This document shows positions 1-64,000 of a DNA stretch of 64,000 nucleotides, one piece after another. The stretch is from Candidatus Zixiibacteriota bacterium (GTDB lineage Bacteria; Zixibacteria; MSB-5A5; GN15; FEB-12). A program made the translations under genes and the position numbers. Location of the stretch: contig JAWXAN010000042.1 in the NCBI GenBank assembly GCA_034439475.1, positions 64,765 through 128,764 on the forward strand, read 5' to 3'. Below the pieces are notes generated by a model, which saw only the letters and a program-made list of their open reading frames with translations, did not search any database and had not been told where the DNA came from. The first letter of the stretch is position 1. Each line of letters opens with the position of its first letter.

Positions 1-1128
1 CATGCCGCAGAAGCCCTCTCTATCACCTCCATTTATATTCTGCCGGTAGCCGTCCTACCGGTCATTGTCGCGATACTCTTCGACGCCGAAGTCGGTATAC
101 TCTCGGTGGTTGCGCTCGCAATGTTGCTGGGCATCATGCATAGATTCTCCTTTCCCATAACATTATTAACGGTGGTGGTCGGCGCCTTTGCCGCCTATAG
201 CTCGCATTCGGTACGCAAGAGGGCGCATGCCTTTCGGATAATGCTTCTGGCAGTGTTCGGCTATTTCCTTGTGATACTGATAGTTGAAAGCCTTCGGATC
301 GGCGCTCACGAGGAATTGCTTGGCGAAATGCTCTACGGTTTTATCATTGCCGTGATTAGTGTGCCGCTCGCGATTTTTCTTTTCCTCCCATTTTTTGAAT
401 CACTGTTTGGCTTCACGACTGATATAAAGTTGCTTGAGTTGTCCGATCTCAACCATCCCTTGCTCAAGCGATTGGCGATTGAGGCGCCGGGGACATACCA
501 CCATTCTATAATTGTCAGTAATCTTACCGAAGCCGCAGCCAAGTCAATCGGCGGTAATCCTCTTCTGGCGCAGGTCGGGGCGTATTATCATGATATTGGC
601 AAGATTGAGATTCCGGAGTACTTTGTGGAAAATCAGTTGGGAGTTAAATCCAAGCATGAGTCGCTTTCGCCTTCGATGTCAGCTCTAGTTCTTGTAAGTC
701 ATGTCAAGAAGGGAAGACAATTGGGCGAGGAGGCAAATATCCCCGATGATGTATTGAACTTTATTGAAGAGCATCACGGCACAATGGTGATGTCGTACTT
801 TTACAATAAGGCCCTTGAGATGGGTGCGGATAAGAATTCCATGGACGAGTTTCGCTATCCCGGCCCACGTCCGCAGACCCGAGAAACGGGAATTGCCATG
901 CTGGCCGATGCTGTCGAGGCTTCAAGCCGGACGCTTGAAGACCCTAAACCGGCGCGAATAGACAGCCTGATTCAGAAGATTATTGATGACCGGTTCAAAT
1001 CAGGAGAACTTGATGAATGTCCGCTCACCCTCAAGGACCTTGCAAAAATTAAGGAAGCTTTCGCCCAAATCCTTGTGGCCGCTTTTCACCACCGTGTCCG
1101 CTATCCCAAAGAACAGCAGCCTGATTGA
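1..1128 (+). CDS. 7TM-HD (PgpH/YqfF-like) membrane HD-domain phosphohydrolase; 5' end lies outside the window
   Basis: Frame 1 is open from nt 1 (HAAEALSITSIYILPVAV...), so the track ORF at 106 is only the in-window part. Hydrophobic helices are followed by HD-domain motifs HHSIIVSNL, YYHDIGK and EEHHGT. The gene lies directly upstream of ybeY, as in the conserved yqfF-ybeY-corC cluster. Confidence 0.85.
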   Translation, partial: HAAEALSITSIYILPVAVLPVIVAILFDAEVGILSVVALAMLLGIMHRFSFPITLLTVVVGAFAAYSSHSVRKRAHAFRIMLLAVFGYFLVILIVESLRIGAHEELLGEMLYGFIIAVISVPLAIFLFLPFFESLFGFTTDIKLLELSDLNHPLLKRLAIEAPGTYHHSIIVSNLTEAAAKSIGGNPLLAQVGAYYHDIGKIEIPEYFVENQLGVKSKHESLSPSMSALVLVSHVKKGRQLGEEANIPDDVLNFIEEHHGTMVMSYFYNKALEMGADKNSMDEFRYPGPRPQTRETGIAMLADAVEASSRTLEDPKPARIDSLIQKIIDDRFKSGELDECPLTLKDLAKIKEAFAQILVAAFHHRVRYPKEQQPD

Positions 1129-1138
1129 ATGTGGGTAT

Positions 1139-1579
1139 ATGAAGCTAATGATATACAAGGAGACGCCCACTCAAATACCACGGGCGCGATTAGTTAAACT
1201 GGCGGAAAGTGTCTCAAAGCGAGAGTTTCGAAAAAACTCGGATGCGGTTATAAACCTCGTGTTCACCGATGCGGCAAGAATTCGAAGTCTCAATCGCCTT
1301 TACCGGGGGAAAAACAAGGTGACAGACGTTCTCTCCTTTCCACTTGATTCCGAAGCGAAGGCGGATGATATTTTCGGTGAAGTCTATATCTGTGTTTCTG
1401 TTGCCGAGCGTCAGGCCCGCGGATACGGGGCCACATTGCCGACCGAATATCTTAGACTGGCATGCCACGGCTTTTTACATCTCTTTGGGCACGATCACCA
1501 ACGTCCGGCAGAAGAGAAGAGAATGAAGGGGAAAGAGGATACGTATCTTGCTGGAATTATGAGTAAACTTCCATTATGA
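1139..1579 (+). CDS. ybeY: rRNA maturation endoribonuclease YbeY
   Basis: Zinc-binding motif HGFLHLFGHDH. I chose the ATG at 1139 (MKLMIYKE), 11 nt after the upstream stop, rather than the track start at 983, which overlaps the HD gene. Confidence 0.9.
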   Translation: MKLMIYKETPTQIPRARLVKLAESVSKREFRKNSDAVINLVFTDAARIRSLNRLYRGKNKVTDVLSFPLDSEAKADDIFGEVYICVSVAERQARGYGATLPTEYLRLACHGFLHLFGHDHQRPAEEKRMKGKEDTYLAGIMSKLPL

Positions 1580-2841
1580 CTATGTGGCTCTGTCCGCTTT
1601 TTATCGCGCTCGGTTATCTCACCGAATACATCGTTGCGCTCTATGCTTTGGCGGTTTATATCGATCCAGAAGAGGTCGAAACTCTATTTCCGGGCATATC
1701 ACGCCGCCGCCGTAGGTTTCTCAACACGCTTGTTGCAGATCCACGAGCGTTTGTGCAGGTTTTGGCTGTCTATCGCTCTTTTGTTCTCATTCTCAATACA
1801 ACATTGACAATTTTGTTTGTCCAATCACTGCATCCCGAGGGTGTGCCTATACAATGGTATTACTACCCGCTCTTTATGCTTATAGTTTGGCTGCTCCATA
1901 TCATCTTTGTCGAGTATCTTCCGAGACGGACCTCGCGCACCGCCATTGACAAATCGATGCATCGCCACATCTGGATTATCTCCACTATATACATACTCTT
2001 CTTTCCCGTAGTTCGGATGTACCGGCATGCCTTCAAGCGGCTCAATGAGGAGCAGAATGTGACCGAGGAGCAGAAGGATGATATAGTCGAGCGTGCCATT
2101 GAGACGCTTGCCGACCAGGCTGGCATCGGCGGCTCAATAATCGAGAAAGAAGAAAAAGAGATGATTGGAAGTATCTTCATGCTCGACCAAACCGTCGTCA
2201 GGGAAATTATGGTTCCAAGAATGGATATTATTGGTATTCATGACACTGCCAGTCTCAAAGAAGTTCAGTTAATTGTGAAAGAGAGCGGGTATTCACGCTT
2301 TCCGGTCTACTTCAAGGCAATCGATTCGGTAATCGGAATCCTGTATGTAAAGGACTTGTTCAGCGATTTACCGGATACGAATCAGGCGTTTAGTGTGCGT
2401 AAGATCATGCGGCCGTCTTACTTTGTACCCGAGACCAAAGTCATAAGCGAACTCCTTCGCGAGTTTAGGACCGAAAAGGTTCACATCGCTATTGTTGCCG
2501 ATGAATACGGCGGTGTGGCCGGTTTGGTGACACTTGAAGACATCCTCGAGGAAATTGTAGGCGAAATACAAGATGAACATGACGAGGAGGTAGAGGAGGA
2601 GTTTGTCAAACTTACGCACAACACCTATGTCCTTGATGCCGGAATGCTTATCGAAGACCTTCAGAGCCAATTGGATACCGATTATGACCAGGGCGACCAT
2701 GATACAGTCGGGGGGCTTATCTATGCTTTGGTGGGCTCTGTCCCGAAAAAGGGCGCGACGGTAAACTGGCATGATTTTCAGTTTCAAATTGACGAAGTAG
2801 TAGGCCAAAGGATCAAACGGTTGAGGCTCCGAACTACATAA
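1576..2841 (+). CDS. CNNM/CorC-HlyC family transporter-associated protein (DUF21 membrane domain, CBS pair, CorC_HlyC C-terminal domain)
   Basis: N-terminal TM helices, CBS-pair region (VREIMVPRMDI...VYVKDL...VADEYGGVAGLVTLEDILEEIVGEI) and a C-terminal GGLIYALVGSVPKKGATV...GQRIKRLRL. There is a 4-nt ATGA overlap with ybeY. Confidence 0.85.
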   Translation: MTMWLCPLFIALGYLTEYIVALYALAVYIDPEEVETLFPGISRRRRRFLNTLVADPRAFVQVLAVYRSFVLILNTTLTILFVQSLHPEGVPIQWYYYPLFMLIVWLLHIIFVEYLPRRTSRTAIDKSMHRHIWIISTIYILFFPVVRMYRHAFKRLNEEQNVTEEQKDDIVERAIETLADQAGIGGSIIEKEEKEMIGSIFMLDQTVVREIMVPRMDIIGIHDTASLKEVQLIVKESGYSRFPVYFKAIDSVIGILYVKDLFSDLPDTNQAFSVRKIMRPSYFVPETKVISELLREFRTEKVHIAIVADEYGGVAGLVTLEDILEEIVGEIQDEHDEEVEEEFVKLTHNTYVLDAGMLIEDLQSQLDTDYDQGDHDTVGGLIYALVGSVPKKGATVNWHDFQFQIDEVVGQRIKRLRLRTT

Positions 2842-2885
2842 AATTCAGGGTGCGTGGCATGCCATGGCAATCACACACTTCCACG

Positions 2886-2904
2886 ACGCATTTTTTGCGT
2901 TTTT
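2886..2904 (+). terminator. Weak candidate intrinsic terminator after the ybeY/corC operon
   Basis: acgca-ttttt-tgcgt hairpin (5 bp) followed by tttt, about 45 nt after the stop codon. Confidence 0.35.
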
Positions 2905-3113
2905 AGAAAAAAGTACTTGACAAACCCTTGCTATCAATATAGCTTGACAGTAGCAATAACTGCGTCGCTCAGCAGACTTGTAACAAATATGAGGTTGATA
3001 TTATCCTCATAGGCTACATGGAAATAGCGTAATCGTAGCTGGCGATTTCTCTTTATTTGTAAATACGTTTTGTATTTTCGTTTTCGTGCACAACATACCG
3101 AGGAGGAATTCTC

Positions 3114-3434
3114 ATGAAGGGCAAGACGGGTTCAACATTACTTGTGTTGCTTGTCGCATGCATCGCCTGCTTTGTTTCGGTACCAGTGGTGTCAAGCGAA
3201 CACCCATGGGATACGGACAAGCCACCAGGCGGTGGTCATATTATCTTTCCACCTCCGCCGGGCGCTGATACGGTTGTCATAGTTAAAGATTCAACGACTC
3301 AAATTGGCTCAGGTTCTCCACGACAGGAATCAAGCTTTGTTATGAGATCGATCTTTCGCGTCACGTATCAGATATCTCGTTTTTATGGTGGAAAGAAGCG
3401 ATTAAGCTCATCATGGGTCGGTTTTCGCGATTAA
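3114..3434 (+). CDS. Hypothetical small secreted protein
   Basis: GGAGGA 6 nt upstream of the ATG. Signal-peptide-like N-terminus MKGKTGSTLLVLLVACIACFVSVPVVSS. No recognisable family. Confidence 0.4.
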   Translation: MKGKTGSTLLVLLVACIACFVSVPVVSSEHPWDTDKPPGGGHIIFPPPPGADTVVIVKDSTTQIGSGSPRQESSFVMRSIFRVTYQISRFYGGKKRLSSSWVGFRD

Positions 3435-3511
3435 CTGATCTTTGTCGACGTAACTCACACCAGGGATAGGTGAACCCGGTAACGTTGAACAAATAAGGAC
3501 AATAGGGTAAG

Positions 3512-6451
3512 ATGAGACATACCTCACAGAACCTCCATCTCGATAACCGCCTGCTTGCGGTTGAAGAGCTTTATCGTCAGCGAAAGGCGCCGGAAGCGCG
3601 TATTGAGCTCGAACGGCTTAGCGACTCTGATTTTGCTCAATCCGAGCATGAATTGGGTCTCTTTCTCTCGCTCAAAGCTGATTCATATTGCTTCGAAGGA
3701 GAATACCGCAAATCACTCGAAGCCGGTATCAGGGGGGCCAAGCTTCTGGCCGATTCCCCGCTTACACGCCGCTACGGACGGGCTCTCCTCATTCTTGCCA
3801 AGGCATATTTTGGGCTTGGCGATCTTAAGAACTCGGAGATTCGTGCGAGAGACGCGTTAGCCTCGTTTAGACGAGACGGCGATATTGAAGGACAAATAGA
3901 TTCGCTGAACGCACAGGCCCGTGCTGTGTTTACCCGATGCGACTATTCTGCGGCCAGCCTCCTGCTTGATGATGCCGCTCTGCTTTGTACTGACAATCCG
4001 CGCCAACTCGCACAGTTAACCGGTAACTCAGGTCGTATAAAGATTCTATCCGGAAACTGGAGCGCCGCAGAGAAAGACCTTACTGCCGCACTCGAGTATG
4101 GCGTCGCCCACAACGAGGAGACCTCACAGGCGGTCAACCTGCTCTCGCTTGGTTACCTTAATTTGCGCCGCAGAGAATTTACCTCGGCCGACAGGTATTG
4201 GAAGCGCGCTCAGGTAATAATTGATCGTCTCAATCTGAAACGCGAAAAAATAATTCTGCTTGAGTATCAGGGCGAAATGGCTATCGAGAAAAAAGATATG
4301 TTCAAGGCCAAATCGATCCTGAGCGAGGCCTATCATCAGGGTAGATTGCTTGCACCTGAGTCGGCATTGGTCTCCCAATCGGCCCGGAGATTGGCCGAAG
4401 TCGAGTTGTCGCTCGATAACCTTGACGAAGCCATGAAATATGCCCAAAAGGCGCTTGAACTTGCCCAGCAAATGGGTGAAAAAATCGAAGCGGGTCTGGC
4501 CAAAAAAGTTATCGCACAGGTTTTTGCATCGCGTTCCTCATACGACGAAGCGATGGATTATATCACACGGGCTGTCGAAACTGTCCGCGAGGCGGGCGAT
4601 CCGTTTGATCTGGCCCGCACCCTGCTTTATTACGCCGAAATCTCGGGACAATCCGGCTCTGATGAACATGAAAAAATCCGAAGTGCATATGATGAAGCTA
4701 CGCGTATCTTCAAAAAGCTCAAACTTGATTTCTGGCTGGCCGAGGCCGATTTCCGTTCCGGACTCTTTGCCTGTTCACGCGGCGATCTGTCGCGCGGATT
4801 CAAGAAGATAAGTCGTGCTGAGAAATTATTTACCACCCTCTCTGATACTGGCAAAGTGCGAGCCGTTAATCAATTTCTTACCACAATGGCCGATCAGGCT
4901 GTGGCGCTGTCAATTTCACAAGAAAACAGTTTCAAGATTTTTGGCAATCTTGTTACGCAAGGGGATACGAAGGACCTCAAAAGCGGCAAAATGGACGATG
5001 TCCTCAATCTTCTGCTCCGCAGAGCCGGAGCTGACCGTGGGATAGTCTATTCACCTGACTTTACCGAGAGCCCGGTGGTCGCCTCGTTCCCGATAACGCC
5101 GCAGCAGATTAAGAAATTTGATGATACCTTCCGACAGCTTCTTGGACAGGAAGTCTCGCTTGTAAAGCCGACTCTCCTGCTTGACTGCCGTCGCGATCCC
5201 TATATAAATAATCTCTTCCCTGAAGTCCCATATCCGGTCGCAAGCGTAATTGTTGTCCCGTTCAAAATGAGCGACAACTCAAACAGTTTCCTCTATTTGG
5301 ATAAGCTGTCGCCAGACAACACTATCAATCCGTTTGGACAGGACGAACTCAATTTTGCAGTCGGTTTTTCTGACATCATTGCCTTCAAGGCGGCGGAATT
5401 GCATAAGATTAAGCTCATCGAGGATAATAGACGTCTCAAAGCCCAGCTTCGTCAGGAAGCGGCCTTTGCCAATATTATTACACAGAGCAGCCAGATGCTT
5501 GATTTGCTCAATCAGGTCAGGCAGATAGTTGATTCCCCGATTTCAATCGTGATTGAAGGCGAGACCGGATGTGGCAAAGACCTTTTGGCCCGAGCCATAC
5601 ACTATAACTCCAATCGGCGAGACAAGCGCTTCATTTCAATCAACTGCGCCGCTTTGCCGGAAACACTTCTGGAATCAGAGCTTTTTGGATATCGACGCGG
5701 CTCATTTACGGGCGCTGATCGTGACAAACCCGGTCTTTTCGAAGAAGCTCATGGCGGCACATTCTTCCTCGATGAAATAGCCGATATGCCGCTCTCGATT
5801 CAGGCAAAAATACTTCGGGCATTGGAATCCAAAGAGATCGTCCGACTTGGGGAGAGCACACCGAGAAAAGTCGATGTCCGAATTCTTTCGGCCACAAACA
5901 AGGATTTGAAAGAAGAAATGGCGGCCGGGCGCTTCCGTCAGGATCTGTTCTATAGACTTTCTGCCTTCAGCTTCCGTCTCCCATCCCTACGCGAGCGGAA
6001 AGAGGATATTCCTCTACTTGTGAACCATATGCTTCTTGAAAGCGGCAAGACCTGTACCGTAGAAGTTACGCGGCATTTGATGGCCTATGACTGGCCAGGA
6101 AATGTTCGCGAGTTGGAAAATGAAATGAAAAAACTGGTTCTTCTTGCTGGAGACGACGAAAAAATCAGGGTCGAGATCCTTTCCGCTCGAATCAGTCAGT
6201 CTACGAACAACTATGCCTCTCCCTCTGTCCTCAGTGGGAACGCTGCCGACGTCGTTGAATTCTCGCAGGATTATTCTTTGTACGATTTTCTCTCGAACCA
6301 TGAGAAACGGTTTATTATCAAGGCCCTCATGGAAAGTCGAGGGATAAAGAAACATGCTGCCAACCGGCTTAATATTCCCGAATCAACGTTGCGACTCAAG
6401 ATTAAAGAGTACAATCTCAATTTGAAGGCTCTTGACCTGCCCATTGCGTAG
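3512..6451 (+). CDS. Sigma-54-dependent transcriptional activator (bEBP) with a long TPR-like N-terminus, a GAF-like middle region, an AAA+ core and a Fis-type HTH
   Basis: Walker A GETGCGKDLLARAIH; sigma-54 contact loop ESELFGYRRGSFTGA (GAFTGA variant); Walker B GGTFFLDEIADM; RQDLFYRL; C-terminal HTH AANRLNIPESTLRLKIKEYNL. The first ~470 aa are helical repeats of TPR character. Confidence 0.85.
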   Translation: MRHTSQNLHLDNRLLAVEELYRQRKAPEARIELERLSDSDFAQSEHELGLFLSLKADSYCFEGEYRKSLEAGIRGAKLLADSPLTRRYGRALLILAKAYFGLGDLKNSEIRARDALASFRRDGDIEGQIDSLNAQARAVFTRCDYSAASLLLDDAALLCTDNPRQLAQLTGNSGRIKILSGNWSAAEKDLTAALEYGVAHNEETSQAVNLLSLGYLNLRRREFTSADRYWKRAQVIIDRLNLKREKIILLEYQGEMAIEKKDMFKAKSILSEAYHQGRLLAPESALVSQSARRLAEVELSLDNLDEAMKYAQKALELAQQMGEKIEAGLAKKVIAQVFASRSSYDEAMDYITRAVETVREAGDPFDLARTLLYYAEISGQSGSDEHEKIRSAYDEATRIFKKLKLDFWLAEADFRSGLFACSRGDLSRGFKKISRAEKLFTTLSDTGKVRAVNQFLTTMADQAVALSISQENSFKIFGNLVTQGDTKDLKSGKMDDVLNLLLRRAGADRGIVYSPDFTESPVVASFPITPQQIKKFDDTFRQLLGQEVSLVKPTLLLDCRRDPYINNLFPEVPYPVASVIVVPFKMSDNSNSFLYLDKLSPDNTINPFGQDELNFAVGFSDIIAFKAAELHKIKLIEDNRRLKAQLRQEAAFANIITQSSQMLDLLNQVRQIVDSPISIVIEGETGCGKDLLARAIHYNSNRRDKRFISINCAALPETLLESELFGYRRGSFTGADRDKPGLFEEAHGGTFFLDEIADMPLSIQAKILRALESKEIVRLGESTPRKVDVRILSATNKDLKEEMAAGRFRQDLFYRLSAFSFRLPSLRERKEDIPLLVNHMLLESGKTCTVEVTRHLMAYDWPGNVRELENEMKKLVLLAGDDEKIRVEILSARISQSTNNYASPSVLSGNAADVVEFSQDYSLYDFLSNHEKRFIIKALMESRGIKKHAANRLNIPESTLRLKIKEYNLNLKALDLPIA

Positions 6452-6506
6452 GCTCTTTGTCTAAATTCCTGTTGTCTTCGCGCATTTTCTTCAGTTCTTT
6501 TAGTAG

Positions 6507-7367
6507 ATGAAGCGCGAGGGACTCTGTTTTCTTCACTTTGCCTCCGATCCATTTTTCAATATGGCCTTCGATGAATGGCTTCTATTTCAGGCCGTCCAGA
6601 GTCCGCATACTATCTATGCCCGACTGTACACATGGCAAAAGCCAGCTATAACCTTTGGCTGTAATCAAAACGCCGATACGGCGTTTCTGGGCGAGGAGGT
6701 AGGGGATACTCCTGTCATCCGGAGAATAACAGGAGGCAGGGCCCTGCTGCATGACCCGTCCGAGCTCACGTATTCGATATCCGCAAATGCATCAGAGGGG
6801 GCTGGTTTCAGTGGAAATATCGGTCAGACATCGCAGAAAATCGCCACAATAATTCGCTGTTTTCTAAGCCATTACCGTGTCCAATCAGAGTATTCCGCTG
6901 AGTCTGCGGAAAACGAACAGGAGAGAAAACGGGATTTTTTTCATAAAGCGGCATGTTTTTCATCTGTTTCGCGAAACGAGCTGACCACCTCCATGGGGAA
7001 AATCGTCGGCTCGGCGCAACGCCGGATCGGGGCAGCATTCCTGCAACATGGAGCCATAAAATGGCGAGGGGTGGCTGTTCATCCAGCTTTGCATCTCAGA
7101 CCAGCATCCGGAAAGTACGTTGAGACAAGTAATGGTGAAAGCCTGAAGACTGTGGGGGAAAAAGAGTTTGGAGAGGCATCGCAAGTCTTCCTGCAGACGC
7201 TTCAGGAAGAAACCGGAGTGGAGTTTGCCGGCGGAGAGATAACAGAGAGCATGGCAGCAGTGATAAAAGACAGGTCGCTGGAAATCTCTTCTGAGCCCCT
7301 AAAAAAAAGAGATTGCATTAAACAAACAGCCGTGGTCGGAAGTCTTTCTGATACCCGGAACGGATAA
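6507..7367 (+). CDS. Lipoate-protein ligase / octanoyltransferase family protein (BPL_LplA_LipB catalytic domain only)
   Basis: NMAFDEWLL, RRITGGRALLHDPSELTYS and GKIVGSAQRRIGAAFLQHGAI resemble LplA/LipM/LipL catalytic-domain motifs. The start is uncertain (an alternative ATG gives MAFDEW). Confidence 0.65.
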   Translation: MKREGLCFLHFASDPFFNMAFDEWLLFQAVQSPHTIYARLYTWQKPAITFGCNQNADTAFLGEEVGDTPVIRRITGGRALLHDPSELTYSISANASEGAGFSGNIGQTSQKIATIIRCFLSHYRVQSEYSAESAENEQERKRDFFHKAACFSSVSRNELTTSMGKIVGSAQRRIGAAFLQHGAIKWRGVAVHPALHLRPASGKYVETSNGESLKTVGEKEFGEASQVFLQTLQEETGVEFAGGEITESMAAVIKDRSLEISSEPLKKRDCIKQTAVVGSLSDTRNG

Positions 7368-7635
7368 GGGAAAAAAGGTCTTGACTTTGGTCGGTTCGAG
7401 CGCGTACCTTTGCCTGTCTTGCGACTGACAAGAATCGCTCGACGGCTGAATGATAACGCATGATGCGAATCGCGTGTAAAGGGTTGGTTTAGGGCAAAGT
7501 GTTCCTCATATCTTTGTCGCTTAGAAGTATTTTATCAATCGTCCAAAGTACCGCGCGGCTCCAGGCGTCAAGATCATTCGATATAAATGTGAATGATATT
7601 TGGTGTAGGTGATATTTCTCGAGGAGGAAGAATAA

Positions 7636-10600
7636 ATGGTTTGTAGAGCTAATGGACTTCTTAGATTTCATCTGGTGTTCGCCGTGCTGGTTGTTTTGGG
7701 CGCCAGTTCCGCATTTTCTGCGTCGACCGGCCAGATAAAAGGAACCATTCTTGACAAGGAGACTGGCGAAGCGGTTATCGGCGCTTCGGTGGTTGTTGTC
7801 GGTACTAAACAGGGTGCGGTAACTAATGTAGATGGAAAATACACTATTCTCCGTGTGGACCCTGGAACGTACACGCTGAAAATTTCTTCTCTTGATTACA
7901 ATACTGTTGAAGTGACCAAAGTCGACGTCAAGGTCGATCTGACCACAGAAATCTCCGAAAAGATGACTAAACAGGTTGCCACCATTGACAAGCAGATTAC
8001 CGTTGTTGGTAAACGCGATATTATCGACAAGTATGAAACTTCCGGTTCGGCATCAATTACCCAGGAATCAATCAGCAAGCGTCCGGTAGCGACCGTTGAC
8101 AATATTCTCAAGCAGGTTGCCGGTGTTCAGCAGGGCCGTGGCGGAGAAATCTTCATTCGCGGCGGTCGCGGGGGTGAAGTGGGCTATATTGTTGATGGCG
8201 TGCCGATAGGAGATCCGCTCGGCGGTAGTTCAGCCGGAGCCAATTTGTCTCTTGTGGCCGGATCGATCCAGGAACTGCAAATTATTAAAGATGGCTTTGA
8301 TCCTGAATATGGAAATGCGCTTTCGGGTATTGTGAACATTCGTTCGCAAGTCGGCTCCAAGGACAACACGAATGCCAATATTTATTATACGACCGATGAC
8401 CTTGGTAACGGAAGACTCAACAAGTACTCCCAAAACGAAGATTTCCTCCGTTTAACGCTTTCGGGTCCCGACCCGATCCTGACCAATCGAATTCTCCCCG
8501 CCCTTGGGATAAATTTCCTCAGGGAAAAGGAATTCACTTATTTCCTTTATGGCGAAGTTGAAAAGCACGATGGCGACTTCCAATATCAGAATTATGATTC
8601 ACCGGCAACGCGTAAGAATTTTGGGAATTTCAATTTATTCGGTTTGGATATCCCCGAACGACTATACAATCGATATCATTTTCAAGCGAACACGAGATTC
8701 CGTCCGCAACAAAATCTTAAATTCGTGTTCTCGTACAAGTTGTGGGACACTCGCACAACCAGTTTCGATTGGAGTTATCGCTTCAGCGCGAATACCGCCC
8801 CTGTTAATACACAAAAACGACAGAGCCTTTCTCTGGAAGTTGCCCATGAGATTCAGAAGAACTTCACCTATGAAGCAATAGTGTCGTACACAAATCTTCA
8901 GAACACTTCGAGACCGGGCGATCCCAATAACCCCGGCAAGGGTCTGGACCCAGATCAGATGGCGCTTCAATCCGATTGGGAGACCTTCTCAGATCTTAAC
9001 CGCAATGGTGTCTATGATGTCCCTGAACCGATAATAAATCTCTTCCCTGACTCAGCCATCTATGGATCAGATTTTACCGGGCCGGCCTATACCATAGGCG
9101 AATACCTTAGCCTACAGAATCTGCAGGGCGGCGGTAGCTCATTTGCAAATTTCCGTTTTAACAATAATGGCATCTCCGACAGCCTTGAGGGCGAGCCATA
9201 CATTGACGTTAATGGAAACGGGGTATGGGATCGCGGAGATGACCTGCAGGATCGCAATGGGAATGGCATTTTTGATAGAGATCGCCGAGCGCTGGTTGGA
9301 ACTCCATTGCAGGAGCCGTATATCGATGGCGATTCAGTGCTGGGTGAGCCGTTTATCGACCTCGACGGCAACGGTGTGTACAACGCCGGAACAGACAACT
9401 TCGTGAGAAGCAACGATCCGACCATTAACCATGATCTCAATCATGACGGAAGATATAACGGCCCGACTTCGATTTGGTCTCCGAATATTCCGTATTACGA
9501 TAGAAATGGTAATGGTCTCTACGACGCACCAAATTTTCAGTACAACGTCGGAGAGCCGTTTACTGATGACAACGGAAACGGCCGGTTTGATCTTGGCGGC
9601 AGTTCGACGTTTCTTGATCCCTTGACGTATAGGCCAGAAGTTATTTGGTCGAGAAACCGCACACAGACCTATCGTGGTGAAGTAAAAATATTCCGACAGC
9701 TTGGCGCCCATGAACTAAAAGGCGGCTTCTCGTTGCAAAGAGATGTTTTTTCCTATGAGCGTATCGACAGGCCGTACCAACCTTACAGCGGCAGGCTTGA
9801 TGGCGGCGCTTACGGCGAACGGGGAGCTTTCCGCGACTTCTTTGGCTACGATCCGTTGCAAGGAACGTTTTATTTTCGAGATAAGATCGAATATGGTTCA
9901 ATGATTGCCAATCTTGGTCTCCGTCTGGATTATTTTCTACAGGACACCAGGGATTTAGCTGTAACCCTTCGTCGTGATGACCGAGGCGGACTCATTTTAG
10001 GTGACCGTCAAAAAATCTCGCCTCGAATTGGATTTTCATATCCTATCTCGGACAAGGCAAAAGTATATTTCAATTATGGTCATTTCTTCCAATTAGCGAC
10101 ATTTGACCGATTCTTTGCGAGAAATACCTCGTCGGTGGATCAGAATGCAGTGCTTGGAAATCCAAACTTAGACTATCAAAAGACCATTCAATATTCTTTT
10201 GGAGTTAAATATGCCGTGAATGAGAGCTATTCGCTTGACGTTCAGGGATATTTTAAGGATGAGTTCGATAAGATTAATCAGTTCACCGATGAAAGCGGCC
10301 CGGTTAAACGCCAAATTTATGCAAATTCTGACTATGGCCGCAGTCGCGGACTTGAGTTGACTTTGGAGAAACGATCGGGTGGATACGTTACCGGACAAGT
10401 AAGCTATACCTATGCTTTTGCGTTCGGAAAAGCTTCGCAGACCAATCCGAACTATCAAGCGAACTACCTGCTAACGGCACCTTTGGACGAGAATCCGCTG
10501 GATAATGATATCCGGCACTCGCTCAAATCCATTGTTCAGGTTTTTATTCCAAACACGGTCAAACCCCGGCTGTTCGGTCTGCCCATTCCCAGCGGATGGT

Positions 10601-10965
10601 CATTGGCGCTCGAGTCAATTGTCGAAAGCGGCGCGCCATTTACTCCGACCGTTGATTACCCGAATTTGGAGCCATTAGGTTTGGAGTCCCCGCCTATCAA
10701 TTCGTTGAGAATACCGACGACTGTTAACTTTGATATGCGCTTCTCGAAAGATTTCAAATTGGCCGGCATTGATTACAGCTTTATTCTCGAAATGGCCAAT
10801 ATTCTCAATAGCCGTAATATTGTGGATATCTATGAGAAGACTGGCCGTGCGGATACTGACCAAAACATAGGCGGGTTGGTTCTTGGCGGAACAGATTTTA
10901 ACAATGATCCAGCGAGATATGAGCGCCCCCGTCAGGTACAGGTCGGTCTTCAGATCAGCCTATAA
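7636..10965 (+). CDS. TonB-dependent-receptor-like outer-membrane barrel (carboxypeptidase-regulatory-like domain, plug, beta-barrel) with an inserted Ca-binding loop array
   Basis: GGAGGA RBS. Signal peptide LVFAVLVVLGASSAFSA. CarbopepD_reg-like GTILDKETGEAVIGASVVVVGTKQGAVTNVDGKYTI. Plug-like DNILKQVAGVQQGRGGEIFIRGGRGGEVGYIVDGVPIGDP...ELQIIKDGFDPEYGNALSGIVNI. Long C-terminal beta-strand-rich region. Confidence 0.8.
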   Translation: MVCRANGLLRFHLVFAVLVVLGASSAFSASTGQIKGTILDKETGEAVIGASVVVVGTKQGAVTNVDGKYTILRVDPGTYTLKISSLDYNTVEVTKVDVKVDLTTEISEKMTKQVATIDKQITVVGKRDIIDKYETSGSASITQESISKRPVATVDNILKQVAGVQQGRGGEIFIRGGRGGEVGYIVDGVPIGDPLGGSSAGANLSLVAGSIQELQIIKDGFDPEYGNALSGIVNIRSQVGSKDNTNANIYYTTDDLGNGRLNKYSQNEDFLRLTLSGPDPILTNRILPALGINFLREKEFTYFLYGEVEKHDGDFQYQNYDSPATRKNFGNFNLFGLDIPERLYNRYHFQANTRFRPQQNLKFVFSYKLWDTRTTSFDWSYRFSANTAPVNTQKRQSLSLEVAHEIQKNFTYEAIVSYTNLQNTSRPGDPNNPGKGLDPDQMALQSDWETFSDLNRNGVYDVPEPIINLFPDSAIYGSDFTGPAYTIGEYLSLQNLQGGGSSFANFRFNNNGISDSLEGEPYIDVNGNGVWDRGDDLQDRNGNGIFDRDRRALVGTPLQEPYIDGDSVLGEPFIDLDGNGVYNAGTDNFVRSNDPTINHDLNHDGRYNGPTSIWSPNIPYYDRNGNGLYDAPNFQYNVGEPFTDDNGNGRFDLGGSSTFLDPLTYRPEVIWSRNRTQTYRGEVKIFRQLGAHELKGGFSLQRDVFSYERIDRPYQPYSGRLDGGAYGERGAFRDFFGYDPLQGTFYFRDKIEYGSMIANLGLRLDYFLQDTRDLAVTLRRDDRGGLILGDRQKISPRIGFSYPISDKAKVYFNYGHFFQLATFDRFFARNTSSVDQNAVLGNPNLDYQKTIQYSFGVKYAVNESYSLDVQGYFKDEFDKINQFTDESGPVKRQIYANSDYGRSRGLELTLEKRSGGYVTGQVSYTYAFAFGKASQTNPNYQANYLLTAPLDENPLDNDIRHSLKSIVQVFIPNTVKPRLFGLPIPSGWSLALESIVESGAPFTPTVDYPNLEPLGLESPPINSLRIPTTVNFDMRFSKDFKLAGIDYSFILEMANILNSRNIVDIYEKTGRADTDQNIGGLVLGGTDFNNDPARYERPRQVQVGLQISL
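8992..9600 (+). other. Coding segment for an array of EF-hand / thrombospondin-type-3-like Ca-binding loops inside the receptor
   Basis: Reiterated D/N-x-D/N-G-N-G-x-aromatic-D loops: DLNRNGVYD, DVNGNGVWDRGDD, DRNGNGIFDRD, DLDGNGVYNAGTD, DLNHDGRYN, DRNGNGLYD, DDNGNGRFD. Confidence 0.6.
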
Positions 10966-10974
10966 CACACGAAA

Positions 10975-12012
10975 TTGATAATGGATAAGTTTGGTATGAC
11001 AATAGATGAGGTTACAATGAGACACCCGGTTTTTGATATGGTACGGCGCCGAATGCCCACACTCGATTGCTCCGTTGCTTCTCTTGCGCTGTGCGGGTTG
11101 CTGATGACCTTCGTGGTTTCATTCTCTCCCGCAACTGCTTATGGGCAGGCGAAAGTTGGCACAACGGGCGCGCAGTTTCTTGAACTCGGTGTTTCAGCCA
11201 GAGCGATGGGAATGGGCGAAGCCTTTGCAGCGACTGTCGATGATATTTCGGCGGTCTACTATAATCCGGCGGCGCTTTCTTACCTGCTCGGCAAAGAAGC
11301 CATGGCTACATATATCTCCATGCCGGCAGATATCGGATACGGCTTTGCGGCTATTGGTCTTCCGCTGGAGTCTATTGGAGGCGTGCTGGGAATTGGCACG
11401 TACGCTCTCTCCTCGGGGAGCATGTTGGAGTCTACGTATGGCAGACCCAAGGGAACCGGTCGTGAATTCTCCTACAATGATTTTGCGTTATCACTCGGCT
11501 ACGGCCGATATTTGACTGACCGTTTTTCGGTGGGGCTTACAGTGCGTTATATAGGTGAGTTCACGCATGATTTTGCGGCTTCCGGATGGTCGGCCGATGT
11601 TGGGACGCTTTATAACACCGGTTATCGCGGCTTCAAGATCGCTATGGTTATTACCAATTTCGGCCCCGATCTCAAATTCATCAGCGAGGACTATCCTTTG
11701 CCCATCAATTTCAAATTTGGCGGCTCGATTAATATGCTTGAAATGTCTGATCATGTTGCCACATTTGCAGCCGAAGGCTCTCATCCTTCGGACAATCTGG
11801 AAAAGTATAACGCCGGTGTGGAGTATACCTATAAAGATATGTTTGTACTTCGCGGCGGCAGTAGATTTAACTATGATGTTGATGGATTTACCGCCGGCGG
11901 AGGCGTCCGTCTTCCGTTTGGTCAAGAGAGCGAAATACGGATTGACTATGCCTTTCAGGATTTTGACATCCTGACCGAGGTTCATCGCTTTTCAATGTCT
12001 TTCGGATTTTAA
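10975..12012 (+). CDS. PorV/PorQ-family (FadL-like) outer-membrane beta-barrel protein
   Basis: Signal peptide ending ATAYGQ. N-terminal motif GAQFLELGVSARAMGMGEAFAATVDDISAVYYNPAAL resembles the PorV/PorQ signature. The remainder is alternating beta-strand sequence ending in F. It starts 9 nt after the receptor gene; the start codon is uncertain (in-frame ATGs at 11017, 11038 and 11053). Confidence 0.65.
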   Translation: MIMDKFGMTIDEVTMRHPVFDMVRRRMPTLDCSVASLALCGLLMTFVVSFSPATAYGQAKVGTTGAQFLELGVSARAMGMGEAFAATVDDISAVYYNPAALSYLLGKEAMATYISMPADIGYGFAAIGLPLESIGGVLGIGTYALSSGSMLESTYGRPKGTGREFSYNDFALSLGYGRYLTDRFSVGLTVRYIGEFTHDFAASGWSADVGTLYNTGYRGFKIAMVITNFGPDLKFISEDYPLPINFKFGGSINMLEMSDHVATFAAEGSHPSDNLEKYNAGVEYTYKDMFVLRGGSRFNYDVDGFTAGGGVRLPFGQESEIRIDYAFQDFDILTEVHRFSMSFGF

Positions 12013-12035
12013 GCTGAGGAAGGGTACTTTTTTTA

Positions 12036-14309
12036 ATGAATAATATATTTCGTTTACGACTCTCTCTTGGTCTGTCATTCTTTTGTCTTATTTCTTTGAT
12101 TGCCAGCGGATGTTCCAAGCGTCTTGAAGGTGATAAAATCGACAACGAACAACCGATTGTATGGTTTGTGAATGTTCCGGCAGAGAATACCACATTCTCG
12201 ACCAATCCGATAATCCACTGGGTGGGCCAGGACCGCGATGGTCAGATCCAGTATTACCGTTATGCGGTCATCCGTGAGGATTCAATCGCCAACCGTCTCA
12301 ATCTTCCATTGCCGCTCAGTTTACTGCAGGTTGACAATTTCAGTCGTGATGTCCTGCCTGCTTACATCGATACCATCTGGAAGTACCTCGATGTCAACCC
12401 CCAAGCCGGAGATCCGAAGACAAGCAACATTATTCCGATGTCTGCCGAACTTACCAATCCGGTGACGACCAAGGTTCCGCAATTTGTTTTCATCCAGGCC
12501 TTTGATGACGAACTCATGGGCTCACAAATTGCCTTCCGTAGATTTTTGAGGATAGACAATCCCCCAAATACCTTCGTGACAAACTTCAACCGAGCGGATC
12601 CAGCGACATTTATCGACTCGAAGTTTCCGTTTGGAATTACTGGTGTCAAGATGAGCTGGCGCGGCACGGATGTATTGGATTATCCCGCCGATCCGCCTCC
12701 GTTTGAATTTGAATGGCGTCTCTACGGCCCGTATAACTATAGCGACTCGCTCGCGGATACATCAAGGGACAGAGCCTTTGACAGGATAATGAAAAAGTAT
12801 GTGCAAAAAGTCTTTGTCACCACAGACGCGAAAGTTTATCGTTTTCGGCAGACCCCGCCCGCGTATTTTGATATCTGCGACACGTTTCCCGACTCGATTT
12901 CCTGCCAGAGGATATTCATTGATGCCATTACCGGAAACACTGCCTTTGGAATTATCGATACCCTTTTACTTGTTGATGACACCGGCTTTATAAACGCAGG
13001 CTACAACAAGATTGCTGCGAGTTCTTTCGACGGTATAGATCCATGGGTGTCTGACACTCGCGATTCAATCTACAATGTCTTTGAGTCGGACCCGTCGGAT
13101 GTGACTCGAGATGCCCGATTCATTTTTTGGGTGAGATGCCGTGATGACGCGCTTGTGCCAGATCTCACTCCGGCATTTGTTCATTTTACCGCCGTTGAGG
13201 CCAAGTACGAGCGCGATATTGGTATTGTCGATATGCAGAAAGCGTCAACAGACAACGGGATAATTAATCACAATTCGATTGATTCTCTAAAGTTTGTCCG
13301 AAACTACTGGTCATCGACTATACGCCAATGGAATCTTGACTCAAATCCCGGTGCATCAGCTGTAGAATTTGACAGCTTGAAGGACTATATACGCCCGAAC
13401 ACTGCCCAAGGTTTTACCATCACCTTAAAACAGCTTCTGTCATATAAAGTATTGATTCTTTACAGTGACGACTCGAAGTCGTCTCAGCTGACCGCCAACA
13501 TTGTCAAGAATTTTCTTCCGCAAGCGTTGCAGGCAGGTGTCAATGTTTGGATAATGGGACGTTCATTGCTCGAAGGCTCAAGTTCGGGACCTGTCGGTCT
13601 CCCTCCAAAGTCTCTCGTTCCAATTATCTGCGACCTAAAGTTTCCGAATTATTCGTTCTATTTCGGGGCGATTTCGATGGTCTTCACGGGTTGGGATTAT
13701 TGGGCAAGAAATACGCCTATTGGCACTGCTAATGTCAGAATTGAAGATTTTGTTGGTGCGTATAGTTTAAATCCTAACAAGTGGCCTGACTTAAAGGTGG
13801 ACACGCTTAAACTCGAGAATAGATACAAATGGTCGAAGGCACCCGGTAGTTTTCCTCTCTTCCGCCGTCCGAACGGGCCGGATTCAGGCAAGATGATTGT
13901 CGGCGCGTTGCCGGAGGTCGGTTGGACAGTTCGAGATTTCCGGACTGAAATATCACACCTTTACAAGTCAAAATATGGAGCGTCACATATTCTTCCCTAT
14001 CCCGAATACGTTTTCGACGGTACACCGGTGGCATTCCGACTGGATCGCGGATTCTTCCGAACGGCCCACTGGAACTTTACCCCGTATTCCCTTGAGACCG
14101 ATTCCTCTCAGAAAGTTGTAGGGGAGATGCTCACTTGGCTCTACGCGCCGAAAGCTCAGGCCAGCCCTGATGACTTCACCTCGGGTCAATACTCGACCAG
14201 CGCAAAATACCCTGTCTCAGCTGATGAGATGAGACAGCGTTACTGGAAGCTGTATGACGATAAGTCCAAGAACGCAGAGGATGTCACCTACGGAGTGCCA
14301 ATCAAATAA
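12036..14309 (+). CDS. Hypothetical 757-aa lipoprotein, function unknown
   Basis: Lipobox LIASGC after a hydrophobic N-terminus. It lies 23 nt after the PorV-like gene and is followed by a strong terminator. No family recognised by eye. Confidence 0.7.
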   Translation: MNNIFRLRLSLGLSFFCLISLIASGCSKRLEGDKIDNEQPIVWFVNVPAENTTFSTNPIIHWVGQDRDGQIQYYRYAVIREDSIANRLNLPLPLSLLQVDNFSRDVLPAYIDTIWKYLDVNPQAGDPKTSNIIPMSAELTNPVTTKVPQFVFIQAFDDELMGSQIAFRRFLRIDNPPNTFVTNFNRADPATFIDSKFPFGITGVKMSWRGTDVLDYPADPPPFEFEWRLYGPYNYSDSLADTSRDRAFDRIMKKYVQKVFVTTDAKVYRFRQTPPAYFDICDTFPDSISCQRIFIDAITGNTAFGIIDTLLLVDDTGFINAGYNKIAASSFDGIDPWVSDTRDSIYNVFESDPSDVTRDARFIFWVRCRDDALVPDLTPAFVHFTAVEAKYERDIGIVDMQKASTDNGIINHNSIDSLKFVRNYWSSTIRQWNLDSNPGASAVEFDSLKDYIRPNTAQGFTITLKQLLSYKVLILYSDDSKSSQLTANIVKNFLPQALQAGVNVWIMGRSLLEGSSSGPVGLPPKSLVPIICDLKFPNYSFYFGAISMVFTGWDYWARNTPIGTANVRIEDFVGAYSLNPNKWPDLKVDTLKLENRYKWSKAPGSFPLFRRPNGPDSGKMIVGALPEVGWTVRDFRTEISHLYKSKYGASHILPYPEYVFDGTPVAFRLDRGFFRTAHWNFTPYSLETDSSQKVVGEMLTWLYAPKAQASPDDFTSGQYSTSAKYPVSADEMRQRYWKLYDDKSKNAEDVTYGVPIK

Positions 14310-14335
14310 TTGAGACACTTTGAATTGATTTCAAA

Positions 14336-14366
14336 ACGAGACTGATTACTCAGTCTCGTTTTTTTA
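14336..14366 (+). terminator. Intrinsic terminator of the receptor/PorV/lipoprotein operon
   Basis: Perfect 10-bp stem acgagactga / tcagtctcgt with loop ttac, followed by ttttttt. Confidence 0.8.
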
Positions 14367-16556
14367 TTGTCTGAGTTGGGCTTTGATTTCCATTAGGAGC
14401 GAATCATTGGGAAATCGTCTCAAAGATTCGTTGAGAACCGAGTCGGCCATTAGATTTTCTCCTGTTGAGACTAATCCGCTGATCAGATTTACATATGCTG
14501 CCGAAAGCAGTGAATCATACGCTATCGCCTGTCTGCTGTATGATACGGCATCGGAGAATCGTCCCTGACGTCCAGAAATAAAACCAAGCTGAAAATAGAC
14601 TTTGGCCTTCTCGATGGAAAACTGAGACCGAATTTTGAAGAAATCAGGCTCGCTCATACGAAAATCATTTTCAAGCGGCGGCGGTGTGACAGCGAGCGAC
14701 GCGTCGAGTATCTCTCTCGCGAAATCCAAAACCTGCGATGCTGTAAGTATGGCTGCGGCTTCGTTTATCAGTTGAAGATTTGAGTCAGTGTCTTGGATAG
14801 CGTCTTTGGTGATAGACATAAATGAGTCCACCGGCTCTGTGGCGGCGGCAATCCTCAGCCTTATGTTTTGCGCAATAGGATCATACGGTCGCAAGAGCAG
14901 AGCCTGCTCGATTATCCGTTTGGCTTCGGCCGTTTTGCCTCCAATGAGAGAAAGGGAGGCGAGATTTATATAACTCTTTCCGCGCAATGGATTGGTGCGG
15001 CGCTCTCTTTCGTAGTAGAACCGCGCAGAATCGGTATTATTGAGACGGAAATGCACGTTGCCCAAATTGAAATTAGCCTCGGGAATTGTTGAGTCGATCT
15101 GTAGAGTTTGACTGAAATATGTGAGAGCCTGTTGATACTCTCCTCTGTTGTAGTGAAATAGTCCCTTTGTGGTTTGTAGAAGACCGACATGCGAGTGCGC
15201 GGAGATCTTTATGGGAAGCCAGGAGGTCGCCAAAGCCAGGATAAAGGCGGCGGCGTATTTCCAATGTGATCCGAATAGGCGGAATCGGCTTTGAAACATC
15301 GCTTGGATTGCAATGGCCGCAAAAATAAAATAAAAAGGGAGGAGAGGAAGCCGAAATCGGCTGGTAATAAAGAAAAGAGACCCGAGGGCTATGAATAAAC
15401 CCCACCACAGCACAAGTAACCGAGCTTGCCTGCGGTCCTTATAGGTAATGACTATTCCCAGCACAGCGAAAGGGAAGATAAGCCCGAATCGAAGCGGGTT
15501 TGAAGTCAGAAGAAAAATGCCGGCAAGTTTCGGTTCGCCCACTCGGTTGTTTGCGATCTCCCGGTTACTAAAATTGAGGAGAAGTTTTTTTGCCGTGAGT
15601 TTAAAAAAAGAAAACGGATTTTCAAAAATCCACTGGAATGCGCGATCTGTCCAGTAGTCGGATACTTTGCCGGGGGATAATTTTTCGCCCAATGTTTTCT
15701 CGGCAAAGAATGCGATATCAGCATATTGCCAGTTGAAGCCAAGCGGCTCGGGGAGGAAGGCGGATACTCCGTCGGCAGTTTCATTGTTTCCAATAAAAAA
15801 GTTAATCCCCCCTTGCGAGGCGATAAGCACAGATTCATCGCCTACAAGACGATTTCGGAGTGTCACCGGACCAATAACAAGCAATGCGGCGAGCGCCAAC
15901 ACGGCAAGATTCATGAGAGTCTCGCGCCGAGTGCCACTAAGGCGGATAACGAGAGTTGCCAGGAGCGGAAGAAAAAGAAGCGCTGTCGGTCTGGTCAGTG
16001 CGGAAAGAGAAAAGAGCGCGGACACCAAAAACAATAATTTCTGTGACGGCTTTTCTCTCCAGTTGAGAATCTGAAAAAAGGCAATTTGCAATAGAAGCAC
16101 GAAAAGGGGATCCGCGAGCAATTCGGATTCGAAGTAGAGCATTGCCGGATAGAAGGCATGGATCATAGCCGCAATGAGACCCACAGTGCGCGAGGAAAGC
16201 TTCTCGCCCAAGCGAAATGTCATGTAAACTGACGCAAGGCCGATAGCCAGGCCAAGGAAGCGGGCAGCCCATAACGATGGCTCAATCAGCGCATAGAAAA
16301 AGGCCAGAACAAATGTATAGAAAGGCGCTCGGAAATATGTCGTTTCGCCAAAAATATTCCCTCTCGCAATCGTCTGAGCCCAGTTGTGGTAGTAGTAGTT
16401 ATCAATAGTCAGTTGATCCCAATCAGGAAGGCCCTGATAGAGGTAGAGATAGAGCAGGCGAACACAAGCCGCGAGACCTAATACGAGAAATAGAGGGTAG
16501 GTTTGTTTGCTCGGATGGAATTTCGAAAAGGTCATCGGCCAAATATAGCATGACAC
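14364..16556 (-). CDS. Polytopic GT39/ArnT-PMT-like glycosyltransferase fused to C-terminal TPR repeats
   Basis: About 430 aa of multiple TM helices with the layout typical of GT-C dolichyl/undecaprenyl-phosphate-sugar transferases, then ~300 aa of TPR-like repeats (YNRGEYQQALTYFSQTLQIDS..., GRFSDAVSYSRQAIAYDS...). Confidence 0.65.
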   Translation of the reverse strand: MSCYIWPMTFSKFHPSKQTYPLFLVLGLAACVRLLYLYLYQGLPDWDQLTIDNYYYHNWAQTIARGNIFGETTYFRAPFYTFVLAFFYALIEPSLWAARFLGLAIGLASVYMTFRLGEKLSSRTVGLIAAMIHAFYPAMLYFESELLADPLFVLLLQIAFFQILNWREKPSQKLLFLVSALFSLSALTRPTALLFLPLLATLVIRLSGTRRETLMNLAVLALAALLVIGPVTLRNRLVGDESVLIASQGGINFFIGNNETADGVSAFLPEPLGFNWQYADIAFFAEKTLGEKLSPGKVSDYWTDRAFQWIFENPFSFFKLTAKKLLLNFSNREIANNRVGEPKLAGIFLLTSNPLRFGLIFPFAVLGIVITYKDRRQARLLVLWWGLFIALGSLFFITSRFRLPLLPFYFIFAAIAIQAMFQSRFRLFGSHWKYAAAFILALATSWLPIKISAHSHVGLLQTTKGLFHYNRGEYQQALTYFSQTLQIDSTIPEANFNLGNVHFRLNNTDSARFYYERERRTNPLRGKSYINLASLSLIGGKTAEAKRIIEQALLLRPYDPIAQNIRLRIAAATEPVDSFMSITKDAIQDTDSNLQLINEAAAILTASQVLDFAREILDASLAVTPPPLENDFRMSEPDFFKIRSQFSIEKAKVYFQLGFISGRQGRFSDAVSYSRQAIAYDSLLSAAYVNLISGLVSTGENLMADSVLNESLRRFPNDSLLMEIKAQLRQ

Positions 16557-16758
16557 AATTAATTACAGGCAAAAAAGTGTTTTATTTATCTGCATTTGGG
16601 TGCATGGTAATACTGCATCCTGATAACTGGCAATTGTCAACTACAGTTTACGGACGACTTGACTACGTGCTGCTTTAAGCTCATGGCTTTGATGGGGATA
16701 GAATATTTACTAAAAAGTGTTATGACCTGAGTTGCAGAGTTATGTAGCCATTAAGTCA

Positions 16759-16774
16759 CGGCATATCCTTTGCT
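16759..16774 (+). promoter_or_regulatory. Candidate sigma-54 (-24/-12) promoter upstream of the S8 protease gene
   Basis: cGGCATATCCTTTGCT. GG (16760-61) and GC (16772-73) have the canonical spacing (GGCA-N6-TTGC, against consensus TGGCACG-N4-TTGCW). It lies 20-38 nt upstream of the possible start codons, and an AAGGAG RBS follows at 16801. Confidence 0.4.
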
Positions 16775-16792
16775 CTTTGACTCCTTGTTGAA

Positions 16793-19714
16793 ATGAATGG
16801 AAGGAGTCAGGTGCGATTTCATAAAGTCCGACAGAGTTTACTGACTCTCAATGTTCTTTTGTTAATGTTTTTTCCCTCATTTTCTTTCGCCAATGATCGC
16901 ATTCACGAAAGCTTATCCTCGTTAGCTGGCAATCTCCAAGCCGCTGACAGTTTAGTTGATGTTCTAATTTTCCTGGATACCAAAGAAACTGAGGCTGCCG
17001 TTTCCAAATCGCTCCAGCGTCCAAACATAAGCCGACATACAAGAATACAATCCGTCATTACAAGTCTCACTTCGGTAACTCCGACAGATCGTAGAGAAGT
17101 GGAAGATTTCTTAAACAGCATCTCCAGTTCGCCAGTTCAGTTATACTGGATAGCGCCTTGTTACACAGCAACTATTCCGGCAAGTTCGCTTGGAAAACTC
17201 TCGACCATGAGCGCCGTGACATTGATAATACCAAATCTTGGTATCGACTTTATCCCGGTGGTGGAAAGCTCTCCCGCTCCACAGTCTGTTTCGACAATAG
17301 CCTCCGAGCTCAATGCTATGGGCGTTCCTCAACTTTGGCAGCGGGGCCTGACTGGCAAAGGTCGGTTAGTCTGTTCATTCGATACCGGAGTCGAAGGTGC
17401 CCATCCGGCATTATCATCAAAATGGCGTGGAAGACATAGTACTCTCTCCTCCTCCTGGTTTTCCAGTGTCTCACCAGACAGCCTGCCATCAGACAAAGTC
17501 GGCCATGGAACGCACACGATGGGAATAATGGTGGGTTCGGCATCAGCCGATTCTTTTGGAGTTGCCCCCGGCGCCGAGTGGATTTCCGCCGCGGTAATTG
17601 ATCAGGGACGCCCGCTCGGTACGACTGTAAGCGATATTATTGCCGCATTTCAGTGGTCTCTCAATCCGGATGGAAATATCTCCACAACGAATGATGTCCC
17701 CGATGTCATTCTCAACAGTTGGGGTATCCCGACCGGCCTCTTTGGTCCCTGCGACCAAACGTTTTGGTCTGTTATTGATAATGTTGAAGCGGCGGGAATT
17801 GTAACAATTTTCGCGGCCGGAAACGAAGGACCAAATCAAAAAACTATCAGAAATCCAGCGGACAGAGGAAGCAGTCCAACCAACTCATTCTCGGTCGGCG
17901 CGATTGATCTCGGCAATGTCGTCGCAAACTTTTCAAGCCGCGGTCCATCGGCCTGCGATCCGACACATATCAAGCCCGAGTTGGTTGCTCCGGGTGTGGT
18001 TGTCCGTTCTTCGACCAAGGGCGGCGGGTTTGCTTTTATGAGCGGAACATCGATGGCCGCTCCGTATATTGCTGGTCTGGTGGCGCTGTGCCGCCAGTAC
18101 AATCCCGACGCAACAGTTGACGAAATAAAACAAGCGTTAATAAATGCCGCAAATGACCTCGGGCCTGTAGGTGAAGACAATGCCTACGGATATGGGTTGG
18201 TCGACGCGTCCCGCCTGCCTGACTTTCTTTCAGCGCCGAGTCGAGCGGAATTTTCGGTGGCAGGACAAATTGTCAACGGAGATGGCGTCGCCTCGCCGGG
18301 CGAACTGATCGGACTTACCCTGTATCTTACGCAAAACTTCTCTTTGAATGCCTCAGTTCAAGGTCGTTTGAAGCCCCGCACGGCGGGTAATGTCGCCGTT
18401 ATCAATCAGCAGTCAGGATTCATTTTCGGCGAAGGCGGGGTAACGGCAATGAATGCTATACCATTTACACTGATGATCAACGAATCGGTGCCGAATGGGG
18501 CTTCAGAAAGTTTGGTACTTTATGTCGAGACGACCGATGGATCTGTCATTGATAGTGTCGAGTTGATATTAACCGTTGGATTTATTCCTCCCGGTCCAAA
18601 TGTGTCACACGCTGGGACTGCTGTCAGATTTTCAGTCTCAGGATTTGGGCAGTACGGCCTGGCATACGGCTCGATTTACAATCTCAATGGCGAAGGTTTT
18701 TGTTTCGGGAATTCTGAGAATCTACTCTATGAATCCGGTTTGATAGTGGGCAGGAGCGCACTTCAGCTATCATCGGCAATTCGCAATAGTCAGGGTTCAT
18801 TTACTCCTTCCGATTTTGCGCCCATCGGCGAATTCAGTCAGAGCCAAACAGTCGGAGAACTTCGCTACACTGTTGGTTTCGATGACCGACGCTCGTCAAT
18901 TCCCCTTCCGATAACCATCTCGCAGGAGACAATTAGTTATTCCAGCTTTGAGGATAATAGCATCGTCATAATGAACTACACATTGACGAATAAGACGTTG
19001 GAACGTCTGACTAACCTCCGCTTCGGTTTTTTAAACGATTTTGATTTGCCCGGCGCAAATAAGGCATACCTTGACGAGGTCGAAGGCTTTATTTATCAGC
19101 ATGGTGAGGGTGGCGCATTTATTGGTTTGGTTGCGCTAAAAAATGTCAATTCGTTCACCAGCATTTCCAATGTGACTGGCAAAACAGGCTTCACAAAGAC
19201 CCAGCAGTTCAGCCTTATTTCCACGAATGTCAACAATGTCGACAGTTCGCTCTCGGGCGATCTGCTTTTCATCGCGGCCTCAAATTCCATAACCCTTGAA
19301 CCTCGGGGAAATACTGAAGTTGCTTTTGCGCTCATTGCCGGTGACAATCTCGGACAACTCTATGAGAATATGGCTCGGGCAAGGGCGAAGTATGATATTG
19401 CGACAGGAATCGAAGACGACCCGGATGTTTTGCCGCAAAGCTTCAGCCTCGAGCAGAACTATCCCAATCCGTTTAATCCATCGACGACAATATCGTTTGG
19501 ACTTTCTGAGAGAAGTCATGTTTCCATCAGGGTCTTCAACATTCAAGGTCAGACGGTCAAGACCTTGACTTCAGGAGAACTTGGCCCGGGTAGCCATTCA
19601 GTCCTCTGGGATGCCACAAATGATCGGAATGAACCGGTATCCACGGGAATCTATTTTTATCGACTGGACACTAATTTTGGGGTCGAGACCCGTAAAATGG
19701 TTCTTTTAAGATGA
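16793..19714 (+). CDS. Subtilisin-like S8 serine protease with T9SS C-terminal sorting domain
   Basis: Catalytic triad contexts FDTGV (D), HGTHTMG (H) and GTSMAAPYIAG (S). N-terminal signal peptide. C-terminus LEQNYPNPFNPSTTISFGL...TGIYFYRL...RKMVLLR. An alternative start is GTG 16811, preceded by AAGGAG. Confidence 0.9.
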   Translation: MNGRSQVRFHKVRQSLLTLNVLLLMFFPSFSFANDRIHESLSSLAGNLQAADSLVDVLIFLDTKETEAAVSKSLQRPNISRHTRIQSVITSLTSVTPTDRREVEDFLNSISSSPVQLYWIAPCYTATIPASSLGKLSTMSAVTLIIPNLGIDFIPVVESSPAPQSVSTIASELNAMGVPQLWQRGLTGKGRLVCSFDTGVEGAHPALSSKWRGRHSTLSSSWFSSVSPDSLPSDKVGHGTHTMGIMVGSASADSFGVAPGAEWISAAVIDQGRPLGTTVSDIIAAFQWSLNPDGNISTTNDVPDVILNSWGIPTGLFGPCDQTFWSVIDNVEAAGIVTIFAAGNEGPNQKTIRNPADRGSSPTNSFSVGAIDLGNVVANFSSRGPSACDPTHIKPELVAPGVVVRSSTKGGGFAFMSGTSMAAPYIAGLVALCRQYNPDATVDEIKQALINAANDLGPVGEDNAYGYGLVDASRLPDFLSAPSRAEFSVAGQIVNGDGVASPGELIGLTLYLTQNFSLNASVQGRLKPRTAGNVAVINQQSGFIFGEGGVTAMNAIPFTLMINESVPNGASESLVLYVETTDGSVIDSVELILTVGFIPPGPNVSHAGTAVRFSVSGFGQYGLAYGSIYNLNGEGFCFGNSENLLYESGLIVGRSALQLSSAIRNSQGSFTPSDFAPIGEFSQSQTVGELRYTVGFDDRRSSIPLPITISQETISYSSFEDNSIVIMNYTLTNKTLERLTNLRFGFLNDFDLPGANKAYLDEVEGFIYQHGEGGAFIGLVALKNVNSFTSISNVTGKTGFTKTQQFSLISTNVNNVDSSLSGDLLFIAASNSITLEPRGNTEVAFALIAGDNLGQLYENMARARAKYDIATGIEDDPDVLPQSFSLEQNYPNPFNPSTTISFGLSERSHVSIRVFNIQGQTVKTLTSGELGPGSHSVLWDATNDRNEPVSTGIYFYRLDTNFGVETRKMVLLR

Positions 19715-19804
19715 ACGCTTTTCCGTATATTCATTGACAAGGCTGAAGTGATACTTAACTACACGATGAAAAAAATAATTCATGCGATACAAAGGATAAC
19801 AAGG

Positions 19805-22603
19805 ATGAACAATCCAACTCGTTCTCTTGCGGCTGTCGCAGGGATCATTCTCTGTGTTCTGACGGCTGCTGCTGTCAATGCCGTTTCTCCTACCGATGAA
19901 GCAATCGCGATTTGGAAAGCACAGGGGATCTATGAACAAAAGATAGCGGATTGGAAGGCGTTCAAGGAGGCTGGGGGATGCGCGCCCGGTGACCACTCTC
20001 TTTTCAGCAGAGAGAGAATACTCGCCAAAATGGCGCTTGGGGTTGACTCAGTGGAGACGGTCTATGTCCCGGTAATCCTTGTTGATTTTGTTGACTATAA
20101 ATGGAACGACAGCACATATGTGTTGGACGGCCAAACCAAACTTTCCACCCGAGTCTACGGCACGCCGTCGATGTTTGAATCTCTGCTGTTTTCGATCAAG
20201 GGCTCACCCGAAAGCAACCCGACGGGTTCAATGACCGATTTTTATATGGAAAACTCAAATGGCAAATTCTTTATGATTGGCGAAGTTCATGGTTGGTACA
20301 CCATGGACAAGCCCTATTCATATTACGTCGGCACCAACAGTGGACTTGGTGGTACCGGCTCGGTGCTTGCACGGGAAGCTATTGACTCAGCCGACACTCA
20401 CGGAGTGGATTTCAGTAGATATGACAACAACAATAACAATACCGTTGAGGGAGTTATCATCGTCCATGCCGGACCCGGCGCCGAGACCGGTCAGTGGGGC
20501 ATTTGGTCGCATAAGTCGGGCGTAACTCAAAATAAGGACGGGATGAGATTCTCTCAGTACACATTAAATCCGGAAGAATATGGCGGCACGATCTCGACGA
20601 TGGGCGTGTTTGCTCACGAATATGGGCATGTGCTCGGTCTTCCGGATCTATATGATGTCGGAAGTAACTCTAATGCCAGCGGACTTGGAAATTGGTCACT
20701 CATGTCAGGAGGAAGTTGGAATCAGAACGGCCGTGTGCCGGCTCATTTCGACGGATGGTGTAAGTGGAATCTTGGTTTTGCCAAGGCAACCATCTTGACT
20801 CAGAACACGCGTCAGGTCGAGTTCCCACAAACGACAACAGAAGCAGTCGTCTATCTTTTGCGAAATGCATCGGTTAGTTCGCTTGATTGGTGGATTGTCG
20901 AAAATCGTCAGAAAGTCGGCTTTGATGCGGCCCTGCCAGGGGCCGGTCTTATGATATATCATTACGACCAGGGAGCCGGCGCTCAGAATGACACGAATAG
21001 ATATCTCGTAGCGCTCGAACAAGCCGATGGATTAAATGGACTAATTAACGGCAGTAGCGGCGATGCCGGTGATACCTGGCCGGGGTCAACCAATAAGAGA
21101 AACTTTACAAATTTCACTACCCCTAATTCCTCTACAAATATAGGCGGACTGACAACTCAGGTCGGCGTCTGGAATATTTCCAATTCTGGGCCGATCATGT
21201 ACGCCGATCTTGACATCTCGTACTCAAGACCCTGGGTTGTTCTCTCAGGCGGCGATTCGATTAAGTTTTCCGATAATCTCCCGGGAGGTGACAACGATGG
21301 TATTTTCGAAGCTGGTGAAACGATTAAGTTTAATATGGGAGTGCTGAATCTGGCTAAAATCGCCTACGATACAAAGGTCACCTTGACCTGCGATAACCCC
21401 ACGCTCACTTTCGGCGGCAATCCCGGAAAACTCGAAACATTTCTTAATCCTACATTCACCGACCCGATTCGGATGCACACACCGATTTCGATTGTTATTC
21501 CGGCGGACTTTCAATCCAAAGGAGTCAATTTTACCATTACGCTGAACAGCGACTCGGTTATCAGTCTCAGCAATGGCGATGGCCTATTTGTAACAACTTT
21601 CCAGTCAAAAGTTACACTTGGAGCGCCTCAGATTATGCTTGTTGACGACGACAACGCTGGAGGATTCCAGAGCAGATACACCGTAGTACTTGATAGGATG
21701 AATCTTCCTTACGCAATTTGGGACAAGAGTGTAAGAGGAACTCCACCCTCGGCAGAGCTTGCAAAATATAGTTCCGTTTTCTGGTTTACCGGCTCGCAAA
21801 CAGCGGGCGGAACCCTGACAGCGGCTGATATAAGCGCGATCAAGCAACATATGGATGGCGGGGGCAATCTATGCCTGTCCAGCATGACTGTTCCTACTCA
21901 GTTGACTACCCTTGATTCAACATTCATGGAAACATATCTGAAGGCATCAGCTGGAAATTCACTGTTTGCCACTTACTTCTATGGTGTGCCCGGATTTGAG
22001 GTCAGTGACAGCAGCAGATATAATACGACCGGCGGTCATAATGGCACTCACCGCACTTTAACACCAATCAACGGTGGTCAGAGTCTGTTCACCCTCGGTA
22101 CGAACGGTAGTAATACGTCGCTCGGTACATGTGGAGTGCTCTATGATGGCTCATACAAGTCGGTGTTTTTGAGCTTTGCGATTGAGCATCTGAGTGATGG
22201 CTCATTAAACTCTAAACCCAAAGATTCGCTGATAGCTCGGATTATTAACTTTTTCGGAAAGGGAACTGCAACGGGCATCGATGATGACCAACAGGCTGGA
22301 CTTGTGCCCGCCGGATTCTCGTTGGCTCAAAATTATCCAAACCCCTTCAATCCAAGCACAACTATCGAGTATACAATTAACGGCAGCACAGGCTCGCGCA
22401 TACAGCGGGTGACACTTGCGGTCTATAATCTCCTCGGACAGAATGTGCGCACATTGGTCGACCAGACTCAGGGGCCGGGAACGTATACTGTAACCTGGGA
22501 TGGGAGCAATACCGAAGGGAGAGCTGTTTCAACCGGGCTTTACTTCTATCGACTTCAACGGGAAGGCGCAAGCGAGACCAAGAAGATGGTGCTCCTGAAA
22601 TAG
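19805..22603 (+). CDS. M6 (immune-inhibitor-A-like) zinc metalloprotease with T9SS C-terminal sorting domain
   Basis: HEYGHVLGLPDLYD zinc motif. Signal peptide MNNPTRSLAAVAGIILCVLTAAAVNA (start chosen at 19805; the track ORF opens at 19748). C-terminus LAQNYPNPFNPSTTIEY...TGLYFYRL...KKMVLLK. Confidence 0.85.
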   Translation: MNNPTRSLAAVAGIILCVLTAAAVNAVSPTDEAIAIWKAQGIYEQKIADWKAFKEAGGCAPGDHSLFSRERILAKMALGVDSVETVYVPVILVDFVDYKWNDSTYVLDGQTKLSTRVYGTPSMFESLLFSIKGSPESNPTGSMTDFYMENSNGKFFMIGEVHGWYTMDKPYSYYVGTNSGLGGTGSVLAREAIDSADTHGVDFSRYDNNNNNTVEGVIIVHAGPGAETGQWGIWSHKSGVTQNKDGMRFSQYTLNPEEYGGTISTMGVFAHEYGHVLGLPDLYDVGSNSNASGLGNWSLMSGGSWNQNGRVPAHFDGWCKWNLGFAKATILTQNTRQVEFPQTTTEAVVYLLRNASVSSLDWWIVENRQKVGFDAALPGAGLMIYHYDQGAGAQNDTNRYLVALEQADGLNGLINGSSGDAGDTWPGSTNKRNFTNFTTPNSSTNIGGLTTQVGVWNISNSGPIMYADLDISYSRPWVVLSGGDSIKFSDNLPGGDNDGIFEAGETIKFNMGVLNLAKIAYDTKVTLTCDNPTLTFGGNPGKLETFLNPTFTDPIRMHTPISIVIPADFQSKGVNFTITLNSDSVISLSNGDGLFVTTFQSKVTLGAPQIMLVDDDNAGGFQSRYTVVLDRMNLPYAIWDKSVRGTPPSAELAKYSSVFWFTGSQTAGGTLTAADISAIKQHMDGGGNLCLSSMTVPTQLTTLDSTFMETYLKASAGNSLFATYFYGVPGFEVSDSSRYNTTGGHNGTHRTLTPINGGQSLFTLGTNGSNTSLGTCGVLYDGSYKSVFLSFAIEHLSDGSLNSKPKDSLIARIINFFGKGTATGIDDDQQAGLVPAGFSLAQNYPNPFNPSTTIEYTINGSTGSRIQRVTLAVYNLLGQNVRTLVDQTQGPGTYTVTWDGSNTEGRAVSTGLYFYRLQREGASETKKMVLLK

Positions 22604-22633
22604 CCCGCCTCGCTCTCGCAAGATTTCTAAAAG

Positions 22634-22658
22634 CCGCTTTGTGAAAAAGCGGTTTTTT
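22634..22658 (+). terminator. Intrinsic terminator after the protease pair
   Basis: Stem ccgcttt / aaagcgg with loop gtgaa, followed by tttttt, 30 nt after the M6 stop. Confidence 0.75.
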
Positions 22659-22739
22659 ATTATCAGGCATAGCTAACGATCCTGTCGAAATATCGTTTTT
22701 TCGCCTCATAAGAGCGGTGAGATTATCCATTTACGCCGC

Positions 22740-22769
22740 TTGACGCCAGCTTTAAAATGCCCTTATATT
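22740..22769 (+). promoter_or_regulatory. Candidate sigma-70 promoter for the E2/lipB/fabL genes
   Basis: TTGACG (22740-45), 18-nt spacer, TATATT (22764-69), about 60 nt upstream of the ATG at 22827. Confidence 0.5.
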
Positions 22770-22826
22770 ACGGCCTATTATGTGTATGAACATGTTTATT
22801 TTGAGCAGATAAGGAATACTGATTTT

Positions 22827-24197
22827 ATGTCAATCGATGTCATAGTTCCCCAGATGGGAGAATCGGTCCTTGAGGGGACCATCTTGGAATGGAAAGTTAA
22901 AGTCGGCGACAAGGTCGAAATCAACCAGGCGCTTGTCGAATTGATGACCGATAAGGTGAATGTCGAAATTCCCGCTGAAGCCTCGGGAGTCGTCACCCAA
23001 ACGTATGCGACCGAGGGCCAGGTTGTTCGGGTTGGAGCCAAGATTGCCACTATCGATGACGGCAAAGTGGCCCCAGCGCCGCAGCCTTCAAGCGCTACGA
23101 AACAGCCGGAAATGACACCACAGCAACAACCTGCATCAGTCGCTAAAGCGGCCCCGGCACCTGCCGCAGCAATTAAAGGAACAGCGGCCGTTGGCAAGGG
23201 GAAAATGTCTCCCAAAGTGAAGATGCTCATTCGCGAATACGGTATCGATGCATCGCAGGTAACTCCCACCGGCAAAGATGGCCTTGTTACGGTTGAAGAT
23301 GTTATGCGTACAGTTGAAAGTAGAACTTCATCGGCGGGCTTTACTTCCGGGCCGATTCCATCGCCGGATGCGCCGGCATCGTATACAACGCCTCTGTTTG
23401 CCTCATCAGGAGCGCCATCGGGAACGACTCAGCAGGCACCTTTGAAGCCAAAAGTTCAAGTCCAAATTCCGGTCTTTGCGCCGATGCCTGAAGCCGCGCG
23501 GACAACCCGCAAACCGCTTGTTGGAGCCAGAAAACTGATTGCCGAACACATGGTCAAGTCGGTTCACACCTCGCCGCATGTAACTACATTCGAGGAGATC
23601 GATCTTACCGATCTGGTCGCATTCCGCAAAGAGATCAAGGACGAGTTTAAGAAAACCTATGGCGCCAATATCACCTATATGCCGTTCGTTGTGAAGGCCG
23701 CCTGTGTAGCTCTTAGAGAATATCCGACCGTCAATGCCTCGATTACCGATACCGAGATTATCATAAAGAATTATTACAATATCGGTATTGCCGTCGCCCG
23801 TGAGGACGGCCTAATCGTGCCGGTTATCAAAAATGCCGACAAGAAAACCATAGTCGAACTCGCGGTGGAAATTGCCTCGCTCGGTGAGAAGGCGCGAACA
23901 AACAAACTGACTCCCGACGATGTCTCCGACGGCACATTCACACTGACAAATGCCGGTATGTTTGGCGCGACCGGCTCGACCCCGATTATTGCCCAGCCGC
24001 AGGTCGCAATTCTGGGCATCCACGCCATTGTCCCTAAGCCCTGGGTGGTGAACGGCCAAATTGTTATCCGTGACATTTCTAACTTTGGTATGTCATTTGA
24101 CCATCGCCTTATCGACGGCCATACTGCCGTGCAGTTTCTGCACCGTGTGCATGAGTTCCTTGCAGACGGCAGAAAACTGCTAATGAGCCTGCGCTAA
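22827..24197 (+). CDS. 2-oxoacid dehydrogenase complex E2 (dihydrolipoamide acyltransferase)
   Basis: Lipoyl domain with the MTDKV lysine site, Ala/Pro-rich linker, peripheral-subunit-binding domain (SPKVKMLIREYGIDASQVTPTGKDGLVTVEDV), and catalytic domain with DHRLIDG. Start taken at MSIDVIVPQMGESV. Confidence 0.9.
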   Translation: MSIDVIVPQMGESVLEGTILEWKVKVGDKVEINQALVELMTDKVNVEIPAEASGVVTQTYATEGQVVRVGAKIATIDDGKVAPAPQPSSATKQPEMTPQQQPASVAKAAPAPAAAIKGTAAVGKGKMSPKVKMLIREYGIDASQVTPTGKDGLVTVEDVMRTVESRTSSAGFTSGPIPSPDAPASYTTPLFASSGAPSGTTQQAPLKPKVQVQIPVFAPMPEAARTTRKPLVGARKLIAEHMVKSVHTSPHVTTFEEIDLTDLVAFRKEIKDEFKKTYGANITYMPFVVKAACVALREYPTVNASITDTEIIIKNYYNIGIAVAREDGLIVPVIKNADKKTIVELAVEIASLGEKARTNKLTPDDVSDGTFTLTNAGMFGATGSTPIIAQPQVAILGIHAIVPKPWVVNGQIVIRDISNFGMSFDHRLIDGHTAVQFLHRVHEFLADGRKLLMSLR

Positions 24198-24201
24198 GAC
24201 C

Positions 24202-24906
24202 ATGCCCGAACTCTATCAGAAGCGCTACGGTTGGTTTCTGGAGCTTGGCCAGGTTGACTACGAACGGACGCTTAATTGGCAGCGCGAAATGGTAAAGCGC
24301 CGCGAGTCCGGAATGATTCGTGATACGATCATACTTGTTGAGCATCCGTCGGTTGTGACCGTTGGCCGCGACGGACACAAGAATAATTTTTTGGGTCTTT
24401 CCAGAGAGCCGATATTTATTGAACGGGGCGGCGATGTCACCTATCATGGGCCCGGCCAGCTTGTCGTCTACTTTGTATTCAATCTGACCCGTCGCGGGAG
24501 AGACCTGCATCAATTTGTCGAGTCTATTCAGGAAGGTATTATTCGCACACTGAAGGAATATGGTGTCGACAATGCCGCGCACAATCCAAAGAGCACTGGC
24601 GTCTGGATAGCCGACCGGAAACTGGCCTCGATTGGGGTGGCGGTCAAAAAGTGGATTTCTTTTCATGGCGCCGCAATCAATGTCAATACCGATTTGTCGG
24701 ACTTCAAACAGATCAATCCGTGCGGACTCGAGCCGGAAGTCATGACATCCCTTGAGCAACTTATAGACCGTCGTGTGCCACTCGCCGAATTCGGGCGAAT
24801 ACTCATTGAAAAATATGCTGAGGTTTTTGATACAAACTTCATGCCGGTTCACCTTGAGGAACTCGCCGAAGATGTCAAAAGTCAGGACGGCGGCGGACTC
24901 GTCTAA
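24202..24906 (+). CDS. lipB: Lipoyl(octanoyl) transferase LipB
   Basis: RGGDVTYHGPGQLVVY, KLASIGVAVKKWISFHGAAINV and INPCGL motifs. Confidence 0.9.
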   Translation: MPELYQKRYGWFLELGQVDYERTLNWQREMVKRRESGMIRDTIILVEHPSVVTVGRDGHKNNFLGLSREPIFIERGGDVTYHGPGQLVVYFVFNLTRRGRDLHQFVESIQEGIIRTLKEYGVDNAAHNPKSTGVWIADRKLASIGVAVKKWISFHGAAINVNTDLSDFKQINPCGLEPEVMTSLEQLIDRRVPLAEFGRILIEKYAEVFDTNFMPVHLEELAEDVKSQDGGGLV

Positions 24907-24936
24907 GGCCGAATCAATCAATACAGAGGGAGTGAG

Positions 24937-25683
24937 ATGGAGTTAAAGGGGAAAGTTGCGTTTGTCTCCGGAGCAACCCGGGGGATAGGACTTGCGACCG
25001 CAGAGCGTTTGGCCCAGATGGGCGCGAATGTTGTTATCAATTTTTTCAAATCGCGCGAAAGCGCCAATGCCGCACTGGAAAAGCTCAAAACATACGGCGT
25101 TGAATGTTACGCCCATCGGGCAAATATCGGCAACGACGAACAACTGCCCGGAATCTTCGAGGGTATCAAAGAACGTTTTGGCAGACTCGATATCTTGGTG
25201 TCGAATGTCTCAATTGGCAGTTACGCCGATTTGCTGGATGTAGACAATCGAAGTTGGGAAGTGCCTATGAACACCAATGCGCGGGCGTTCATGAAGTGTA
25301 TTCAACTTGGCACACCACTTATGCATGAGGGCGGGCGTATTTTGACGCTATCATCGCTTGGATCGACCCGCTACATCCCGGGTTATTCCGCGATTGGCGT
25401 TTCGAAGGCCGCCATCGAATCAATCGTTAGGTATGCCGCGGTCGAATTGGCTCCCAAGAAAATTACCGTGAATTGTGTCTCCGGCGGATTTATAGATACT
25501 GATGCCTTGAAAGTTTTCCCTAATTACGAAGAAATGAAAAAAGAGGTCGCACGGCGCACTCCATGCGGGCGAATTGGCACACCGGCGGAAGTAGCCGAAG
25601 TGGTTGCATTTTTGGCAAGTCCACGCTCGAGCTGGATAACGGGACAAACGATAATAGTCGATGGCGGCTATTCGCTTATGTAA
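24937..25683 (+). CDS. fabL: Enoyl-[acyl-carrier-protein] reductase, FabL-type SDR
   Basis: SGATRGIG cofactor motif. [58 protein letters not shown] closely parallels my recollection of Bacillus FabL, and the protein ends [13 protein letters not shown]. Confidence 0.75.
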
Positions 25684-25714
25684 ATAATTTTCATTCAATC
25701 TCAATAGGAAATCT

Positions 25715-26308
25715 ATGAACAAACTGGAAAAACGCGAGCTCAATTTACCCGTCGGCTATAACCCCAAAACCCAATCGATGGTCGCTCTGTTTGCGGCCCA
25801 GCTTGAGGATCAACTGCGATTGCTTAAAAGAGACCTTGAAGGGTTAGAGGTCAAGCATCTTGAATGGCAGCCACAGCCGGGAATGAATACCATCGGGATG
25901 CTTTTAGCGCATAATGCGGTTGTCGAAATCTGGTGGATAAATATCGCGCCGTATGGCATTCCAGCCAATCCCGATGGGGAGGCTCTCATGAAAAATACGA
26001 TAGGGATTTGTATGGACGATGACGGCCTGCCGATCCCCAGCGATGGAGTTCATCCAAAAACGCTGAGCAAAAAAACCCTCGAAGACTATCTGGGTATGCA
26101 AGACCGTGCCCGTGCTCTGGCTCATACGGCGATGAAAACATGGGATGATAACTCGCTTGAATCGACATATGTTCTGCGCGAGCGAGAAATAACTCGAGCC
26201 TGGACCCTCTATCATGTCCTTGAGCATTTTGCCGGACATTACGGACAGATGCTTTTGTTGATGCACCTGATGCGCGACGCGGGGGTGTTGGAGAAGAAGG
26301 CGACTTGA
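25715..26308 (+). CDS. DinB-family (four-helix-bundle metal-binding) protein
   Basis: His triad contexts LLAHNAVVE and YHVLEHFAGHYGQM, typical of the DinB/YfiT-like superfamily. Confidence 0.65.
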   Translation: MNKLEKRELNLPVGYNPKTQSMVALFAAQLEDQLRLLKRDLEGLEVKHLEWQPQPGMNTIGMLLAHNAVVEIWWINIAPYGIPANPDGEALMKNTIGICMDDDGLPIPSDGVHPKTLSKKTLEDYLGMQDRARALAHTAMKTWDDNSLESTYVLREREITRAWTLYHVLEHFAGHYGQMLLLMHLMRDAGVLEKKAT

Positions 26309-26420
26309 TGATTAGAAAAATTTTATTTTGCTTTCATAATTAGCCGAACCCTTATTGGATTAAACCCAAAGTGGGTTATTCCACAATAGTAATAGTTAAT
26401 TGCATTACCGGAGGAATCGA

Positions 26421-26960
26421 ATGAAGAAAGTTGCTGGACTCATCGTTTTAGCGGCATTGTTGTGCGCCAATAGCTCTACTGCTCAAACACCACTAAACAT
26501 TAAGGGATACGTGGGAGTAGGAATCGATATGCCGACCGGAATTCTCGGAGACGGATGGAATATGGGCTTTCACGGCGAAGCCGCTCTTGGCTTTCTCCTT
26601 CCAGCTCAGCCATTTGAAATTCTTGGCGAAATTGCCTACCATAGTTTCGGTCTTGATGATCAAGGAACTGGCATAGATGGAGGTACCTTCAGCGCGTTTC
26701 GATTTGGTGTCGCCGCCAAGGTTCGAATCATACCATCGGTGGGAACAACAGCGCCGTTCTTTTCCTTTGGAGTAGGATTTGCACAGGCAGCGATAGGTGA
26801 TATAGGTGGCTTCAGTTTTCCAGATGAAACGAAGCCATATATCAAACTCGGAGGCGGCGTTGATTTTTTGAAGTTCTTTGCCAAGGTTGAATATGTAAAT
26901 GTTTTTACAGAAGGTGAGAGCGCCAAATTTGTTCCGATTACATTTGGTGTGAGATTTTAA
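26421..26960 (+). CDS. Small outer-membrane beta-barrel protein (OmpW/porin-like)
   Basis: GGAGGA RBS before the ATG at 26421. Signal peptide MKKVAGLIVLAALLCANSSTAQ. Alternating-hydrophobicity strands and a terminal aromatic (GVRF). Confidence 0.65.
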   Translation: MKKVAGLIVLAALLCANSSTAQTPLNIKGYVGVGIDMPTGILGDGWNMGFHGEAALGFLLPAQPFEILGEIAYHSFGLDDQGTGIDGGTFSAFRFGVAAKVRIIPSVGTTAPFFSFGVGFAQAAIGDIGGFSFPDETKPYIKLGGGVDFLKFFAKVEYVNVFTEGESAKFVPITFGVRF

Positions 26961-27127
26961 GGCGTTGATTATCAGCGATGTCGTGCAGATCAGAGACGGT
27001 CTGCACGAAAGTCAACACTTGGTGCTCCATCAGCGGCGGATTGGATTGACACTGGCGGGGCGGACTGAGATTGCCGCGCCTGCCCGCCGTGGAGGGTCGC
27101 GCCTGGGAGGCCGCTCCTCGCAACGAC

Positions 27128-27949
27128 TCACTGGGAAATGACTGCTTTGATTCTTCGTTGCGAGATATATATCCCAAGTCCCAAGAGAAAGAGAGCCAGA
27201 GAAACTACCTGATTCCATGTCGGCTCAATCCCGCCAATCGAAAATATCATTTCCTCTTCGTAATACCTAACAAACTCAATCAAAAATCGAAAAAGAGCTT
27301 CAGCCATAAAAAGCACAGCAACAACCTGACCGGCAAACTGCCGCCGTTTCAACAGCTGGTGCAATACGAAAAATAACAGAAAGCCATATGCCGAGCTATA
27401 GATTTGCGCCGGATGCAGGTGCTGATCACGAAAAATCATCCATGGTATCGAATGGTCGGGGAACTGGACGCCCCACGGGAGGCCGGTCGGAGTGCCAAAA
27501 CAACAGCCGTTGAGAAAACAGCCGATTCGGGTAATGCCTATCCCCATTGCGAGGGTCGGCGAGAAGATATCAAAGACCTCAAGCACCGCTTGTTTCTTTA
27601 TTTTGCAATATGTGTATGCTGACAAAATTGCAAGCAGGACTCCGCCATACAGGTTCAAGCCGGCTATTCCGAATCCTCCGCCGGGGTCCGAATGAAACGG
27701 ATTAAAAATTGCGCCGAGATTGTTGGAAAATTCCGACCAGTGTAAAACAACATAGCCGAGTCTTGCGCCGACAATCCCGCCAAAAATAAATATGTACGTG
27801 ATTGTAAGATAGTAGTCGGGTGATTTCCCTGTTTTAGCCGCGACGCGCTGGACATACCAAACCCCGAAAAGAAACGTGAGCGCGAGCATCAGGCCGAAAG
27901 CGCGAATGGGGAAAGAGCCAATATAAAATAGTTCAGGCTGCATGTTCAA
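27128..27949 (-). CDS. lgt: Prolipoprotein diacylglyceryl transferase
   Basis: Polytopic membrane protein with the RIGCFLNGCCFG signature and a conserved N-terminus (FPIRAFGLMLAL). Confidence 0.9.
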   Translation of the reverse strand: MNMQPELFYIGSFPIRAFGLMLALTFLFGVWYVQRVAAKTGKSPDYYLTITYIFIFGGIVGARLGYVVLHWSEFSNNLGAIFNPFHSDPGGGFGIAGLNLYGGVLLAILSAYTYCKIKKQAVLEVFDIFSPTLAMGIGITRIGCFLNGCCFGTPTGLPWGVQFPDHSIPWMIFRDQHLHPAQIYSSAYGFLLFFVLHQLLKRRQFAGQVVAVLFMAEALFRFLIEFVRYYEEEMIFSIGGIEPTWNQVVSLALFLLGLGIYISQRRIKAVISQ

Positions 27950-28856
27950 TCCTTAATTCTGTCGTTTCTTTATCTTTCGCGCTCGGAGCGTTGAAGCAGT
28001 CACTTTTTTTCCAAACCAAAATGACCGAGGCAACTGCAAAAGCTGCGCCAACGAAGACATCGCTTATATAATGAAATCTCCCCCAAACAGTTCCGATGGC
28101 AAGTCCGATATTCAACGGAAGCAATATCCAGCCGAGAGGCCGATAGTGTTTTAGTGAAAACATGAGTATCACTAGCGCAACCCCGACATGCGAGGACGGC
28201 ATGGCCCCGCCCCTGACTGCGGCATTCTCTATTACGAATTCTACAAGAGGCCGGAAGAGTGGACCATCGATTGAGTTTATATACACATGGGCAAATTGCC
28301 AGCGCGGCCCCGCGACAGGGTAGAGCGCAAAAAGCAGATAGGAGGCAAAGAAGGTCAGGGTACAGGCGGCAAGGCACGGTTTAATAATTTTCAACTCCAT
28401 ACGCCGCAGAGCCGCAATGATAAAAACAGGGACCATCAGATAATATGTGAAATAGCAGAAGGAGACTATTTCTGTAACCCAGACATTCAGCAAATTTCTA
28501 TCAATATAGAGGGTCGGTTCTATGCCGAACAGGCGACTCTCAAAGTTGATGACCTGTGCGTCAAAGAAATGGTCAAAGAAAAGAAACATCTGACCGCCGG
28601 TCAGGCGATAGAAGAATGTAAAGAGCAAGGCCGGATAAACGGCGCGGATTATGGCATTCATTTTCCCTGTTGACTCCGGCAGAAATCTCACAAGTATCCA
28701 GACGAGAACTGCTATAGCAGTATATGATATAAGTTCATCAGTATATCCTGCAAGCGGCCGACCAAAACCGAGAACCAGGGCAATCATAAGGCCGCAGTAA
28801 CCAAGGATAAGCCGATCGGTTGGGTTGAAACGAACGGACTTGTTATTCTTTATCAT
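27933..28856 (-). CDS. PAP2-superfamily membrane phosphatase/transferase
   Basis: PAP2 motifs PSSHV and GRFHYISDV in a multi-TM protein. Start moved to the internal ATG (MIKNNKSV) to limit overlap with rsmI; the track ORF opens at 28925. Confidence 0.65.
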   Translation of the reverse strand: MIKNNKSVRFNPTDRLILGYCGLMIALVLGFGRPLAGYTDELISYTAIAVLVWILVRFLPESTGKMNAIIRAVYPALLFTFFYRLTGGQMFLFFDHFFDAQVINFESRLFGIEPTLYIDRNLLNVWVTEIVSFCYFTYYLMVPVFIIAALRRMELKIIKPCLAACTLTFFASYLLFALYPVAGPRWQFAHVYINSIDGPLFRPLVEFVIENAAVRGGAMPSSHVGVALVILMFSLKHYRPLGWILLPLNIGLAIGTVWGRFHYISDVFVGAAFAVASVILVWKKSDCFNAPSAKDKETTELRIEHAA

Positions 28857-29613
28857 CGTTTTCACTATCGCTATCGTTTTCGCTGTCGTTGTCTGGTTTG
28901 TATTTGTTCTTTTTGACGCGCACAACTTCGTACCCTTCGACTATGACAACAATTTCCCCTTTGATTGTGCGGTCCTGGTTTTCTAGCGATTCTATTATCG
29001 CGCTCAGCGTACCGCGGCGGTACTCCTCATGGATTTTGCTTATCTCTCGCGCAAGACAGGCCTGTCTGTCTCCAAGTACTTCGCGGGCATCGACCAGCAT
29101 AGAATAAATCCGGTGAGGTGACTCATAGAAGACAAGGGTGTGTTCGAAGTCTTTGAGCCGCTCAAGTCTGTTTTTGCGGCTACCGCTTTTAGGGGGCAGA
29201 AATCCTTCGAAAAAAAAGCGGTCGGTCGGAAGCCCGGAGGCGGTGAGAGCCGGAATGATAGCGGTCGGGCCGGGAAGCGCGATGATCTCAATTCCAACAT
29301 CGATAGCGCGTCGCACCAGCCGATATGCTGGGTCAGAAATCCCGGGGGAGCCAGCATCGGTTATGATCGCAATCGACTCTCCATTTTCAATCTGCTTAGC
29401 AAGCTGAGCCGAGCGTTCAGTCTCATTGAAGTCATGATATGAGATAAGCCGATTGCTGATTCCCAGCATATTCAGTAAATTGCCGCTTGTGCGGGTATCC
29501 TCGCAGGCAATAATCTGCACTGATTTCAAGGTGTCAATTGCCCGATCGGTAATATCAGACATATTCCCAATTGGTGTTGGAACAAGATATAGTTTGCCGG
29601 CAGTAGGGGGCAT
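28843..29613 (-). CDS. rsmI: 16S rRNA (cytidine1402-2'-O)-methyltransferase RsmI
   Basis: GKLYLVPTPIGNMSDIT, IACEDTR and ITDAGSPGISDP motifs. It has an unusual acidic C-terminal tail, PDNDSENDSDSENDDKE. Confidence 0.9.
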   Translation of the reverse strand: MPPTAGKLYLVPTPIGNMSDITDRAIDTLKSVQIIACEDTRTSGNLLNMLGISNRLISYHDFNETERSAQLAKQIENGESIAIITDAGSPGISDPAYRLVRRAIDVGIEIIALPGPTAIIPALTASGLPTDRFFFEGFLPPKSGSRKNRLERLKDFEHTLVFYESPHRIYSMLVDAREVLGDRQACLAREISKIHEEYRRGTLSAIIESLENQDRTIKGEIVVIVEGYEVVRVKKNKYKPDNDSENDSDSENDDKE

Positions 29614-29621
29614 TGAGATTA

Positions 29622-30485
29622 TCAGTCAAGAAGTCTAACAAAGTGTGGAATGGGCGACTTGTCAAAAGATGCAATTGGAGGCAGACGGCGTTTGAAGCTG
29701 TTCTGATTGAGCAAGCTGACAACCCGCTCTATCTTTTTCGCCGAAAATCCCTGACCCATAAGATGGGCTCTTGAGCGCTCATCTTTATCGATAATCTGCT
29801 CAAGAAGCCGGTCGATTTCATCGTAGCTCAAGCCAATCTCATCCTCGTCGGTCTGGCCTTCCCATAGATCAGCCGAGGGAGCTTTAGTCTGAATTGGCTC
29901 CGGAAGTTCAAGAAACCCAGCCAGCTGCCTGATTTCAGTTTTGTACAACTCTCCGATTGGATTGAGCGAACAGGCGGCATCTCCAAAGAGGGTGGTATAG
30001 CCGAGAGCAATTTCTGTGCGGTTGCCAGTTCCGAGCACCAATCCTCCGTGTTCTGAAGCGATATCAAAAAGGATGGACATCCTTTCTCTGGCCATTTTGT
30101 TTCCTGCCCTGATTTTGTCTTTGCCCGCAGGCCCAAGAAAATAGGCATCTATCATGGGTGAAATGTCAACGATTTTGTGTTCGATTTCAAGCCATTCGGC
30201 CATGAGACGGGCATCGTCTAATGAGTTCGGAGACGATGTGCGGTACGGCATCATGACCCCGAAAAGCTTGTGTGCGCCCACAGCCCGCACGGCAAGAGTC
30301 GCACAGAGCGAGGAGTCTATTCCTCCAGAGAGACCAACAACAAAGCCAGTACGGCCCGCAGCCTCGAGCTCCGTGCGCAGGAACTGGATGCTTTTCTGGA
30401 CGATGGTCTCATAGTCGGATTTCAGGGGCGTTGTCTGTGTTTCAGGCATATAACCAATAATAATATGTGATATAGAAGTCATCAA
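29622..30485 (-). CDS. nadE: NH3-dependent NAD+ synthetase
   Basis: PP-loop GLSGGIDSSL and TGNRTEIALGYTTLFGD. Confidence 0.9.
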   Translation of the reverse strand: MMTSISHIIIGYMPETQTTPLKSDYETIVQKSIQFLRTELEAAGRTGFVVGLSGGIDSSLCATLAVRAVGAHKLFGVMMPYRTSSPNSLDDARLMAEWLEIEHKIVDISPMIDAYFLGPAGKDKIRAGNKMARERMSILFDIASEHGGLVLGTGNRTEIALGYTTLFGDAACSLNPIGELYKTEIRQLAGFLELPEPIQTKAPSADLWEGQTDEDEIGLSYDEIDRLLEQIIDKDERSRAHLMGQGFSAKKIERVVSLLNQNSFKRRLPPIASFDKSPIPHFVRLLD

Positions 30486-30502
30486 GCGTTAATGTCTACC
30501 CC

Positions 30503-30531
30503 TTGACAGCTTTGGGCAAGTGATCTATATT
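30503..30531 (+). promoter_or_regulatory. Sigma-70 promoter of ssb
   Basis: TTGACA (30503-08), 17-nt spacer, TATATT (30526-31), 28 nt upstream of the ssb ATG. Confidence 0.65.
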
Positions 30532-30558
30532 ATTTCAAAACTAAGAAAGAAGGGCAAT

Positions 30559-30981
30559 ATGAGTGTGAACAAAGCAATCCTCATCGGGCGACTGGGGAAA
30601 GATCCGGAACTGAAGTACACGCCTGGCGGAAAAGCAGTGGCAAATTTTTCACTGGCCACAACCGAACGCTGGAGCGGTCAGGACGGTCAAAAAAATGAGT
30701 CGACCACCTGGCATAATATTGTTGCTTGGGGAAGACAAGCCGAATTGTGCAAGGAGTATCTTGCGAAAGGACGCGAAGTCTATATCGAAGGACGCATAGA
30801 TAATCGAAGCTACGATGACAAAGAAGGGAACAAGAAGTATATCTCTGAAGTCATCGTGCAGACGCTTCAGTTCCTTGGCTCCAAAACCGGAGGCTCAGCA
30901 GGCGGTGGCGGCAGCGAGGTTTCAGCCGAAGCGCCAGCACAAGCGCGGTCGGGCGGCGAAGACGACGATCTGCCTTTCTGA
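30559..30981 (+). CDS. ssb: Single-stranded DNA-binding protein
   Basis: MSVNKAILIGRLGKDPELKYTPGG OB-fold N-terminus, Gly-rich linker and acidic tip DDDLPF. Confidence 0.95.
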   Translation: MSVNKAILIGRLGKDPELKYTPGGKAVANFSLATTERWSGQDGQKNESTTWHNIVAWGRQAELCKEYLAKGREVYIEGRIDNRSYDDKEGNKKYISEVIVQTLQFLGSKTGGSAGGGGSEVSAEAPAQARSGGEDDDLPF

Positions 30982-31006
30982 TGTAATTGTGAACATTGAT
31001 GACTCC

Positions 31007-31032
31007 AAAGCCCCTTACAAGGGGCTTTTTTT
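31007..31032 (+). terminator. Intrinsic terminator after ssb
   Basis: Stem aaagcccc / ggggcttt with loop ttacaa, then a T-run. Confidence 0.85.
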
Positions 31033-31176
31033 ATTACTTTATTTGAACAGTAAATGTCACAAATAATACTCAGAAATCTTTTCTCTTTCTCCGAATCTAA
31101 TAGGGTATGGTAAACTCATGGCTGCGTCGGTCGCTGATTACAATAAAGACAACAACACTTTTTGGAGGTTTTTAAG

Positions 31177-31758
31177 ATGTCTACTCAGTTTCTCACTACG
31201 AACCAGATAGAAGGATATTCGGAACAGCGCCATCGCCTCTTCCGAACCATCGGGTTTATGGCCGCCTCGTGCCTCACTATTTCAGCGGCAATTATCTATT
31301 TTTTCAATAGCACGATTCTTGCGGAAAAATTCATAGCTGTCTGCGGTACGGTTGAATTGATGACAATGACACTAATGCCGTATATGATATCAGCAGTGAT
31401 TGCATCAATCACCGCGATTGGCGTAATTTCAATTCTACCAGCGGTGAGAATGGCTGACCCGGCTGAGAGGATACTGATGCGGCTTCGCGAGGCCGCAGGC
31501 GGGAACCTTTCGGCGAGAGTAAAGCTTCATGGGGATGTGCCGCTCAAAGACGTTGCCGCCGAGCTCAATGTGACTCTTTCAACTCTTGGCAGTCAGATCG
31601 CAACCTGGAAACTTATCAATCGCCAGCAGTGGGGAACGCTATGCCGGGTTCGTCTTGCGGCGGAAAATGAAGACATATCCGAAGTGATAAAATATGTGGC
31701 CGAGATGGAACAGAACTGGGATAAGATCGCTGAAATCGAACAGAGGATAATTACCTGA
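31177..31758 (+). CDS. Small two-TM membrane protein with a HAMP-like segment
   Basis: GGAGG RBS before the ATG at 31177. Two hydrophobic helices are followed by AERILMRLREAAGGNLSARVKLHGDVPLKDVAAELNVTLSTLGSQIA (HAMP-like). No output domain. Confidence 0.5.
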   Translation: MSTQFLTTNQIEGYSEQRHRLFRTIGFMAASCLTISAAIIYFFNSTILAEKFIAVCGTVELMTMTLMPYMISAVIASITAIGVISILPAVRMADPAERILMRLREAAGGNLSARVKLHGDVPLKDVAAELNVTLSTLGSQIATWKLINRQQWGTLCRVRLAAENEDISEVIKYVAEMEQNWDKIAEIEQRIIT

Positions 31759-32799
31759 TTATTCGAGTAACTTGTCTTCAATTTTCTTTACCCGTTTGAG
31801 CAATTCAGGGAGCCGTGTGAGACAGGCTTCGATACGTTTAATTTCCATTAACTCGCGCGCTGGGGTACCCCACACAACTTTCCCACTAGAAAGCGAGTTT
31901 GATACACCGGCCTGCGAACCGATTTTGACCCCATCGCTGATAGTAATATGCCCGGCCAGCCCAACCTGGCCGCCAATCACAACGCCATTGCCGATTTTTA
32001 CAGAACCAGCAATGCCGGTCTGCGCGACGATAATTGAATGCTGTCCGATCTCAACGTTATGACCGATCTGCACAAGATTATCGATCTTTGTTCCGTGGCC
32101 AATCTTGGTAGGTCCAAGCGCCCCCCGGTCAATCGTGGTGTTTGCGCCAATCTCAACATCGTTACCAATCTCTACATGGCCTATCTGTTTTATCTTATAT
32201 AATCCTGTTTCGGATTCGGCATAGCCAAAACCGTCCGAGCCGATAACCACACCGGCATGTAGTATGACATTATCCCCTATATGTGACCGATCAAGTATCT
32301 TCACGCCCGGATATAGCAGACAATTTTTGCCTATTGTTACCCGTTCGCCGATGAATATCGACGACATCAAATGAGTCTTGCTACTTATGCGGCAGTTTGC
32401 GCCAATTACGCAAAACGGACCGATAACAGCCGATGAATCAATGACTGCAGTGTTATCGATGGAAGTTGTGGCATGGATTGCTCCTTTAGATAGTGGGGCT
32501 GCAGGATAGAGTATGTCTACTATGCGGGCAAAAGTAAGGTATGGTTTATTATGGCGTATGACAGCGTGTCCGTGGCTTTCGGTTGTAGCATCAAGGACGA
32601 GCGCACCGGCCTTTGTGGCTGAGATAAACTTTGTATAGCGGGAATTGGCAACAAAACTAATATCAGAGGGGCCGGCCGTTTCAATAGGCGCGGCCCCGCT
32701 TATTTGGATATCCCGGTTTCCGGGCAAATCGAGAGTTCCGCCGATTTTCGCGGCGAGCTCACCGAGAGAGAATGATGGATTATTGTCCGAGTTTTTCAA
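31759..32799 (-). CDS. lpxD: UDP-3-O-acylglucosamine N-acyltransferase
   Basis: LpxD N-terminal domain, then long left-handed beta-helix hexapeptide repeats (IGDNVILHAGVVIGSDGFG...IGHNVEIGQHSIIVAQTGIAGS). Lies in the bamA-skp-lpxD arrangement. Confidence 0.9.
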   Translation of the reverse strand: MKNSDNNPSFSLGELAAKIGGTLDLPGNRDIQISGAAPIETAGPSDISFVANSRYTKFISATKAGALVLDATTESHGHAVIRHNKPYLTFARIVDILYPAAPLSKGAIHATTSIDNTAVIDSSAVIGPFCVIGANCRISSKTHLMSSIFIGERVTIGKNCLLYPGVKILDRSHIGDNVILHAGVVIGSDGFGYAESETGLYKIKQIGHVEIGNDVEIGANTTIDRGALGPTKIGHGTKIDNLVQIGHNVEIGQHSIIVAQTGIAGSVKIGNGVVIGGQVGLAGHITISDGVKIGSQAGVSNSLSSGKVVWGTPARELMEIKRIEACLTRLPELLKRVKKIEDKLLE

Positions 32800-33316
32800 G
32801 ACGTTCCAGCACTTTCGCAGTTACGTCGTACGTTTCTTTGATGTATCCCAAGCCGCTTTGGAGGGTAAAGATAACATCATATCCTTCTTCCACAGCAATC
32901 GACTCGATAGCTTTGGATACATTGTCAAGCAAAGGCCCAAGAAGGGTTTCCTGTTTCTGCTCGGCCTTTCCGCCTGGTCCATAAATCTCTTTGGTATAAT
33001 TATCAAGAGCGTCTTTTTTGATCCGGATCGATGCCTCGCGCTCTTTTCGCTTCTCATCGGAAAGAATTAGTTTCTGCTTGTCATAGTCGGTCAACATGGT
33101 TTCAAGCTCAGTCTGTTTGGCCTGGGCTGCGTCGTCCCATACTTTTCGCTCAGTCTCCCACTGCTCTTGGGCTCGTGTCCAGGCTTTGTAGCCGTCTTTA
33201 ATCAGATCGTCCTTTACGAAACCGATCTTGAGATTCTGAGCCGAAGCCGACGGGGCAATGGCGGCCATCATGATTAAGGCGAGAGCGGCAAGCCAGAGCA
33301 TTTTCACATTCTTCAT
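32780..33316 (-). CDS. skp: Periplasmic chaperone Skp/OmpH
   Basis: Signal peptide MKNVKMLWLAALALIMMAAIAPSASAQ, then a Lys/Glu-rich coiled-coil body. Sits between bamA and lpxD. Confidence 0.8.
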   Translation of the reverse strand: MKNVKMLWLAALALIMMAAIAPSASAQNLKIGFVKDDLIKDGYKAWTRAQEQWETERKVWDDAAQAKQTELETMLTDYDKQKLILSDEKRKEREASIRIKKDALDNYTKEIYGPGGKAEQKQETLLGPLLDNVSKAIESIAVEEGYDVIFTLQSGLGYIKETYDVTAKVLERLEKLGQ

Positions 33317-33342
33317 CACGTTTGTCTCCTTACGCAAGGTTA

Positions 33343-35886
33343 TTACCGAAAAGTCGTCCCGATTTGAAAGTGGGGTTTCCACTTCTGTTCTTCATCTTTA
33401 TACTTGTCTAATGGATAAGCGAAATCAAAGCCGATTGTTCCAATACCGGGTACGGCGACCCTGAATCCGAACCCAACTCCCTTATATAGGCCGCCTGCAA
33501 TATTGGGGTCAGAACTTGGACGGACAAACGGGCTAATCTTGTCCCGATTGAGCCATGAATTGCCCGCATCAAAGAATAAGAGTCCGAAAACAGAGCGCGA
33601 CACAATCGGCACCTGTATTTCAAGATTAGTCACGAGCAGATATTTTCCGCGAACGCGAGTTGTTAGCGGACTCGATGTCACAAAGGAAGTATCGTTAGCC
33701 GGATCAGATCCCGGTACGGCATTGGTGTCGAGGAAGAAGAAAGTTGTGTCCGCGGTTGTAAAGGTTGAATCGGGTGTCAGATTGCCGTCGTCATATCCTC
33801 GTATCACCCCGTCGTAGGCTGTCCCTCCCGGGCTAAATCGATCAGAGAGGAGGATTCTATCATCGCCAGAAGGAGAGGTAACCACACTGTATTGTACTTT
33901 CGCGGCCAACGAAAACTTCCAGAAAAGAGGAATAAATTTTGAAAGGGCGAGAGAATGTTTCTGATAATTCCAATATCCACCCAAAAACCCGCCAGTCGTT
34001 TCAAAGGTATAGCTCAATACCGAGCCTTTTGTCGCAAACTCAGGTAGGTCACGTGAATCGCGTGTGAGGGTAAATCCAAGCCGGGAAGCGGTGTTCCATT
34101 CGTCGCCGATGTCGATTGGAGAACCCTGAAAGGGCCGGCCGGTGATTGTTTGTCTTCGATCGAAGATCCCTGTGCTGTCGGCGGGAAATCTATTTTGGTC
34201 GAAAATACCATCCCGATTGGTGTCAAATTGCGCAAGCGATCTAAATGAATTTGCAGCTATATATGAATAGTCAAAGTCGTGATACCGTGTGCGTTCAAGC
34301 CGATATGAGGTGAAGGCGCGGAAATACCTGTCCGGCCATCTGAGTCGTCGTCCAAGCCGCACCGAGCCGCCTTGGCGTTGTTCGGTGTAATCTTCAAACC
34401 AGCGGCGATTAGTGCTGAAAACATCGAGGCCCAGAAGCGTGGGGCGTCCCGCGAGCCACGGCTCAGTGAAAGAAATCGAAACAGAGTTGCGTCGTCCGCC
34501 GAATTCGATATTAAACGACAGATTTTGTCCCCGTCCGCCTAAGTTGGGAATGCCAAGTCCGACATTTCCTACGACCTTATCCTGACTATTGTAGCCAGCG
34601 CCCGCGGAGACCTGACCGGTCTGCTTTTCTTCAATTTTGAATTCAATGTCGACATCTCCATTGGGCAGATCGACTGGCTCCGGCAGGGCATTGGTGAAAA
34701 AGTTGAGCGCCATTATATCCCGAACAGACTGGATAAGAAGCGATCTATTAAAGACCTGCCCGGGAAGCATCGAGATTTCACGCCGGATAACATTCTCGCG
34801 TGTTTTCGTGTTGCCCAGAATTCTCACGAGATTTACATGGGAAGGAAGGCCTTCGGTGATGGCATACAAAATATCGAGAATAGAATCAGAACGCGTGACC
34901 CTCTCGTCAGTTATCCGGGAATGAAGATGGCCAACCTCCTGGTAGGTTGTGTAGAGTTCATAAAGGGACTGCTCGTACTCCTCGTTGTTGAAGACTTCGC
35001 CTTCTTCGAATTTGAGTTTGCTCTTGAGCAATGGCTCTTTCAGGATTTCGTTGCCGGAGAATGCGGATGTTCCAAAGTAATAGAGCGGCCCTTCGTATAC
35101 CTCGAGGTATATCGTCATGCGATTAGTGGAAGAATCGATGCGAGTTGAATCAGAGATGACATAGGCATCGACAAATCCTCGTTTGCGGTATTCCTCAACT
35201 ATTTTTTCCAAGTCTTCAGGATATTTTTCTTCGGCAAAATCAGAGCTTCGTAAAAACCCTCTTTTACGGTTTCGCATTTTCTTAACTAATTCGTTGGCCG
35301 ATACGCGAGAATTTCCAGTCATCACAACCCGCTCGACTTTGACCTTGGACTTTTCGTTAATTGAATACGTCAGACTTGCTTCTGACGAATCCTCATTGTA
35401 TTTGAGTTCCGATGTCACTTCGGCCTGGAAATAACCTTCACCGGCGTACTCTTCGAGGATTTGTTGTTTCTTAAGATGGATAAGGTAGGGAGAGATATAG
35501 CCGCCGACACCGAGTCCGAGCTTTTCTCTGAGGTCTTTTGTTTTTATCTCTTTGTTGCCGACAAAATTAAGCGATGACAGCTTGGGTAGTTCAGCAACCA
35601 CAATCGCGATCTTGAGCCCACCCGACACTTCTGTCGCCTCGATTTTCACGTCGGAGAAAATGCCGAGAGCATACAAGCGTTCGATAGCTGATTGGATATT
35701 GGTCGCGGTAAGTGGGGAACCAATGTCGATTCCGGCGACGCTGAGAATCAGCGAACCGGTTGTGACGCGGTTTCCTTCGACGTCAATCTTGACTACATTA
35801 TAAGCTGTCTGCGCCGTGACCTGTGACGCTGAGAAAGCGGCGAGAGTCAGGACGAAGGCAAGAGCGATCCCTGCTCTCAAATACAT
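33343..35886 (-). CDS. bamA: Outer-membrane protein assembly factor BamA
   Basis: Signal peptide, POTRA-type repeats (VVKIDVEGNRVT..., VERVVMTGNSRVSANEL..., VNLVRILGNTKTRENVIRREI...) and a C-terminal beta-barrel. Confidence 0.9.
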   Translation of the reverse strand: MYLRAGIALAFVLTLAAFSASQVTAQTAYNVVKIDVEGNRVTTGSLILSVAGIDIGSPLTATNIQSAIERLYALGIFSDVKIEATEVSGGLKIAIVVAELPKLSSLNFVGNKEIKTKDLREKLGLGVGGYISPYLIHLKKQQILEEYAGEGYFQAEVTSELKYNEDSSEASLTYSINEKSKVKVERVVMTGNSRVSANELVKKMRNRKRGFLRSSDFAEEKYPEDLEKIVEEYRKRGFVDAYVISDSTRIDSSTNRMTIYLEVYEGPLYYFGTSAFSGNEILKEPLLKSKLKFEEGEVFNNEEYEQSLYELYTTYQEVGHLHSRITDERVTRSDSILDILYAITEGLPSHVNLVRILGNTKTRENVIRREISMLPGQVFNRSLLIQSVRDIMALNFFTNALPEPVDLPNGDVDIEFKIEEKQTGQVSAGAGYNSQDKVVGNVGLGIPNLGGRGQNLSFNIEFGGRRNSVSISFTEPWLAGRPTLLGLDVFSTNRRWFEDYTEQRQGGSVRLGRRLRWPDRYFRAFTSYRLERTRYHDFDYSYIAANSFRSLAQFDTNRDGIFDQNRFPADSTGIFDRRQTITGRPFQGSPIDIGDEWNTASRLGFTLTRDSRDLPEFATKGSVLSYTFETTGGFLGGYWNYQKHSLALSKFIPLFWKFSLAAKVQYSVVTSPSGDDRILLSDRFSPGGTAYDGVIRGYDDGNLTPDSTFTTADTTFFFLDTNAVPGSDPANDTSFVTSSPLTTRVRGKYLLVTNLEIQVPIVSRSVFGLLFFDAGNSWLNRDKISPFVRPSSDPNIAGGLYKGVGFGFRVAVPGIGTIGFDFAYPLDKYKDEEQKWKPHFQIGTTFR

Positions 35887-35911
35887 ATTTGTACTCGTTG
35901 CTGCACCCGGT

Positions 35912-36226
35912 TTACGGTTTCACAATCCTGCTGATTCTGATCTCAGTAAACCCTTGACGATGCCCTTGCGTTCTTTTGTACTTCGTACGCCGTTTGTACT
36001 TGTACATGAGGATTTTCTCCCCTTTGCCCGATTTGACGATTTCGGCTTCGATTCGAGCGCCTGTGACAAATGGGGCTCCAATTGTTGCGGACTGGCCGTC
36101 ATGGATGAGCAATACTTCGTTAATATCCAGTTTCGATCCGGACGAGGCATTTTGGGAGGGGACTGATATGACATTCCCTTCCTCGCCACGATACTGAAAA
36201 CCGGATAATTTAAAAATCGCGTACAT
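35912..36226 (-). CDS. rplU: 50S ribosomal protein L21
   Basis: MYAIFKLSGFQYR...ILMYKYKRRTKYKRTQGHRQGFTEIRI, with an AAGGAG RBS. Confidence 0.9.
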   Translation of the reverse strand: MYAIFKLSGFQYRGEEGNVISVPSQNASSGSKLDINEVLLIHDGQSATIGAPFVTGARIEAEIVKSGKGEKILMYKYKRRTKYKRTQGHRQGFTEIRISRIVKP

Positions 36227-36538
36227 GTTTGCTCCTTACGTTATCTACTGTCAGGACGGGGGAGCTACCCCCGAGTTATCCTAAAGCCTGAAAAGGTAAG
36301 GATATCCGAAGTCAAGTCAAGGTAAATTTTCGTGGGGGGAAACCAAGCATTTGGTAACATACTGCTTAAATTTCAAAGACTTATACTGGTTCCATTAAAA
36401 ATTCGAACCTAACATCACTGGTCATTGTTAGTAGCGGGATAGAAAAGTTTACTCGATAGTGATTGCACAAGAGCTGTCATTTGATATATTCCGATGTCAA
36501 AGCGTCCATAATGTAATGGAAGAAATTGTCTTAAGTGT

Positions 36539-38590
36539 ATGGCACAGATGAATGTAGATTTAGAACGCAGCGGGCCGTCGCAGGGAGCTTTTGAACTCCA
36601 CACAACTTTTCCACCTCGTGGAGACCAACCCCGGGCGATTGCCGAGCTCACCGAAGGAATCCTCGCGGGTCACAAGCACCAAACCCTGCTTGGCGTAACT
36701 GGCTCAGGAAAGACCTTCACAATGGCTAATGTCATTGCCAATTGTGGCCGACCGACTTTGGTTATTTCACACAACAAGACCCTTGCGGCCCAGCTCTATG
36801 GCGAGTTAAAGACTTTCTTCCCTAAAAATGCAGTGGAATTCTTCATTTCATACTTTGATTATTACCAGCCCGAAGCCTATATGCCGACAACTGACACTTT
36901 TATTGAAAAAGACACGGCAATGAACGAAGATATCGCCCGATTGCGGCTTCGCGCGACCGCTTCGCTTCTCGAACGCCGAGATGTCATCGTTGTGGCCTCG
37001 GTCTCCTGTATTTACGGTTTGGGCTCGCCTGAGGAATACGCCAAACAGATGATGATACTGGAGAAGGGTGTTCCTTGCGACCGAGATGAGATGATTCGGA
37101 ATCTCATCAACATTCACTACAACCGTAATGAGATGGAGTTTGTCAGGGGAAACTTCCGAGTAAGAGGCGACACTATCGAGCTAATTCCCGCCTATCGTGA
37201 AACAGCGCTCCGGTTCGAGTTCTTTGGCGATGAGATTGACCGCATTTCAGAAATTGACCCCCTCACCGGAGAAATTCTTGACGACCGCGACCGGGTCGCG
37301 CTCTATCCGGCCAAGCACTTTGTCACATCGAAAGCGACTCTCGAGCGTTCTTACACACAGATAGAAGAAGAACTTAAGGATCAGCTCGAGATTTTCCGCC
37401 AGCTGGATAAACTACTTGAAGCACAGCGTATTGAATCACGGACTAAATATGATCTTGAGATGCTCAAGGAAGTTGGTTACTGCAGCGGGATTGAGAACTA
37501 CTCGCGCTATCTGACTGGCCGCGAAGCGGGTGAGAGGCCTAAAACGCTCATCGATTTTTTCCCGAGGGATTTTATCACGGTAATCGATGAATCTCATCAG
37601 AGTATTCCTCAGATACGAGGTATGTATGCCGGGGATAGAAGCCGTAAGGAAGTATTGGTCGAACATGGGTTTAGATTGCCATCGGCGCTCGATAACCGTC
37701 CGCTTTTTTTTGAGGAATTTCAAAATCTGGTTAGTCAGGTTGTGTATGTTTCAGCCACACCATCGGTGTATGAGCTTGAGCAGTCCGAAGGCGTAGTTGT
37801 GGAACAAGTTATTCGCCCTACAGGGCTGTTGGATCCGCAGATTACGATAAAGCCGCTGGGTACCCAAGTTGATGACCTACTCGAACAAGTGAGAGTTCGT
37901 CAGGCAAAGGGGGAACGAGTGCTGGTGACCACGCTGACAAAACGGATGGCAGAAGATTTGACCGATTATCTGACGCGTATGGATGTCCGGGTGCGCTACC
38001 TCCACAGCGAAATTAATACGATTGAACGAACCGAGATCATCCGCGATCTTCGGCTTCATGAGTTTGATGTTCTCGTGGGAATTAATTTGCTCCGCGAAGG
38101 ACTTGATTTACCCGAAGTGTCACTGGTCGCAATTCTGGATGCGGACAAGGAGGGCTTTTTGCGCTCGGAGCGCTCGCTTATTCAGACCGCCGGACGCGCC
38201 GCAAGGAACAAGAACGGCGAGGTTATATTTTATGCTGACAAAATAACCGACTCGATGAGAAAAGCGATCGAAGAAACCGACCGACGGAGAATCAAACAAC
38301 AGGCGTACAATGAGGAACATCATATTAATCCCGAGACGATTCTGAAAACCCGTGACGAAATTCTCCGCTCGACTCAGTTTGCGGACTCAAAAACTGCTAT
38401 TGCGGACATGACCTTTGAAAAGCCGGAGCATTTTTCTCTCATGTCAACCGAAGATCAGTTATCCTTTATGTTGCAAGCGATGAAACGAGCGGCCGATAAT
38501 CTTGACTTTGACACGGCCATTCTTATTCGTGACGAGGTTACAAAGCTTAAGGAAGATATGAAAAAACAAAAGAACAGGACCCGCCGCTAA
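36539..38590 (+). CDS. uvrB: Excinuclease ABC subunit B
   Basis: Walker [16 protein letters not shown], helicase motifs ([41 protein letters not shown]) and a C-terminal UVR motif. Confidence 0.95.
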
Positions 38591-39543
38591 TGCGAAAGAC
38601 TATACATTCGCCGTTCTCCTCGTCTCGCTGGATTCTTTCGTTTGGAAGACTATTCGGTGTATTTGGTATGTTTCTTCTTTCGCTGACAGGGTGCGAAAAG
38701 CGAAAGGATATTTTTCTTAATGATGTTGACGAAATATCGCGTTATATTGTTGAGACCGAACAGGGGATAGACCTGTTTCGCGCCACAGAGCTGATCCCCA
38801 CCATTACCTACTCGGTTCCTTTTGACAGCGATCCGTATCGCGATAGTGTTACCAGCCAGACACGCAAAATCACTGTTCTTGTAGACACTGTTGCTGTCGA
38901 GTACGCCGGCTTAGGACAGGTGCTTGAGGCATGGGCAACAGTAGAAGACCGCATTAGTGTCACTACGATAATTGAGCGGGCGGATTTCGCCGACACACTC
39001 AGAGGGGTGCGGGTGCTTACGCGCTATGGCTTCTTTCTCAAGTTGGGCAATGACAGCCATGACTATCTTGGATGGCTGCTGTGGGGCTACAATCCAATTG
39101 GAGAGTTTCCCACACCGGTCAATGTCCGAGTCAGTTATCTCGACGGCGAGGATTCGGTTACCTTTTTCGGCGATTTGTCGGCCTATTCCACCAGGCACAA
39201 CGGCGCATCGGATGGAAAACCCGGTGTGACGGATAATATTTCCGTTCGGTTTCAGCAGGTACTTGAACTCAAAACAATCCCGAACGGAGGGAAACTGGTT
39301 CTGCAAACCAATACTGCAAATGGGTCTTCCCCAGTGAGGTATTATCAGCACATTTCGAGCTTCACCGGAAGTGGCGTTGAGCATAGTTTAATGTCTCGAG
39401 TGAATCGCGACATCTCACGAGACACGCTGAAAACGCCTGACGATAATCCTCGTCTATGGAATATTCTTTTTATTCAGTCATTCGAGGATGAGCGGGCTCA
39501 ATTTTCAAAATGCTGGTGTATTCCGTACAGGTCTGCTCAGTAA
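38590..39543 (+). CDS. Hypothetical lipoprotein
   Basis: Lipobox LSLTGC after a hydrophobic N-terminus. TAATG overlap with the uvrB stop. No family recognised. Confidence 0.6.
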   Translation: MRKTIHSPFSSSRWILSFGRLFGVFGMFLLSLTGCEKRKDIFLNDVDEISRYIVETEQGIDLFRATELIPTITYSVPFDSDPYRDSVTSQTRKITVLVDTVAVEYAGLGQVLEAWATVEDRISVTTIIERADFADTLRGVRVLTRYGFFLKLGNDSHDYLGWLLWGYNPIGEFPTPVNVRVSYLDGEDSVTFFGDLSAYSTRHNGASDGKPGVTDNISVRFQQVLELKTIPNGGKLVLQTNTANGSSPVRYYQHISSFTGSGVEHSLMSRVNRDISRDTLKTPDDNPRLWNILFIQSFEDERAQFSKCWCIPYRSAQ

Positions 39544-39669
39544 ACGGAGCCGAAGCCGCCTCACAGGCGACAATTATCTGTATCTCGATGAAATTTTAAC
39601 TATATGGCGCAAGCGATTAAGAATATATTCGATACAAATTAAACCAAAGATCACTTCCAGGGAGGAATT

Positions 39670-40482
39670 GTGAAAAGACACACACGGAAACGTATCGGAT
39701 TATTCATCGTCATGCTATTGGCAACAGTAATGACCGGATGCGGAACAGGAATCCCATCAGGACACAGGGGCGTATTTTTTAGCCGGTTCGGAGATGGAAC
39801 CGAGTTTGGGCGGATTTATAATGAGGGCTTCAACTTTCATGCGCCTTGGAATAGCATCTTTATTTACAAGACCCAGCTACAGGAGCAGAAGGAAGACCTT
39901 ACACTGCTTTCATCCGACGGGGCGACAATCGGTCTTGAAGTCTCGGTTCTTTACCGGCCGATTTCTGAGAAGCTCGATTCATTGCAATACACGATAGGGC
40001 CGAATTACTACCAAGTCGCTGTTGCTCCGAATATTCGCGCGATTGCCCGCGAAATAGGCGCCAAATACACGCCCGAAGAAATCTATGCGACAAAACGCGA
40101 ACAGATGACAACCGAAATGTTCAAACTTCTCGCCCAACAAACGGCCGCCAAATATATTGTCGTCGAAAATGTTCTGGTGCGAAATGTTTCCATCCCGGAA
40201 AAAATTTCAGAGGCCATCAATTTCAAACTCAGCGCCGCTCAGGATGCCCAGAAGATGGAGTTCACACTTCAAAAGGAGAAGCTAGAAGCGGATCGTAAAC
40301 GGATAGAGGCCCAGGGTATCGCCGACTTCCAAAAGATTGTGTCTGCGGGATTATCGCCGGCATTGCTGAAATGGAAAGGGATTGAGGCAACCGAGCGATT
40401 GGCAAGTTCCCCCAATACAAAAGTTGTGATTGTGGGCAACGACGCCGGGGGTCTGCCGATAATTCTCAGCTCAGATAAATAG
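39670..40482 (+). CDS. SPFH/band-7 (prohibitin-family) membrane protein
   Basis: GGAGGA RBS. N-terminal anchor/lipobox-like MTGCG. SPFH core (SSDGATIGLEVSVLYRP...IREIGAKYTPEEIYATKRE) and a coiled-coil with EADRKRIEAQGIADFQKIV. Confidence 0.85.
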   Translation: MKRHTRKRIGLFIVMLLATVMTGCGTGIPSGHRGVFFSRFGDGTEFGRIYNEGFNFHAPWNSIFIYKTQLQEQKEDLTLLSSDGATIGLEVSVLYRPISEKLDSLQYTIGPNYYQVAVAPNIRAIAREIGAKYTPEEIYATKREQMTTEMFKLLAQQTAAKYIVVENVLVRNVSIPEKISEAINFKLSAAQDAQKMEFTLQKEKLEADRKRIEAQGIADFQKIVSAGLSPALLKWKGIEATERLASSPNTKVVIVGNDAGGLPIILSSDK

Positions 40483-40515
40483 CCGCTCACACTTTATTTA
40501 TCCAGAACAGAAACG

Positions 40516-40549
40516 AAAAGCCGACTGTGCACTCACAGTCGGCTTTTTT
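40516..40549. terminator. Bidirectional intrinsic terminator between the convergent SPFH gene and acs
   Basis: Stem gccgactgtg / cacagtcggc with loop cact, flanked by aaaa on the left and tttttt on the right. Confidence 0.85.
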
Positions 40550-40590
40550 CTGTTACATAATCTCTGGAATGGAAGAATATCCGGTTCGCG

Positions 40591-42576
40591 TTACTCTTCC
40601 TGATAATTTTTCTTTATCCGGTTTATGACGTCCGGGTCAGCGAGGGTGGACGTGTCGCCTAAAACATTTCCTGTTGCAAGATCGCGAAGCAGACGCCGCA
40701 TGATTTTGCCTGAGCGGGTCTTGGGCAAGTCGGCTGAGAAGATTATCTTCTCGGGTCTTGCCAGAGCGCCGATTTTTCGGGTGACATGGTCTTTTAGTAA
40801 AGCCACAAGCTTGTCATCAGCCTTAACATTTTTACCGAGCGTCACGAATGCCGCCAGCGACTCCCCTTTCAATTCATGCGGGATACCCACAACTGCGGCT
40901 TCTACAACTGTGTCATGCTCCACCAAAGCCGATTCGACCTCCATAGTAGAGATTCGATGTCCGGCCGTATTTATGACATCATCGACTCGGCCTAAAATCC
41001 AAAAATAGTCATCCGAATCGAGCTTCGCGCCGTCGCCCGGGAAGTATATGTTGGGCCATTTCGACCAATATGTTTGAACAAACCGCTCGCGATCTCCCCA
41101 TAGCCCGCGAAGCATTCCTGGCCACGGTGTTGTTATGGCAAGAAAACCGCCCCCTTCAGTTATTTGGGCTCCTTTCTCATCGAGCAATGCCGCTTGAATA
41201 CCCGGAAACGGGCGAGTCGCCGAGCCGGGTTTTGTAGCAGTCAGACCGGGGAGAGGGGTAATCATGATATGGCCGGTCTCGGTTTGCCACCATGTGTCAA
41301 CGATTGGACATCTCTCATGACCGATGACCTCCCGATACCACATCCAGGCCTCGGGATTTATCGGTTCGCCGACCGAACCGAGAAGACGCAATGAGGTCAG
41401 GTCATGTTTGTCCGGCCACTCGCGACCCCATTTCATGAAAGAGCGTATTGCAGTTGGGGCCGTGTAAAAGATCGAAACGCCATAATTTTCTACTATCTGC
41501 CAAAACCTGTCCGGATTTGGCCAATCAGGCGCGCCTTCGTAGATAATCTGGGTTGCTCCGTTTGCAAGCGGGCCATAGGTAACATACGAATGTCCTGTGA
41601 CCCATCCGCAGTCGGCCGTACACCAAAAGACATCGTCGTCTTTAATGTCAAAGACAAGTTTTGTGGTGGCATAGACACCGGTCAGATAACCGCCGCAGGT
41701 ATGCATTATCCCTTTCGGTTTTCCCGTCGTGCCGGAAGTGTAAAGGATAAAGAGTGGGGCCTCACTGTCGAGATAGACCGGCTGGCAAAAGTTTTCGGCG
41801 TCGGCCATGAGATTATGGTACCAATGGTCGCGTCCTTCTTTGAAACGGAGCAAAAAATCCCCGCGCTTCACTACGACCACATGTTCAATTGTCCGGCAGT
41901 CCGCCAACGCAACATCGGCATCGTATTTCAACGGAATTATTCCACCGCGACGGTATCCACCATCGGCAGTGATGAGCACTTTTGCCTCGGCATCGTTTAT
42001 CCTGTCTTTCAAAGATTCCGGCGAGAATCCGCCAAAAACAACGGAGTGAATAGCCCCAATCCTGGCGCAGGCAAGCATCGATATCACAAGCTCGGGTATC
42101 ATCGGCAGATAAATCGCAACACGGTCGCCTTGGGTGACGCCAAGCTTTTTCAGGACATTGGCAAACTTGTTGACCTCTTTATATAACCCAAGATATGTGT
42201 ACGTCCGTTTATCGCCGAGCTCGCCTTCCCAGATAAGGGCGGCTTTATTTTTACGACCCTCTTTGATATGCCTGTCAAGACAGGATTCTGTAATGTTGAG
42301 TTTCCCACCCACAAACCATTCGGCATCGGGCGGATTCCATTTGAGAACTTTGGTCCATTTTTTGTGCCAGACAAGCTCTTCGGCCATTAATGCCCAGAAT
42401 CCTTCAGGGTCGGATTGGGCTGTCTCATAAATAGCCGGATCATTGGCGCTGGCCTGTTTGGTGAAGGCGGCTGGAGGTTTGAATAATCGGTTTTCGGTAA
42501 GGAGGATGTCGATTGTCTTATCTGATTTGGTCTCTATCTTTTTTGTCTTTTGTGAAGTTTTGACGGTCTTGGCCAT
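40591..42576 (-). CDS. acs: Acetyl-CoA synthetase
   Basis: AMP-binding motif [18 protein letters not shown], and the C-terminal [14 protein letters not shown] with the conserved Lys. Confidence 0.95.
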
Positions 42577-42818
42577 TTGAAAGTCTCCAACTCGGATTCG
42601 GTCTCGTTTTAGTCAAATATGCCGTACAATCCTGATAATTGTCAAGAAGGGAGGTGGCCTGCATCTGAGTAGACGGCAATTACTTCAAGGCCAGTGTCAG
42701 GAGCAGAGTTCGCAATCCATGTCACAAATTAGTCCGACGTGGTTACTTAGGTCATCAGCGTTCGACTCTGACATCAAAATTGAGGCTGAAACAAGCCTCA
42801 AATTGCCGTCTCTAAATT

Positions 42819-42834
42819 TGGCCTAATTATTGCT
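42819..42834 (+). promoter_or_regulatory. Sigma-54-like -24/-12 element upstream of the giant gene
   Basis: TTGGCCTAATTATTGCTT: TGGC and TTGCT with canonical spacing (8 nt between GG and TTGC). It lies about 255 nt upstream of the ATG at 43090. Confidence 0.3.
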
Positions 42835-42862
42835 TCACTATAGCTCGCGGCAACTATAGCCC

Positions 42863-42890
42863 TTGACTTATCGCAGTATTTGGCTATACT
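42863..42890 (+). promoter_or_regulatory. Sigma-70 promoter candidate for the giant gene
   Basis: TTGACT (42863-68), 16-nt spacer, TATACT (42885-90). This predicts a leader of roughly 190 nt. Confidence 0.55.
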
Positions 42891-43089
42891 TCTGGTAGAG
42901 GCTGAAAGAGGTAGGCTCCAATCGAGACCCTCATACATTTACTGCATAAGGCTTGTGAAAGCTGATAGTTGAAAAGAATTCAGTGTGAAAAGCTGTCCTT
43001 TGGGGAAGCAATTCCCTTCGGGATTCCGAGAACGCGCCGAGAACAACTGCTGCCGCTCTTGGTTTGAGGAAGTCGATTTAGGAGGAAAG

Positions 43090-46000
43090 ATGAATCGATT
43101 CGGGTTGTTGTCTATATATTTACTTGCGTGTCTTCTCTGTATTGGTGTTGCTGGCAGCGTTAATGCCGACCCGCTGGTACATCCCCCCATTTTGGAACTG
43201 CCCAATGATACGGCAGTTTTTTTGTGCAAGGGAGACTCTATCTGCTATGTGGTTGCGGCCACCGACACCGATCCCCTCGAAGAACTGACGCTGAGCTTGC
43301 TCAGCGGCCCGATTAGTTTTCCGACCAAAAAATTCGACAATCCGCTCACTACAAAAATCTGCTTCAAACCAACAAGCGGGGGGACATACCGATTCATCTG
43401 GAAAATAGTCGACAATTCCGGCCGGTCGGATATCGATACCGTCATATATACAGTCTTATTCAACGATCCTCCTTCAATGCAAGACCAGTACTTCTCGACG
43501 CTTTTTTGCAGAGGAGAGTCAGTCAGGACCCTGCAAGTTGTAGCTACTGATGCCGAAAACGATATTCTCACATATAAACTGATCTCCGGCCCGGGATCTA
43601 TAAATCCAGAGTCCGGCCTCATCAGTTATCTCCCGATAGCTACCGGCATATATACTTTTTCGGTTCTCGTGACCGATTTATGCGGAAGCGATATGGCCAA
43701 TGTGTTCGACACCGTCGAGGTCGTCAAACCAGCAAAACTTGACTGTCCGGGGGATACCTCAATTACGATCTGCGAGGGGACCAAAATCTGCCTCTATGGT
43801 TTTTCGTCGACCTTCGATGAGACGACTGTATCACATGGCACAATTGTCAATGAGACGCTCTGTTTTACGGCTGATACATCCGGCGTCTATGTTATCAAAG
43901 TTATCGGAACCGACAAATGCGGCGCGGATACCTGTGAAACCAGAGTGACGGTAAACAAAGGCGAACTTCCGAGCATCAAAGACCAATACTTTTCGGGTAG
44001 TTTCTGTTCTGATGAGATAAAAAGAACCCTTCAGGTTATTGCGACCGATGCTGACAATGATGTTCTGACCTATGAATTGCTCTCAGGTCCCGGCTCGATC
44101 AACTCATCGACCGGTTTGATTGCGTACACACCAACAGCAAGTGGCGTTTATACTTTTTTAGTTAGTGTGAGCGATACATGCGGAAGCGCTATCGCACAGG
44201 TATTCGACACGATAGTTGTCAATCCGAAAGGGAAGGTTGACTGCCCCGGCGATACCTCGCTGATGCTTTGCGAAGGAACAAAAGTTTGCCTCCCCGGTTT
44301 CGGATCCGATTTTGAGCATACGACCGTGTCGCTGGGAACGCTTGTCGATGGCACAGTCTGCTTTACGGCTGACACGAGCGGTGTCTATGTTATTAAGTTG
44401 ATAGGCAGCAATGAGTGCGGCGCTGATACCTGCGAGACACGGGTCACGGTCGGAAAGAGTACATTTACAGGATTTGTCTGTGGCGATACCGCCAACAGTA
44501 AAACTCTTAACCTTTGCTCGTCAGAAAATATTACTGTTCTCAAGGATTGTCATATAAATGGCGATCAAGTGTCGGTTATCTCATCATATGGGACATGGAA
44601 TGCTCAGACGGGAAACTGGACCTTCTACGCTGATACAAGCGGATTATATACGACCTTGATCGTTGCAACCGATTCCTGTGGCGCGAGTGATTCGCTCACA
44701 TTAAGTCAGGAAGTGGCAATAAACAAGCCACCCAGGATAGTTTTGCCAAACGACACCACCACGTTCTTATGCGAATCAGATTCGATATGCTTTGAATTCT
44801 TCGTGTTTGATTCACCAAGTGATATCAGAGGTAGAATTGTTGAATCGAACATCGGAAGTTTCAAGCCACAGGCTGCTCCTATTTTATTCCCACAGACCAA
44901 ATTTGAGGTCTGCTTTTTAGGGGACACAGCCGGTGTGTACCAAATTATCATCACCGCCACTGACTCATGCGGTGTAACCGACAAAGATACCGTCTTAGTT
45001 ACCGTCAAGAAAAACCGCGCGCCGTATATTACTATGGCCAACGATTTCACCGTCGCAAGCTGTACCGCTGAAAAAATCTGTTTTTCTGCCACCGCCGATG
45101 ATCTTGATCTCAACATCCAGACTATTACTTCAAATTTTGGTATATTCGATAACAACAGCGATCGAATCTGTTTCGATGCCGACACGAATGGCGTCTACAC
45201 GATCATCCTCACTGCTACCGACAGTTGCGAAGTGAGCGATCAAGACACAACCAAAGTCACGGTCACTGTCAACAAGCCGCCGACATTGAGTCTTGGACCT
45301 GATTTCACCAAAGACACCTGTGGACTCCTGTCCGAAATTTGCATAAACACCGGCATAGTTGACGAGAATATTAAATCTGTCACGACCACTTTTGGGCTTT
45401 ATAATCCTAACACCAAACAGGTCTGTTTTATACCCGATTCATCCGGCCTCTACGTTCTTGTAGTAAGAGTTGTCGACGATTGCAATATCGCTGCAGTAGA
45501 TACGGTCAATATAACCATCGGTCTCAACCACCCGCCGACTGTCAGCGGCTTCAATGATACGACCCTCTATATCTGTTCGCCGCAATATATCTGCCTTAAT
45601 CCTTCGATCATAGATGCTGACAATGATATTGCGTCGGTGACGATCAATCAGGGGAAATTCAAAGACGGCATGTACTGCTTTGTTCCCTACGACAGCGGGA
45701 CATACACGCTTATTTTAACTGTGATCGATTCCTGTGGCAATAAAGTTATAGATACGGCCAAGGTCAAAGTCACAACTGATCAAGGAATGAATGTGGTCGT
45801 CCCGAAAGACACCTCGATTTTCCTCTGCGAAGCGGATACCCTTTGTTTCCCGATAAAAAATATACCCGCCAATGCGACAATTAAAGTTCGCGGTACTGGT
45901 GTCTGGTACAATCCGGCAACCCAAACAGTCTGCTTCTACTCATCATGCTGTATCCAGAACAAGATTTATGTCGATGTGACGACACCATGCGGAAAGCGCA

Positions 46001-49000
46001 CATTCAGCTTCACCGTCAATCTGATGACTAACAGCAAACCGCTGGTGATTCTGCCTCAGGACGGCGCGTATCAACTTTGCGACGCCAAGGAAATCTGTCT
46101 CCCGGCCGGTATTTCTGATTTGGACAAAAATATATCTTCCATTGTGGTGGAAGGCGGAACATACGACGCATACAGCAAAACAATCTGTTTTGCTCCCGAT
46201 ACTGCCGGAGTCTATATTATCAAAGTAACGGCTACCGACTCGTGCGGCCTGGGCGACTCCGATTTTATCCGCGCGACAGTGCGAATCAACTTCCCACCAG
46301 TTATCACGTATACCCCGACAGACAGCATTTTTGAGCAATGTAATCTCACTCAGATTTGTTTGCCGGTAAATGTTTCCGATAATGACAAAAATATCCAAAA
46401 CATTACCGTCTCGAACGGCGGTGTGTATAATGCAATCAACAAAACAGTCTGTTTCAACCCACCGGGCATCGGACAGTTTTGCCTCCAGATGGTTGCCTAT
46501 GACAGTTGCGGTATTGCCGATTCAGCAGACATCTGTTTCACAGTTACCGCGGGCGACTCGGTTGAGATTGCCTGCCCTGTGATAGGCACTCCTGGTCGTT
46601 CACGTGGCTCCGTGACGACCGTTATTCCGGCATTGCTCTGCGGGCCGGACTCTGTTTGTATCCCGCTTGCCGTAACAGGTGATTATTCGTCGATTTCCGT
46701 CACCGGCGGAATATATAAAGATGGTGAGATATGCTTTTACGCTGACACAACCGGTGAATACAGCTTCACGGTTATTGCATCCGGTTCATGCAACAGTGAC
46801 ACCTGCCAGTTTACTTATCCCGTGATGATTGAGCCATCGGTTTTCGTGAGATGCCCAGGCGATACTGCGGTAAATCTTTGTTTTAGCGATACGCTTTGTT
46901 TCCCGATCGAGACATCGGTTCCGATGACCTACCTGACAGTTCTTGGCGGAGGTTACATTGATGGAGCGAACCTCTGCGTTCCGCTCACAGTGACCGGCAC
47001 AAAAATTATTACTGTCATCGCCGCAGGCGAATGCGGCTCAGACACCTGCTCGTTTACAGTCGGTACCAAACTCAATACGCCGCCAAGTGTCAAAGTTGAC
47101 GACACCACGTTTACCCTTTGTGCGCTCGATAAACTCTGCTTCCCAGTTGATGTCTTTGATGTTGATGGTAACCTGAAAGAACTCACAACGTCTATCGGCT
47201 CAGTTGGAAAAGTTGCAATCGAAAATCTTGCCGCACAGGTACTGAATGAAGACGGCCAGCCGACTGTATCAACGACACCGGAATACAAGATATGCTTTAC
47301 CCCAGAAGCTTATGGCACATACAATATTGTTGTCACTGCGATCGATTCATGCGGCAAAACAGATACCGACACTCTGACTGTTACTATCAATCAAGGGGAT
47401 GGTGTCTCGATAGCCTGTCCGAAACTGGACTCGCTCAGTTTTTGCGCTCCGAGCCAAATCTGTCTGCCGATACCAATAACAGGCGAAACGTTTGATGTCA
47501 TTTCCGGCTTTGGCGTCTGGGAAAACGACACCCTCTGTTTTGATGCCGACACAAGCGGATTCTATGCTTTTGACCTGATAGCGACATCAGGATGCAACAC
47601 CGATACTTGTTTAATCGAGATTGCAATCGCGATTTCAGATTCAGTTAACATAACCTGTCCGACCGGGGATACCACCTTGGTTGCCTGTCAGTCACCGGCC
47701 GTCTTCACCTTCCGCTATTCGATTACCGGCAATCCCACCAAGATTACCATTACCCCGCCCAATGCTATATTAGAGGGGGGACTTATCAAATTGACGGTCA
47801 ATCAGACTGGCTCGTATGTGGTCAAAGTTATTGTTGAAGGCAACTGTAATATTGACAGCTGTTTTTTCACTGTGAATGCCGCAATCAATACCCCGCCAGT
47901 GTTGATGGGACCTGAAGATACAAGTCTTGTCGCTTGCGTCCTGAGTACAATATGCCTGCCTATCAAAGCAGTCGATGCCGAAAATAATATCCGTGAAATT
48001 CGGTCGACACTCGGCGTGGTCGATGATTCAGTCATCTGCTTTACTCCGTCGGCATTCGGCGACTATCAAATTATTCTCTCGGCCGTCGATTCCTGCGGCG
48101 AGCGCGCAGTCGATACCTTCTTAATTTCCGTGAATCAGGGAGATTCAGTTGAAATCAACTGCCCGAACTCAACAATCCTTGTCTCGGTGATAGTTCCTGA
48201 TTCGATTCGTGTCCCGCTCACCATTACGCCTGAAGGAGTGGGTGTGATAATCCAGCCCGACGGTTCGGGTTACTATGACCAGAACACCAGCGAGGTTGTT
48301 GTGTATGTGACTTCATATGGAGCGCATTCCTACCAAGTGATTGCTTCAAGTAAATGCGATGTTGACTCATGTGACCTCACTATCGAAGTCGGCGAATATT
48401 TCCCGCCGACTGTGGTGTGTATCGGGACCACAGACACAGTGCTCTGTTTGACCGAACAGGATACGCTCTGTTTGCCGGTAACAGTATCTGGTAGTGCGAC
48501 CAATGTTGCCGTTTCTCCGGCAGGCGTGTACGCTGACGGTCAGGTTTGCATTCCTGTTGACACCGCCGGAACATATTTGGTTCGGATAATCGCCTCAAAC
48601 GAAACCGACGCCGATACCTGCTATTCTTCAATCACAGTTACCCGCAGCAAGCCGCCTGTTGTCGACTTGCCGCCATCGCTGTCATTTGCGCTCTGCCAGT
48701 TCGGAGAGCTGTGTGTCCCGGTTGATATAAGTCAGAGTGACTATGACCTTGCTCAAATTACAGTCAACTTTGGCCGCTACGACTCGACCCTTAAATCAGT
48801 CTGCGCGACATTTGACACAACCGGATTATATACGATAATCGTCTCAGTCATCGACTCATGCGGTAACTCTTCAACCGATACCTCGCTTGTGACTGTCACT
48901 GTCAATACCCCTCCGACTGTTGGCCTTGGCGCTGATTTCAAAGAGTTCTTGTGCGCTGTATCCAGCGAGATTTGTGTGCCAGTAAATGTCTCAGATGACA

Positions 49001-51444
49001 ACCTCGGCACTGTCACCTCCAATTTTGGGGTCTACAGCGCGGTAAAGAATACGGTTTGTTTTATAGCAGATACTTCGGGAATCTACACGATTATTGTGAC
49101 TGCCACCGACACGTGCGGCCAGTCGTCGGTTGATTCAATTAGAATAGACGTTGAAAAGAATACTCCGCCCTCGATTAGCGCTTTCAAAGATACTTTGCTA
49201 TACCTCTGCAAACCACGTGAAATATGCCTCCCGCTCAGCGTTCTCGACATCGATGGCAATCTGGCTTCGGTGACGGTAAATCGCGGCACGATTAAAAATG
49301 GCACAATCTGCTTTGTCCCGTATGACAGCGGGTCATATCAGTTCATTATTACTGCTACAGACTCATGCGGAGCGATCGCTGAGCATCGGGCAACGTTACG
49401 AATCAGAACCGATCAGGGAATTGCGCTTATCTGCCCGAAGGACACAGCGTTGTTCTTGTGCGAGCCTGATACGCTCTGCTTCCCAGTGGGCGGAATCCCT
49501 GACGATGCAACTGTCACAGTGTCAGGAACTGGTGTCTGGTGGGATCCGATAGGACAGAAAGTCTGCTTCTACTCCTCGTGCTGTATCCAAAATAGAATAC
49601 GTGTCAACGCCAAATCAGCATGCGGACAGACATTTACGTGCAGCTTTACTGTCAATCTGATGACCAATGCCAAACCGCTGGTCATTCTGCCCCAGGACAC
49701 GACTGTTGTCCAGTGTGCTCCGACACAAATTTGTTTGCCGGTCGGAATTCAGGATATTGATAAGAATCTTAAAAATATTACGGTTGTTGGCGCAGTTTAT
49801 AACGCACAATCTAAGATTGTTTGTTTCACACCCAATACTGTCGGTACATACACGATAACGGTCAAGGCGACCGACTCATGCGAATTATATGACGATGACA
49901 AAATGGTTGTTCGTGTTGAAGGAAACAAACCGCCGACAATCAGCTACACGCCGGTTGACACGGTATATAATCAGTGCCAGCCAACTCAGATTTGTCTGCC
50001 GGTTTCAATTGCCGATTCCGATAGTAATCTCGGTTCAGTCACGGTAACCGGGGGCGTGTATAACGCTACTCAGGGCACAGTCTGCTTCACGCCGAACAGC
50101 TCCGGCGAGTATTGTGTCATGGTATACGCGAACGATAAATGTGGGACGAGTGACACGCTTGAAATTTGTGTTGACATTACCACAGGCAATTTTGCGGAAA
50201 TTCTCTGCCCAGCCAATCCCTTCAAAGAAGACACGCTCTGCAAACCCGGTCTTGTCTGTGTTCCGCTATCTGTGACTGGAGTGAATTACTCCGTGACGGT
50301 CGAAAGCGGAACATGGGAGAGCAACCAGCTCTGTTTCAGCGCAGACACCAGCGGTGTATATACACTCAAGGTCATTGCCTCAGCGCAGTGCAACAGTGAT
50401 ACCTGTATTGTAAGAGTCCCCATGGTTATCGAACCTAAAATCGAGATTGTTTGTCCGGGTAACCAGAATGTCTTTCTTTGTGGTTCCGATACGCTCTGTT
50501 ATCCATTGACCGTTTTAGGATCAGTAACAAATATCACCGCCAGCGCCGGTGCGTATATCGAGGGCAATAACGTCTGTGTGCCCTTTATCGTGAGTGGCAG
50601 TCGATCCATACAAGTCATCGCCAGCGGTGAATGCGGAGCAGATACCTGCGCGTTTACGATCTCAGCTACAATTAATAGGGCTCCGATTGTGACCCTTGGC
50701 AAAGACAGTGCTTTGACGGTCTGTACTTTGAACCAGATTTGTGTGCCTTTGACTATTCAAGATTTCAATAGTAATATTCGAACGATAACGACCACACTTG
50801 GGACAATTCAGGGCAGCCAGCTTTGCTTTACCCCAACCACATTCGGGACATTCACCCTAATTGTGACTGCCACCGACTCCTGCGGAGCAAGCGGCAAAGA
50901 CACGATCAAAGTGACTATCAACAAAGGCGCCTCGGCTGTTATCACATGTCCCGATAATCTCCAGTTCGCATCGCTTTGCAAACCAGACACGATCTGTATC
51001 ATTGCGCCCATAACACCCGCAAATGCCATTGTCACAATTCTCCCAGCTGGAACGTACAATCCATCAACCGGCACGATCTGTGTGTATGCTGACAAGAGCG
51101 GCACCTTTCCGATTAAGATTATCGCATCCGCCCCATGCGGCACTGATACGTGCGACTTCAATCTTCAAGTCACACTGAACCAAAAGCCGGTTATTTCCTG
51201 TCCCGGAGCAATTGATACGCTTCTCTGCATTGCTTCGCCGACGACGCTGTGCTTCCCAGTGACTGTCACAGGAACAGGAGTCAGTGTTACGGTCAAACCG
51301 TTTGGAACATACTCGGCCGGAACGGTCTGCCTGCCGATATCAGCTGTAGGGACATTCGCAATAAAAATCATCGGAACAGGCGTCTGCGGAGTAGACACCT
51401 GCGAAACTTCGGTGACCGTCCGCAAGGATGAGGCCCTTCGCTAA
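43090..51444 (+). CDS. Giant secreted cysteine-rich modular protein (about 32 Ig-like modules); N-terminal part of a split T9SS cargo
   Basis: GGAGGA RBS (43081-86). Signal peptide MNRFGLLSIYLLACLLCIGVAGSVNA. Reiterated ~85-100-aa modules carry conserved Cys and the core ...(I/V)CF.(A/P)DTSG(V/I)YT...V.ATDSCG..D.DT..VTV. The protein has no C-terminal sorting domain of its own. Confidence 0.9.
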   Translation: MNRFGLLSIYLLACLLCIGVAGSVNADPLVHPPILELPNDTAVFLCKGDSICYVVAATDTDPLEELTLSLLSGPISFPTKKFDNPLTTKICFKPTSGGTYRFIWKIVDNSGRSDIDTVIYTVLFNDPPSMQDQYFSTLFCRGESVRTLQVVATDAENDILTYKLISGPGSINPESGLISYLPIATGIYTFSVLVTDLCGSDMANVFDTVEVVKPAKLDCPGDTSITICEGTKICLYGFSSTFDETTVSHGTIVNETLCFTADTSGVYVIKVIGTDKCGADTCETRVTVNKGELPSIKDQYFSGSFCSDEIKRTLQVIATDADNDVLTYELLSGPGSINSSTGLIAYTPTASGVYTFLVSVSDTCGSAIAQVFDTIVVNPKGKVDCPGDTSLMLCEGTKVCLPGFGSDFEHTTVSLGTLVDGTVCFTADTSGVYVIKLIGSNECGADTCETRVTVGKSTFTGFVCGDTANSKTLNLCSSENITVLKDCHINGDQVSVISSYGTWNAQTGNWTFYADTSGLYTTLIVATDSCGASDSLTLSQEVAINKPPRIVLPNDTTTFLCESDSICFEFFVFDSPSDIRGRIVESNIGSFKPQAAPILFPQTKFEVCFLGDTAGVYQIIITATDSCGVTDKDTVLVTVKKNRAPYITMANDFTVASCTAEKICFSATADDLDLNIQTITSNFGIFDNNSDRICFDADTNGVYTIILTATDSCEVSDQDTTKVTVTVNKPPTLSLGPDFTKDTCGLLSEICINTGIVDENIKSVTTTFGLYNPNTKQVCFIPDSSGLYVLVVRVVDDCNIAAVDTVNITIGLNHPPTVSGFNDTTLYICSPQYICLNPSIIDADNDIASVTINQGKFKDGMYCFVPYDSGTYTLILTVIDSCGNKVIDTAKVKVTTDQGMNVVVPKDTSIFLCEADTLCFPIKNIPANATIKVRGTGVWYNPATQTVCFYSSCCIQNKIYVDVTTPCGKRTFSFTVNLMTNSKPLVILPQDGAYQLCDAKEICLPAGISDLDKNISSIVVEGGTYDAYSKTICFAPDTAGVYIIKVTATDSCGLGDSDFIRATVRINFPPVITYTPTDSIFEQCNLTQICLPVNVSDNDKNIQNITVSNGGVYNAINKTVCFNPPGIGQFCLQMVAYDSCGIADSADICFTVTAGDSVEIACPVIGTPGRSRGSVTTVIPALLCGPDSVCIPLAVTGDYSSISVTGGIYKDGEICFYADTTGEYSFTVIASGSCNSDTCQFTYPVMIEPSVFVRCPGDTAVNLCFSDTLCFPIETSVPMTYLTVLGGGYIDGANLCVPLTVTGTKIITVIAAGECGSDTCSFTVGTKLNTPPSVKVDDTTFTLCALDKLCFPVDVFDVDGNLKELTTSIGSVGKVAIENLAAQVLNEDGQPTVSTTPEYKICFTPEAYGTYNIVVTAIDSCGKTDTDTLTVTINQGDGVSIACPKLDSLSFCAPSQICLPIPITGETFDVISGFGVWENDTLCFDADTSGFYAFDLIATSGCNTDTCLIEIAIAISDSVNITCPTGDTTLVACQSPAVFTFRYSITGNPTKITITPPNAILEGGLIKLTVNQTGSYVVKVIVEGNCNIDSCFFTVNAAINTPPVLMGPEDTSLVACVLSTICLPIKAVDAENNIREIRSTLGVVDDSVICFTPSAFGDYQIILSAVDSCGERAVDTFLISVNQGDSVEINCPNSTILVSVIVPDSIRVPLTITPEGVGVIIQPDGSGYYDQNTSEVVVYVTSYGAHSYQVIASSKCDVDSCDLTIEVGEYFPPTVVCIGTTDTVLCLTEQDTLCLPVTVSGSATNVAVSPAGVYADGQVCIPVDTAGTYLVRIIASNETDADTCYSSITVTRSKPPVVDLPPSLSFALCQFGELCVPVDISQSDYDLAQITVNFGRYDSTLKSVCATFDTTGLYTIIVSVIDSCGNSSTDTSLVTVTVNTPPTVGLGADFKEFLCAVSSEICVPVNVSDDNLGTVTSNFGVYSAVKNTVCFIADTSGIYTIIVTATDTCGQSSVDSIRIDVEKNTPPSISAFKDTLLYLCKPREICLPLSVLDIDGNLASVTVNRGTIKNGTICFVPYDSGSYQFIITATDSCGAIAEHRATLRIRTDQGIALICPKDTALFLCEPDTLCFPVGGIPDDATVTVSGTGVWWDPIGQKVCFYSSCCIQNRIRVNAKSACGQTFTCSFTVNLMTNAKPLVILPQDTTVVQCAPTQICLPVGIQDIDKNLKNITVVGAVYNAQSKIVCFTPNTVGTYTITVKATDSCELYDDDKMVVRVEGNKPPTISYTPVDTVYNQCQPTQICLPVSIADSDSNLGSVTVTGGVYNATQGTVCFTPNSSGEYCVMVYANDKCGTSDTLEICVDITTGNFAEILCPANPFKEDTLCKPGLVCVPLSVTGVNYSVTVESGTWESNQLCFSADTSGVYTLKVIASAQCNSDTCIVRVPMVIEPKIEIVCPGNQNVFLCGSDTLCYPLTVLGSVTNITASAGAYIEGNNVCVPFIVSGSRSIQVIASGECGADTCAFTISATINRAPIVTLGKDSALTVCTLNQICVPLTIQDFNSNIRTITTTLGTIQGSQLCFTPTTFGTFTLIVTATDSCGASGKDTIKVTINKGASAVITCPDNLQFASLCKPDTICIIAPITPANAIVTILPAGTYNPSTGTICVYADKSGTFPIKIIASAPCGTDTCDFNLQVTLNQKPVISCPGAIDTLLCIASPTTLCFPVTVTGTGVSVTVKPFGTYSAGTVCLPISAVGTFAIKIIGTGVCGVDTCETSVTVRKDEALR
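43468..44463 (+). repeat. Tandem duplication (2 x 498 bp, 166 codons) inside the giant gene
   Basis: PPSMQDQYFSTLFC...CGADTCETRVTVNKGE is followed directly by LPSIKDQYFSGSFC...CGADTCETRVTVGKS. The two copies are collinear throughout. Confidence 0.85.
45010..51440 (+). repeat. Super-repeat inside the giant gene: a multi-module block of about 3.63 kb followed by a second, shorter, collinear copy
   Basis: The offset is exactly 3,633 bp at three checkpoints: VNKPPT 45268 / VNTPPT 48901, CFYSSCC 45931 / 49564, and (I/L)CP 46573 / 50206. Module order is conserved to the end of the ORF. Confidence 0.85.
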
Positions 51445-51536
51445 CCGTCCCCTCTGGACTTAGTTTCGAACGCTGTCCCGAGGATTCGACTCCAATCTGC
51501 GTCGATGGAATATATGGCGATGACAGCCGTAGCGCC

Positions 51537-53216
51537 GTGACATTGAGCAAAACATGCGGCATAGGCTCGCTGGTCCTCAGCGGCTCAGATAGTGGCAAAA
51601 TATGTTTTGTTCCAGACACGACCGGCATCTATACCTTCTGTGTTCAAGCTACCGACGGCTGCAATGTGACGAAAGACACCGTGTCTGTAACGATTTTGCC
51701 TAAAGATGATTGCGATGTTTGTGTCCGCTTCTCATTTGACTACGGTGAATGTTCACCTGTGGGCGTGCGCAAGAAAATAGCTCTTAATATCGAATCAAAT
51801 CAGCCCATCGGCGGTTTTGAGCTTCTGTTGAGTTTCGATGCCTCGGTGCTCAGTTTCGTTGGAGCCTCAACAGTTGGAACCGCAATTAAGGATTGGGAGT
51901 ATTTCACATGGAATCTTAAGAGCGCAGGTTGCGGCTCATCGTGTCCCTCGGGACTTATACGGTTTGTGGGAATAGCGGATATTAATAACGGAGCCAAACA
52001 CCCACCCCTGTCGGCCTTCTCGCCCAATGGCGCGCTTGTATTCATTGAATTCCAGATTGCCAACAATCAGAACCTCGGAGATCAATTCGTTCCGGTTTCC
52101 TTTGTATGGTTTAGCTGCGCTGACAATAGTGTCTCCGACCCAACGGGAAGCACTCTGTATGTCGATAGCCGAATCTACAATCCGGGCGGCATTCTGCTGT
52201 GGGACGAATTCAATGATACCGTTTTCCCTGAAAGTAATCGACTGTTCGGTCTTGGAGCGCCAGACAACTGCTTTACCGGCGCTGGCAAGACGCCTCCGCG
52301 GCGGTGTATTGAGTTTATCAACGGCGGAGTTTGTATTATTCATCCGGATTCGATTGATGCTCGCGGCGATGTCAACCTTAATAATCTCGCGTATGAGATA
52401 GCCGATGCCGTGCTCTTCTCAAATTACTTCATCCACGGGCTCGGCGTTTTCACTCTTAGCGTCCCCGGACAGATTGCCGCGACCGATGTCAATGCTGATG
52501 GTTCCACGCTTACTGTTTCTGATTTGACATACCTCATTCGCGTTATTGTCGGCGATGCCGATCCGGTGCCCAAGACAGATCCGTATGCTGAAAACGCATC
52601 GGTAGAAACCGAAACAAGCAATGGGCAAATGACAGTTTCAACCGAAACAGTCGGGGATGTCGGCGGGGCCTATTTTGTCTACGCACTTTCAGAGAACATG
52701 GTGATAGAATCTGTGCAGTTGACCGATGCGTCCTCGCAGATGGACCTCATGTACGGAGTAGAGAACGGCCAGTTGCGAATACTTGTCTGGAATATTGGAA
52801 CAGCACGAATCGAAGCTGGCAAGCATGATCTTCTCAAAATCAACTACGCTGGCGAGGCAGATGTACGGCTGGACAAGGTAGACATAGCCGATTATCATGG
52901 ACGGCCATACGTCACAGGTAAGACCGCTGGAGCTGTTCCGGAAAGCTACACGCTCCAACAGAACTATCCGAATCCGTTCAATCCGACGACTACAATCTCA
53001 TTCAGTCTGCCCGTATCCGGCGTGTGGAAGCTGAGCATATATAATATCAGAGGCGCGCTTGTGAGACAATATACCGGAAGTGACGAAGCTGGCTCAACGA
53101 ATGTCGTCTGGGATGGTAGAACCGAACAAGGTGAAACGAGCGCATCTGGCATGTATCTCTACCGTCTGGAGGCGGCAAGCTTCTTGAAGACAATGAAAAT
53201 GATACTATTGAAGTAA
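51537..53216 (+). CDS. C-terminal part of the split giant protein: one further Cys-rich module, a cohesin-like domain, a dockerin-like pair, a beta-sandwich and the T9SS sorting domain
   Basis: This frame is already open from 51432 and encodes a complete upstream module half (LTVPSGLSFERCPEDSTPICVDGI...). There is no signal peptide at the GTG start. ICFVPDTTGIYTFCVQATDGCN matches the giant-gene module. The C-terminus is LQQNYPNPFNPTTTISFSL...GMYLYRL...MKMILLK. Confidence 0.85.
   Translation: MTLSKTCGIGSLVLSGSDSGKICFVPDTTGIYTFCVQATDGCNVTKDTVSVTILPKDDCDVCVRFSFDYGECSPVGVRKKIALNIESNQPIGGFELLLSFDASVLSFVGASTVGTAIKDWEYFTWNLKSAGCGSSCPSGLIRFVGIADINNGAKHPPLSAFSPNGALVFIEFQIANNQNLGDQFVPVSFVWFSCADNSVSDPTGSTLYVDSRIYNPGGILLWDEFNDTVFPESNRLFGLGAPDNCFTGAGKTPPRRCIEFINGGVCIIHPDSIDARGDVNLNNLAYEIADAVLFSNYFIHGLGVFTLSVPGQIAATDVNADGSTLTVSDLTYLIRVIVGDADPVPKTDPYAENASVETETSNGQMTVSTETVGDVGGAYFVYALSENMVIESVQLTDASSQMDLMYGVENGQLRILVWNIGTARIEAGKHDLLKINYAGEADVRLDKVDIADYHGRPYVTGKTAGAVPESYTLQQNYPNPFNPTTTISFSLPVSGVWKLSIYNIRGALVRQYTGSDEAGSTNVVWDGRTEQGETSASGMYLYRLEAASFLKTMKMILLK
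51711..52346 (+). other. Cohesin-like domain coding segment
   Basis: VRFSFDYGECSPVG..IALNIESNQPIGGFELLLSFDASVLSFVGAS...GALVFIEFQIANNQNLGDQFVPVSF matches the cohesin-type beta-sandwich pattern (GGF.L.L.FD...L.F). Recognised by eye only. Confidence 0.5.
52356..52565 (+). other. Dockerin-like duplicated Ca-binding segment
   Basis: Two EF-hand-like repeats: GDVNLNNLAYEIADAVLFSNYF and TDVNADGSTLTVSDLTYLIRVIVG. Confidence 0.55.
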
Positions 53217-53240
53217 GCAATCCCCTCTTATCTTTCCTCT

Positions 53241-53279
53241 AAGGCGCCCTGCATCCGCAATCGCAGGGCGCCTTTTTTT
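53241..53279. terminator. Strong intrinsic terminator after the split giant gene (convergent with rlmH)
   Basis: 12-bp stem aaggcgccctgc / gcagggcgcctt with loop atccgcaatc, followed by a T-run. Confidence 0.85.
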
Positions 53280-53286
53280 ATATCTG

Positions 53287-53760
53287 CTATTTGTGGTAGG
53301 CAGTACCGGCAAGAATGGTAAAGCCACGATAAAGTTGTTCAAGCAGAACCAGACGAACCACCTGATGAGACATGGTAAGGGGAGAGAGGGAAAGGACGGA
53401 ATTTGCCGAGGTGAGAATCTTGTCGTCAAGGCCATATGCCCCGCCGATAAGAAAATTGACTCTCCCGCCGCTCTCGATGGACAGCCGCCTAAGCATATCT
53501 GCGAAAGCCAGCGAGTCGACGGGTTTGCCTGAATCGCTCAATGCAATCGTATAACCGCCCCGTGACATTTCCTTGGAAAACAGTTCGCCTTCCTGCCGCT
53601 TCAGTTCAGGCACAGGCAAGGCAGAGGCATTCTTGACAGAAGGCAAAATTGTAATTGAAAGAGCAGCGTATTTTAGCAGAAGCGTCTTGTAATGTTCGAT
53701 ACCCTCGGTTATCCAAGGATCTTTGTCCCGGCCCACAGCAATTATTGAAACTTTTAGCAT
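53287..53760 (-). CDS. rlmH: 23S rRNA (pseudouridine1915-N3)-methyltransferase RlmH
   Basis: MLKVSIIAVGRDKD...FLIGGAYGLDDKIL...LSLSPLTMSHQVVRLVLLEQLYRGFTILAGTAYHK. Start taken at the internal ATG at 53760 rather than the track start at 53916. Confidence 0.9.
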   Translation of the reverse strand: MLKVSIIAVGRDKDPWITEGIEHYKTLLLKYAALSITILPSVKNASALPVPELKRQEGELFSKEMSRGGYTIALSDSGKPVDSLAFADMLRRLSIESGGRVNFLIGGAYGLDDKILTSANSVLSLSPLTMSHQVVRLVLLEQLYRGFTILAGTAYHK

Positions 53761-53764
53761 GACT

Positions 53765-54160
53765 TCATGCCTTAAGCAGCTTGAGAATAACACGCCTCGT
53801 TCTTGGTCCATCGAATTCGCAGAAGTAAATCCCTTGCCACTGGCCAAGGATGAGTTTTCCACTTTCAACGATGACTGTGGCCGATGAACCCACAAGCGCC
53901 GTCTTGATATGCGCATCAGAGTTTCCTTCGCTGTGTTGGTAGCCGTCCTGCTGAGGAAACTCTCGTTTCAGTTTGTGCAGAATATCCCGTTTAACGTCGG
54001 GATCGCTGTCTTCGTTGATTGTGACCGCGGAGGTCGTGTGGGGAACAAAACAAACGACTACGCCGTCGGTGAATGCAGCGTCTTCGATTGCGTTCTCTAC
54101 CTGCAAAGTGATATCAATCATTGCCTCGCGTGAGGGCGTCAATAAAGAAAATTCAATCAT
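53765..54160 (-). CDS. yjbQ: YjbQ/UPF0047-family protein (secondary thiamine-phosphate synthase-like)
   Basis: VCFVPHTTSAVTINEDSDPDVKRD...HSEGNSDAHIKTALVGSS...GKLILGQWQGIYFCEFDGPR. Confidence 0.85.
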   Translation of the reverse strand: MIEFSLLTPSREAMIDITLQVENAIEDAAFTDGVVVCFVPHTTSAVTINEDSDPDVKRDILHKLKREFPQQDGYQHSEGNSDAHIKTALVGSSATVIVESGKLILGQWQGIYFCEFDGPRTRRVILKLLKA

Positions 54161-55074
54161 GAGGCGAAAAGGGCTTCGGCAAATTGTTTGGAGTCAAAGC
54201 GCTGGATGTCATGGATCCCCTCACCCAGCCCGACGAAATCGACCGGCACGCCTAATTCCTCGGCAATGGCTATAACCACGCCCCCTTTTGCTGTCCCATC
54301 AAGTTTGGTGATGATAAGTCCGTCACACCCGACGGCCTCCGTGAATACTTTCACTTGTTGCAGAACATTCTGTCCGGCGGTTCCGTCGACAATAAGTTTT
54401 GAAAGAATAGTGGCGTCGGGGGCGGCTTTTTCAATCACCCGTTTAATCTTTTTCAGTTCATCCATCAGATTGCTTTTGGTGTGAAGCCGTCCGGCAGTGT
54501 CGATGAGTAGAATATCTGTTCCACGTGCCCTAGCCGCCGATGCCGCATCGAAGGCCACGGAGGATGGATCCGCGCGTTCTTCGGAACGAATCATTTCGAC
54601 GCCGCTCCGCTCAGCCCAAATTGCTATCTGGTCGATGGCGGCGGCTCGGAAAGTATCACAGGCTCCGATCATAACTTTTTTACCTTCGCATGAGAAGAGA
54701 GTTGCGAGTTTGCCAATAGTGGTTGTTTTGCCAACGCCGTTGACACCGGTGATGAGCCAAATGACCGGCTTACTATCGGATTTTCTGGCAAGCTGAGCGT
54801 CTTTGCGAGACAGGATTAGGGTGATTTCCTCTTTCAACAGCGCCATCAGCTCATCACCCTCGGTGATCTTTTTCTGCCTGGCGCTGATCTTTAGTTTGTC
54901 GATAAGCCTGTTGGTGGCCTGAAAACCGACATCGGCTTGGATAAGAATTTCTTCGATCTCATCGAGCAATTCATCGTCTATTTTACGGCGCAAGATGACT
55001 TCAGAAATTTTGCCAAGGATGGATTCCTTAGTTTTAGACAATGACTTTTTCAGTTTCTCAAAGGGATTAAACAT
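54157..55074 (-). CDS. ftsY: Signal-recognition-particle receptor FtsY (short form, NG domain)
   Basis: GVNGVGKTTTIGKLA, DTAGRLH and ITKLDGTAKGG GTPase motifs. Confidence 0.9.
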   Translation of the reverse strand: MFNPFEKLKKSLSKTKESILGKISEVILRRKIDDELLDEIEEILIQADVGFQATNRLIDKLKISARQKKITEGDELMALLKEEITLILSRKDAQLARKSDSKPVIWLITGVNGVGKTTTIGKLATLFSCEGKKVMIGACDTFRAAAIDQIAIWAERSGVEMIRSEERADPSSVAFDAASAARARGTDILLIDTAGRLHTKSNLMDELKKIKRVIEKAAPDATILSKLIVDGTAGQNVLQQVKVFTEAVGCDGLIITKLDGTAKGGVVIAIAEELGVPVDFVGLGEGIHDIQRFDSKQFAEALFAS

Positions 55075-55090
55075 TAGAGCCGCTTATGGT

Positions 55091-58000
55091 CTACGATTCG
55101 TGATCGCCGGATGGAGTCTTCACGCTCGGCTTGAGCCGATCTTGGATCGATTCAGGAACCGGTTCGCCATTGTCGTCGGCTACAGATCGGGTACGCTTCC
55201 ATAACCTGTTTTCAAAGTTCTGAGGGTCAGATTCAATCACAGTCCGCACAGTGTTTGGTTGGCCATCTTCTGATTCTGTCTCGGCGAATTTTACTGCGAC
55301 AAGCTTGGACACACCGGGTTGTTCCATAGTGATGCCGTAGAGGTTGTCCGCGGTTTCCATCGTTATTTTGTTGTGTGTGATGGTAATAAATTGCGTCTGC
55401 GATGAGAATTTGCGGATGATAGTCAGGAAGCGGCGGCAGTTGGCATCATCAAGCGGGGCATCGATTTCATCGAGAATACAGAACGGCGACGGCTTAACTA
55501 GATAGAGTGAGAAGAGCAGAGATATCGCCGTCAACGCCCGTTCGCCGCCGGACATCATGGTAATGGGCAGAAGTTTTTTGCCGTGAGGACGCGCGATAAT
55601 TTCGATATTGGATTCAAGCGGGTCTTCGGGATTCTCAAGCCGAATCTCAGCCTCGCCGCCGTTGAACAATTCAACAAACAGGGCACGGAAGTTTACCTGA
55701 ACCTTATCGAGCGTCTCATTGAACAACTGCTTGGCTGTCTGATTGATCTTAGTGATTGTAGTCTGAAGGTTGTTTTTGGCTGTTGTTAAATCCCTTATCT
55801 GTTCATCGAGGAATTTCTCGCGCTCGCTTGCTTCCTGATATTCATCCAGCGCAAGCAGGTTAACCGCGCCGAAGCTTTTGAGTTTTTCTTTGAGATCGAC
55901 AAGATTTGCTTTGGCGGTTTCATCGGTCAGTTCACTTTCGGGCCGGCGAGACTCGATGGTTCTAATGTCAATATAGTAGTCATCGCGAAGTTTTTCGGTG
56001 ATGCCTCGAGTCTCAGATTCATTTGTGTTAAGACGGATCTCAATCTGATGAAGCTGTTCGCCAAGCGTATCCTGTTCCTCGCGAAGGTTGCGAATTGTAC
56101 GCTCCTGAGTTGACAAACGTTCGGCAAAACTGCTCTGCTGCTGACGGTACTCGTTCTGTTTTGCTGTATACGCCTCGCGGTGCTCAAAGGATGCTTTCAG
56201 TTCGGTTTCAAGCTCCGTGTTCGTCTTTGTGCCGACAGCAATCTCTTCGAGCAATTGGGCAATTTCCCGCTCTTTGACCAAACGGGTTTGCTCGAGTTCG
56301 GTTTTGATTTCCTGAACATGTTTCATGCGGCTTTCGGTCTGTTGTAGACGACTTTTGGCTTCGATATGAAGTACCTGAAGTTTAGCCACACGCTCCAAAG
56401 CATCGCTTGCGGCCTTTTCGACATCCTCGAGACGAGTGCCGGCCATCTTAATATTTTGAAGAAGATTATCCTTTTGATCGGATAACTGAGTGAAGTCCAA
56501 TCCGAGCGAATATTGACGGTTTTGAATCCGTGTCAATTTGTCTTTGACACCTACTAATTCTTTCTCGAGGCGTTCGACTTCAGCGGTCAATGATCTCTGT
56601 TCAAAACCATGTTCATTGAGTTTATGCTGGACGGCGTCTATTTCTTCCTGGATTGATTCATTGTCAGCCGTCAATGTCCCAGACTGGGCGCGAGCTCCGG
56701 CGAGGGTAACTGCCTCGCGATTCTTTTTCTCACGAATATCAGCAAGCTGGCTGGTGAACTGAGTGATGAACTCTTCCTGCTCCTGAACCTTTTCACGACG
56801 GCGAAAAAGAGGGAAATGATCGTCGGAGCCGCCGGTGATAAGATTGTTGCCATAGAGGATGCCGTCGGTCGAGACGGCTGTAAATCCGTAGGGGAGATGG
56901 GGAAGAATGCTTTCGGGATTGGTTCCTTCGCGGAACACAAGTATGCGAGAGAGTACGGCGTCTTTTAGGGTCTTGAGATAGTCCGGAGCGGTAACAAAAC
57001 TATCAAGCCAGCCAATCACGCCATCGACGTGGATTTCTGGACGTTTCACCGCCGAGTTGATAACGCCTGTATTGGGAACCAGAATGCCGATCTTCCCCTT
57101 TTTTTCAGTTTTCAAAAATGAAATAATTGCTTCGGCAGCGGACTTCTCCTGACAGATAAGAAACTGCGAAATCTCTCCCAATGCAGTCTCAAGAGCGACG
57201 TCCATTCCCGCGACCGGCACAAAATGTTCGGCGACAGTGCCCGCGATAGCCGGCCAGCGGCCTCGGTTTTGCATCGCAACGACCAAGCCTGATTCATACC
57301 CCTCATAATGGAGCATCATCTCCTCAAGAAGTGTCCTACGGGCCTGGCATGCCTCAAGCGAAGCTGTAAGGTTGGACGCCTCCATTGTAAGCTCGTTTCC
57401 ATGTTCGACAAGCCGTTCCATCGTTTCAGTCAGAAAAGTTTGGGTCTGCTCAATTTCGGCGCGTTGACTCTGGAGTTCGTTCAGTCTTTTCTGATCCTGA
57501 TCGACATGGGACAGAATGTCCTGACGAAGCGGATTTCCCTCAGCAAGACGCGCGGTCAATTCGGAGGCAAGCCGTTTTAGTTCATCTTCCTGTTCTTTGA
57601 GCGAGCTTTCTTCGGTCTTGCCGGAGGATAATTTTCCTTCGAGTTCAATTAACTGCTGGTTGTCTGTTTCTTTGCTCGAACGGGCGCTGTGCATCCGTCG
57701 GTCGGATTCGGCTTGACTTGTCTCGGCCTCGGCCAACTGAGCGGCAAGAATTGTGACTTCCTCTGATTGAGTCGCCAATTCGGTATCCGAGACAGCAAGC
57801 TGATCAGAGAGGGTGGCAACTCTCACGGCAGCAGTATTGATATCAGCTGTATTCTTCTCAATTATCTCATTGGCGTGGGCGGTACGGGTGCGAAGCACCG
57901 CAATCCTCTGTTCAAGCGAGTGGGCTGACTCAGATGCCGAGTAGATAAATTGTCCGACCTCGGTCAATTGTCGCTCAATCTCGCTCAATGACTGCCGATC

Positions 58001-58813
58001 CCCCCCAAGACTCGCTGCGGCGCTGTCCAGAGCAGTGGCCCTGCCCAGCTTTTGATCGGAGAGTTGTTTGGAAGAGCCTTTTAGCTCGCGCTTTTCCTTG
58101 TCAAGAGAGTGCACTCGCTGAGTGGCGAAGTACAGCTCCCAATCCTTTATTTCGTTGCGAACTTCGCTGTATCGCTCGGCCTTTTTCTGCTGGCGATGGA
58201 GCGAATTCACGCGAGTCTTGACTTCTGAATGAATATCTTTCAGACGAAGAAAATCATTTTCGGTTGCTTCGAGCTTTCTCAAAGCGGCGCGTTTGCGATG
58301 TTTGTATTTGGTGATACCGGCCGCCTCCTCGAACAGGAAGCGACGTTCCTCGGCTTTATCCGAAATGACTGATTCGATCATATCCTGTTGAATTACCGAA
58401 TACGAGTGCGCGCCCATCCCCGTATCGACAAAAAGCTCGGTGATATCTTTCAGACGGCAGGGAATCTTATTCAGCAGATATTCGGATTCGTCGCTTCTGA
58501 AAAGCCGGCGGGTAATCTGAACCTCGTGGTATTCAGTTGGCAAAACCCCGCGATCATTGACAACGGTAAGCGTGACTTCGGCCATGCCCAACGGCTTCAT
58601 TTCACGTGTGCCATTGAAAATAACCTCTTCCATCTTGCCACCCCGCAACAAAGTCGGTCTCTGCTCGCCCAGCACCCAGCGAAGGGCATCGAGGATATTG
58701 GTTTTTCCACACCCGTTCGGGCCGACAATAGCAGTCACACCCTCAGAAAACTTCACGACAGTTTTATTTGGAAATGATTTAAAGCCGAGTATTTCTAATT
58801 GCTTTAGGTACAT
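55091..58813 (-). CDS. smc: Chromosome segregation protein SMC
   Basis: N-terminal Walker A GPNGCGKTNILDA, long coiled coils with a central hinge, signature MSGGERALTAISL and Walker B FCILDEIDAPLD. Confidence 0.95.
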   Translation of the reverse strand: MYLKQLEILGFKSFPNKTVVKFSEGVTAIVGPNGCGKTNILDALRWVLGEQRPTLLRGGKMEEVIFNGTREMKPLGMAEVTLTVVNDRGVLPTEYHEVQITRRLFRSDESEYLLNKIPCRLKDITELFVDTGMGAHSYSVIQQDMIESVISDKAEERRFLFEEAAGITKYKHRKRAALRKLEATENDFLRLKDIHSEVKTRVNSLHRQQKKAERYSEVRNEIKDWELYFATQRVHSLDKEKRELKGSSKQLSDQKLGRATALDSAAASLGGDRQSLSEIERQLTEVGQFIYSASESAHSLEQRIAVLRTRTAHANEIIEKNTADINTAAVRVATLSDQLAVSDTELATQSEEVTILAAQLAEAETSQAESDRRMHSARSSKETDNQQLIELEGKLSSGKTEESSLKEQEDELKRLASELTARLAEGNPLRQDILSHVDQDQKRLNELQSQRAEIEQTQTFLTETMERLVEHGNELTMEASNLTASLEACQARRTLLEEMMLHYEGYESGLVVAMQNRGRWPAIAGTVAEHFVPVAGMDVALETALGEISQFLICQEKSAAEAIISFLKTEKKGKIGILVPNTGVINSAVKRPEIHVDGVIGWLDSFVTAPDYLKTLKDAVLSRILVFREGTNPESILPHLPYGFTAVSTDGILYGNNLITGGSDDHFPLFRRREKVQEQEEFITQFTSQLADIREKKNREAVTLAGARAQSGTLTADNESIQEEIDAVQHKLNEHGFEQRSLTAEVERLEKELVGVKDKLTRIQNRQYSLGLDFTQLSDQKDNLLQNIKMAGTRLEDVEKAASDALERVAKLQVLHIEAKSRLQQTESRMKHVQEIKTELEQTRLVKEREIAQLLEEIAVGTKTNTELETELKASFEHREAYTAKQNEYRQQQSSFAERLSTQERTIRNLREEQDTLGEQLHQIEIRLNTNESETRGITEKLRDDYYIDIRTIESRRPESELTDETAKANLVDLKEKLKSFGAVNLLALDEYQEASEREKFLDEQIRDLTTAKNNLQTTITKINQTAKQLFNETLDKVQVNFRALFVELFNGGEAEIRLENPEDPLESNIEIIARPHGKKLLPITMMSGGERALTAISLLFSLYLVKPSPFCILDEIDAPLDDANCRRFLTIIRKFSSQTQFITITHNKITMETADNLYGITMEQPGVSKLVAVKFAETESEDGQPNTVRTVIESDPQNFENRLWKRTRSVADDNGEPVPESIQDRLKPSVKTPSGDHES

Positions 58814-58824
58814 GGTCCCTTTCT

Positions 58825-59418
58825 TCAGCCGTTGGTTGCCACAGGAGAGCCATCGAGAGTCCGATTCATAATGGCCGCCAACGTTTCAAGCAGCGAACGA
58901 TAAATATTCCGTTCATCGCGAAGATATTTCGATTTGATTTCGAGGTTGTAAAATGGCTCTCCGATATGATTTCCTCGTCCGATACGAACGGCGTTTGGGA
59001 AATGGAGGAGAACCGTGGATGTAAAGTTCGTTTGTTCCAGACTCAAGTCCATCACAAGGTCAAATTTGTACTCCTGGAGTGATTTCAAAAAAGTCGGCTT
59101 CGGAAGTCCAGCCCAGGTCAGTTGGTCCATAGCAGGGGTGAGCAAGTGGAATCCCTTCCGTGGATAAATGTCCGTCACCTGTACCCCGGGCACAGCGAGG
59201 AGTGTGATGTCGGCGGTCTTAAAGAGACTTGCCAGTTGAGGAAGGAATTGCTTTACAAGAGTCAGCTCGCGCAACCCTGGAGGAAGACAAACAAGAATAT
59301 GTTTTGTGACCATGAGATCGCCCGGAAAGGAGCGGCTGGTTGGCTGCATTTGCTTGCGGAAACGTCGCAGATAAAAATCGGCCACAATTTTCCTGATGTT
59401 GAATATAGGCTTTTTCAT
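58825..59418 (-). CDS. Hypothetical protein
   Basis: 197-aa ORF tightly packed between rodZ-like (adjacent) and smc (11 nt). No motif recognised. Confidence 0.5.
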   Translation of the reverse strand: MKKPIFNIRKIVADFYLRRFRKQMQPTSRSFPGDLMVTKHILVCLPPGLRELTLVKQFLPQLASLFKTADITLLAVPGVQVTDIYPRKGFHLLTPAMDQLTWAGLPKPTFLKSLQEYKFDLVMDLSLEQTNFTSTVLLHFPNAVRIGRGNHIGEPFYNLEIKSKYLRDERNIYRSLLETLAAIMNRTLDGSPVATNG

Positions 59419-60318
59419 TTATCTCCCTGCTCCTTGTACGCCGCTTTGGAGTAGTGTGTCGCCCGCTCGTCCAAGCATCGTATCACTTTGGGATTGAGAA
59501 ATCTCCTCGGGCATGAGGAAGGATGTATAATTGCTTCGATTGACTTCGACCCGGGTCGCCCTACGCGTGCCTGGATCGCTCAGATCAGCTTTTTTCCCGT
59601 TGAGACGAATATCCACAGCCTCCGGTATTCCAATACTGATTATTAACACCTCCTCGGCATCAATCTGATAGTCTTTGCCAATCACAAGGTCCCCGTTTAT
59701 GACCGTGTCACCGTCGGCCAGAATCATCGCTGAGGACTGCACACGAGTCATGATGCTGAGGGTGAGTCCGCTTATTGAATCCAAGGGGGGATTGAAATTC
59801 TGTTCGTTTGAATTGCCCGCATTTGACGAAGATCTAACCCCGGGGCTGACAGAGCTGCCATTCGAGGCCTCTGTTTTATCCGTCACCGAACGGAACAATG
59901 CAAGCCCTAGTATACCTAACACGATAAAAATGAGAATCAGCACCCAACTGCTTTTCTTCGCTGGTTCAATAATATTCTCCTCGATCTTTTGGAATCTCGA
60001 CTTCTTTGATCTTTCGGGGGGCGCAGGAGGCGGGGCGTTTGCTGCGCGCTCGGCGTCTTCTGCGGCCTCTCGTTCGCCAATCTCCTCGCGGATGGCATCG
60101 ACAGTACGGGTGTAGTCGATACCAAGGTAGGTCGCGTATGATTTCGCAAAGAGCATGAAGTACAGTTCGGCAGGTAGTTTACTCGCCGAGCCGTCTTCGA
60201 CATAGCCGAGATTCGTCTCGCTGATTTTCAGTTCATTAGAAATCGTGGACAACTCAAGTTTGCGATGGAGTCGCTCCTGCTTGAGAAGATTGCCGATTTT
60301 TCCATATAATTCATTCAT
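59419..60318 (-). CDS. RodZ-like cytoskeleton-associated protein (XRE-type HTH, TM helix, C-terminal beta domain)
   Basis: N-terminal HTH LLKQERLHRKLELSTISNELKISETNLGYVEDG, a charged linker, the TM helix WVLILIFIVLGILGLALF and a C-terminal DUF4115-like region. Confidence 0.7.
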   Translation of the reverse strand: MNELYGKIGNLLKQERLHRKLELSTISNELKISETNLGYVEDGSASKLPAELYFMLFAKSYATYLGIDYTRTVDAIREEIGEREAAEDAERAANAPPPAPPERSKKSRFQKIEENIIEPAKKSSWVLILIFIVLGILGLALFRSVTDKTEASNGSSVSPGVRSSSNAGNSNEQNFNPPLDSISGLTLSIMTRVQSSAMILADGDTVINGDLVIGKDYQIDAEEVLIISIGIPEAVDIRLNGKKADLSDPGTRRATRVEVNRSNYTSFLMPEEISQSQSDTMLGRAGDTLLQSGVQGAGR

Positions 60319-60332
60319 GTCGCATCATTCTA

Positions 60333-60941
60333 TCACCCAATTTTGAGAAGTACTTCCCCCGCCAGACGATTGAGCAGAACACGGGGTAGACCAATGACAG
60401 TATCAAGATTCCCCTCGATTCTGTCAACTAAAAACGTCCCCATCCCTTGAATTCCGTATGCCCCAGCTTTATCCATGGGCTCGCCTGTTGCCACATACTC
60501 CCACACTCTGTCGTTATCAAGTATATGAAACCGGACTTCGGTGGTATCGTAACCGCTCATGAGAGGAATACCGTCGGCGGCTAAGCTTAGGGCCGAAACG
60601 ACAGTGTGAGATTGTCCCGATAGAGCCATCAGGGTGTGAAACGCATCAGCTTTTGTAACTGGTTTCCCGAGTATTTTGTTCGCCAGAACAACAATGGTAT
60701 CACATCCAATTACCACAGCATTTGTGGTGATTCGCCCGAAAACTTCGCCAGATTTTTCCTCTGCCAAACGCACAGCGTATTTGCGCGGATCTTCCAAATC
60801 ACGGGTGGATTCATCAATTTCGGGAGCAACTTGAGTGAATTCTATGCCTGTTTCCTGGAGCAAAGTGACTCGGCGAGGTGAAGCGGAACCGAGGATTACC
60901 GGGCGGAGAGTGGCGAGACGGCGAAGCTCTTCATACATCAT
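60333..60941 (-). CDS. maf: Maf-family nucleoside-triphosphate pyrophosphatase
   Basis: ILGSASPRRVTLL, DES..., GCDTIVV and KAGAYGIQG motifs. Confidence 0.9.
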   Translation of the reverse strand: MMYEELRRLATLRPVILGSASPRRVTLLQETGIEFTQVAPEIDESTRDLEDPRKYAVRLAEEKSGEVFGRITTNAVVIGCDTIVVLANKILGKPVTKADAFHTLMALSGQSHTVVSALSLAADGIPLMSGYDTTEVRFHILDNDRVWEYVATGEPMDKAGAYGIQGMGTFLVDRIEGNLDTVIGLPRVLLNRLAGEVLLKIG

Positions 60942-61374
60942 GGTCGAGAATAATTGTCACAGGGCCATGATTTGTAAAGGTCAAATCCATTTTTCTGCCA
61001 AACTGACCGGTTTGGGTGTCAAGTCCCGAAGTTTTCATCTTTTCTACAAAGATATTATAGAGTTTCGCCGCTGCAACAGGTTCCATGGCGTCAGTGAAGG
61101 CCGGGCGTCTTCCTTTTCGGGTGTCGGCATAAAGCGTAAACTGCGACACAATCATAATTTGAGCCTGTAGGTCTAAAACCGAGAGGTTCATTTTTTGCTC
61201 GCTGTCTTCAAATATCCGCAAGTTTATTGCTTTGTCAGCCAGTGAGGTACACGATAGCTCATTGTCGCCCGTTTTGGTGCCAAATAATATTAGAAGACCT
61301 TGTGCGATAGAGCTATAAAGCTCTCCGCCGATCCATACCTGACATCCTATAACTCGCTGTAATACCAGTCTCAT
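60931..61374 (-). CDS. dtd: D-aminoacyl-tRNA deacylase
   Basis: MRLVLQRV..., GLLILFG, SQFTLYADTRKGRRPAF and NHGPVTIILD. Confidence 0.9.
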   Translation of the reverse strand: MRLVLQRVIGCQVWIGGELYSSIAQGLLILFGTKTGDNELSCTSLADKAINLRIFEDSEQKMNLSVLDLQAQIMIVSQFTLYADTRKGRRPAFTDAMEPVAAAKLYNIFVEKMKTSGLDTQTGQFGRKMDLTFTNHGPVTIILDHDV

Positions 61375-61548
61375 TAGCCTGATCGTTCCTTTGTGTTCAG
61401 TATAACAGCCCGCAAGGAACTAGGAAATGTTTATTCAGTGAGTTCTAGACAAGAAAAAGGCTTGCTGGAACCTTGTTTTCCTTGCATTGTTAGAGTAGTT
61501 AATAGGAAAGAAACACAATTAGCGTAGATAGCGAGGCATTTAGTATTT

Positions 61549-61875
61549 ATGAAAAAACCGGTAGACATAACTGATGACAGCTTTGAGATGGAAGTTATCC
61601 AGTCAGGAACGCCCGTTATAGTCGATTTCTGGGCTACATGGTGCGGTCCATGCCGAATGATAGCCCCAATCCTGGAGGAAGTGGCCACCGAATTGGGTGA
61701 TAAGGTGAAAATCGCCAAATTGGATATTGATCACAATCATGTGATAGCCGGGAAGTACAATATTATGTCGATTCCGTCGCTTCTCTTTTTCAAGAACGGC
61801 GAGGTTGTCGATCAAATGACCGGAGCTTTTCCAAAAGCACAGATTCTCGCCCGTCTTCAAAAGGTGCTCGTTTAA
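61549..61875 (+). CDS. trxA: Thioredoxin
   Basis: VDFWATWCGPCRMIAP active site. 108 aa. Confidence 0.95.
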   Translation: MKKPVDITDDSFEMEVIQSGTPVIVDFWATWCGPCRMIAPILEEVATELGDKVKIAKLDIDHNHVIAGKYNIMSIPSLLFFKNGEVVDQMTGAFPKAQILARLQKVLV

Positions 61876-61910
61876 CTCCAATCGGTTACAACGATCCAAA
61901 ATAAAGCTGA

Positions 61911-61946
61911 CCGCAGACTCCTAAATAGAGTCCGCGGCTGGCTTTT
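61911..61946 (+). terminator. Candidate terminator after trxA
   Basis: ccgcagactc / gagtccgcgg stem (9 of 10 bp), loop ctaaata, and a tttt run 5 nt downstream. Confidence 0.45.
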
Positions 61947-62134
61947 AGTATTCTCGATGCATAAACGACTCTCAGTCATGGCTAATGTATAGATCCGTCA
62001 CAACAGATTTATGAATCTTAAAGAAAATACTCCTGAGTGAGAGTCAAAATCGGTCTAAAAATAGGATAAACACAAACCAGAAGACTTGGGCGGGACTGTA
62101 TCTCGATGCTCAGACTGCCGATAGAGTAAACTAT

Positions 62135-62959
62135 ATGTGGAAGAACAACCGATATCGTCCTGAAGGCGGCCTGTCCATAGGCCCGGGAGCAATCTCTCCA
62201 TTCATTAAAACGATGTTAATCTTTAACATCGCGGTTTTTGTCCTTCAAATACTCATTCCCGGACTGAGCGAGATTTTTGGACTGAGTCCGGCGGTATTCT
62301 TTGAGCGTTTTCCAAATCTGCTCTATCAACCGTTTACCTATATGTTCCTCCACGGCGGCTTCGGTCATATTTTCTTTAATATGTTCATGCTGTGGATGTT
62401 CGGCACCGAAGTCGAGCACTCGATGGGTAGCAAGTCATTTGGGCGGTTTTATATACTTGCTGGGCTGGCTGGAGCATTGTTGACTTTGATAGTTCATCCG
62501 AGCCAAGAGGCAGTCATGGTCGGAGCTTCAGGAGCAATAAATGGTGTACTCGTTGCCTACTGGATAATGTTTCCCACTCGCCTTCTCTATATCTATTTTC
62601 TTTTCCCGGTTCAGGTAAAATGGGCAATTCCAGGTCTTATGTTGATAAGTTTTCTCTTTGGAGGATCAAATATCGCCCATATGGCTCACCTCGGAGGAGC
62701 TGTGTGCGGATTCATTTACCTGAAAGAAAACTGGCGCTGGGCTTCTTTTGGAAGCAGATTTAAAAACTTGCGCTACCGTCGTCAATCCGCGAAGCTTGAA
62801 AAGAAGCGGCAGGAAGCGTCAGAGATTATGAAACGAGTAGATACGATACTGGATAAAATAAACGAAGTCGGCATAGAAAATATTAGCAAGGCCGACCGTA
62901 AGTTTCTCGAAGACGCCTCATCTGAATTGTCGAAACAGAAAAATTTGTCCAAAAACTGA
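62135..62959 (+). CDS. Rhomboid-family intramembrane serine protease
   Basis: Six-TM core with the GASGAING (catalytic Ser) and AHLGGAV (catalytic His) motifs, followed by a charged C-terminal tail. Confidence 0.85.
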   Translation: MWKNNRYRPEGGLSIGPGAISPFIKTMLIFNIAVFVLQILIPGLSEIFGLSPAVFFERFPNLLYQPFTYMFLHGGFGHIFFNMFMLWMFGTEVEHSMGSKSFGRFYILAGLAGALLTLIVHPSQEAVMVGASGAINGVLVAYWIMFPTRLLYIYFLFPVQVKWAIPGLMLISFLFGGSNIAHMAHLGGAVCGFIYLKENWRWASFGSRFKNLRYRRQSAKLEKKRQEASEIMKRVDTILDKINEVGIENISKADRKFLEDASSELSKQKNLSKN

Positions 62960-62968
62960 GCCTGTCCC

Positions 62969-64000
62969 ATGCGAAAAAAAGTTCTTCTTGCAGAAGCATC
63001 TGAGTCGACCCGCAGAGTCGCCGATTTAGTATTGAAGCAAAACGGCTTCGAGGTTATCGCCGTGGCAACCGCCGAGCGGGCCAAGGAAGTCCTTCAGTTC
63101 ACGCGTCCGGATATTCTTGTCATTGGCTCAGGACTCACCGGTTCCGATATGCAACCTTTCTACGAAAAAGTGCAGGCCGATTCCAAATTGACATCAATTC
63201 CCATGCTTCTGATTCAGTCACCGCATTCGAGCGATCTTCCCTTTCCGCCAGAGGTTATAATTCCACAGCCGCTCGAACCACATGACTTCATTGCACGAAT
63301 ACAGACATTTATTGGACAGTCAACCTCGGGTGGGAAGGCCTCCGAAAAAATCTCTTTTGAATCTCCCCATATAGACGACAATACGCTTGATGAAGCGCTG
63401 GGAATAGGAAGTATCGAGGTGACAGACTCTGAGGTTATGGATCGGACATCCACTAGTACTCCGAGAAAGCCGAAGACTTCAGAGAAAATGATAGGATATG
63501 ACCATATCGAGGAACACACTGATCAGCATATAGATTCGATGAGCATCAGAGACAACGATCTGAGTTCAATCCGCTCGACAAATTCTTCACGTTCCGCCGA
63601 TCGTGGCACGGGCCAGATTGAAATTGTGAGAGATCAATATGGATTGGTTGATGCGCCGGAGCCGCAACGAGCCTCTCATGGCCCGTCGGATTATGATTGG
63701 TTTGTCAATTCAATGCAGCAGGACAATACCGTGGCACCGCCCAAGCCTGTTGCGCCGAAGCACGCCCGATCAGCGCCCGTAGTCGATTCGGGTAAGCTCC
63801 GCATCAAGGAAACGTCCACGATTATCAATCCTGTCACAAAGCCGATCACCCAACCAGTGCCTACCTCCCAGCCGCCTGTTCCACAGAATGATTCACGGCA
63901 CACCACAGGTGTCGAAAAATTCATCGACGAATTCAAGAAAGAAATCGAATTATTCAAATCAACAGAACCTGAGAGCGTGGTGGTTCAGGAAACGGATTCA
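62969..64000 (+). CDS. Receiver-like (pseudo-receiver) domain protein with a long Pro/Ser/Thr-rich tail; 3' end lies outside the window
   Basis: This ORF is not in the supplied track because it runs off the window. I translated it by hand from the ATG at 62969 and found no stop through 64000. The N-terminus MRKKVLLAEASESTRRVADLVLKQNGFEVIAVATAERAKEVLQFTRPDILVIGSGL has a CheY-like layout. Confidence 0.6.
   Translation, partial: MRKKVLLAEASESTRRVADLVLKQNGFEVIAVATAERAKEVLQFTRPDILVIGSGLTGSDMQPFYEKVQADSKLTSIPMLLIQSPHSSDLPFPPEVIIPQPLEPHDFIARIQTFIGQSTSGGKASEKISFESPHIDDNTLDEALGIGSIEVTDSEVMDRTSTSTPRKPKTSEKMIGYDHIEEHTDQHIDSMSIRDNDLSSIRSTNSSRSADRGTGQIEIVRDQYGLVDAPEPQRASHGPSDYDWFVNSMQQDNTVAPPKPVAPKHARSAPVVDSGKLRIKETSTIINPVTKPITQPVPTSQPPVPQNDSRHTTGVEKFIDEFKKEIELFKSTEPESVVVQETDS

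Follow-up and report, generated by a model that had tools for sequence, protein, structure and literature searches.

The window (the whole 64,000-nucleotide stretch of DNA that was analysed, from a Candidatus Zixiibacteriota bacterium) carries a giant open reading frame, ORF1, that stops just where a second frame of the same strand opens into a further long stretch of coding sequence, ORF2. Are these two genes, one gene read through by recoding, or one gene that has been broken? An earlier note took them for the halves of a single type IX secretion system (T9SS) cargo gene, a view borne out by nine sister contigs that carry an extra C at the break and by homologues that hold both parts in one ORF. 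Together ORF1 and ORF2 are one gene for a 3,375-residue secreted surface protein. It is almost certain that the gene carries a private one-nucleotide deletion and that neither a native two-gene nor a recoding arrangement is involved; the split reflects either a routine flaw in sequence or annotation or a knockout of very recent date.

The two reading frames as deposited

ORF1 occupies 43090-51444 of the plus strand in frame 1, which is also open from 42985. It reads ...DTCETSVTVRKDEALR up to the TAA at 51442-51444 and ends in RKDEALR, the final two codons (LR) being out-of-frame read-through. Its ATG at 43090 is preceded by the Shine-Dalgarno sequence AGGAGG, and about 30 Cys-rich Ig/PKD/Big_9-like modules follow. 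Frame 0 has a TGA at 51429-51431 and is then free of stops from 51432 to 53214-53216, reading GPSLTVPSGLSFERCPEDS...; the sequence shared by ORF1 and frame 0 is GAG GCC CTT CGC TAA. The earliest start codon in frame 0 is GTG 51537. GenBank lists ORF1 as MDZ4723463.1 ('hypothetical protein', 2,784 aa), and PGAP has named the product of ORF2 'T9SS type A sorting domain-containing protein'. The features at the break are as follows.

43090-51441, plus strand: first 2,782 codons of the one giant gene, start ATG 43090 as in the 3,375-aa calls of the sister assemblies
43090-43167, plus strand: Sec-type signal peptide of ORF1, MNRFGLLSIYLLACLLCIGVAGSVNA, from hydropathy and inspection
51434-51436, plus strand: lesion in a C-run, CCC in the window vs CCCC in all nine sister contigs
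51442-51444, plus strand: premature TAA stop that follows the spurious L-R of the shifted frame
51537-53216, plus strand: ORF2 (GenBank MDZ4723464.1, 559 aa, GTG start), starting inside an Ig-like module

Translation of the frames agrees with everything that the earlier note had stated about the sequence at 51429-51444 (the two frames, their stops and the quoted readings). Its proposal that one added base would fuse the ORFs is also correct: an insertion anywhere within 51432-51441 joins both frames, and restoring one C to the run at 51434-51436 yields a single ORF of 3,375 aa. With that C missing, translation stops three codons downstream and the last 593 residues lie in the other frame. The repaired junction module aligns full-length with more than ten other modules of the same protein (E down to 5e-11).

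Signal peptides were assessed from hydropathy and by eye. As had been claimed, ORF1 has a signal peptide while ORF2 has the sorting domain (TIGR04183) and lacks one; its N-terminus shows neither a signal peptide nor any hydrophobic region by hydropathy and inspection, and a search for a Shine-Dalgarno sequence at its start found none. ORF2 is an annotation by-product of the frameshift.

The gene in sister assemblies and homologues

The window could be compared with nine sister contigs from JGI (3300020186, 3300020192, 3300015360, 3300022222 and 3300020180) and Logan assemblies (SRR6448204, SRR6448205, SRR6448214 and SRR6448219), which represent the same Antarctic lake-mat population (Lake Vanda) and at least five and up to nine samples. 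The junction reads GAGG-CCCC-TTCG in all nine, and CCC occurs in the window only (one of ten assemblies, all compared as consensus contigs). For two sister contigs (L001 and L002) the one-base gap is the sole difference from the window over 18,910 nt; a third has the gap plus one further SNP. The intact 3,375-aa protein is recorded from five contigs and three more intact variants (3,375, 3,410 and 3,246 aa) are on record, whereas the 2,784-aa and 559-aa pieces are each recorded from one NCBI contig only. Exact-product look-ups returned the split products from no other assembly.

Homologues give the same picture. About 25 Zixibacteria homologues (39-53% identity in the junction stretch) pass the break site in a single frame without interruption, and in the species representatives the signal peptide and the tail lie on one ORF of 830-3,100 codons. 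Their junction consensus is D-[EQ]-A-P-x-L-x-L-P, matched in the repaired window by D-E-A-P-S-L-T-V-P; the repaired junction reads RKDEAPSLTVP, and the homologue alignment requires DEAPSLTVP, which CCCC alone provides. The C-tract is not conserved among the homologues, which keep the protein motif alone. The earlier note had set against its own reading a two-gene arrangement with an independent second signal peptide in orthologues; no relative examined has the two-gene arrangement. In the 'chromosome'-level Zixibacteria MAG CP070824.1 the positional orthologue is interrupted by a 100-N scaffold gap and so gives no full-length comparison. The protein family has been found so far mainly in Zixibacteria (GN15) MAGs, and a literature search on the accession numbers, and on Zixibacteria together with dockerin, found nothing.

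Architecture of the repaired protein

The 3,375-aa protein opens with a Sec signal peptide, followed by about 31 Cys-rich Ig-like modules. After these come a cohesin-like domain, a dockerin-like stretch and a further beta-sandwich, and a sorting domain of T9SS type A closes the chain. The module array contains an ancient internal duplication of about 1,150 aa; BLAST of the protein split in two gave off-diagonal matches, whole-protein self-BLAST gave none. The tail that the frameshift cuts off is made up as follows.

51435-51700, plus strand: last Ig-like module of the array, continuing from ...RKDEA (frame 0, alignment, model)
51723-52337, plus strand: cohesin-like beta-sandwich, ORF2 residues ~98-302 (Pfam in relatives, Foldseek)
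52350-52580, plus strand: dockerin-like stretch carrying a pair of Ca-loop-like repeats of the form D-V-N-x-[ND]-G/x (RGDVNLNNLAYEIADAV, ATDVNADGSTLTVSDL)
52593-52922, plus strand: predicted second beta-sandwich, ORF2 residues ~388-497 (model; weak profile match to cohesin 2xdh, E 0.17)
52965-53216, plus strand: T9SS type A C-terminal sorting domain (CTD), ..QNYPNPFNPTT.. to ..KMILLK, with the stop codon (TIGR04183)

The first residues of the last Ig-like module form a beta-strand in the AlphaFold model (pLDDT ~90). The sorting domain is clear: TIGR04183 matches residues 512-591 of 594 with 38.9 bits (cut-off 23), FlgD_ig (37.2 bits) and Por_Secre_tail (25.3 bits) match the same region, and a C-terminal sorting domain is found in 19 of 19 relatives. 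One polypeptide carries both signal peptide and CTD once the window sequence is repaired, as it does in every sister allele; in the window as deposited they lie on separate ORFs.

The earlier note had described the whole tail as cohesin, dockerin and sorting domain; the last of these stands, and the other two labels are tentative, drawing on family-level and fold-level evidence. The window protein has no Pfam match to Cohesin or dockerin even at E<=10, and a direct PDB sequence search of the tail for cohesin or dockerin was negative. Pfam Cohesin (PF00963) matches 6 of 19 family members (best E 2.7e-7), a profile search against the PDB gives weak cohesin matches (3l8q, E 0.024; 2xdh, E 0.17), and Foldseek with a multi-domain AlphaFold query returns the cohesins 3l8q, 2w1n and 2xdh (E 2.8e-7 to 2.7e-5). 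The dockerin assignment of 52350-52580 is weak: Dockerin_1 (PF00404) matches two of 19 relatives (best E 0.0066), and the stretch is modelled as helices at low confidence (pLDDT ~30). The second beta-sandwich, as modelled, is of unknown family.

Elsewhere in the window, two peptidases carry CTDs, one of family S8 (16793-19714) and one of family M6 (19748-22603), and a PorV-like ORF (10975-12012) scores 26.1 bits, just below the cut-off of 27. PorK/L/M/N, Sov and PorU are not found within the 64 kb. The 973-aa S8 ORF read from its first ATG is not on record; the sister calls start later and give 949 aa.

Two genes, recoding or phase variation

GenBank annotates two proteins, which could correspond to a genuine two-gene arrangement, a secreted module array with a separate cohesin/dockerin/CTD protein. 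The start of ORF2 argues against this, lying as it does inside an Ig-like module and having neither a Shine-Dalgarno sequence nor a signal peptide, and the break splits a module in mid-linker. Together with its absence from all relatives, this refutes the arrangement, to which we attach next to no probability. Production of a full-length protein from a natively split gene, by programmed -1 ribosomal frameshifting or transcriptional slippage, is just as hard to credit. The geometry (frame 1 to frame 0 within a 10-nt overlap window) would permit a -1 shift, but no slippery heptamer of the form X XXY YYZ occurs in 51400-51444, and the 100 nt downstream (51437-51536) fold at -27.7 kcal/mol, no better than their shuffles (z = -0.66) and in no way unusual. 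A run of three Cs is far too short for polymerase slippage. The relatives all read in frame with no need of recoding, and so do the sister alleles, which effectively refute it.

The earlier note had also raised phase variation, in which the C-tract would act through slipped-strand mispairing as a reversible contingency switch of adhesin display. The length of a homopolymer inside a surface-protein gene does differ in one of ten assemblies, as such a switch would have it. Known switches of this kind use tracts of about 7 nt or more; here the tract is only 4 nt (CCC in the window), ten runs of 6-7 nt within the gene show no variation, the homologues keep the protein motif and not the tract, and the Logan contigs pass straight through the site. 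We regard phase variation as very unlikely. There remains a single gene with a private deletion, and with it the question of whether the deletion belongs to the contig or to the cell.

Consensus defect or null allele

The probable source of the window is MAG BulkMat.75 (Illumina HiSeq 2x151, MEGAHIT, 44x), a link that is inferred and very probably right: BulkMat.75 is the study's sole Zixibacteria MAG, its GC of 48.5% agrees with the window, and the sister contigs belong to the same SRR series. The classic long-read homopolymer error, one of the causes first considered, does not apply to an Illumina/MEGAHIT source and was set aside. The reading we prefer, at about an even chance, is a defect of the assembly's consensus: an error made in sequencing or in assembly, or else a variant present in a minority of reads that MEGAHIT promoted into the contig. 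The organism would then have an intact gene, and both GenBank proteins would be artefacts of annotation. The pattern of variation favours an artefact. Over 59.7 kb compared at a mean depth of 4.9 there are only six variable sites and the population is almost clonal. Two of the six remove one base from a short G/C run, break a coding frame and are each confined to a single assembly. The first is the lesion in the window; the second (GGG to GG at 28778 in JGI 3300015360) truncates an unrelated gene of the PAP2 family from 307 to 242 aa, and both deletions sit in a GCCC / GGCCC motif. Among private differences, this share of indels (2:4, indel:SNP) is high for real variation.

An authentic, recent loss-of-function allele, with a CCC sub-population dominating the bulk-mat sample, is a serious candidate that we hold at somewhat under an even chance. 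The cells would make a 2,784-aa fragment that lacks a sorting domain and is trapped in the periplasm, and no tail; a giant adhesin that is costly to make would have been newly knocked out, owing to drift in a clonal patch or to selection against the surface protein. Consensus indels are uncommon in Illumina/MEGAHIT assemblies, where each k-mer of a contig must occur in the reads, so that at 44x coverage the CCC allele was probably present in some molecules or reads. The window has two private substitutions (28312 G/T and 28984 T/G) and a PAP2 allele that an exact look-up found nowhere else, and a genotype that differs slightly from the others may therefore prevail in its source sample, possibly the one carrying the deletion; further SNPs segregate among the samples. 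Genes for giant surface proteins are, moreover, often inactivated. Against a real allele stand the nine intact contigs of nine from at least five and up to nine samples, the absence of the split products from every other assembly, the indel-to-SNP ratio and the similar private frameshift in another assembly.

Comparison with known systems

The locus resembles the frameshift-split coding sequences of draft genomes and MAGs: the ORFs are adjacent, on the same strand, in different frames and overlap by a few nucleotides, the cause is a single-base indel in a short homopolymer, and the gene is intact in close relatives. PGAP normally flags such cases as a 'frameshifted' pseudogene. Here it raised no flag and two protein records were released, and with a short-read source the homopolymer-error explanation is less automatic than usual. 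A change in the length of a mononucleotide run that shifts the frame of a surface-protein gene is also seen in phase-variable loci (opa/pilC of Neisseria, and those of Haemophilus and Campylobacter), from which the window differs in its 4-nt tract, the uniformity of the nine other assemblies and the lack of conservation of the tract in relatives.

In architecture the protein is like the giant T9SS adhesins of the FCB group (SprB of Flavobacterium johnsoniae, GhpA of Aureispira), which combine an Ig-like array with a Sec signal and a C-terminal T9SS domain. Foldseek matches include the GhpA grappling-hook base (PDB 9fly) and PorU; the likeness to SprB and GhpA is one of architecture, with no sequence-level relationship shown. 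The sorting domain of SprB is of type B, whereas that of the window protein is of type A (TIGR04183), and unlike SprB and GhpA the window protein has a cohesin-like and dockerin-like pair before the CTD. As in cellulosomal modules, a cohesin-like beta-sandwich (compare 3l8q, 2w1n and 2xdh) is followed by two Ca-loop-like DxNxDG repeats; unlike them, the window protein matches neither Pfam model, and no carbohydrate-active enzymes are found near the gene. That one T9SS cargo protein holds both elements points towards self-association or tethering and away from a cellulosome.

Implications

A single gene underlies MDZ4723463.1 and MDZ4723464.1, each of which is one half of it, and the two records ought to be combined or marked as a frameshifted pseudogene; left as they are, they would mislead any count of T9SS cargo, of signal peptides or of 'orphan' sorting domains made for BulkMat.75. 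More generally, Illumina-only MAGs may carry frame-breaking one-nucleotide indels in short G/C runs, two such cases having turned up in roughly ten assemblies of a single clonal population. The frame change holds nothing mechanistically new. By analogy with the known behaviour of T9SS cargo, the native protein would cross the inner membrane via Sec, its CTD would be recognised by the T9SS for export, and the exported protein would probably be anchored at the surface as an adhesin-like fibre. The uncharacterised Zixibacteria family to which the 3,375-aa protein belongs is possibly of modest interest in itself. If the CCC allele is real and dominates the bulk-mat sample, a T9SS adhesin gene of 10 kb would have a knockout allele segregating in nature, in a Zixibacteria population of an Antarctic lake mat that is almost clonal. 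The allele would then have been observed only a few mutations after it arose, and might be a sign that the giant surface protein is locally selected against or less needed.

Reading frames at the junction

The frame-1 ORF of the giant gene (ORF1) runs from GTG 42985 or ATG 43090 to 51444 and ends in ...DTCETSVTVRKDEALR-TAA. Frame 0 is closed by the TGA at 51429–51431, is thereafter open to 53216 and reads GPSLTVPSGLSFERCPEDS...; ORF calling on the window gives pieces of 2,819 aa and 559 aa. A Shine-Dalgarno sequence (AGGAGGAAAG-ATG) precedes ORF1, whose product has a typical Sec signal peptide. In JGI's older annotation (3300015360) the gene starts at GTG 42985, giving 3,410 aa; the credible start is ATG 43090, the choice of newer calls and of PGAP: a strong AGGAGG lies 7 nt before it, and the signal peptide is then N-terminal. 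The tail piece (ORF2) carries a T9SS type A C-terminal sorting domain [CTD; TIGR04183 38.9 bits (cut-off 23), FlgD_ig 37.2 bits, Por_Secre_tail 25.3 bits]. The frame change described in the earlier note is thus accurate as to the frame-1 stop, the frame-0 opening, the sorting domain on the tail and the signal peptide on ORF1 only.

Homologues and sister assemblies

A search with the fused query, whose matches are all ≤ 1,228 aa and do not include the 3,375-aa self-match, identifies about 25 Zixibacteria proteins that cross the junction in a single frame (identity 42–56% over the full query, 39–53% over the junction stretch). Their MAFFT consensus at the junction is V-x-V-x-x-D-[EQ]-A-P-x-L-x-L-P...ERCP, against which the window gives ...VTVRKDEA in frame 1 and (G)PSLTVPSGLSFERCP in frame 0. 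Adding one C to the run at 51434–51436 (GAG GCC CCT TCG CTA) yields RKDEAPSLTVP, a residue-for-residue fit to the consensus, and a repaired ORF of 3,375 aa; the intact junction peptide is ...SVTVRKDEAPSLTVPSGLSFER..., and the truncated form has the C-terminus ...VRKDEALR. More than ten other modules of the same protein align end to end with the repaired junction module.

The earlier note had proposed a comparison with related genomes, and in the GTDB species representatives the tail always shares an ORF with an N-terminal signal peptide (retrieved loci L023, ~2,370 codons; L026, ~3,100; L024, ~1,430; L025 and L028, ~830–890). A positional orthologue with matching downstream synteny (SPOUT, YjbQ, FtsY, SMC) is found in CP070824.1 (GCA_020344395.1), a 3.44-Mb Zixibacteria ‘chromosome’, where a scaffold gap of 100 Ns (9902–10000 of the retrieved locus) runs through it; it has a GenBank entry as a 1,174-aa ‘partial’ protein. 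In the sequence before the gap the longest ORF is on the opposite strand. The repeat-rich giant gene is apparently unresolved in CP070824.1, and the sequence there may be mis-joined.

Contigs from the same Lake Vanda mat population (sisters) were found by exact look-up of four neighbour proteins (SMC, UvrB, a 757-aa protein and the SPOUT methyltransferase), each query returning 13–22 contigs that encode these products; the contigs belong to JGI, Logan and one further NCBI assembly. Two of them, L001 and L002, match window 45092–64000 base for base bar one gap, CCCC against CCC in the window. All nine distinct sister contigs have CCCC and none has CCC (JGI 3300020186, 3300020192, 3300015360, 3300022222 and 3300020180; Logan SRR6448204, SRR6448205, SRR6448214 and SRR6448219). 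The intact 3,375-aa protein is present on five contigs, and three variants of it are likewise intact: one with C1033Y, one called at 3,410 aa from the upstream GTG and one called at 3,246 aa. Pieces of 2,784 aa (MDZ4723463.1, SGI97_06130) and 559 aa (MDZ4723464.1) occur on one NCBI contig only; exact look-ups find them on record in no other assembly, an absence that is weak evidence. The one-gene reading of the earlier note is upheld by the in-frame sister contigs, their 3,375-aa product and the homologues that read through: this is almost certainly a single gene, cut by a one-base deletion private to the deposited assembly.

Cause of the deletion

The sister contigs derive from runs SRR6448204–219, the reads of a study of Lake Vanda microbial-mat pinnacles that used Illumina HiSeq-2500 2 × 151 sequencing, MEGAHIT, MetaBAT and PGAP (Powell et al., 2024; PMC11080526). 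The sole Zixibacteria MAG of that study, BulkMat.75, has 2.7 Mb, 48.5% GC, 82 contigs and 44× coverage (PMC11080526). The window also has 48.5% GC, and we strongly infer that it belongs to BulkMat.75; the public reads of the BulkMat sample have the accession SRX3539175. Since the inferred source is an Illumina/MEGAHIT study, a long-read homopolymer error is ruled out as the cause of the lesion.

Comparison with 21 sister loci (59,737 of the window's 64,000 bases, mean depth 4.9) shows six variable sites, three private to the window and three to sisters.

Variable sites
28312, window-private: G vs T, Ala vs Glu in a PAP2-family gene
28984, window-private: T vs G, synonymous, TP_methylase gene
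51434–51436, window-private: deletion of one C in the run
8485, sister-private: in L022
46187, sister-private: in L003
28778 equivalent, sister-private: 1-nt deletion, GGG to GG (coding strand GCCC to GCC), in JGI 3300015360, Ga0163144_10000103 (L006/L014/L105)

The two window-private substitutions, called against three sister contigs (L005, L006 and L008), are both G/T transversions, and 28312 directly follows GGCCCC; the PAP2 protein allele of the window has no other record by exact look-up. The 28778 deletion shortens the PAP2-family product from 307 aa down to 242 and is, within this clonal population, the second short-homopolymer deletion to break a frame.

Of the six variable sites, two are therefore one-base deletions that disrupt a reading frame within a short G/C run (GCCC motif), each private to one assembly. 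Such a share of indels is high for genuine variation, a hint of technical origin, though six events make this a weak argument. We give an artefact of the consensus about an even chance of being the cause, and a genuine null allele specific to the sample somewhat under an even one. Programmed −1 frameshifting, by which both frames would be read from the sequence as deposited, is very unlikely: no slippery heptamer is found at the junction, the downstream structure is not unusual (z = −0.66) and the relatives are in frame. Phase variation, an option raised in the earlier note, is also very unlikely, as the tract at the lesion is 3–4 nt and ten runs of 6–7 nt in the same gene are invariant. A true two-gene arrangement was rejected: the GTG of ORF2 lies inside an Ig-like module and on inspection has no ribosome-binding site (Shine-Dalgarno sequence) and no signal peptide.

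Architecture of the giant protein

An AlphaFold2 model of the tail (19-sequence alignment) has a mean pLDDT of 74.

Segments of the tail model
1–95: Ig-like module, pLDDT ~90
98–302: beta-sandwich
307–383: helical stretch, low confidence
388–497: second beta-sandwich
520–592: CTD

Foldseek matches the model to cohesins (3l8q, 2w1n, 2xdh) amid many Ig-array matches, and among relatives Pfam finds Cohesin in 6 of 19 and Dockerin_1 in 2 of 19; neither family matches the window protein itself. Of the earlier cohesin/dockerin label, ‘cohesin-like’ is reasonable and ‘dockerin’ tentative.

Within the repaired product (43090–53216), ~1,150 residues are present as an ancient tandem duplication (501–1669 vs 1727–2858; 39% identity over 1,188 aligned positions), with a distinctive ‘VCFYSSCCIQN’ module in each copy. 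The giant protein has 168 cysteines (5%).

Other genes in the window include two adjoining T9SS type A cargo genes, an S8 subtilase and an M6 metallopeptidase; both start with a hydrophobic segment resembling a signal peptide and end in a Por_Secre_tail/FlgD_ig domain.

Other genes in the window
7636–12012 (+): TonB-dependent-receptor-like protein (1,109 aa, CarboxypepD_reg N-terminal domain), then a 345-aa ORF
16793–19714 (+): S8 subtilase
19748–22603 (+): M6 (immune inhibitor A-like) metallopeptidase

The 345-aa ORF, followed by a 757-aa protein without Pfam match, may by its sequence encode an outer-membrane PorV/FadL-like partner (PorV 26.1 bits, below the cut-off of 27; faint Toluene_X match).

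As deposited, ORF1 would send its product into the periplasm lacking the sorting signal, and most probably no tail protein would be produced. Across the wider population the giant protein is a normal T9SS cargo; the finding is an ordinary one, and its chief consequence is the correction of two GenBank protein records.

Follow-up and report, generated by a model that had tools for sequence, protein, structure and literature searches.

A cohesin-dockerin cassette beside a type IX secretion sorting domain in a giant Ig-repeat protein of Zixibacteria

Introduction

[quoted passage not shown] The question is raised by a gene of Zixibacteria, an uncultured phylum, that lies in a stretch of DNA of 64 kb, referred to here as the window. 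In Gram-positive cellulosomes, cohesin-dockerin pairs serve as the classic high-affinity connectors, and they have become common tools of synthetic biology. A preliminary description of the locus had proposed that the two modules could allow the protein to polymerise with itself or to dock other proteins, a suggestion that is plausible.

Results

Gene organization and a frameshift upstream of the tail

The ORF list and its translation place a giant Cys-rich ORF at 42985-51444 (frame 1, 2819 aa) and a tail ORF at 51537-53216 (frame 3, 559 aa). The features assigned along the two ORFs are the following:

43087-51444, plus strand: N-terminal part in frame 1, a putative signal peptide and then Cys-containing PKD/Big_9/Y_Y_Y Ig-like repeats over ~2,780 aa
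51434-51436, plus strand: frameshift site, a CCC run with one C missing (frame-3 translation and homologue P0005)
51435-51710, plus strand: the passenger's final Cys-rich Ig-like repeat, in frame 3 (translation; weak PKD-like Pfam matches)
51711-52346, plus strand: cohesin, closest to type I, aa 1-212 of the segment (AF2, Foldseek, Pfam in homologues)
52356-52565, plus strand: dockerin, two loop-helix (F-hand) repeats, GDVNLNNLAYEIAD... and TDVNADGSTLTVSD..., aa 216-285 (hhalign, AF2, Foldseek)
52587-52901, plus strand: X3, a predicted eight-stranded beta-sandwich between dockerin and sorting domain, aa ~293-397 (AF2)
52965-53216, plus strand: T9SS type A C-terminal sorting domain (NYPNPFNP...KMILLK) and stop codon (TIGR04183, FlgD_ig)

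The tail ORF and the giant ORF are in different frames, as one base is missing from the CCC run at 51434-51436. The resulting frameshift creates the premature TAA at 51442-51444 that closes the giant ORF, and separates the tail from its own signal peptide and passenger. When one C is added to the run, the translation reads ...VTVRKDEA-PSLTVPSGLSFERCPED..., and the giant and tail ORFs become a single gene of ~3,376 codons. The frame-3 translation across the run carries on the repeat, which itself gives weak Pfam matches (K319L-like_PKD, E=0.046; He_PIG, E=0.083), and homologue P0005 is unbroken across the same site (VTVRADQAPQLILPTGLVFERCPDD). In most of 80 related genomic loci, the frame is open for at least 1,000-2,000 codons upstream of the tail; a programmed frameshift was ruled out because the frame of the relatives is continuous.

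At 43087 the upstream ORF carries a Sec-type signal-peptide-like N-terminus (MNRFGLLSIYLLACLLCIGVAGSVNA), as judged by inspection of the sequence, and the passenger repeats match Y_Y_Y (67 bits), Big_9 (59.5 bits), PKD_4 (57.1 bits) and PKD (53.6 bits) in Pfam. The preliminary description had placed the cohesin and the dockerin after the last Cys-rich module, on one polypeptide; the modules do lie together on the tail, but in the sequence as it stands the tail is out of frame with the giant Cys-rich ORF.

The tail encodes cohesin, dockerin, beta-sandwich and sorting domains

Profiles, AF2 models and Foldseek searches recover the four elements that had been described for the tail, in the order cohesin, dockerin, beta-sandwich and T9SS sorting domain, and all of the peptide motifs quoted at the time are in frame at 51711-53213 on the plus strand. 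Since the window's own sequence falls below the Pfam thresholds for both modules, the cohesin and dockerin calls rest on homologues and folds.

An AF2 model of the 420-aa segment comprising cohesin, dockerin and X3, built with 117 aligned sequences, reached a pLDDT of 91.6 and a pTM of 0.79. The cohesin strands of this model (residues 5 to 209) form a nine-stranded beta-sandwich that can be superposed on solved cohesins. The top 50 Foldseek matches in the PDB are mostly cohesins, the remainder being integrin ectodomains and one CBM-containing chain; the cohesin matches, at probability 1.0, include 1aoh_B (TMt 0.80), 2vn5_A (0.75), 5nrm_A (0.73) and 3ul4_A (0.72), while type II cohesins match less well (TMt 0.48-0.55). 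At the sequence level, the Pfam Cohesin model (PF00963) does not match the window's own aa 1-212 even at E<=10, and a phmmer search of the window sequence against the PDB retrieved no cohesin (the best match, a histidine kinase with E=0.012, is spurious). PF00963 matches 14 of 40 aligned homologues, with a best E of 2e-8, and P0015, P0046, P0050, P0057, P0079 and P0114 score 26.8-35 bits (cutoff 24.1) over the region aligned to the window's module. The family profile weakly matches ~10 PDB cohesins (E 0.008-0.85), in the same region throughout. These data identify 51711-52346 as a cohesin module.

The module, whose mean identity across the family is 39%, has an insert of 30-40 residues ahead of its last strand and conserved cysteines at C74/C78 and C136/C187 (segment numbering). 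Its best-conserved motifs, WEYFTYR, NNGxxHP and DCGDN, are not obviously located on the putative 8-3-6-5 dockerin-binding face, and the outward-facing positions of this face, with strands assigned by order, are variable.

The region at 52356-52565 is a true, slightly unusual dockerin. Pfam Dockerin_1 (PF00404) matches the window sequence with 16 bits (E=0.014), under the cutoff of 22.9, over positions 2-54 of the 57 in the profile, and aligned homologue P0055 scores 20.8 bits. When the family profile was compared to bona fide dockerins with hhalign, the probability was 92.9% (E=3.8e-7, 56 columns, both repeats), as opposed to 0.1-3.2% for 20 column shuffles used as control, and a 4-sequence dockerin HMM matched the cassette dockerin in 6 orthologous loci. 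A dockerin-only AF2 model (pLDDT 88.4; helices 26-42, 47-53 and 65-76) gave 14 Foldseek matches in the PDB, all 14 of them dockerins solved in complex with a cohesin or as part of a double-dockerin module, with TMt values of 0.52-0.78 and rmsd values of 2.1-5.0 A (for example 5m2o_B, TMt 0.77, rmsd 2.2 A, and 3ul4_B, TMt 0.78). A generic EF-hand was ruled out, since all PDB fold matches are dockerins and the hhalign alignment is in register over both repeats.

Conservation of the putative calcium ligands D220/N222/N224/D232 and D259/N261/D263/D271 is complete or at least 90%. A canonical dockerin loop carries its Asp/Asn ligands at positions 1, 3, 5 and 12; here each loop has one extra residue when compared to the aligned reference dockerins, and the last Asp is therefore found at position 13. 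The dockerin is the most conserved module, with a mean identity of 70%; the corresponding values are 39% (cohesin) and 28% (X3). In the profile searches by which the preliminary description had suggested that the two modules be checked, homologues or the family profile are matched and the window's own sequence stays below the Pfam cutoffs; the predicted folds agree with solved structures for both.

X3 is modelled with strands from 295 to 394 at a pLDDT above 90; it gives no sequence match in Pfam or the PDB and could be placed in no family. It is not a degenerate cohesin by hhalign, which detects no relation between the two (0.4%), and an apparent hhalign match between X3 and the sorting domain is an artefact of 10 columns common to both sub-alignments. 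The sorting domain itself is matched by TIGR04183 with 38.9 bits (cutoff 23; residues 477-556 of the 559-aa ORF) and by FlgD_ig with 37.5 bits (cutoff 27), with Por_Secre_tail at 25.5 bits, just below its cutoff of 27; the family profile also matches the sorting domains of PorU, PorZ and 8glj.

The cassette is a reusable unit in Zixibacteria

The arrangement is not special to one protein. It is a reusable unit of fixed order that recurs, behind varied passengers, in thousands of proteins, most of them from Zixibacteria. We collected 203 homologues of the cassette, whose passengers are HYR, He_PIG, cadherin, VWA or PKD domains, and species-representative genomes gave 531 confirmed matches, among which nearly all of the best 80 come from Zixibacteria MAGs; at E<=1e-30, the cassette is carried by at least 3,507 protein clusters. 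The order cohesin, dockerin, X3, C-terminal sorting domain is observed in 119 of the 147 best representatives, the cohesin-dockerin linker measures 1-9 residues in all 147, and X3 is always present with the cassette among them. Some relatives have 2-3 tandem cassettes, the unit being duplicated as a block.

The modules are also found apart from each other. P0121 has four tandem cohesins without a dockerin, P0121 and P0124 have cassette-type dockerins without a cohesin, and P0121, P0123 and P0125 combine 3-5 cohesins with a sorting domain. P0122 has a terminal dockerin and no sorting domain, and this dockerin is a hybrid of the canonical and cassette types, with one canonical loop and one 13-residue loop. 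P0105, which lacks a sorting domain too, is built of a signal peptide and a cassette, followed by a canonical dockerin at the C-terminus; this dockerin scores 43.8 bits in Pfam, matches more than 25 PDB dockerins and is distinct from the cassette dockerin.

A mean-field DCA of 319 non-redundant cassettes returned no cohesin-dockerin pair among its top 200, and the top pairs are artefacts of gappy regions. This analysis is uninformative on the interface, as the dockerin is too conserved to covary.

Genomic neighbourhood

The window contains a gene of the PorV/PorQ family at 10975-12012 (NF033709, 197 bits, cutoff 90) and encodes two more T9SS cargo proteins, an S8 peptidase and an M6 peptidase, each of which has a sorting domain and no dockerin. 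The core components SprA/Sov, PorU and PorK-N were not seen among the scanned ORFs of the window, and no second cohesin or dockerin gene was found in its 64 kb or within 6 kb of 80 orthologous loci. Pfam finds no CAZyme or CBM domains in the gene. Cellulosomal scaffoldins are defined by several cohesins that recruit dockerin-bearing carbohydrate-active enzymes, and this gene, with its one cohesin, is not of that kind. The non-cellulosomal character proposed earlier is borne out, in that nothing in the gene points to a cellulosomal role and its passenger consists of PKD/Big_9/Y_Y_Y Ig-like repeats.

Discussion

In Bacteroidota, cargo reaches the T9SS by means of its sorting domain, which is removed by cleavage, and becomes tethered to the outer membrane. 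By analogy, the protein described here would pass through the T9SS, lose its sorting domain and be held at the outer membrane, with the cohesin-dockerin-sandwich unit nearest the cell, at the foot of a long Ig-repeat stalk. The calcium-loaded dockerin could then bind, in trans, the cohesin of another cassette protein or of a multi-cohesin relative, joining T9SS cargo side by side or head-to-tail in a network at the surface; with a dockerin so highly conserved, one docking code could be shared by many cargo proteins. We tentatively favour this reading, in which the locus holds the cassette of one Zixibacteria-type, T9SS-exported Ig-repeat protein of ~3,376 codons that engages its partners in trans, and regard it as quite possible while somewhat short of probable.

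Binding in trans is consistent with modules that are separable, as relatives hold cohesins or dockerins without the partner module, with calcium-ligand positions that are invariant or nearly so, and with the dockerins of P0122 (terminal, no sorting domain) and P0105 (canonical and C-terminal, in addition to the cassette). Ruminococcus bromii Amy4, of the amylosome, also counts in its favour as a precedent for self-recognition with both modules on one chain, since its cohesin binds Amy4's own dockerin, implying multimerisation (PMC4611034). Against it stand the partner genes missing from the window and from the 6 kb around 80 loci, and the frameshift in this copy of the gene. In addition, a conserved canonical interface would not lead one to expect a variable putative 8-3-6-5 face alongside a dockerin that is 70% conserved.

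The near-absence of a linker, together with the pTM of 0.79, suggests that cohesin and dockerin may be a rigid, possibly internally packed unit and not two independent sticky ends. The cassette could then be a pedestal in cis, in which cohesin, dockerin and X3 pack within the chain into a stiff, calcium-stabilised base between the attachment point of the sorting domain and the passenger, much like the X-module-dockerin pair of type II systems or the Ig-like domain that precedes other T9SS sorting domains. In that case the modules would have lost their function as connectors between molecules. The short linker in 147 of 147 representatives, the duplication of the unit as a block, the high pLDDT of the three-domain segment, the three cohesin motifs that are not obviously on the putative binding face and the lack of partner genes nearby all fit such a base. 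High pTM values with short linkers may overstate rigidity, however, and a structural role alone leaves unexplained the 70% conservation of both dockerin helices across hundreds of species, next to neighbours at 28-39%. The relatives with unpartnered cohesins or dockerins, or with terminal dockerins that have no sorting domain, also speak against it. We consider the pedestal possible, if on the doubtful side.

A further reading is that the deletion at 51434-51436 is real, in which case this copy of the gene is inactive: its products would be 2819 aa without a sorting domain and 559 aa without a signal peptide, and the cassette would do nothing in this organism. The two ORFs in different frames and the premature TAA agree with this, as do the continuous genes of the relatives and the ~28 neighbouring ORFs checked, none of which has split domains, so that the assembly is not generally error-prone. 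On the other hand, the loss of one homopolymer base in a long, repetitive gene is typical of assembly or consensus errors, and neither half contains another stop over ~10 kb, which means that any decay of the gene would be very recent. A dead gene seems unlikely to us.

A division of labour, in which the cassette cohesin receives secreted proteins with canonical dockerins (P0105-like) and the cassette dockerin plugs into multi-cohesin relatives (P0121-like), making a scaffoldin hierarchy on a T9SS anchor instead of self-polymerisation, is suggested by the C-terminal dockerin of P0105, by the cohesin arrays of P0121, P0123 and P0125, by the P0122 hybrid that bridges both dockerin types and by a similar model for Cloacimonadota (PMC8542988), but it assumes that the partner proteins and the single-cassette protein reside in one genome, while no such partner gene is found in the window or beside orthologous loci, and we judge it distinctly improbable.

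The cassette and the proposed network in trans can be compared to known systems. The idea is not unprecedented, as illustrated by Amy4 and by a Cloacimonadota scaffoldin with a putative sorting domain. Amy4 resembles the window gene in carrying both modules on one secreted protein outside cellulose degradation, and its mechanism is exactly what the preliminary description had proposed. It is a Gram-positive GH13 enzyme with predicted binding to the cell surface through the scaffoldin Sca2 (PMC4611034), whereas the window gene has non-catalytic Ig repeats, a T9SS anchor, an abutted cohesin-dockerin and a cassette that is reused on a massive scale. The Ca. Stygibacter (Cloacimonadota) scaffoldin-like protein is, like the window gene, a giant, cohesin-bearing product of a non-Firmicutes candidate phylum, and its conserved C-terminal domain was inferred to attach to the cell's own surface, with a T9SS review cited (PMC8542988). 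It differs in its tandem cohesins with CBM2/CBM3, its dockerin-bearing enzyme partners and the lack of a fused cohesin-dockerin-sandwich cassette; the window gene combines a single cohesin with a dockerin of its own and is free of CBM and enzyme domains. In Chlorochromatium (Chlorobiota), cohesin and dockerin are found on the giant Ig-repeat surface proteins Cag_2037/Cag_2038, for which AlphaFold 3 models an interaction and T1SS export is proposed (bioRxiv 10.64898/2026.03.19.712371); in that case each module has a protein to itself, and a fused cassette is absent.

In the clostridial adaptor and primary scaffoldins A. cellulolyticus ScaA and C. thermocellum CipA (CohI9-X-DocII), too, a single chain bears one or more cohesins plus a dockerin that adjoins an Ig-like X module, and clostridial scaffoldin structures (3l8q, 3kcp_A, 4fl4_C) are among the top Foldseek matches. 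In ScaA and CipA, X precedes the dockerin, linkers are flexible, the dockerin binds a cohesin of the other type on another protein, and anchoring is by SLH or sortase; the window cassette has the order cohesin, dockerin, X, almost no linker and a T9SS sorting domain. Cohesin folds outside cellulosomes are known from Archaeoglobus fulgidus (2xdh), whose cohesin protein also has a dockerin, and from C. perfringens NagJ (2jh2/2o4e). Both are among our fold and profile matches, and they belong to other lineages and architectures, without a T9SS sorting domain.

In its broadest form, the proposal would make the cassette a self-complementary, calcium-dependent coupler, with a distinct dockerin subtype of 13-residue loops, that builds a phylum-wide, enzyme-free, cellulosome-like lattice or fibre of T9SS-displayed Zixibacteria proteins on the Gram-negative outer membrane; we consider this unlikely. 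We note that the proteins linked by such a coupler would be Ig-repeat adhesins, HYR, cadherin and VWA proteins and multi-cohesin scaffoldins.

Related cohesin-dockerin ideas already exist for other phyla (PMC8542988, PMC4611034, bioRxiv 10.64898/2026.03.19.712371), and for Zixibacteria no paper with cohesin, dockerin or type IX secretion was found in the full-text literature that we searched. If binding in trans is true, the connector logic of cellulosomes would also serve diderm bacteria in ordering their outer surface, and the many giant Ig-repeat proteins of Zixibacteria would be given a concrete hypothesis for their role. The strongly conserved dockerin with its 13-residue loops could, moreover, be part of a new, orthogonal binding pair.

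Modules of the tail ending in a T9SS sorting domain

The tail segment of the giant surface protein (51711-53213, +) translates without a stop codon and carries all of the motifs quoted in the preliminary description, which had read it as a cohesin, a dockerin, a further beta-sandwich and a T9SS sorting domain in succession. Profile, fold and relative evidence bear out this reading: the four modules follow one another in that order and are reused as a unit.

The window's own sequence yielded no match to the Pfam Cohesin model even at E<=10, and phmmer matched it to no cohesin in the PDB. The profile search proposed as a check in the preliminary description did detect the cohesin in relatives: PF00963 matched 14 of 40 aligned relatives and, in six checked individually, scored above its curated cutoff exactly in the region aligned to the module at 51711-52346. 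A family profile matched about ten PDB cohesins weakly, all on one stretch. The AlphaFold2 model of the segment (117-sequence alignment), covering the cohesin, the dockerin and the third module (X3), reached a pLDDT of 91.6 and a pTM of 0.79. The 50 best Foldseek matches in the PDB were mostly cohesins, alongside integrin ectodomains and a single chain with a CBM; the best fits were to type I cohesins (1aoh_B, TMt 0.80; 2vn5_A, 0.75; 5nrm_A, 0.73), with type II cohesins at about 0.5. The module also carries a 30-40 residue insert preceding its last strand and two strongly conserved cysteine pairs (segment residues C74/C78 and C136/C187), which may form disulfides if the protein is exported; clostridial cohesins are not known to have conserved cysteines.

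For the dockerin (52356-52565), Pfam Dockerin_1 gave a sub-threshold match (16 bits, cutoff 22.9; E=0.014) that covers profile positions 2-54 of 57. The top match among relatives (43.8 bits, in the protein P0105) was discarded, since it falls on a separate canonical C-terminal dockerin outside the aligned module, and we therefore tested the aligned module directly. When the family's dockerin columns were compared by hhalign with four bona fide dockerins (three sequences from PDB alignments and the P0105 C-terminus), the probability was 92.9% (E=3.8e-7) over 56 columns and both repeats, as against 0.1-3.2% for 20 column shuffles and 0.1-0.2% for the cohesin and X3 profiles. A dockerin-only model (pLDDT 88.4) matched 14 PDB chains, all of them dockerins (TMt 0.52-0.78, rmsd 2.1-5.0 A). 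Both loops have Asp/Asn at positions 1, 3 and 5 and a terminal Asp, invariant or at least 90% conserved, and each is one residue longer than the canonical 12-residue loop; the dockerin of the relative P0122 is a hybrid that combines a 12-residue with a 13-residue loop.

X3 (residues ~293-397), the further beta-sandwich of the preliminary description, is modelled confidently as such, with eight strands. Its sequence matches nothing in Pfam or the PDB, and no relationship with the cohesin could be detected. At the tail end, the sorting domain is recognized by NCBIfam TIGR04183 (38.9 bits, cutoff 23; tail-ORF residues 477-556) and by Pfam FlgD_ig (37.5 bits, cutoff 27), with Por_Secre_tail below its cutoff (25.5 bits, cutoff 27).

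Gene structure and T9SS context

The tail and its surroundings comprise the following features:

42985..51444, +, Cys-rich ORF of 2819 aa, directly upstream of the tail ORF in a different frame
51537..53216, +, tail ORF of 559 aa, frame 3, containing the segment
7636-10965, +, outer-membrane protein of 1109 aa with CarboxypepD_reg, Plug and TonB-barrel domains, directly upstream of the PorV/PorQ gene
10975-12012, +, PorV/PorQ family protein (NF033709, 197 bits, cutoff 90)
16793-19714, +, S8 subtilase with a C-terminal T9SS sorting domain (FlgD_ig/Por_Secre_tail)
19748-22603, +, M6 immune-inhibitor-A-like peptidase with a C-terminal T9SS sorting domain (FlgD_ig/Por_Secre_tail)

Frame-3 translation 5' of 51537 gives a further Cys-rich repeat (GPSLTVPSGLSFERCPEDSTPICV...) back to a stop near 51430. 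At the equivalent point the homologue P0005 reads "VTVRADQAPQLILPTGLVFERCPDD" without interruption, so that one C absent from the run at 51434-51436 accounts for the frame break. The open frame extends at least 1,000-2,000 codons 5' of the tail in most of 80 related genomic loci, and in nearly all of them it ends exactly 81 codons past the module. Because P0005 is continuous and the frame open in most related loci, the two ORFs are, as read from sequence, a single gene of about 3,376 codons, whose passenger consists of PKD/Big_9/Y_Y_Y repeats. The single-base deletion (context 51420-51445) may be an error of assembly, or the gene may have become a pseudogene very recently; about 28 neighbouring ORFs that we checked all look intact.

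The PorV/PorQ family gene points to T9SS components in the genome. The S8 and M6 peptidase genes, which lie next to each other, both lack the cohesin-dockerin cassette. Immediately 3' of the PorV/PorQ gene, a 757-aa ORF (12036-14309, +) has no Pfam/NCBIfam match. Elsewhere in the window, a rhomboid-family protease (62135-62959, +) matches rhombosortase TIGR03902 sub-threshold (32 bits, cutoff 84).

The cassette in relatives

A database search with segment residues 1-420 returned 203 relatives (identity up to 59%), which with few exceptions come from MAGs of Zixibacteria or from metagenomes. When 1.84 billion representatives were searched with a profile, at least 3,507 clusters matched at E<=1e-30. 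Species-representative genomes gave 531 confirmed matches, the best 80 being almost all from Zixibacteria-type MAGs. Among the closest genomic matches, many (loci L002, L004, L006, L011 and others) belong to MAGs with the label 'uncultured Ignavibacteriales' and a few to MAGs recorded as Calditrichaeota, GN15 or Deferrimicrobium; the remaining close matches bear a Zixibacteria label. Such a mix may reflect unreliable record labels or an occurrence of the cassette beyond Zixibacteria.

Among the 147 top-ranked representatives, 119 have the order cohesin-dockerin-X3-sorting domain at the C-terminus, in proteins 570-3,600 aa long, and throughout the 147 the cohesin end and dockerin start lie 1-9 residues apart. 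Passengers include PKD/Ig, HYR, He_PIG, cadherin and VWA domains. The dockerin is conserved far more strongly than its neighbours, with a mean identity of 70% to the window's module (cohesin 39%, X3 28%). Some relatives carry two or three tandem cassettes (three in P0123, P0126 and P0128); P0121 combines four tandem cohesins that lack a dockerin with additional dockerins and a sorting domain. In P0121 and P0124, dockerins of the cassette type stand without a cohesin, and P0122 and P0105 have a terminal dockerin and lack a sorting domain; apart from its cassette and the canonical dockerin, P0105 has just a signal peptide. By domain make-up, P0121-P0124 and P0105 are scaffoldin-like. No further cohesin or dockerin was found in the 64-kb window or within 6 kb on either side of 80 orthologous loci.

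Discussion

The interpretation in the preliminary description, a non-cellulosomal cohesin-dockerin scaffold displayed through the T9SS, is supported in part, by the identities of the modules. Cohesins and dockerins outside cellulosomes, and proteins with both, are already known (2xdh, 2jh2, 3l8q and 3kcp, all among our fold matches; PMC4611034), and both kinds of module have been reported on giant Ig-repeat proteins in Chlorobiota (bioRxiv 10.64898/2026.03.19.712371). What is new is that a cohesin, a dockerin and X3 are fused into one cassette immediately ahead of a T9SS sorting domain, together with the distribution of this cassette across Zixibacteria and the dockerin variant with 13-residue loops; no paper in the literature searched treats cohesins, dockerins or type IX secretion in connection with Zixibacteria.

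In Bacteroidota, the sorting domain sends proteins out through the T9SS and has them tethered to the outer membrane. By analogy, it would send this protein through the T9SS and tether it to the outer membrane, and the cassette would then sit at the base of an Ig-repeat stalk. There, the modules could pack in cis as a rigid pedestal; this main rival to binding in trans, only a little less likely than it, is favoured by the near-zero cohesin-dockerin linker, the pTM of 0.79 and the variability of outward-facing positions on the strands assigned, by their order, as the canonical binding face. Covariation analysis was uninformative on cis versus trans. We tentatively prefer binding in trans, because the modules are separable in relatives, terminal dockerins exist and a precedent is given by R. 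bromii Amy4, which, like the window gene, has a cohesin and a dockerin on one protein and whose cohesin recognises its own dockerin (PMC4611034). In such putative trans binding, a cassette dockerin would engage a cohesin on another protein, one with a cassette or with several cohesins, and T9SS cargo would thereby be linked on the cell surface.
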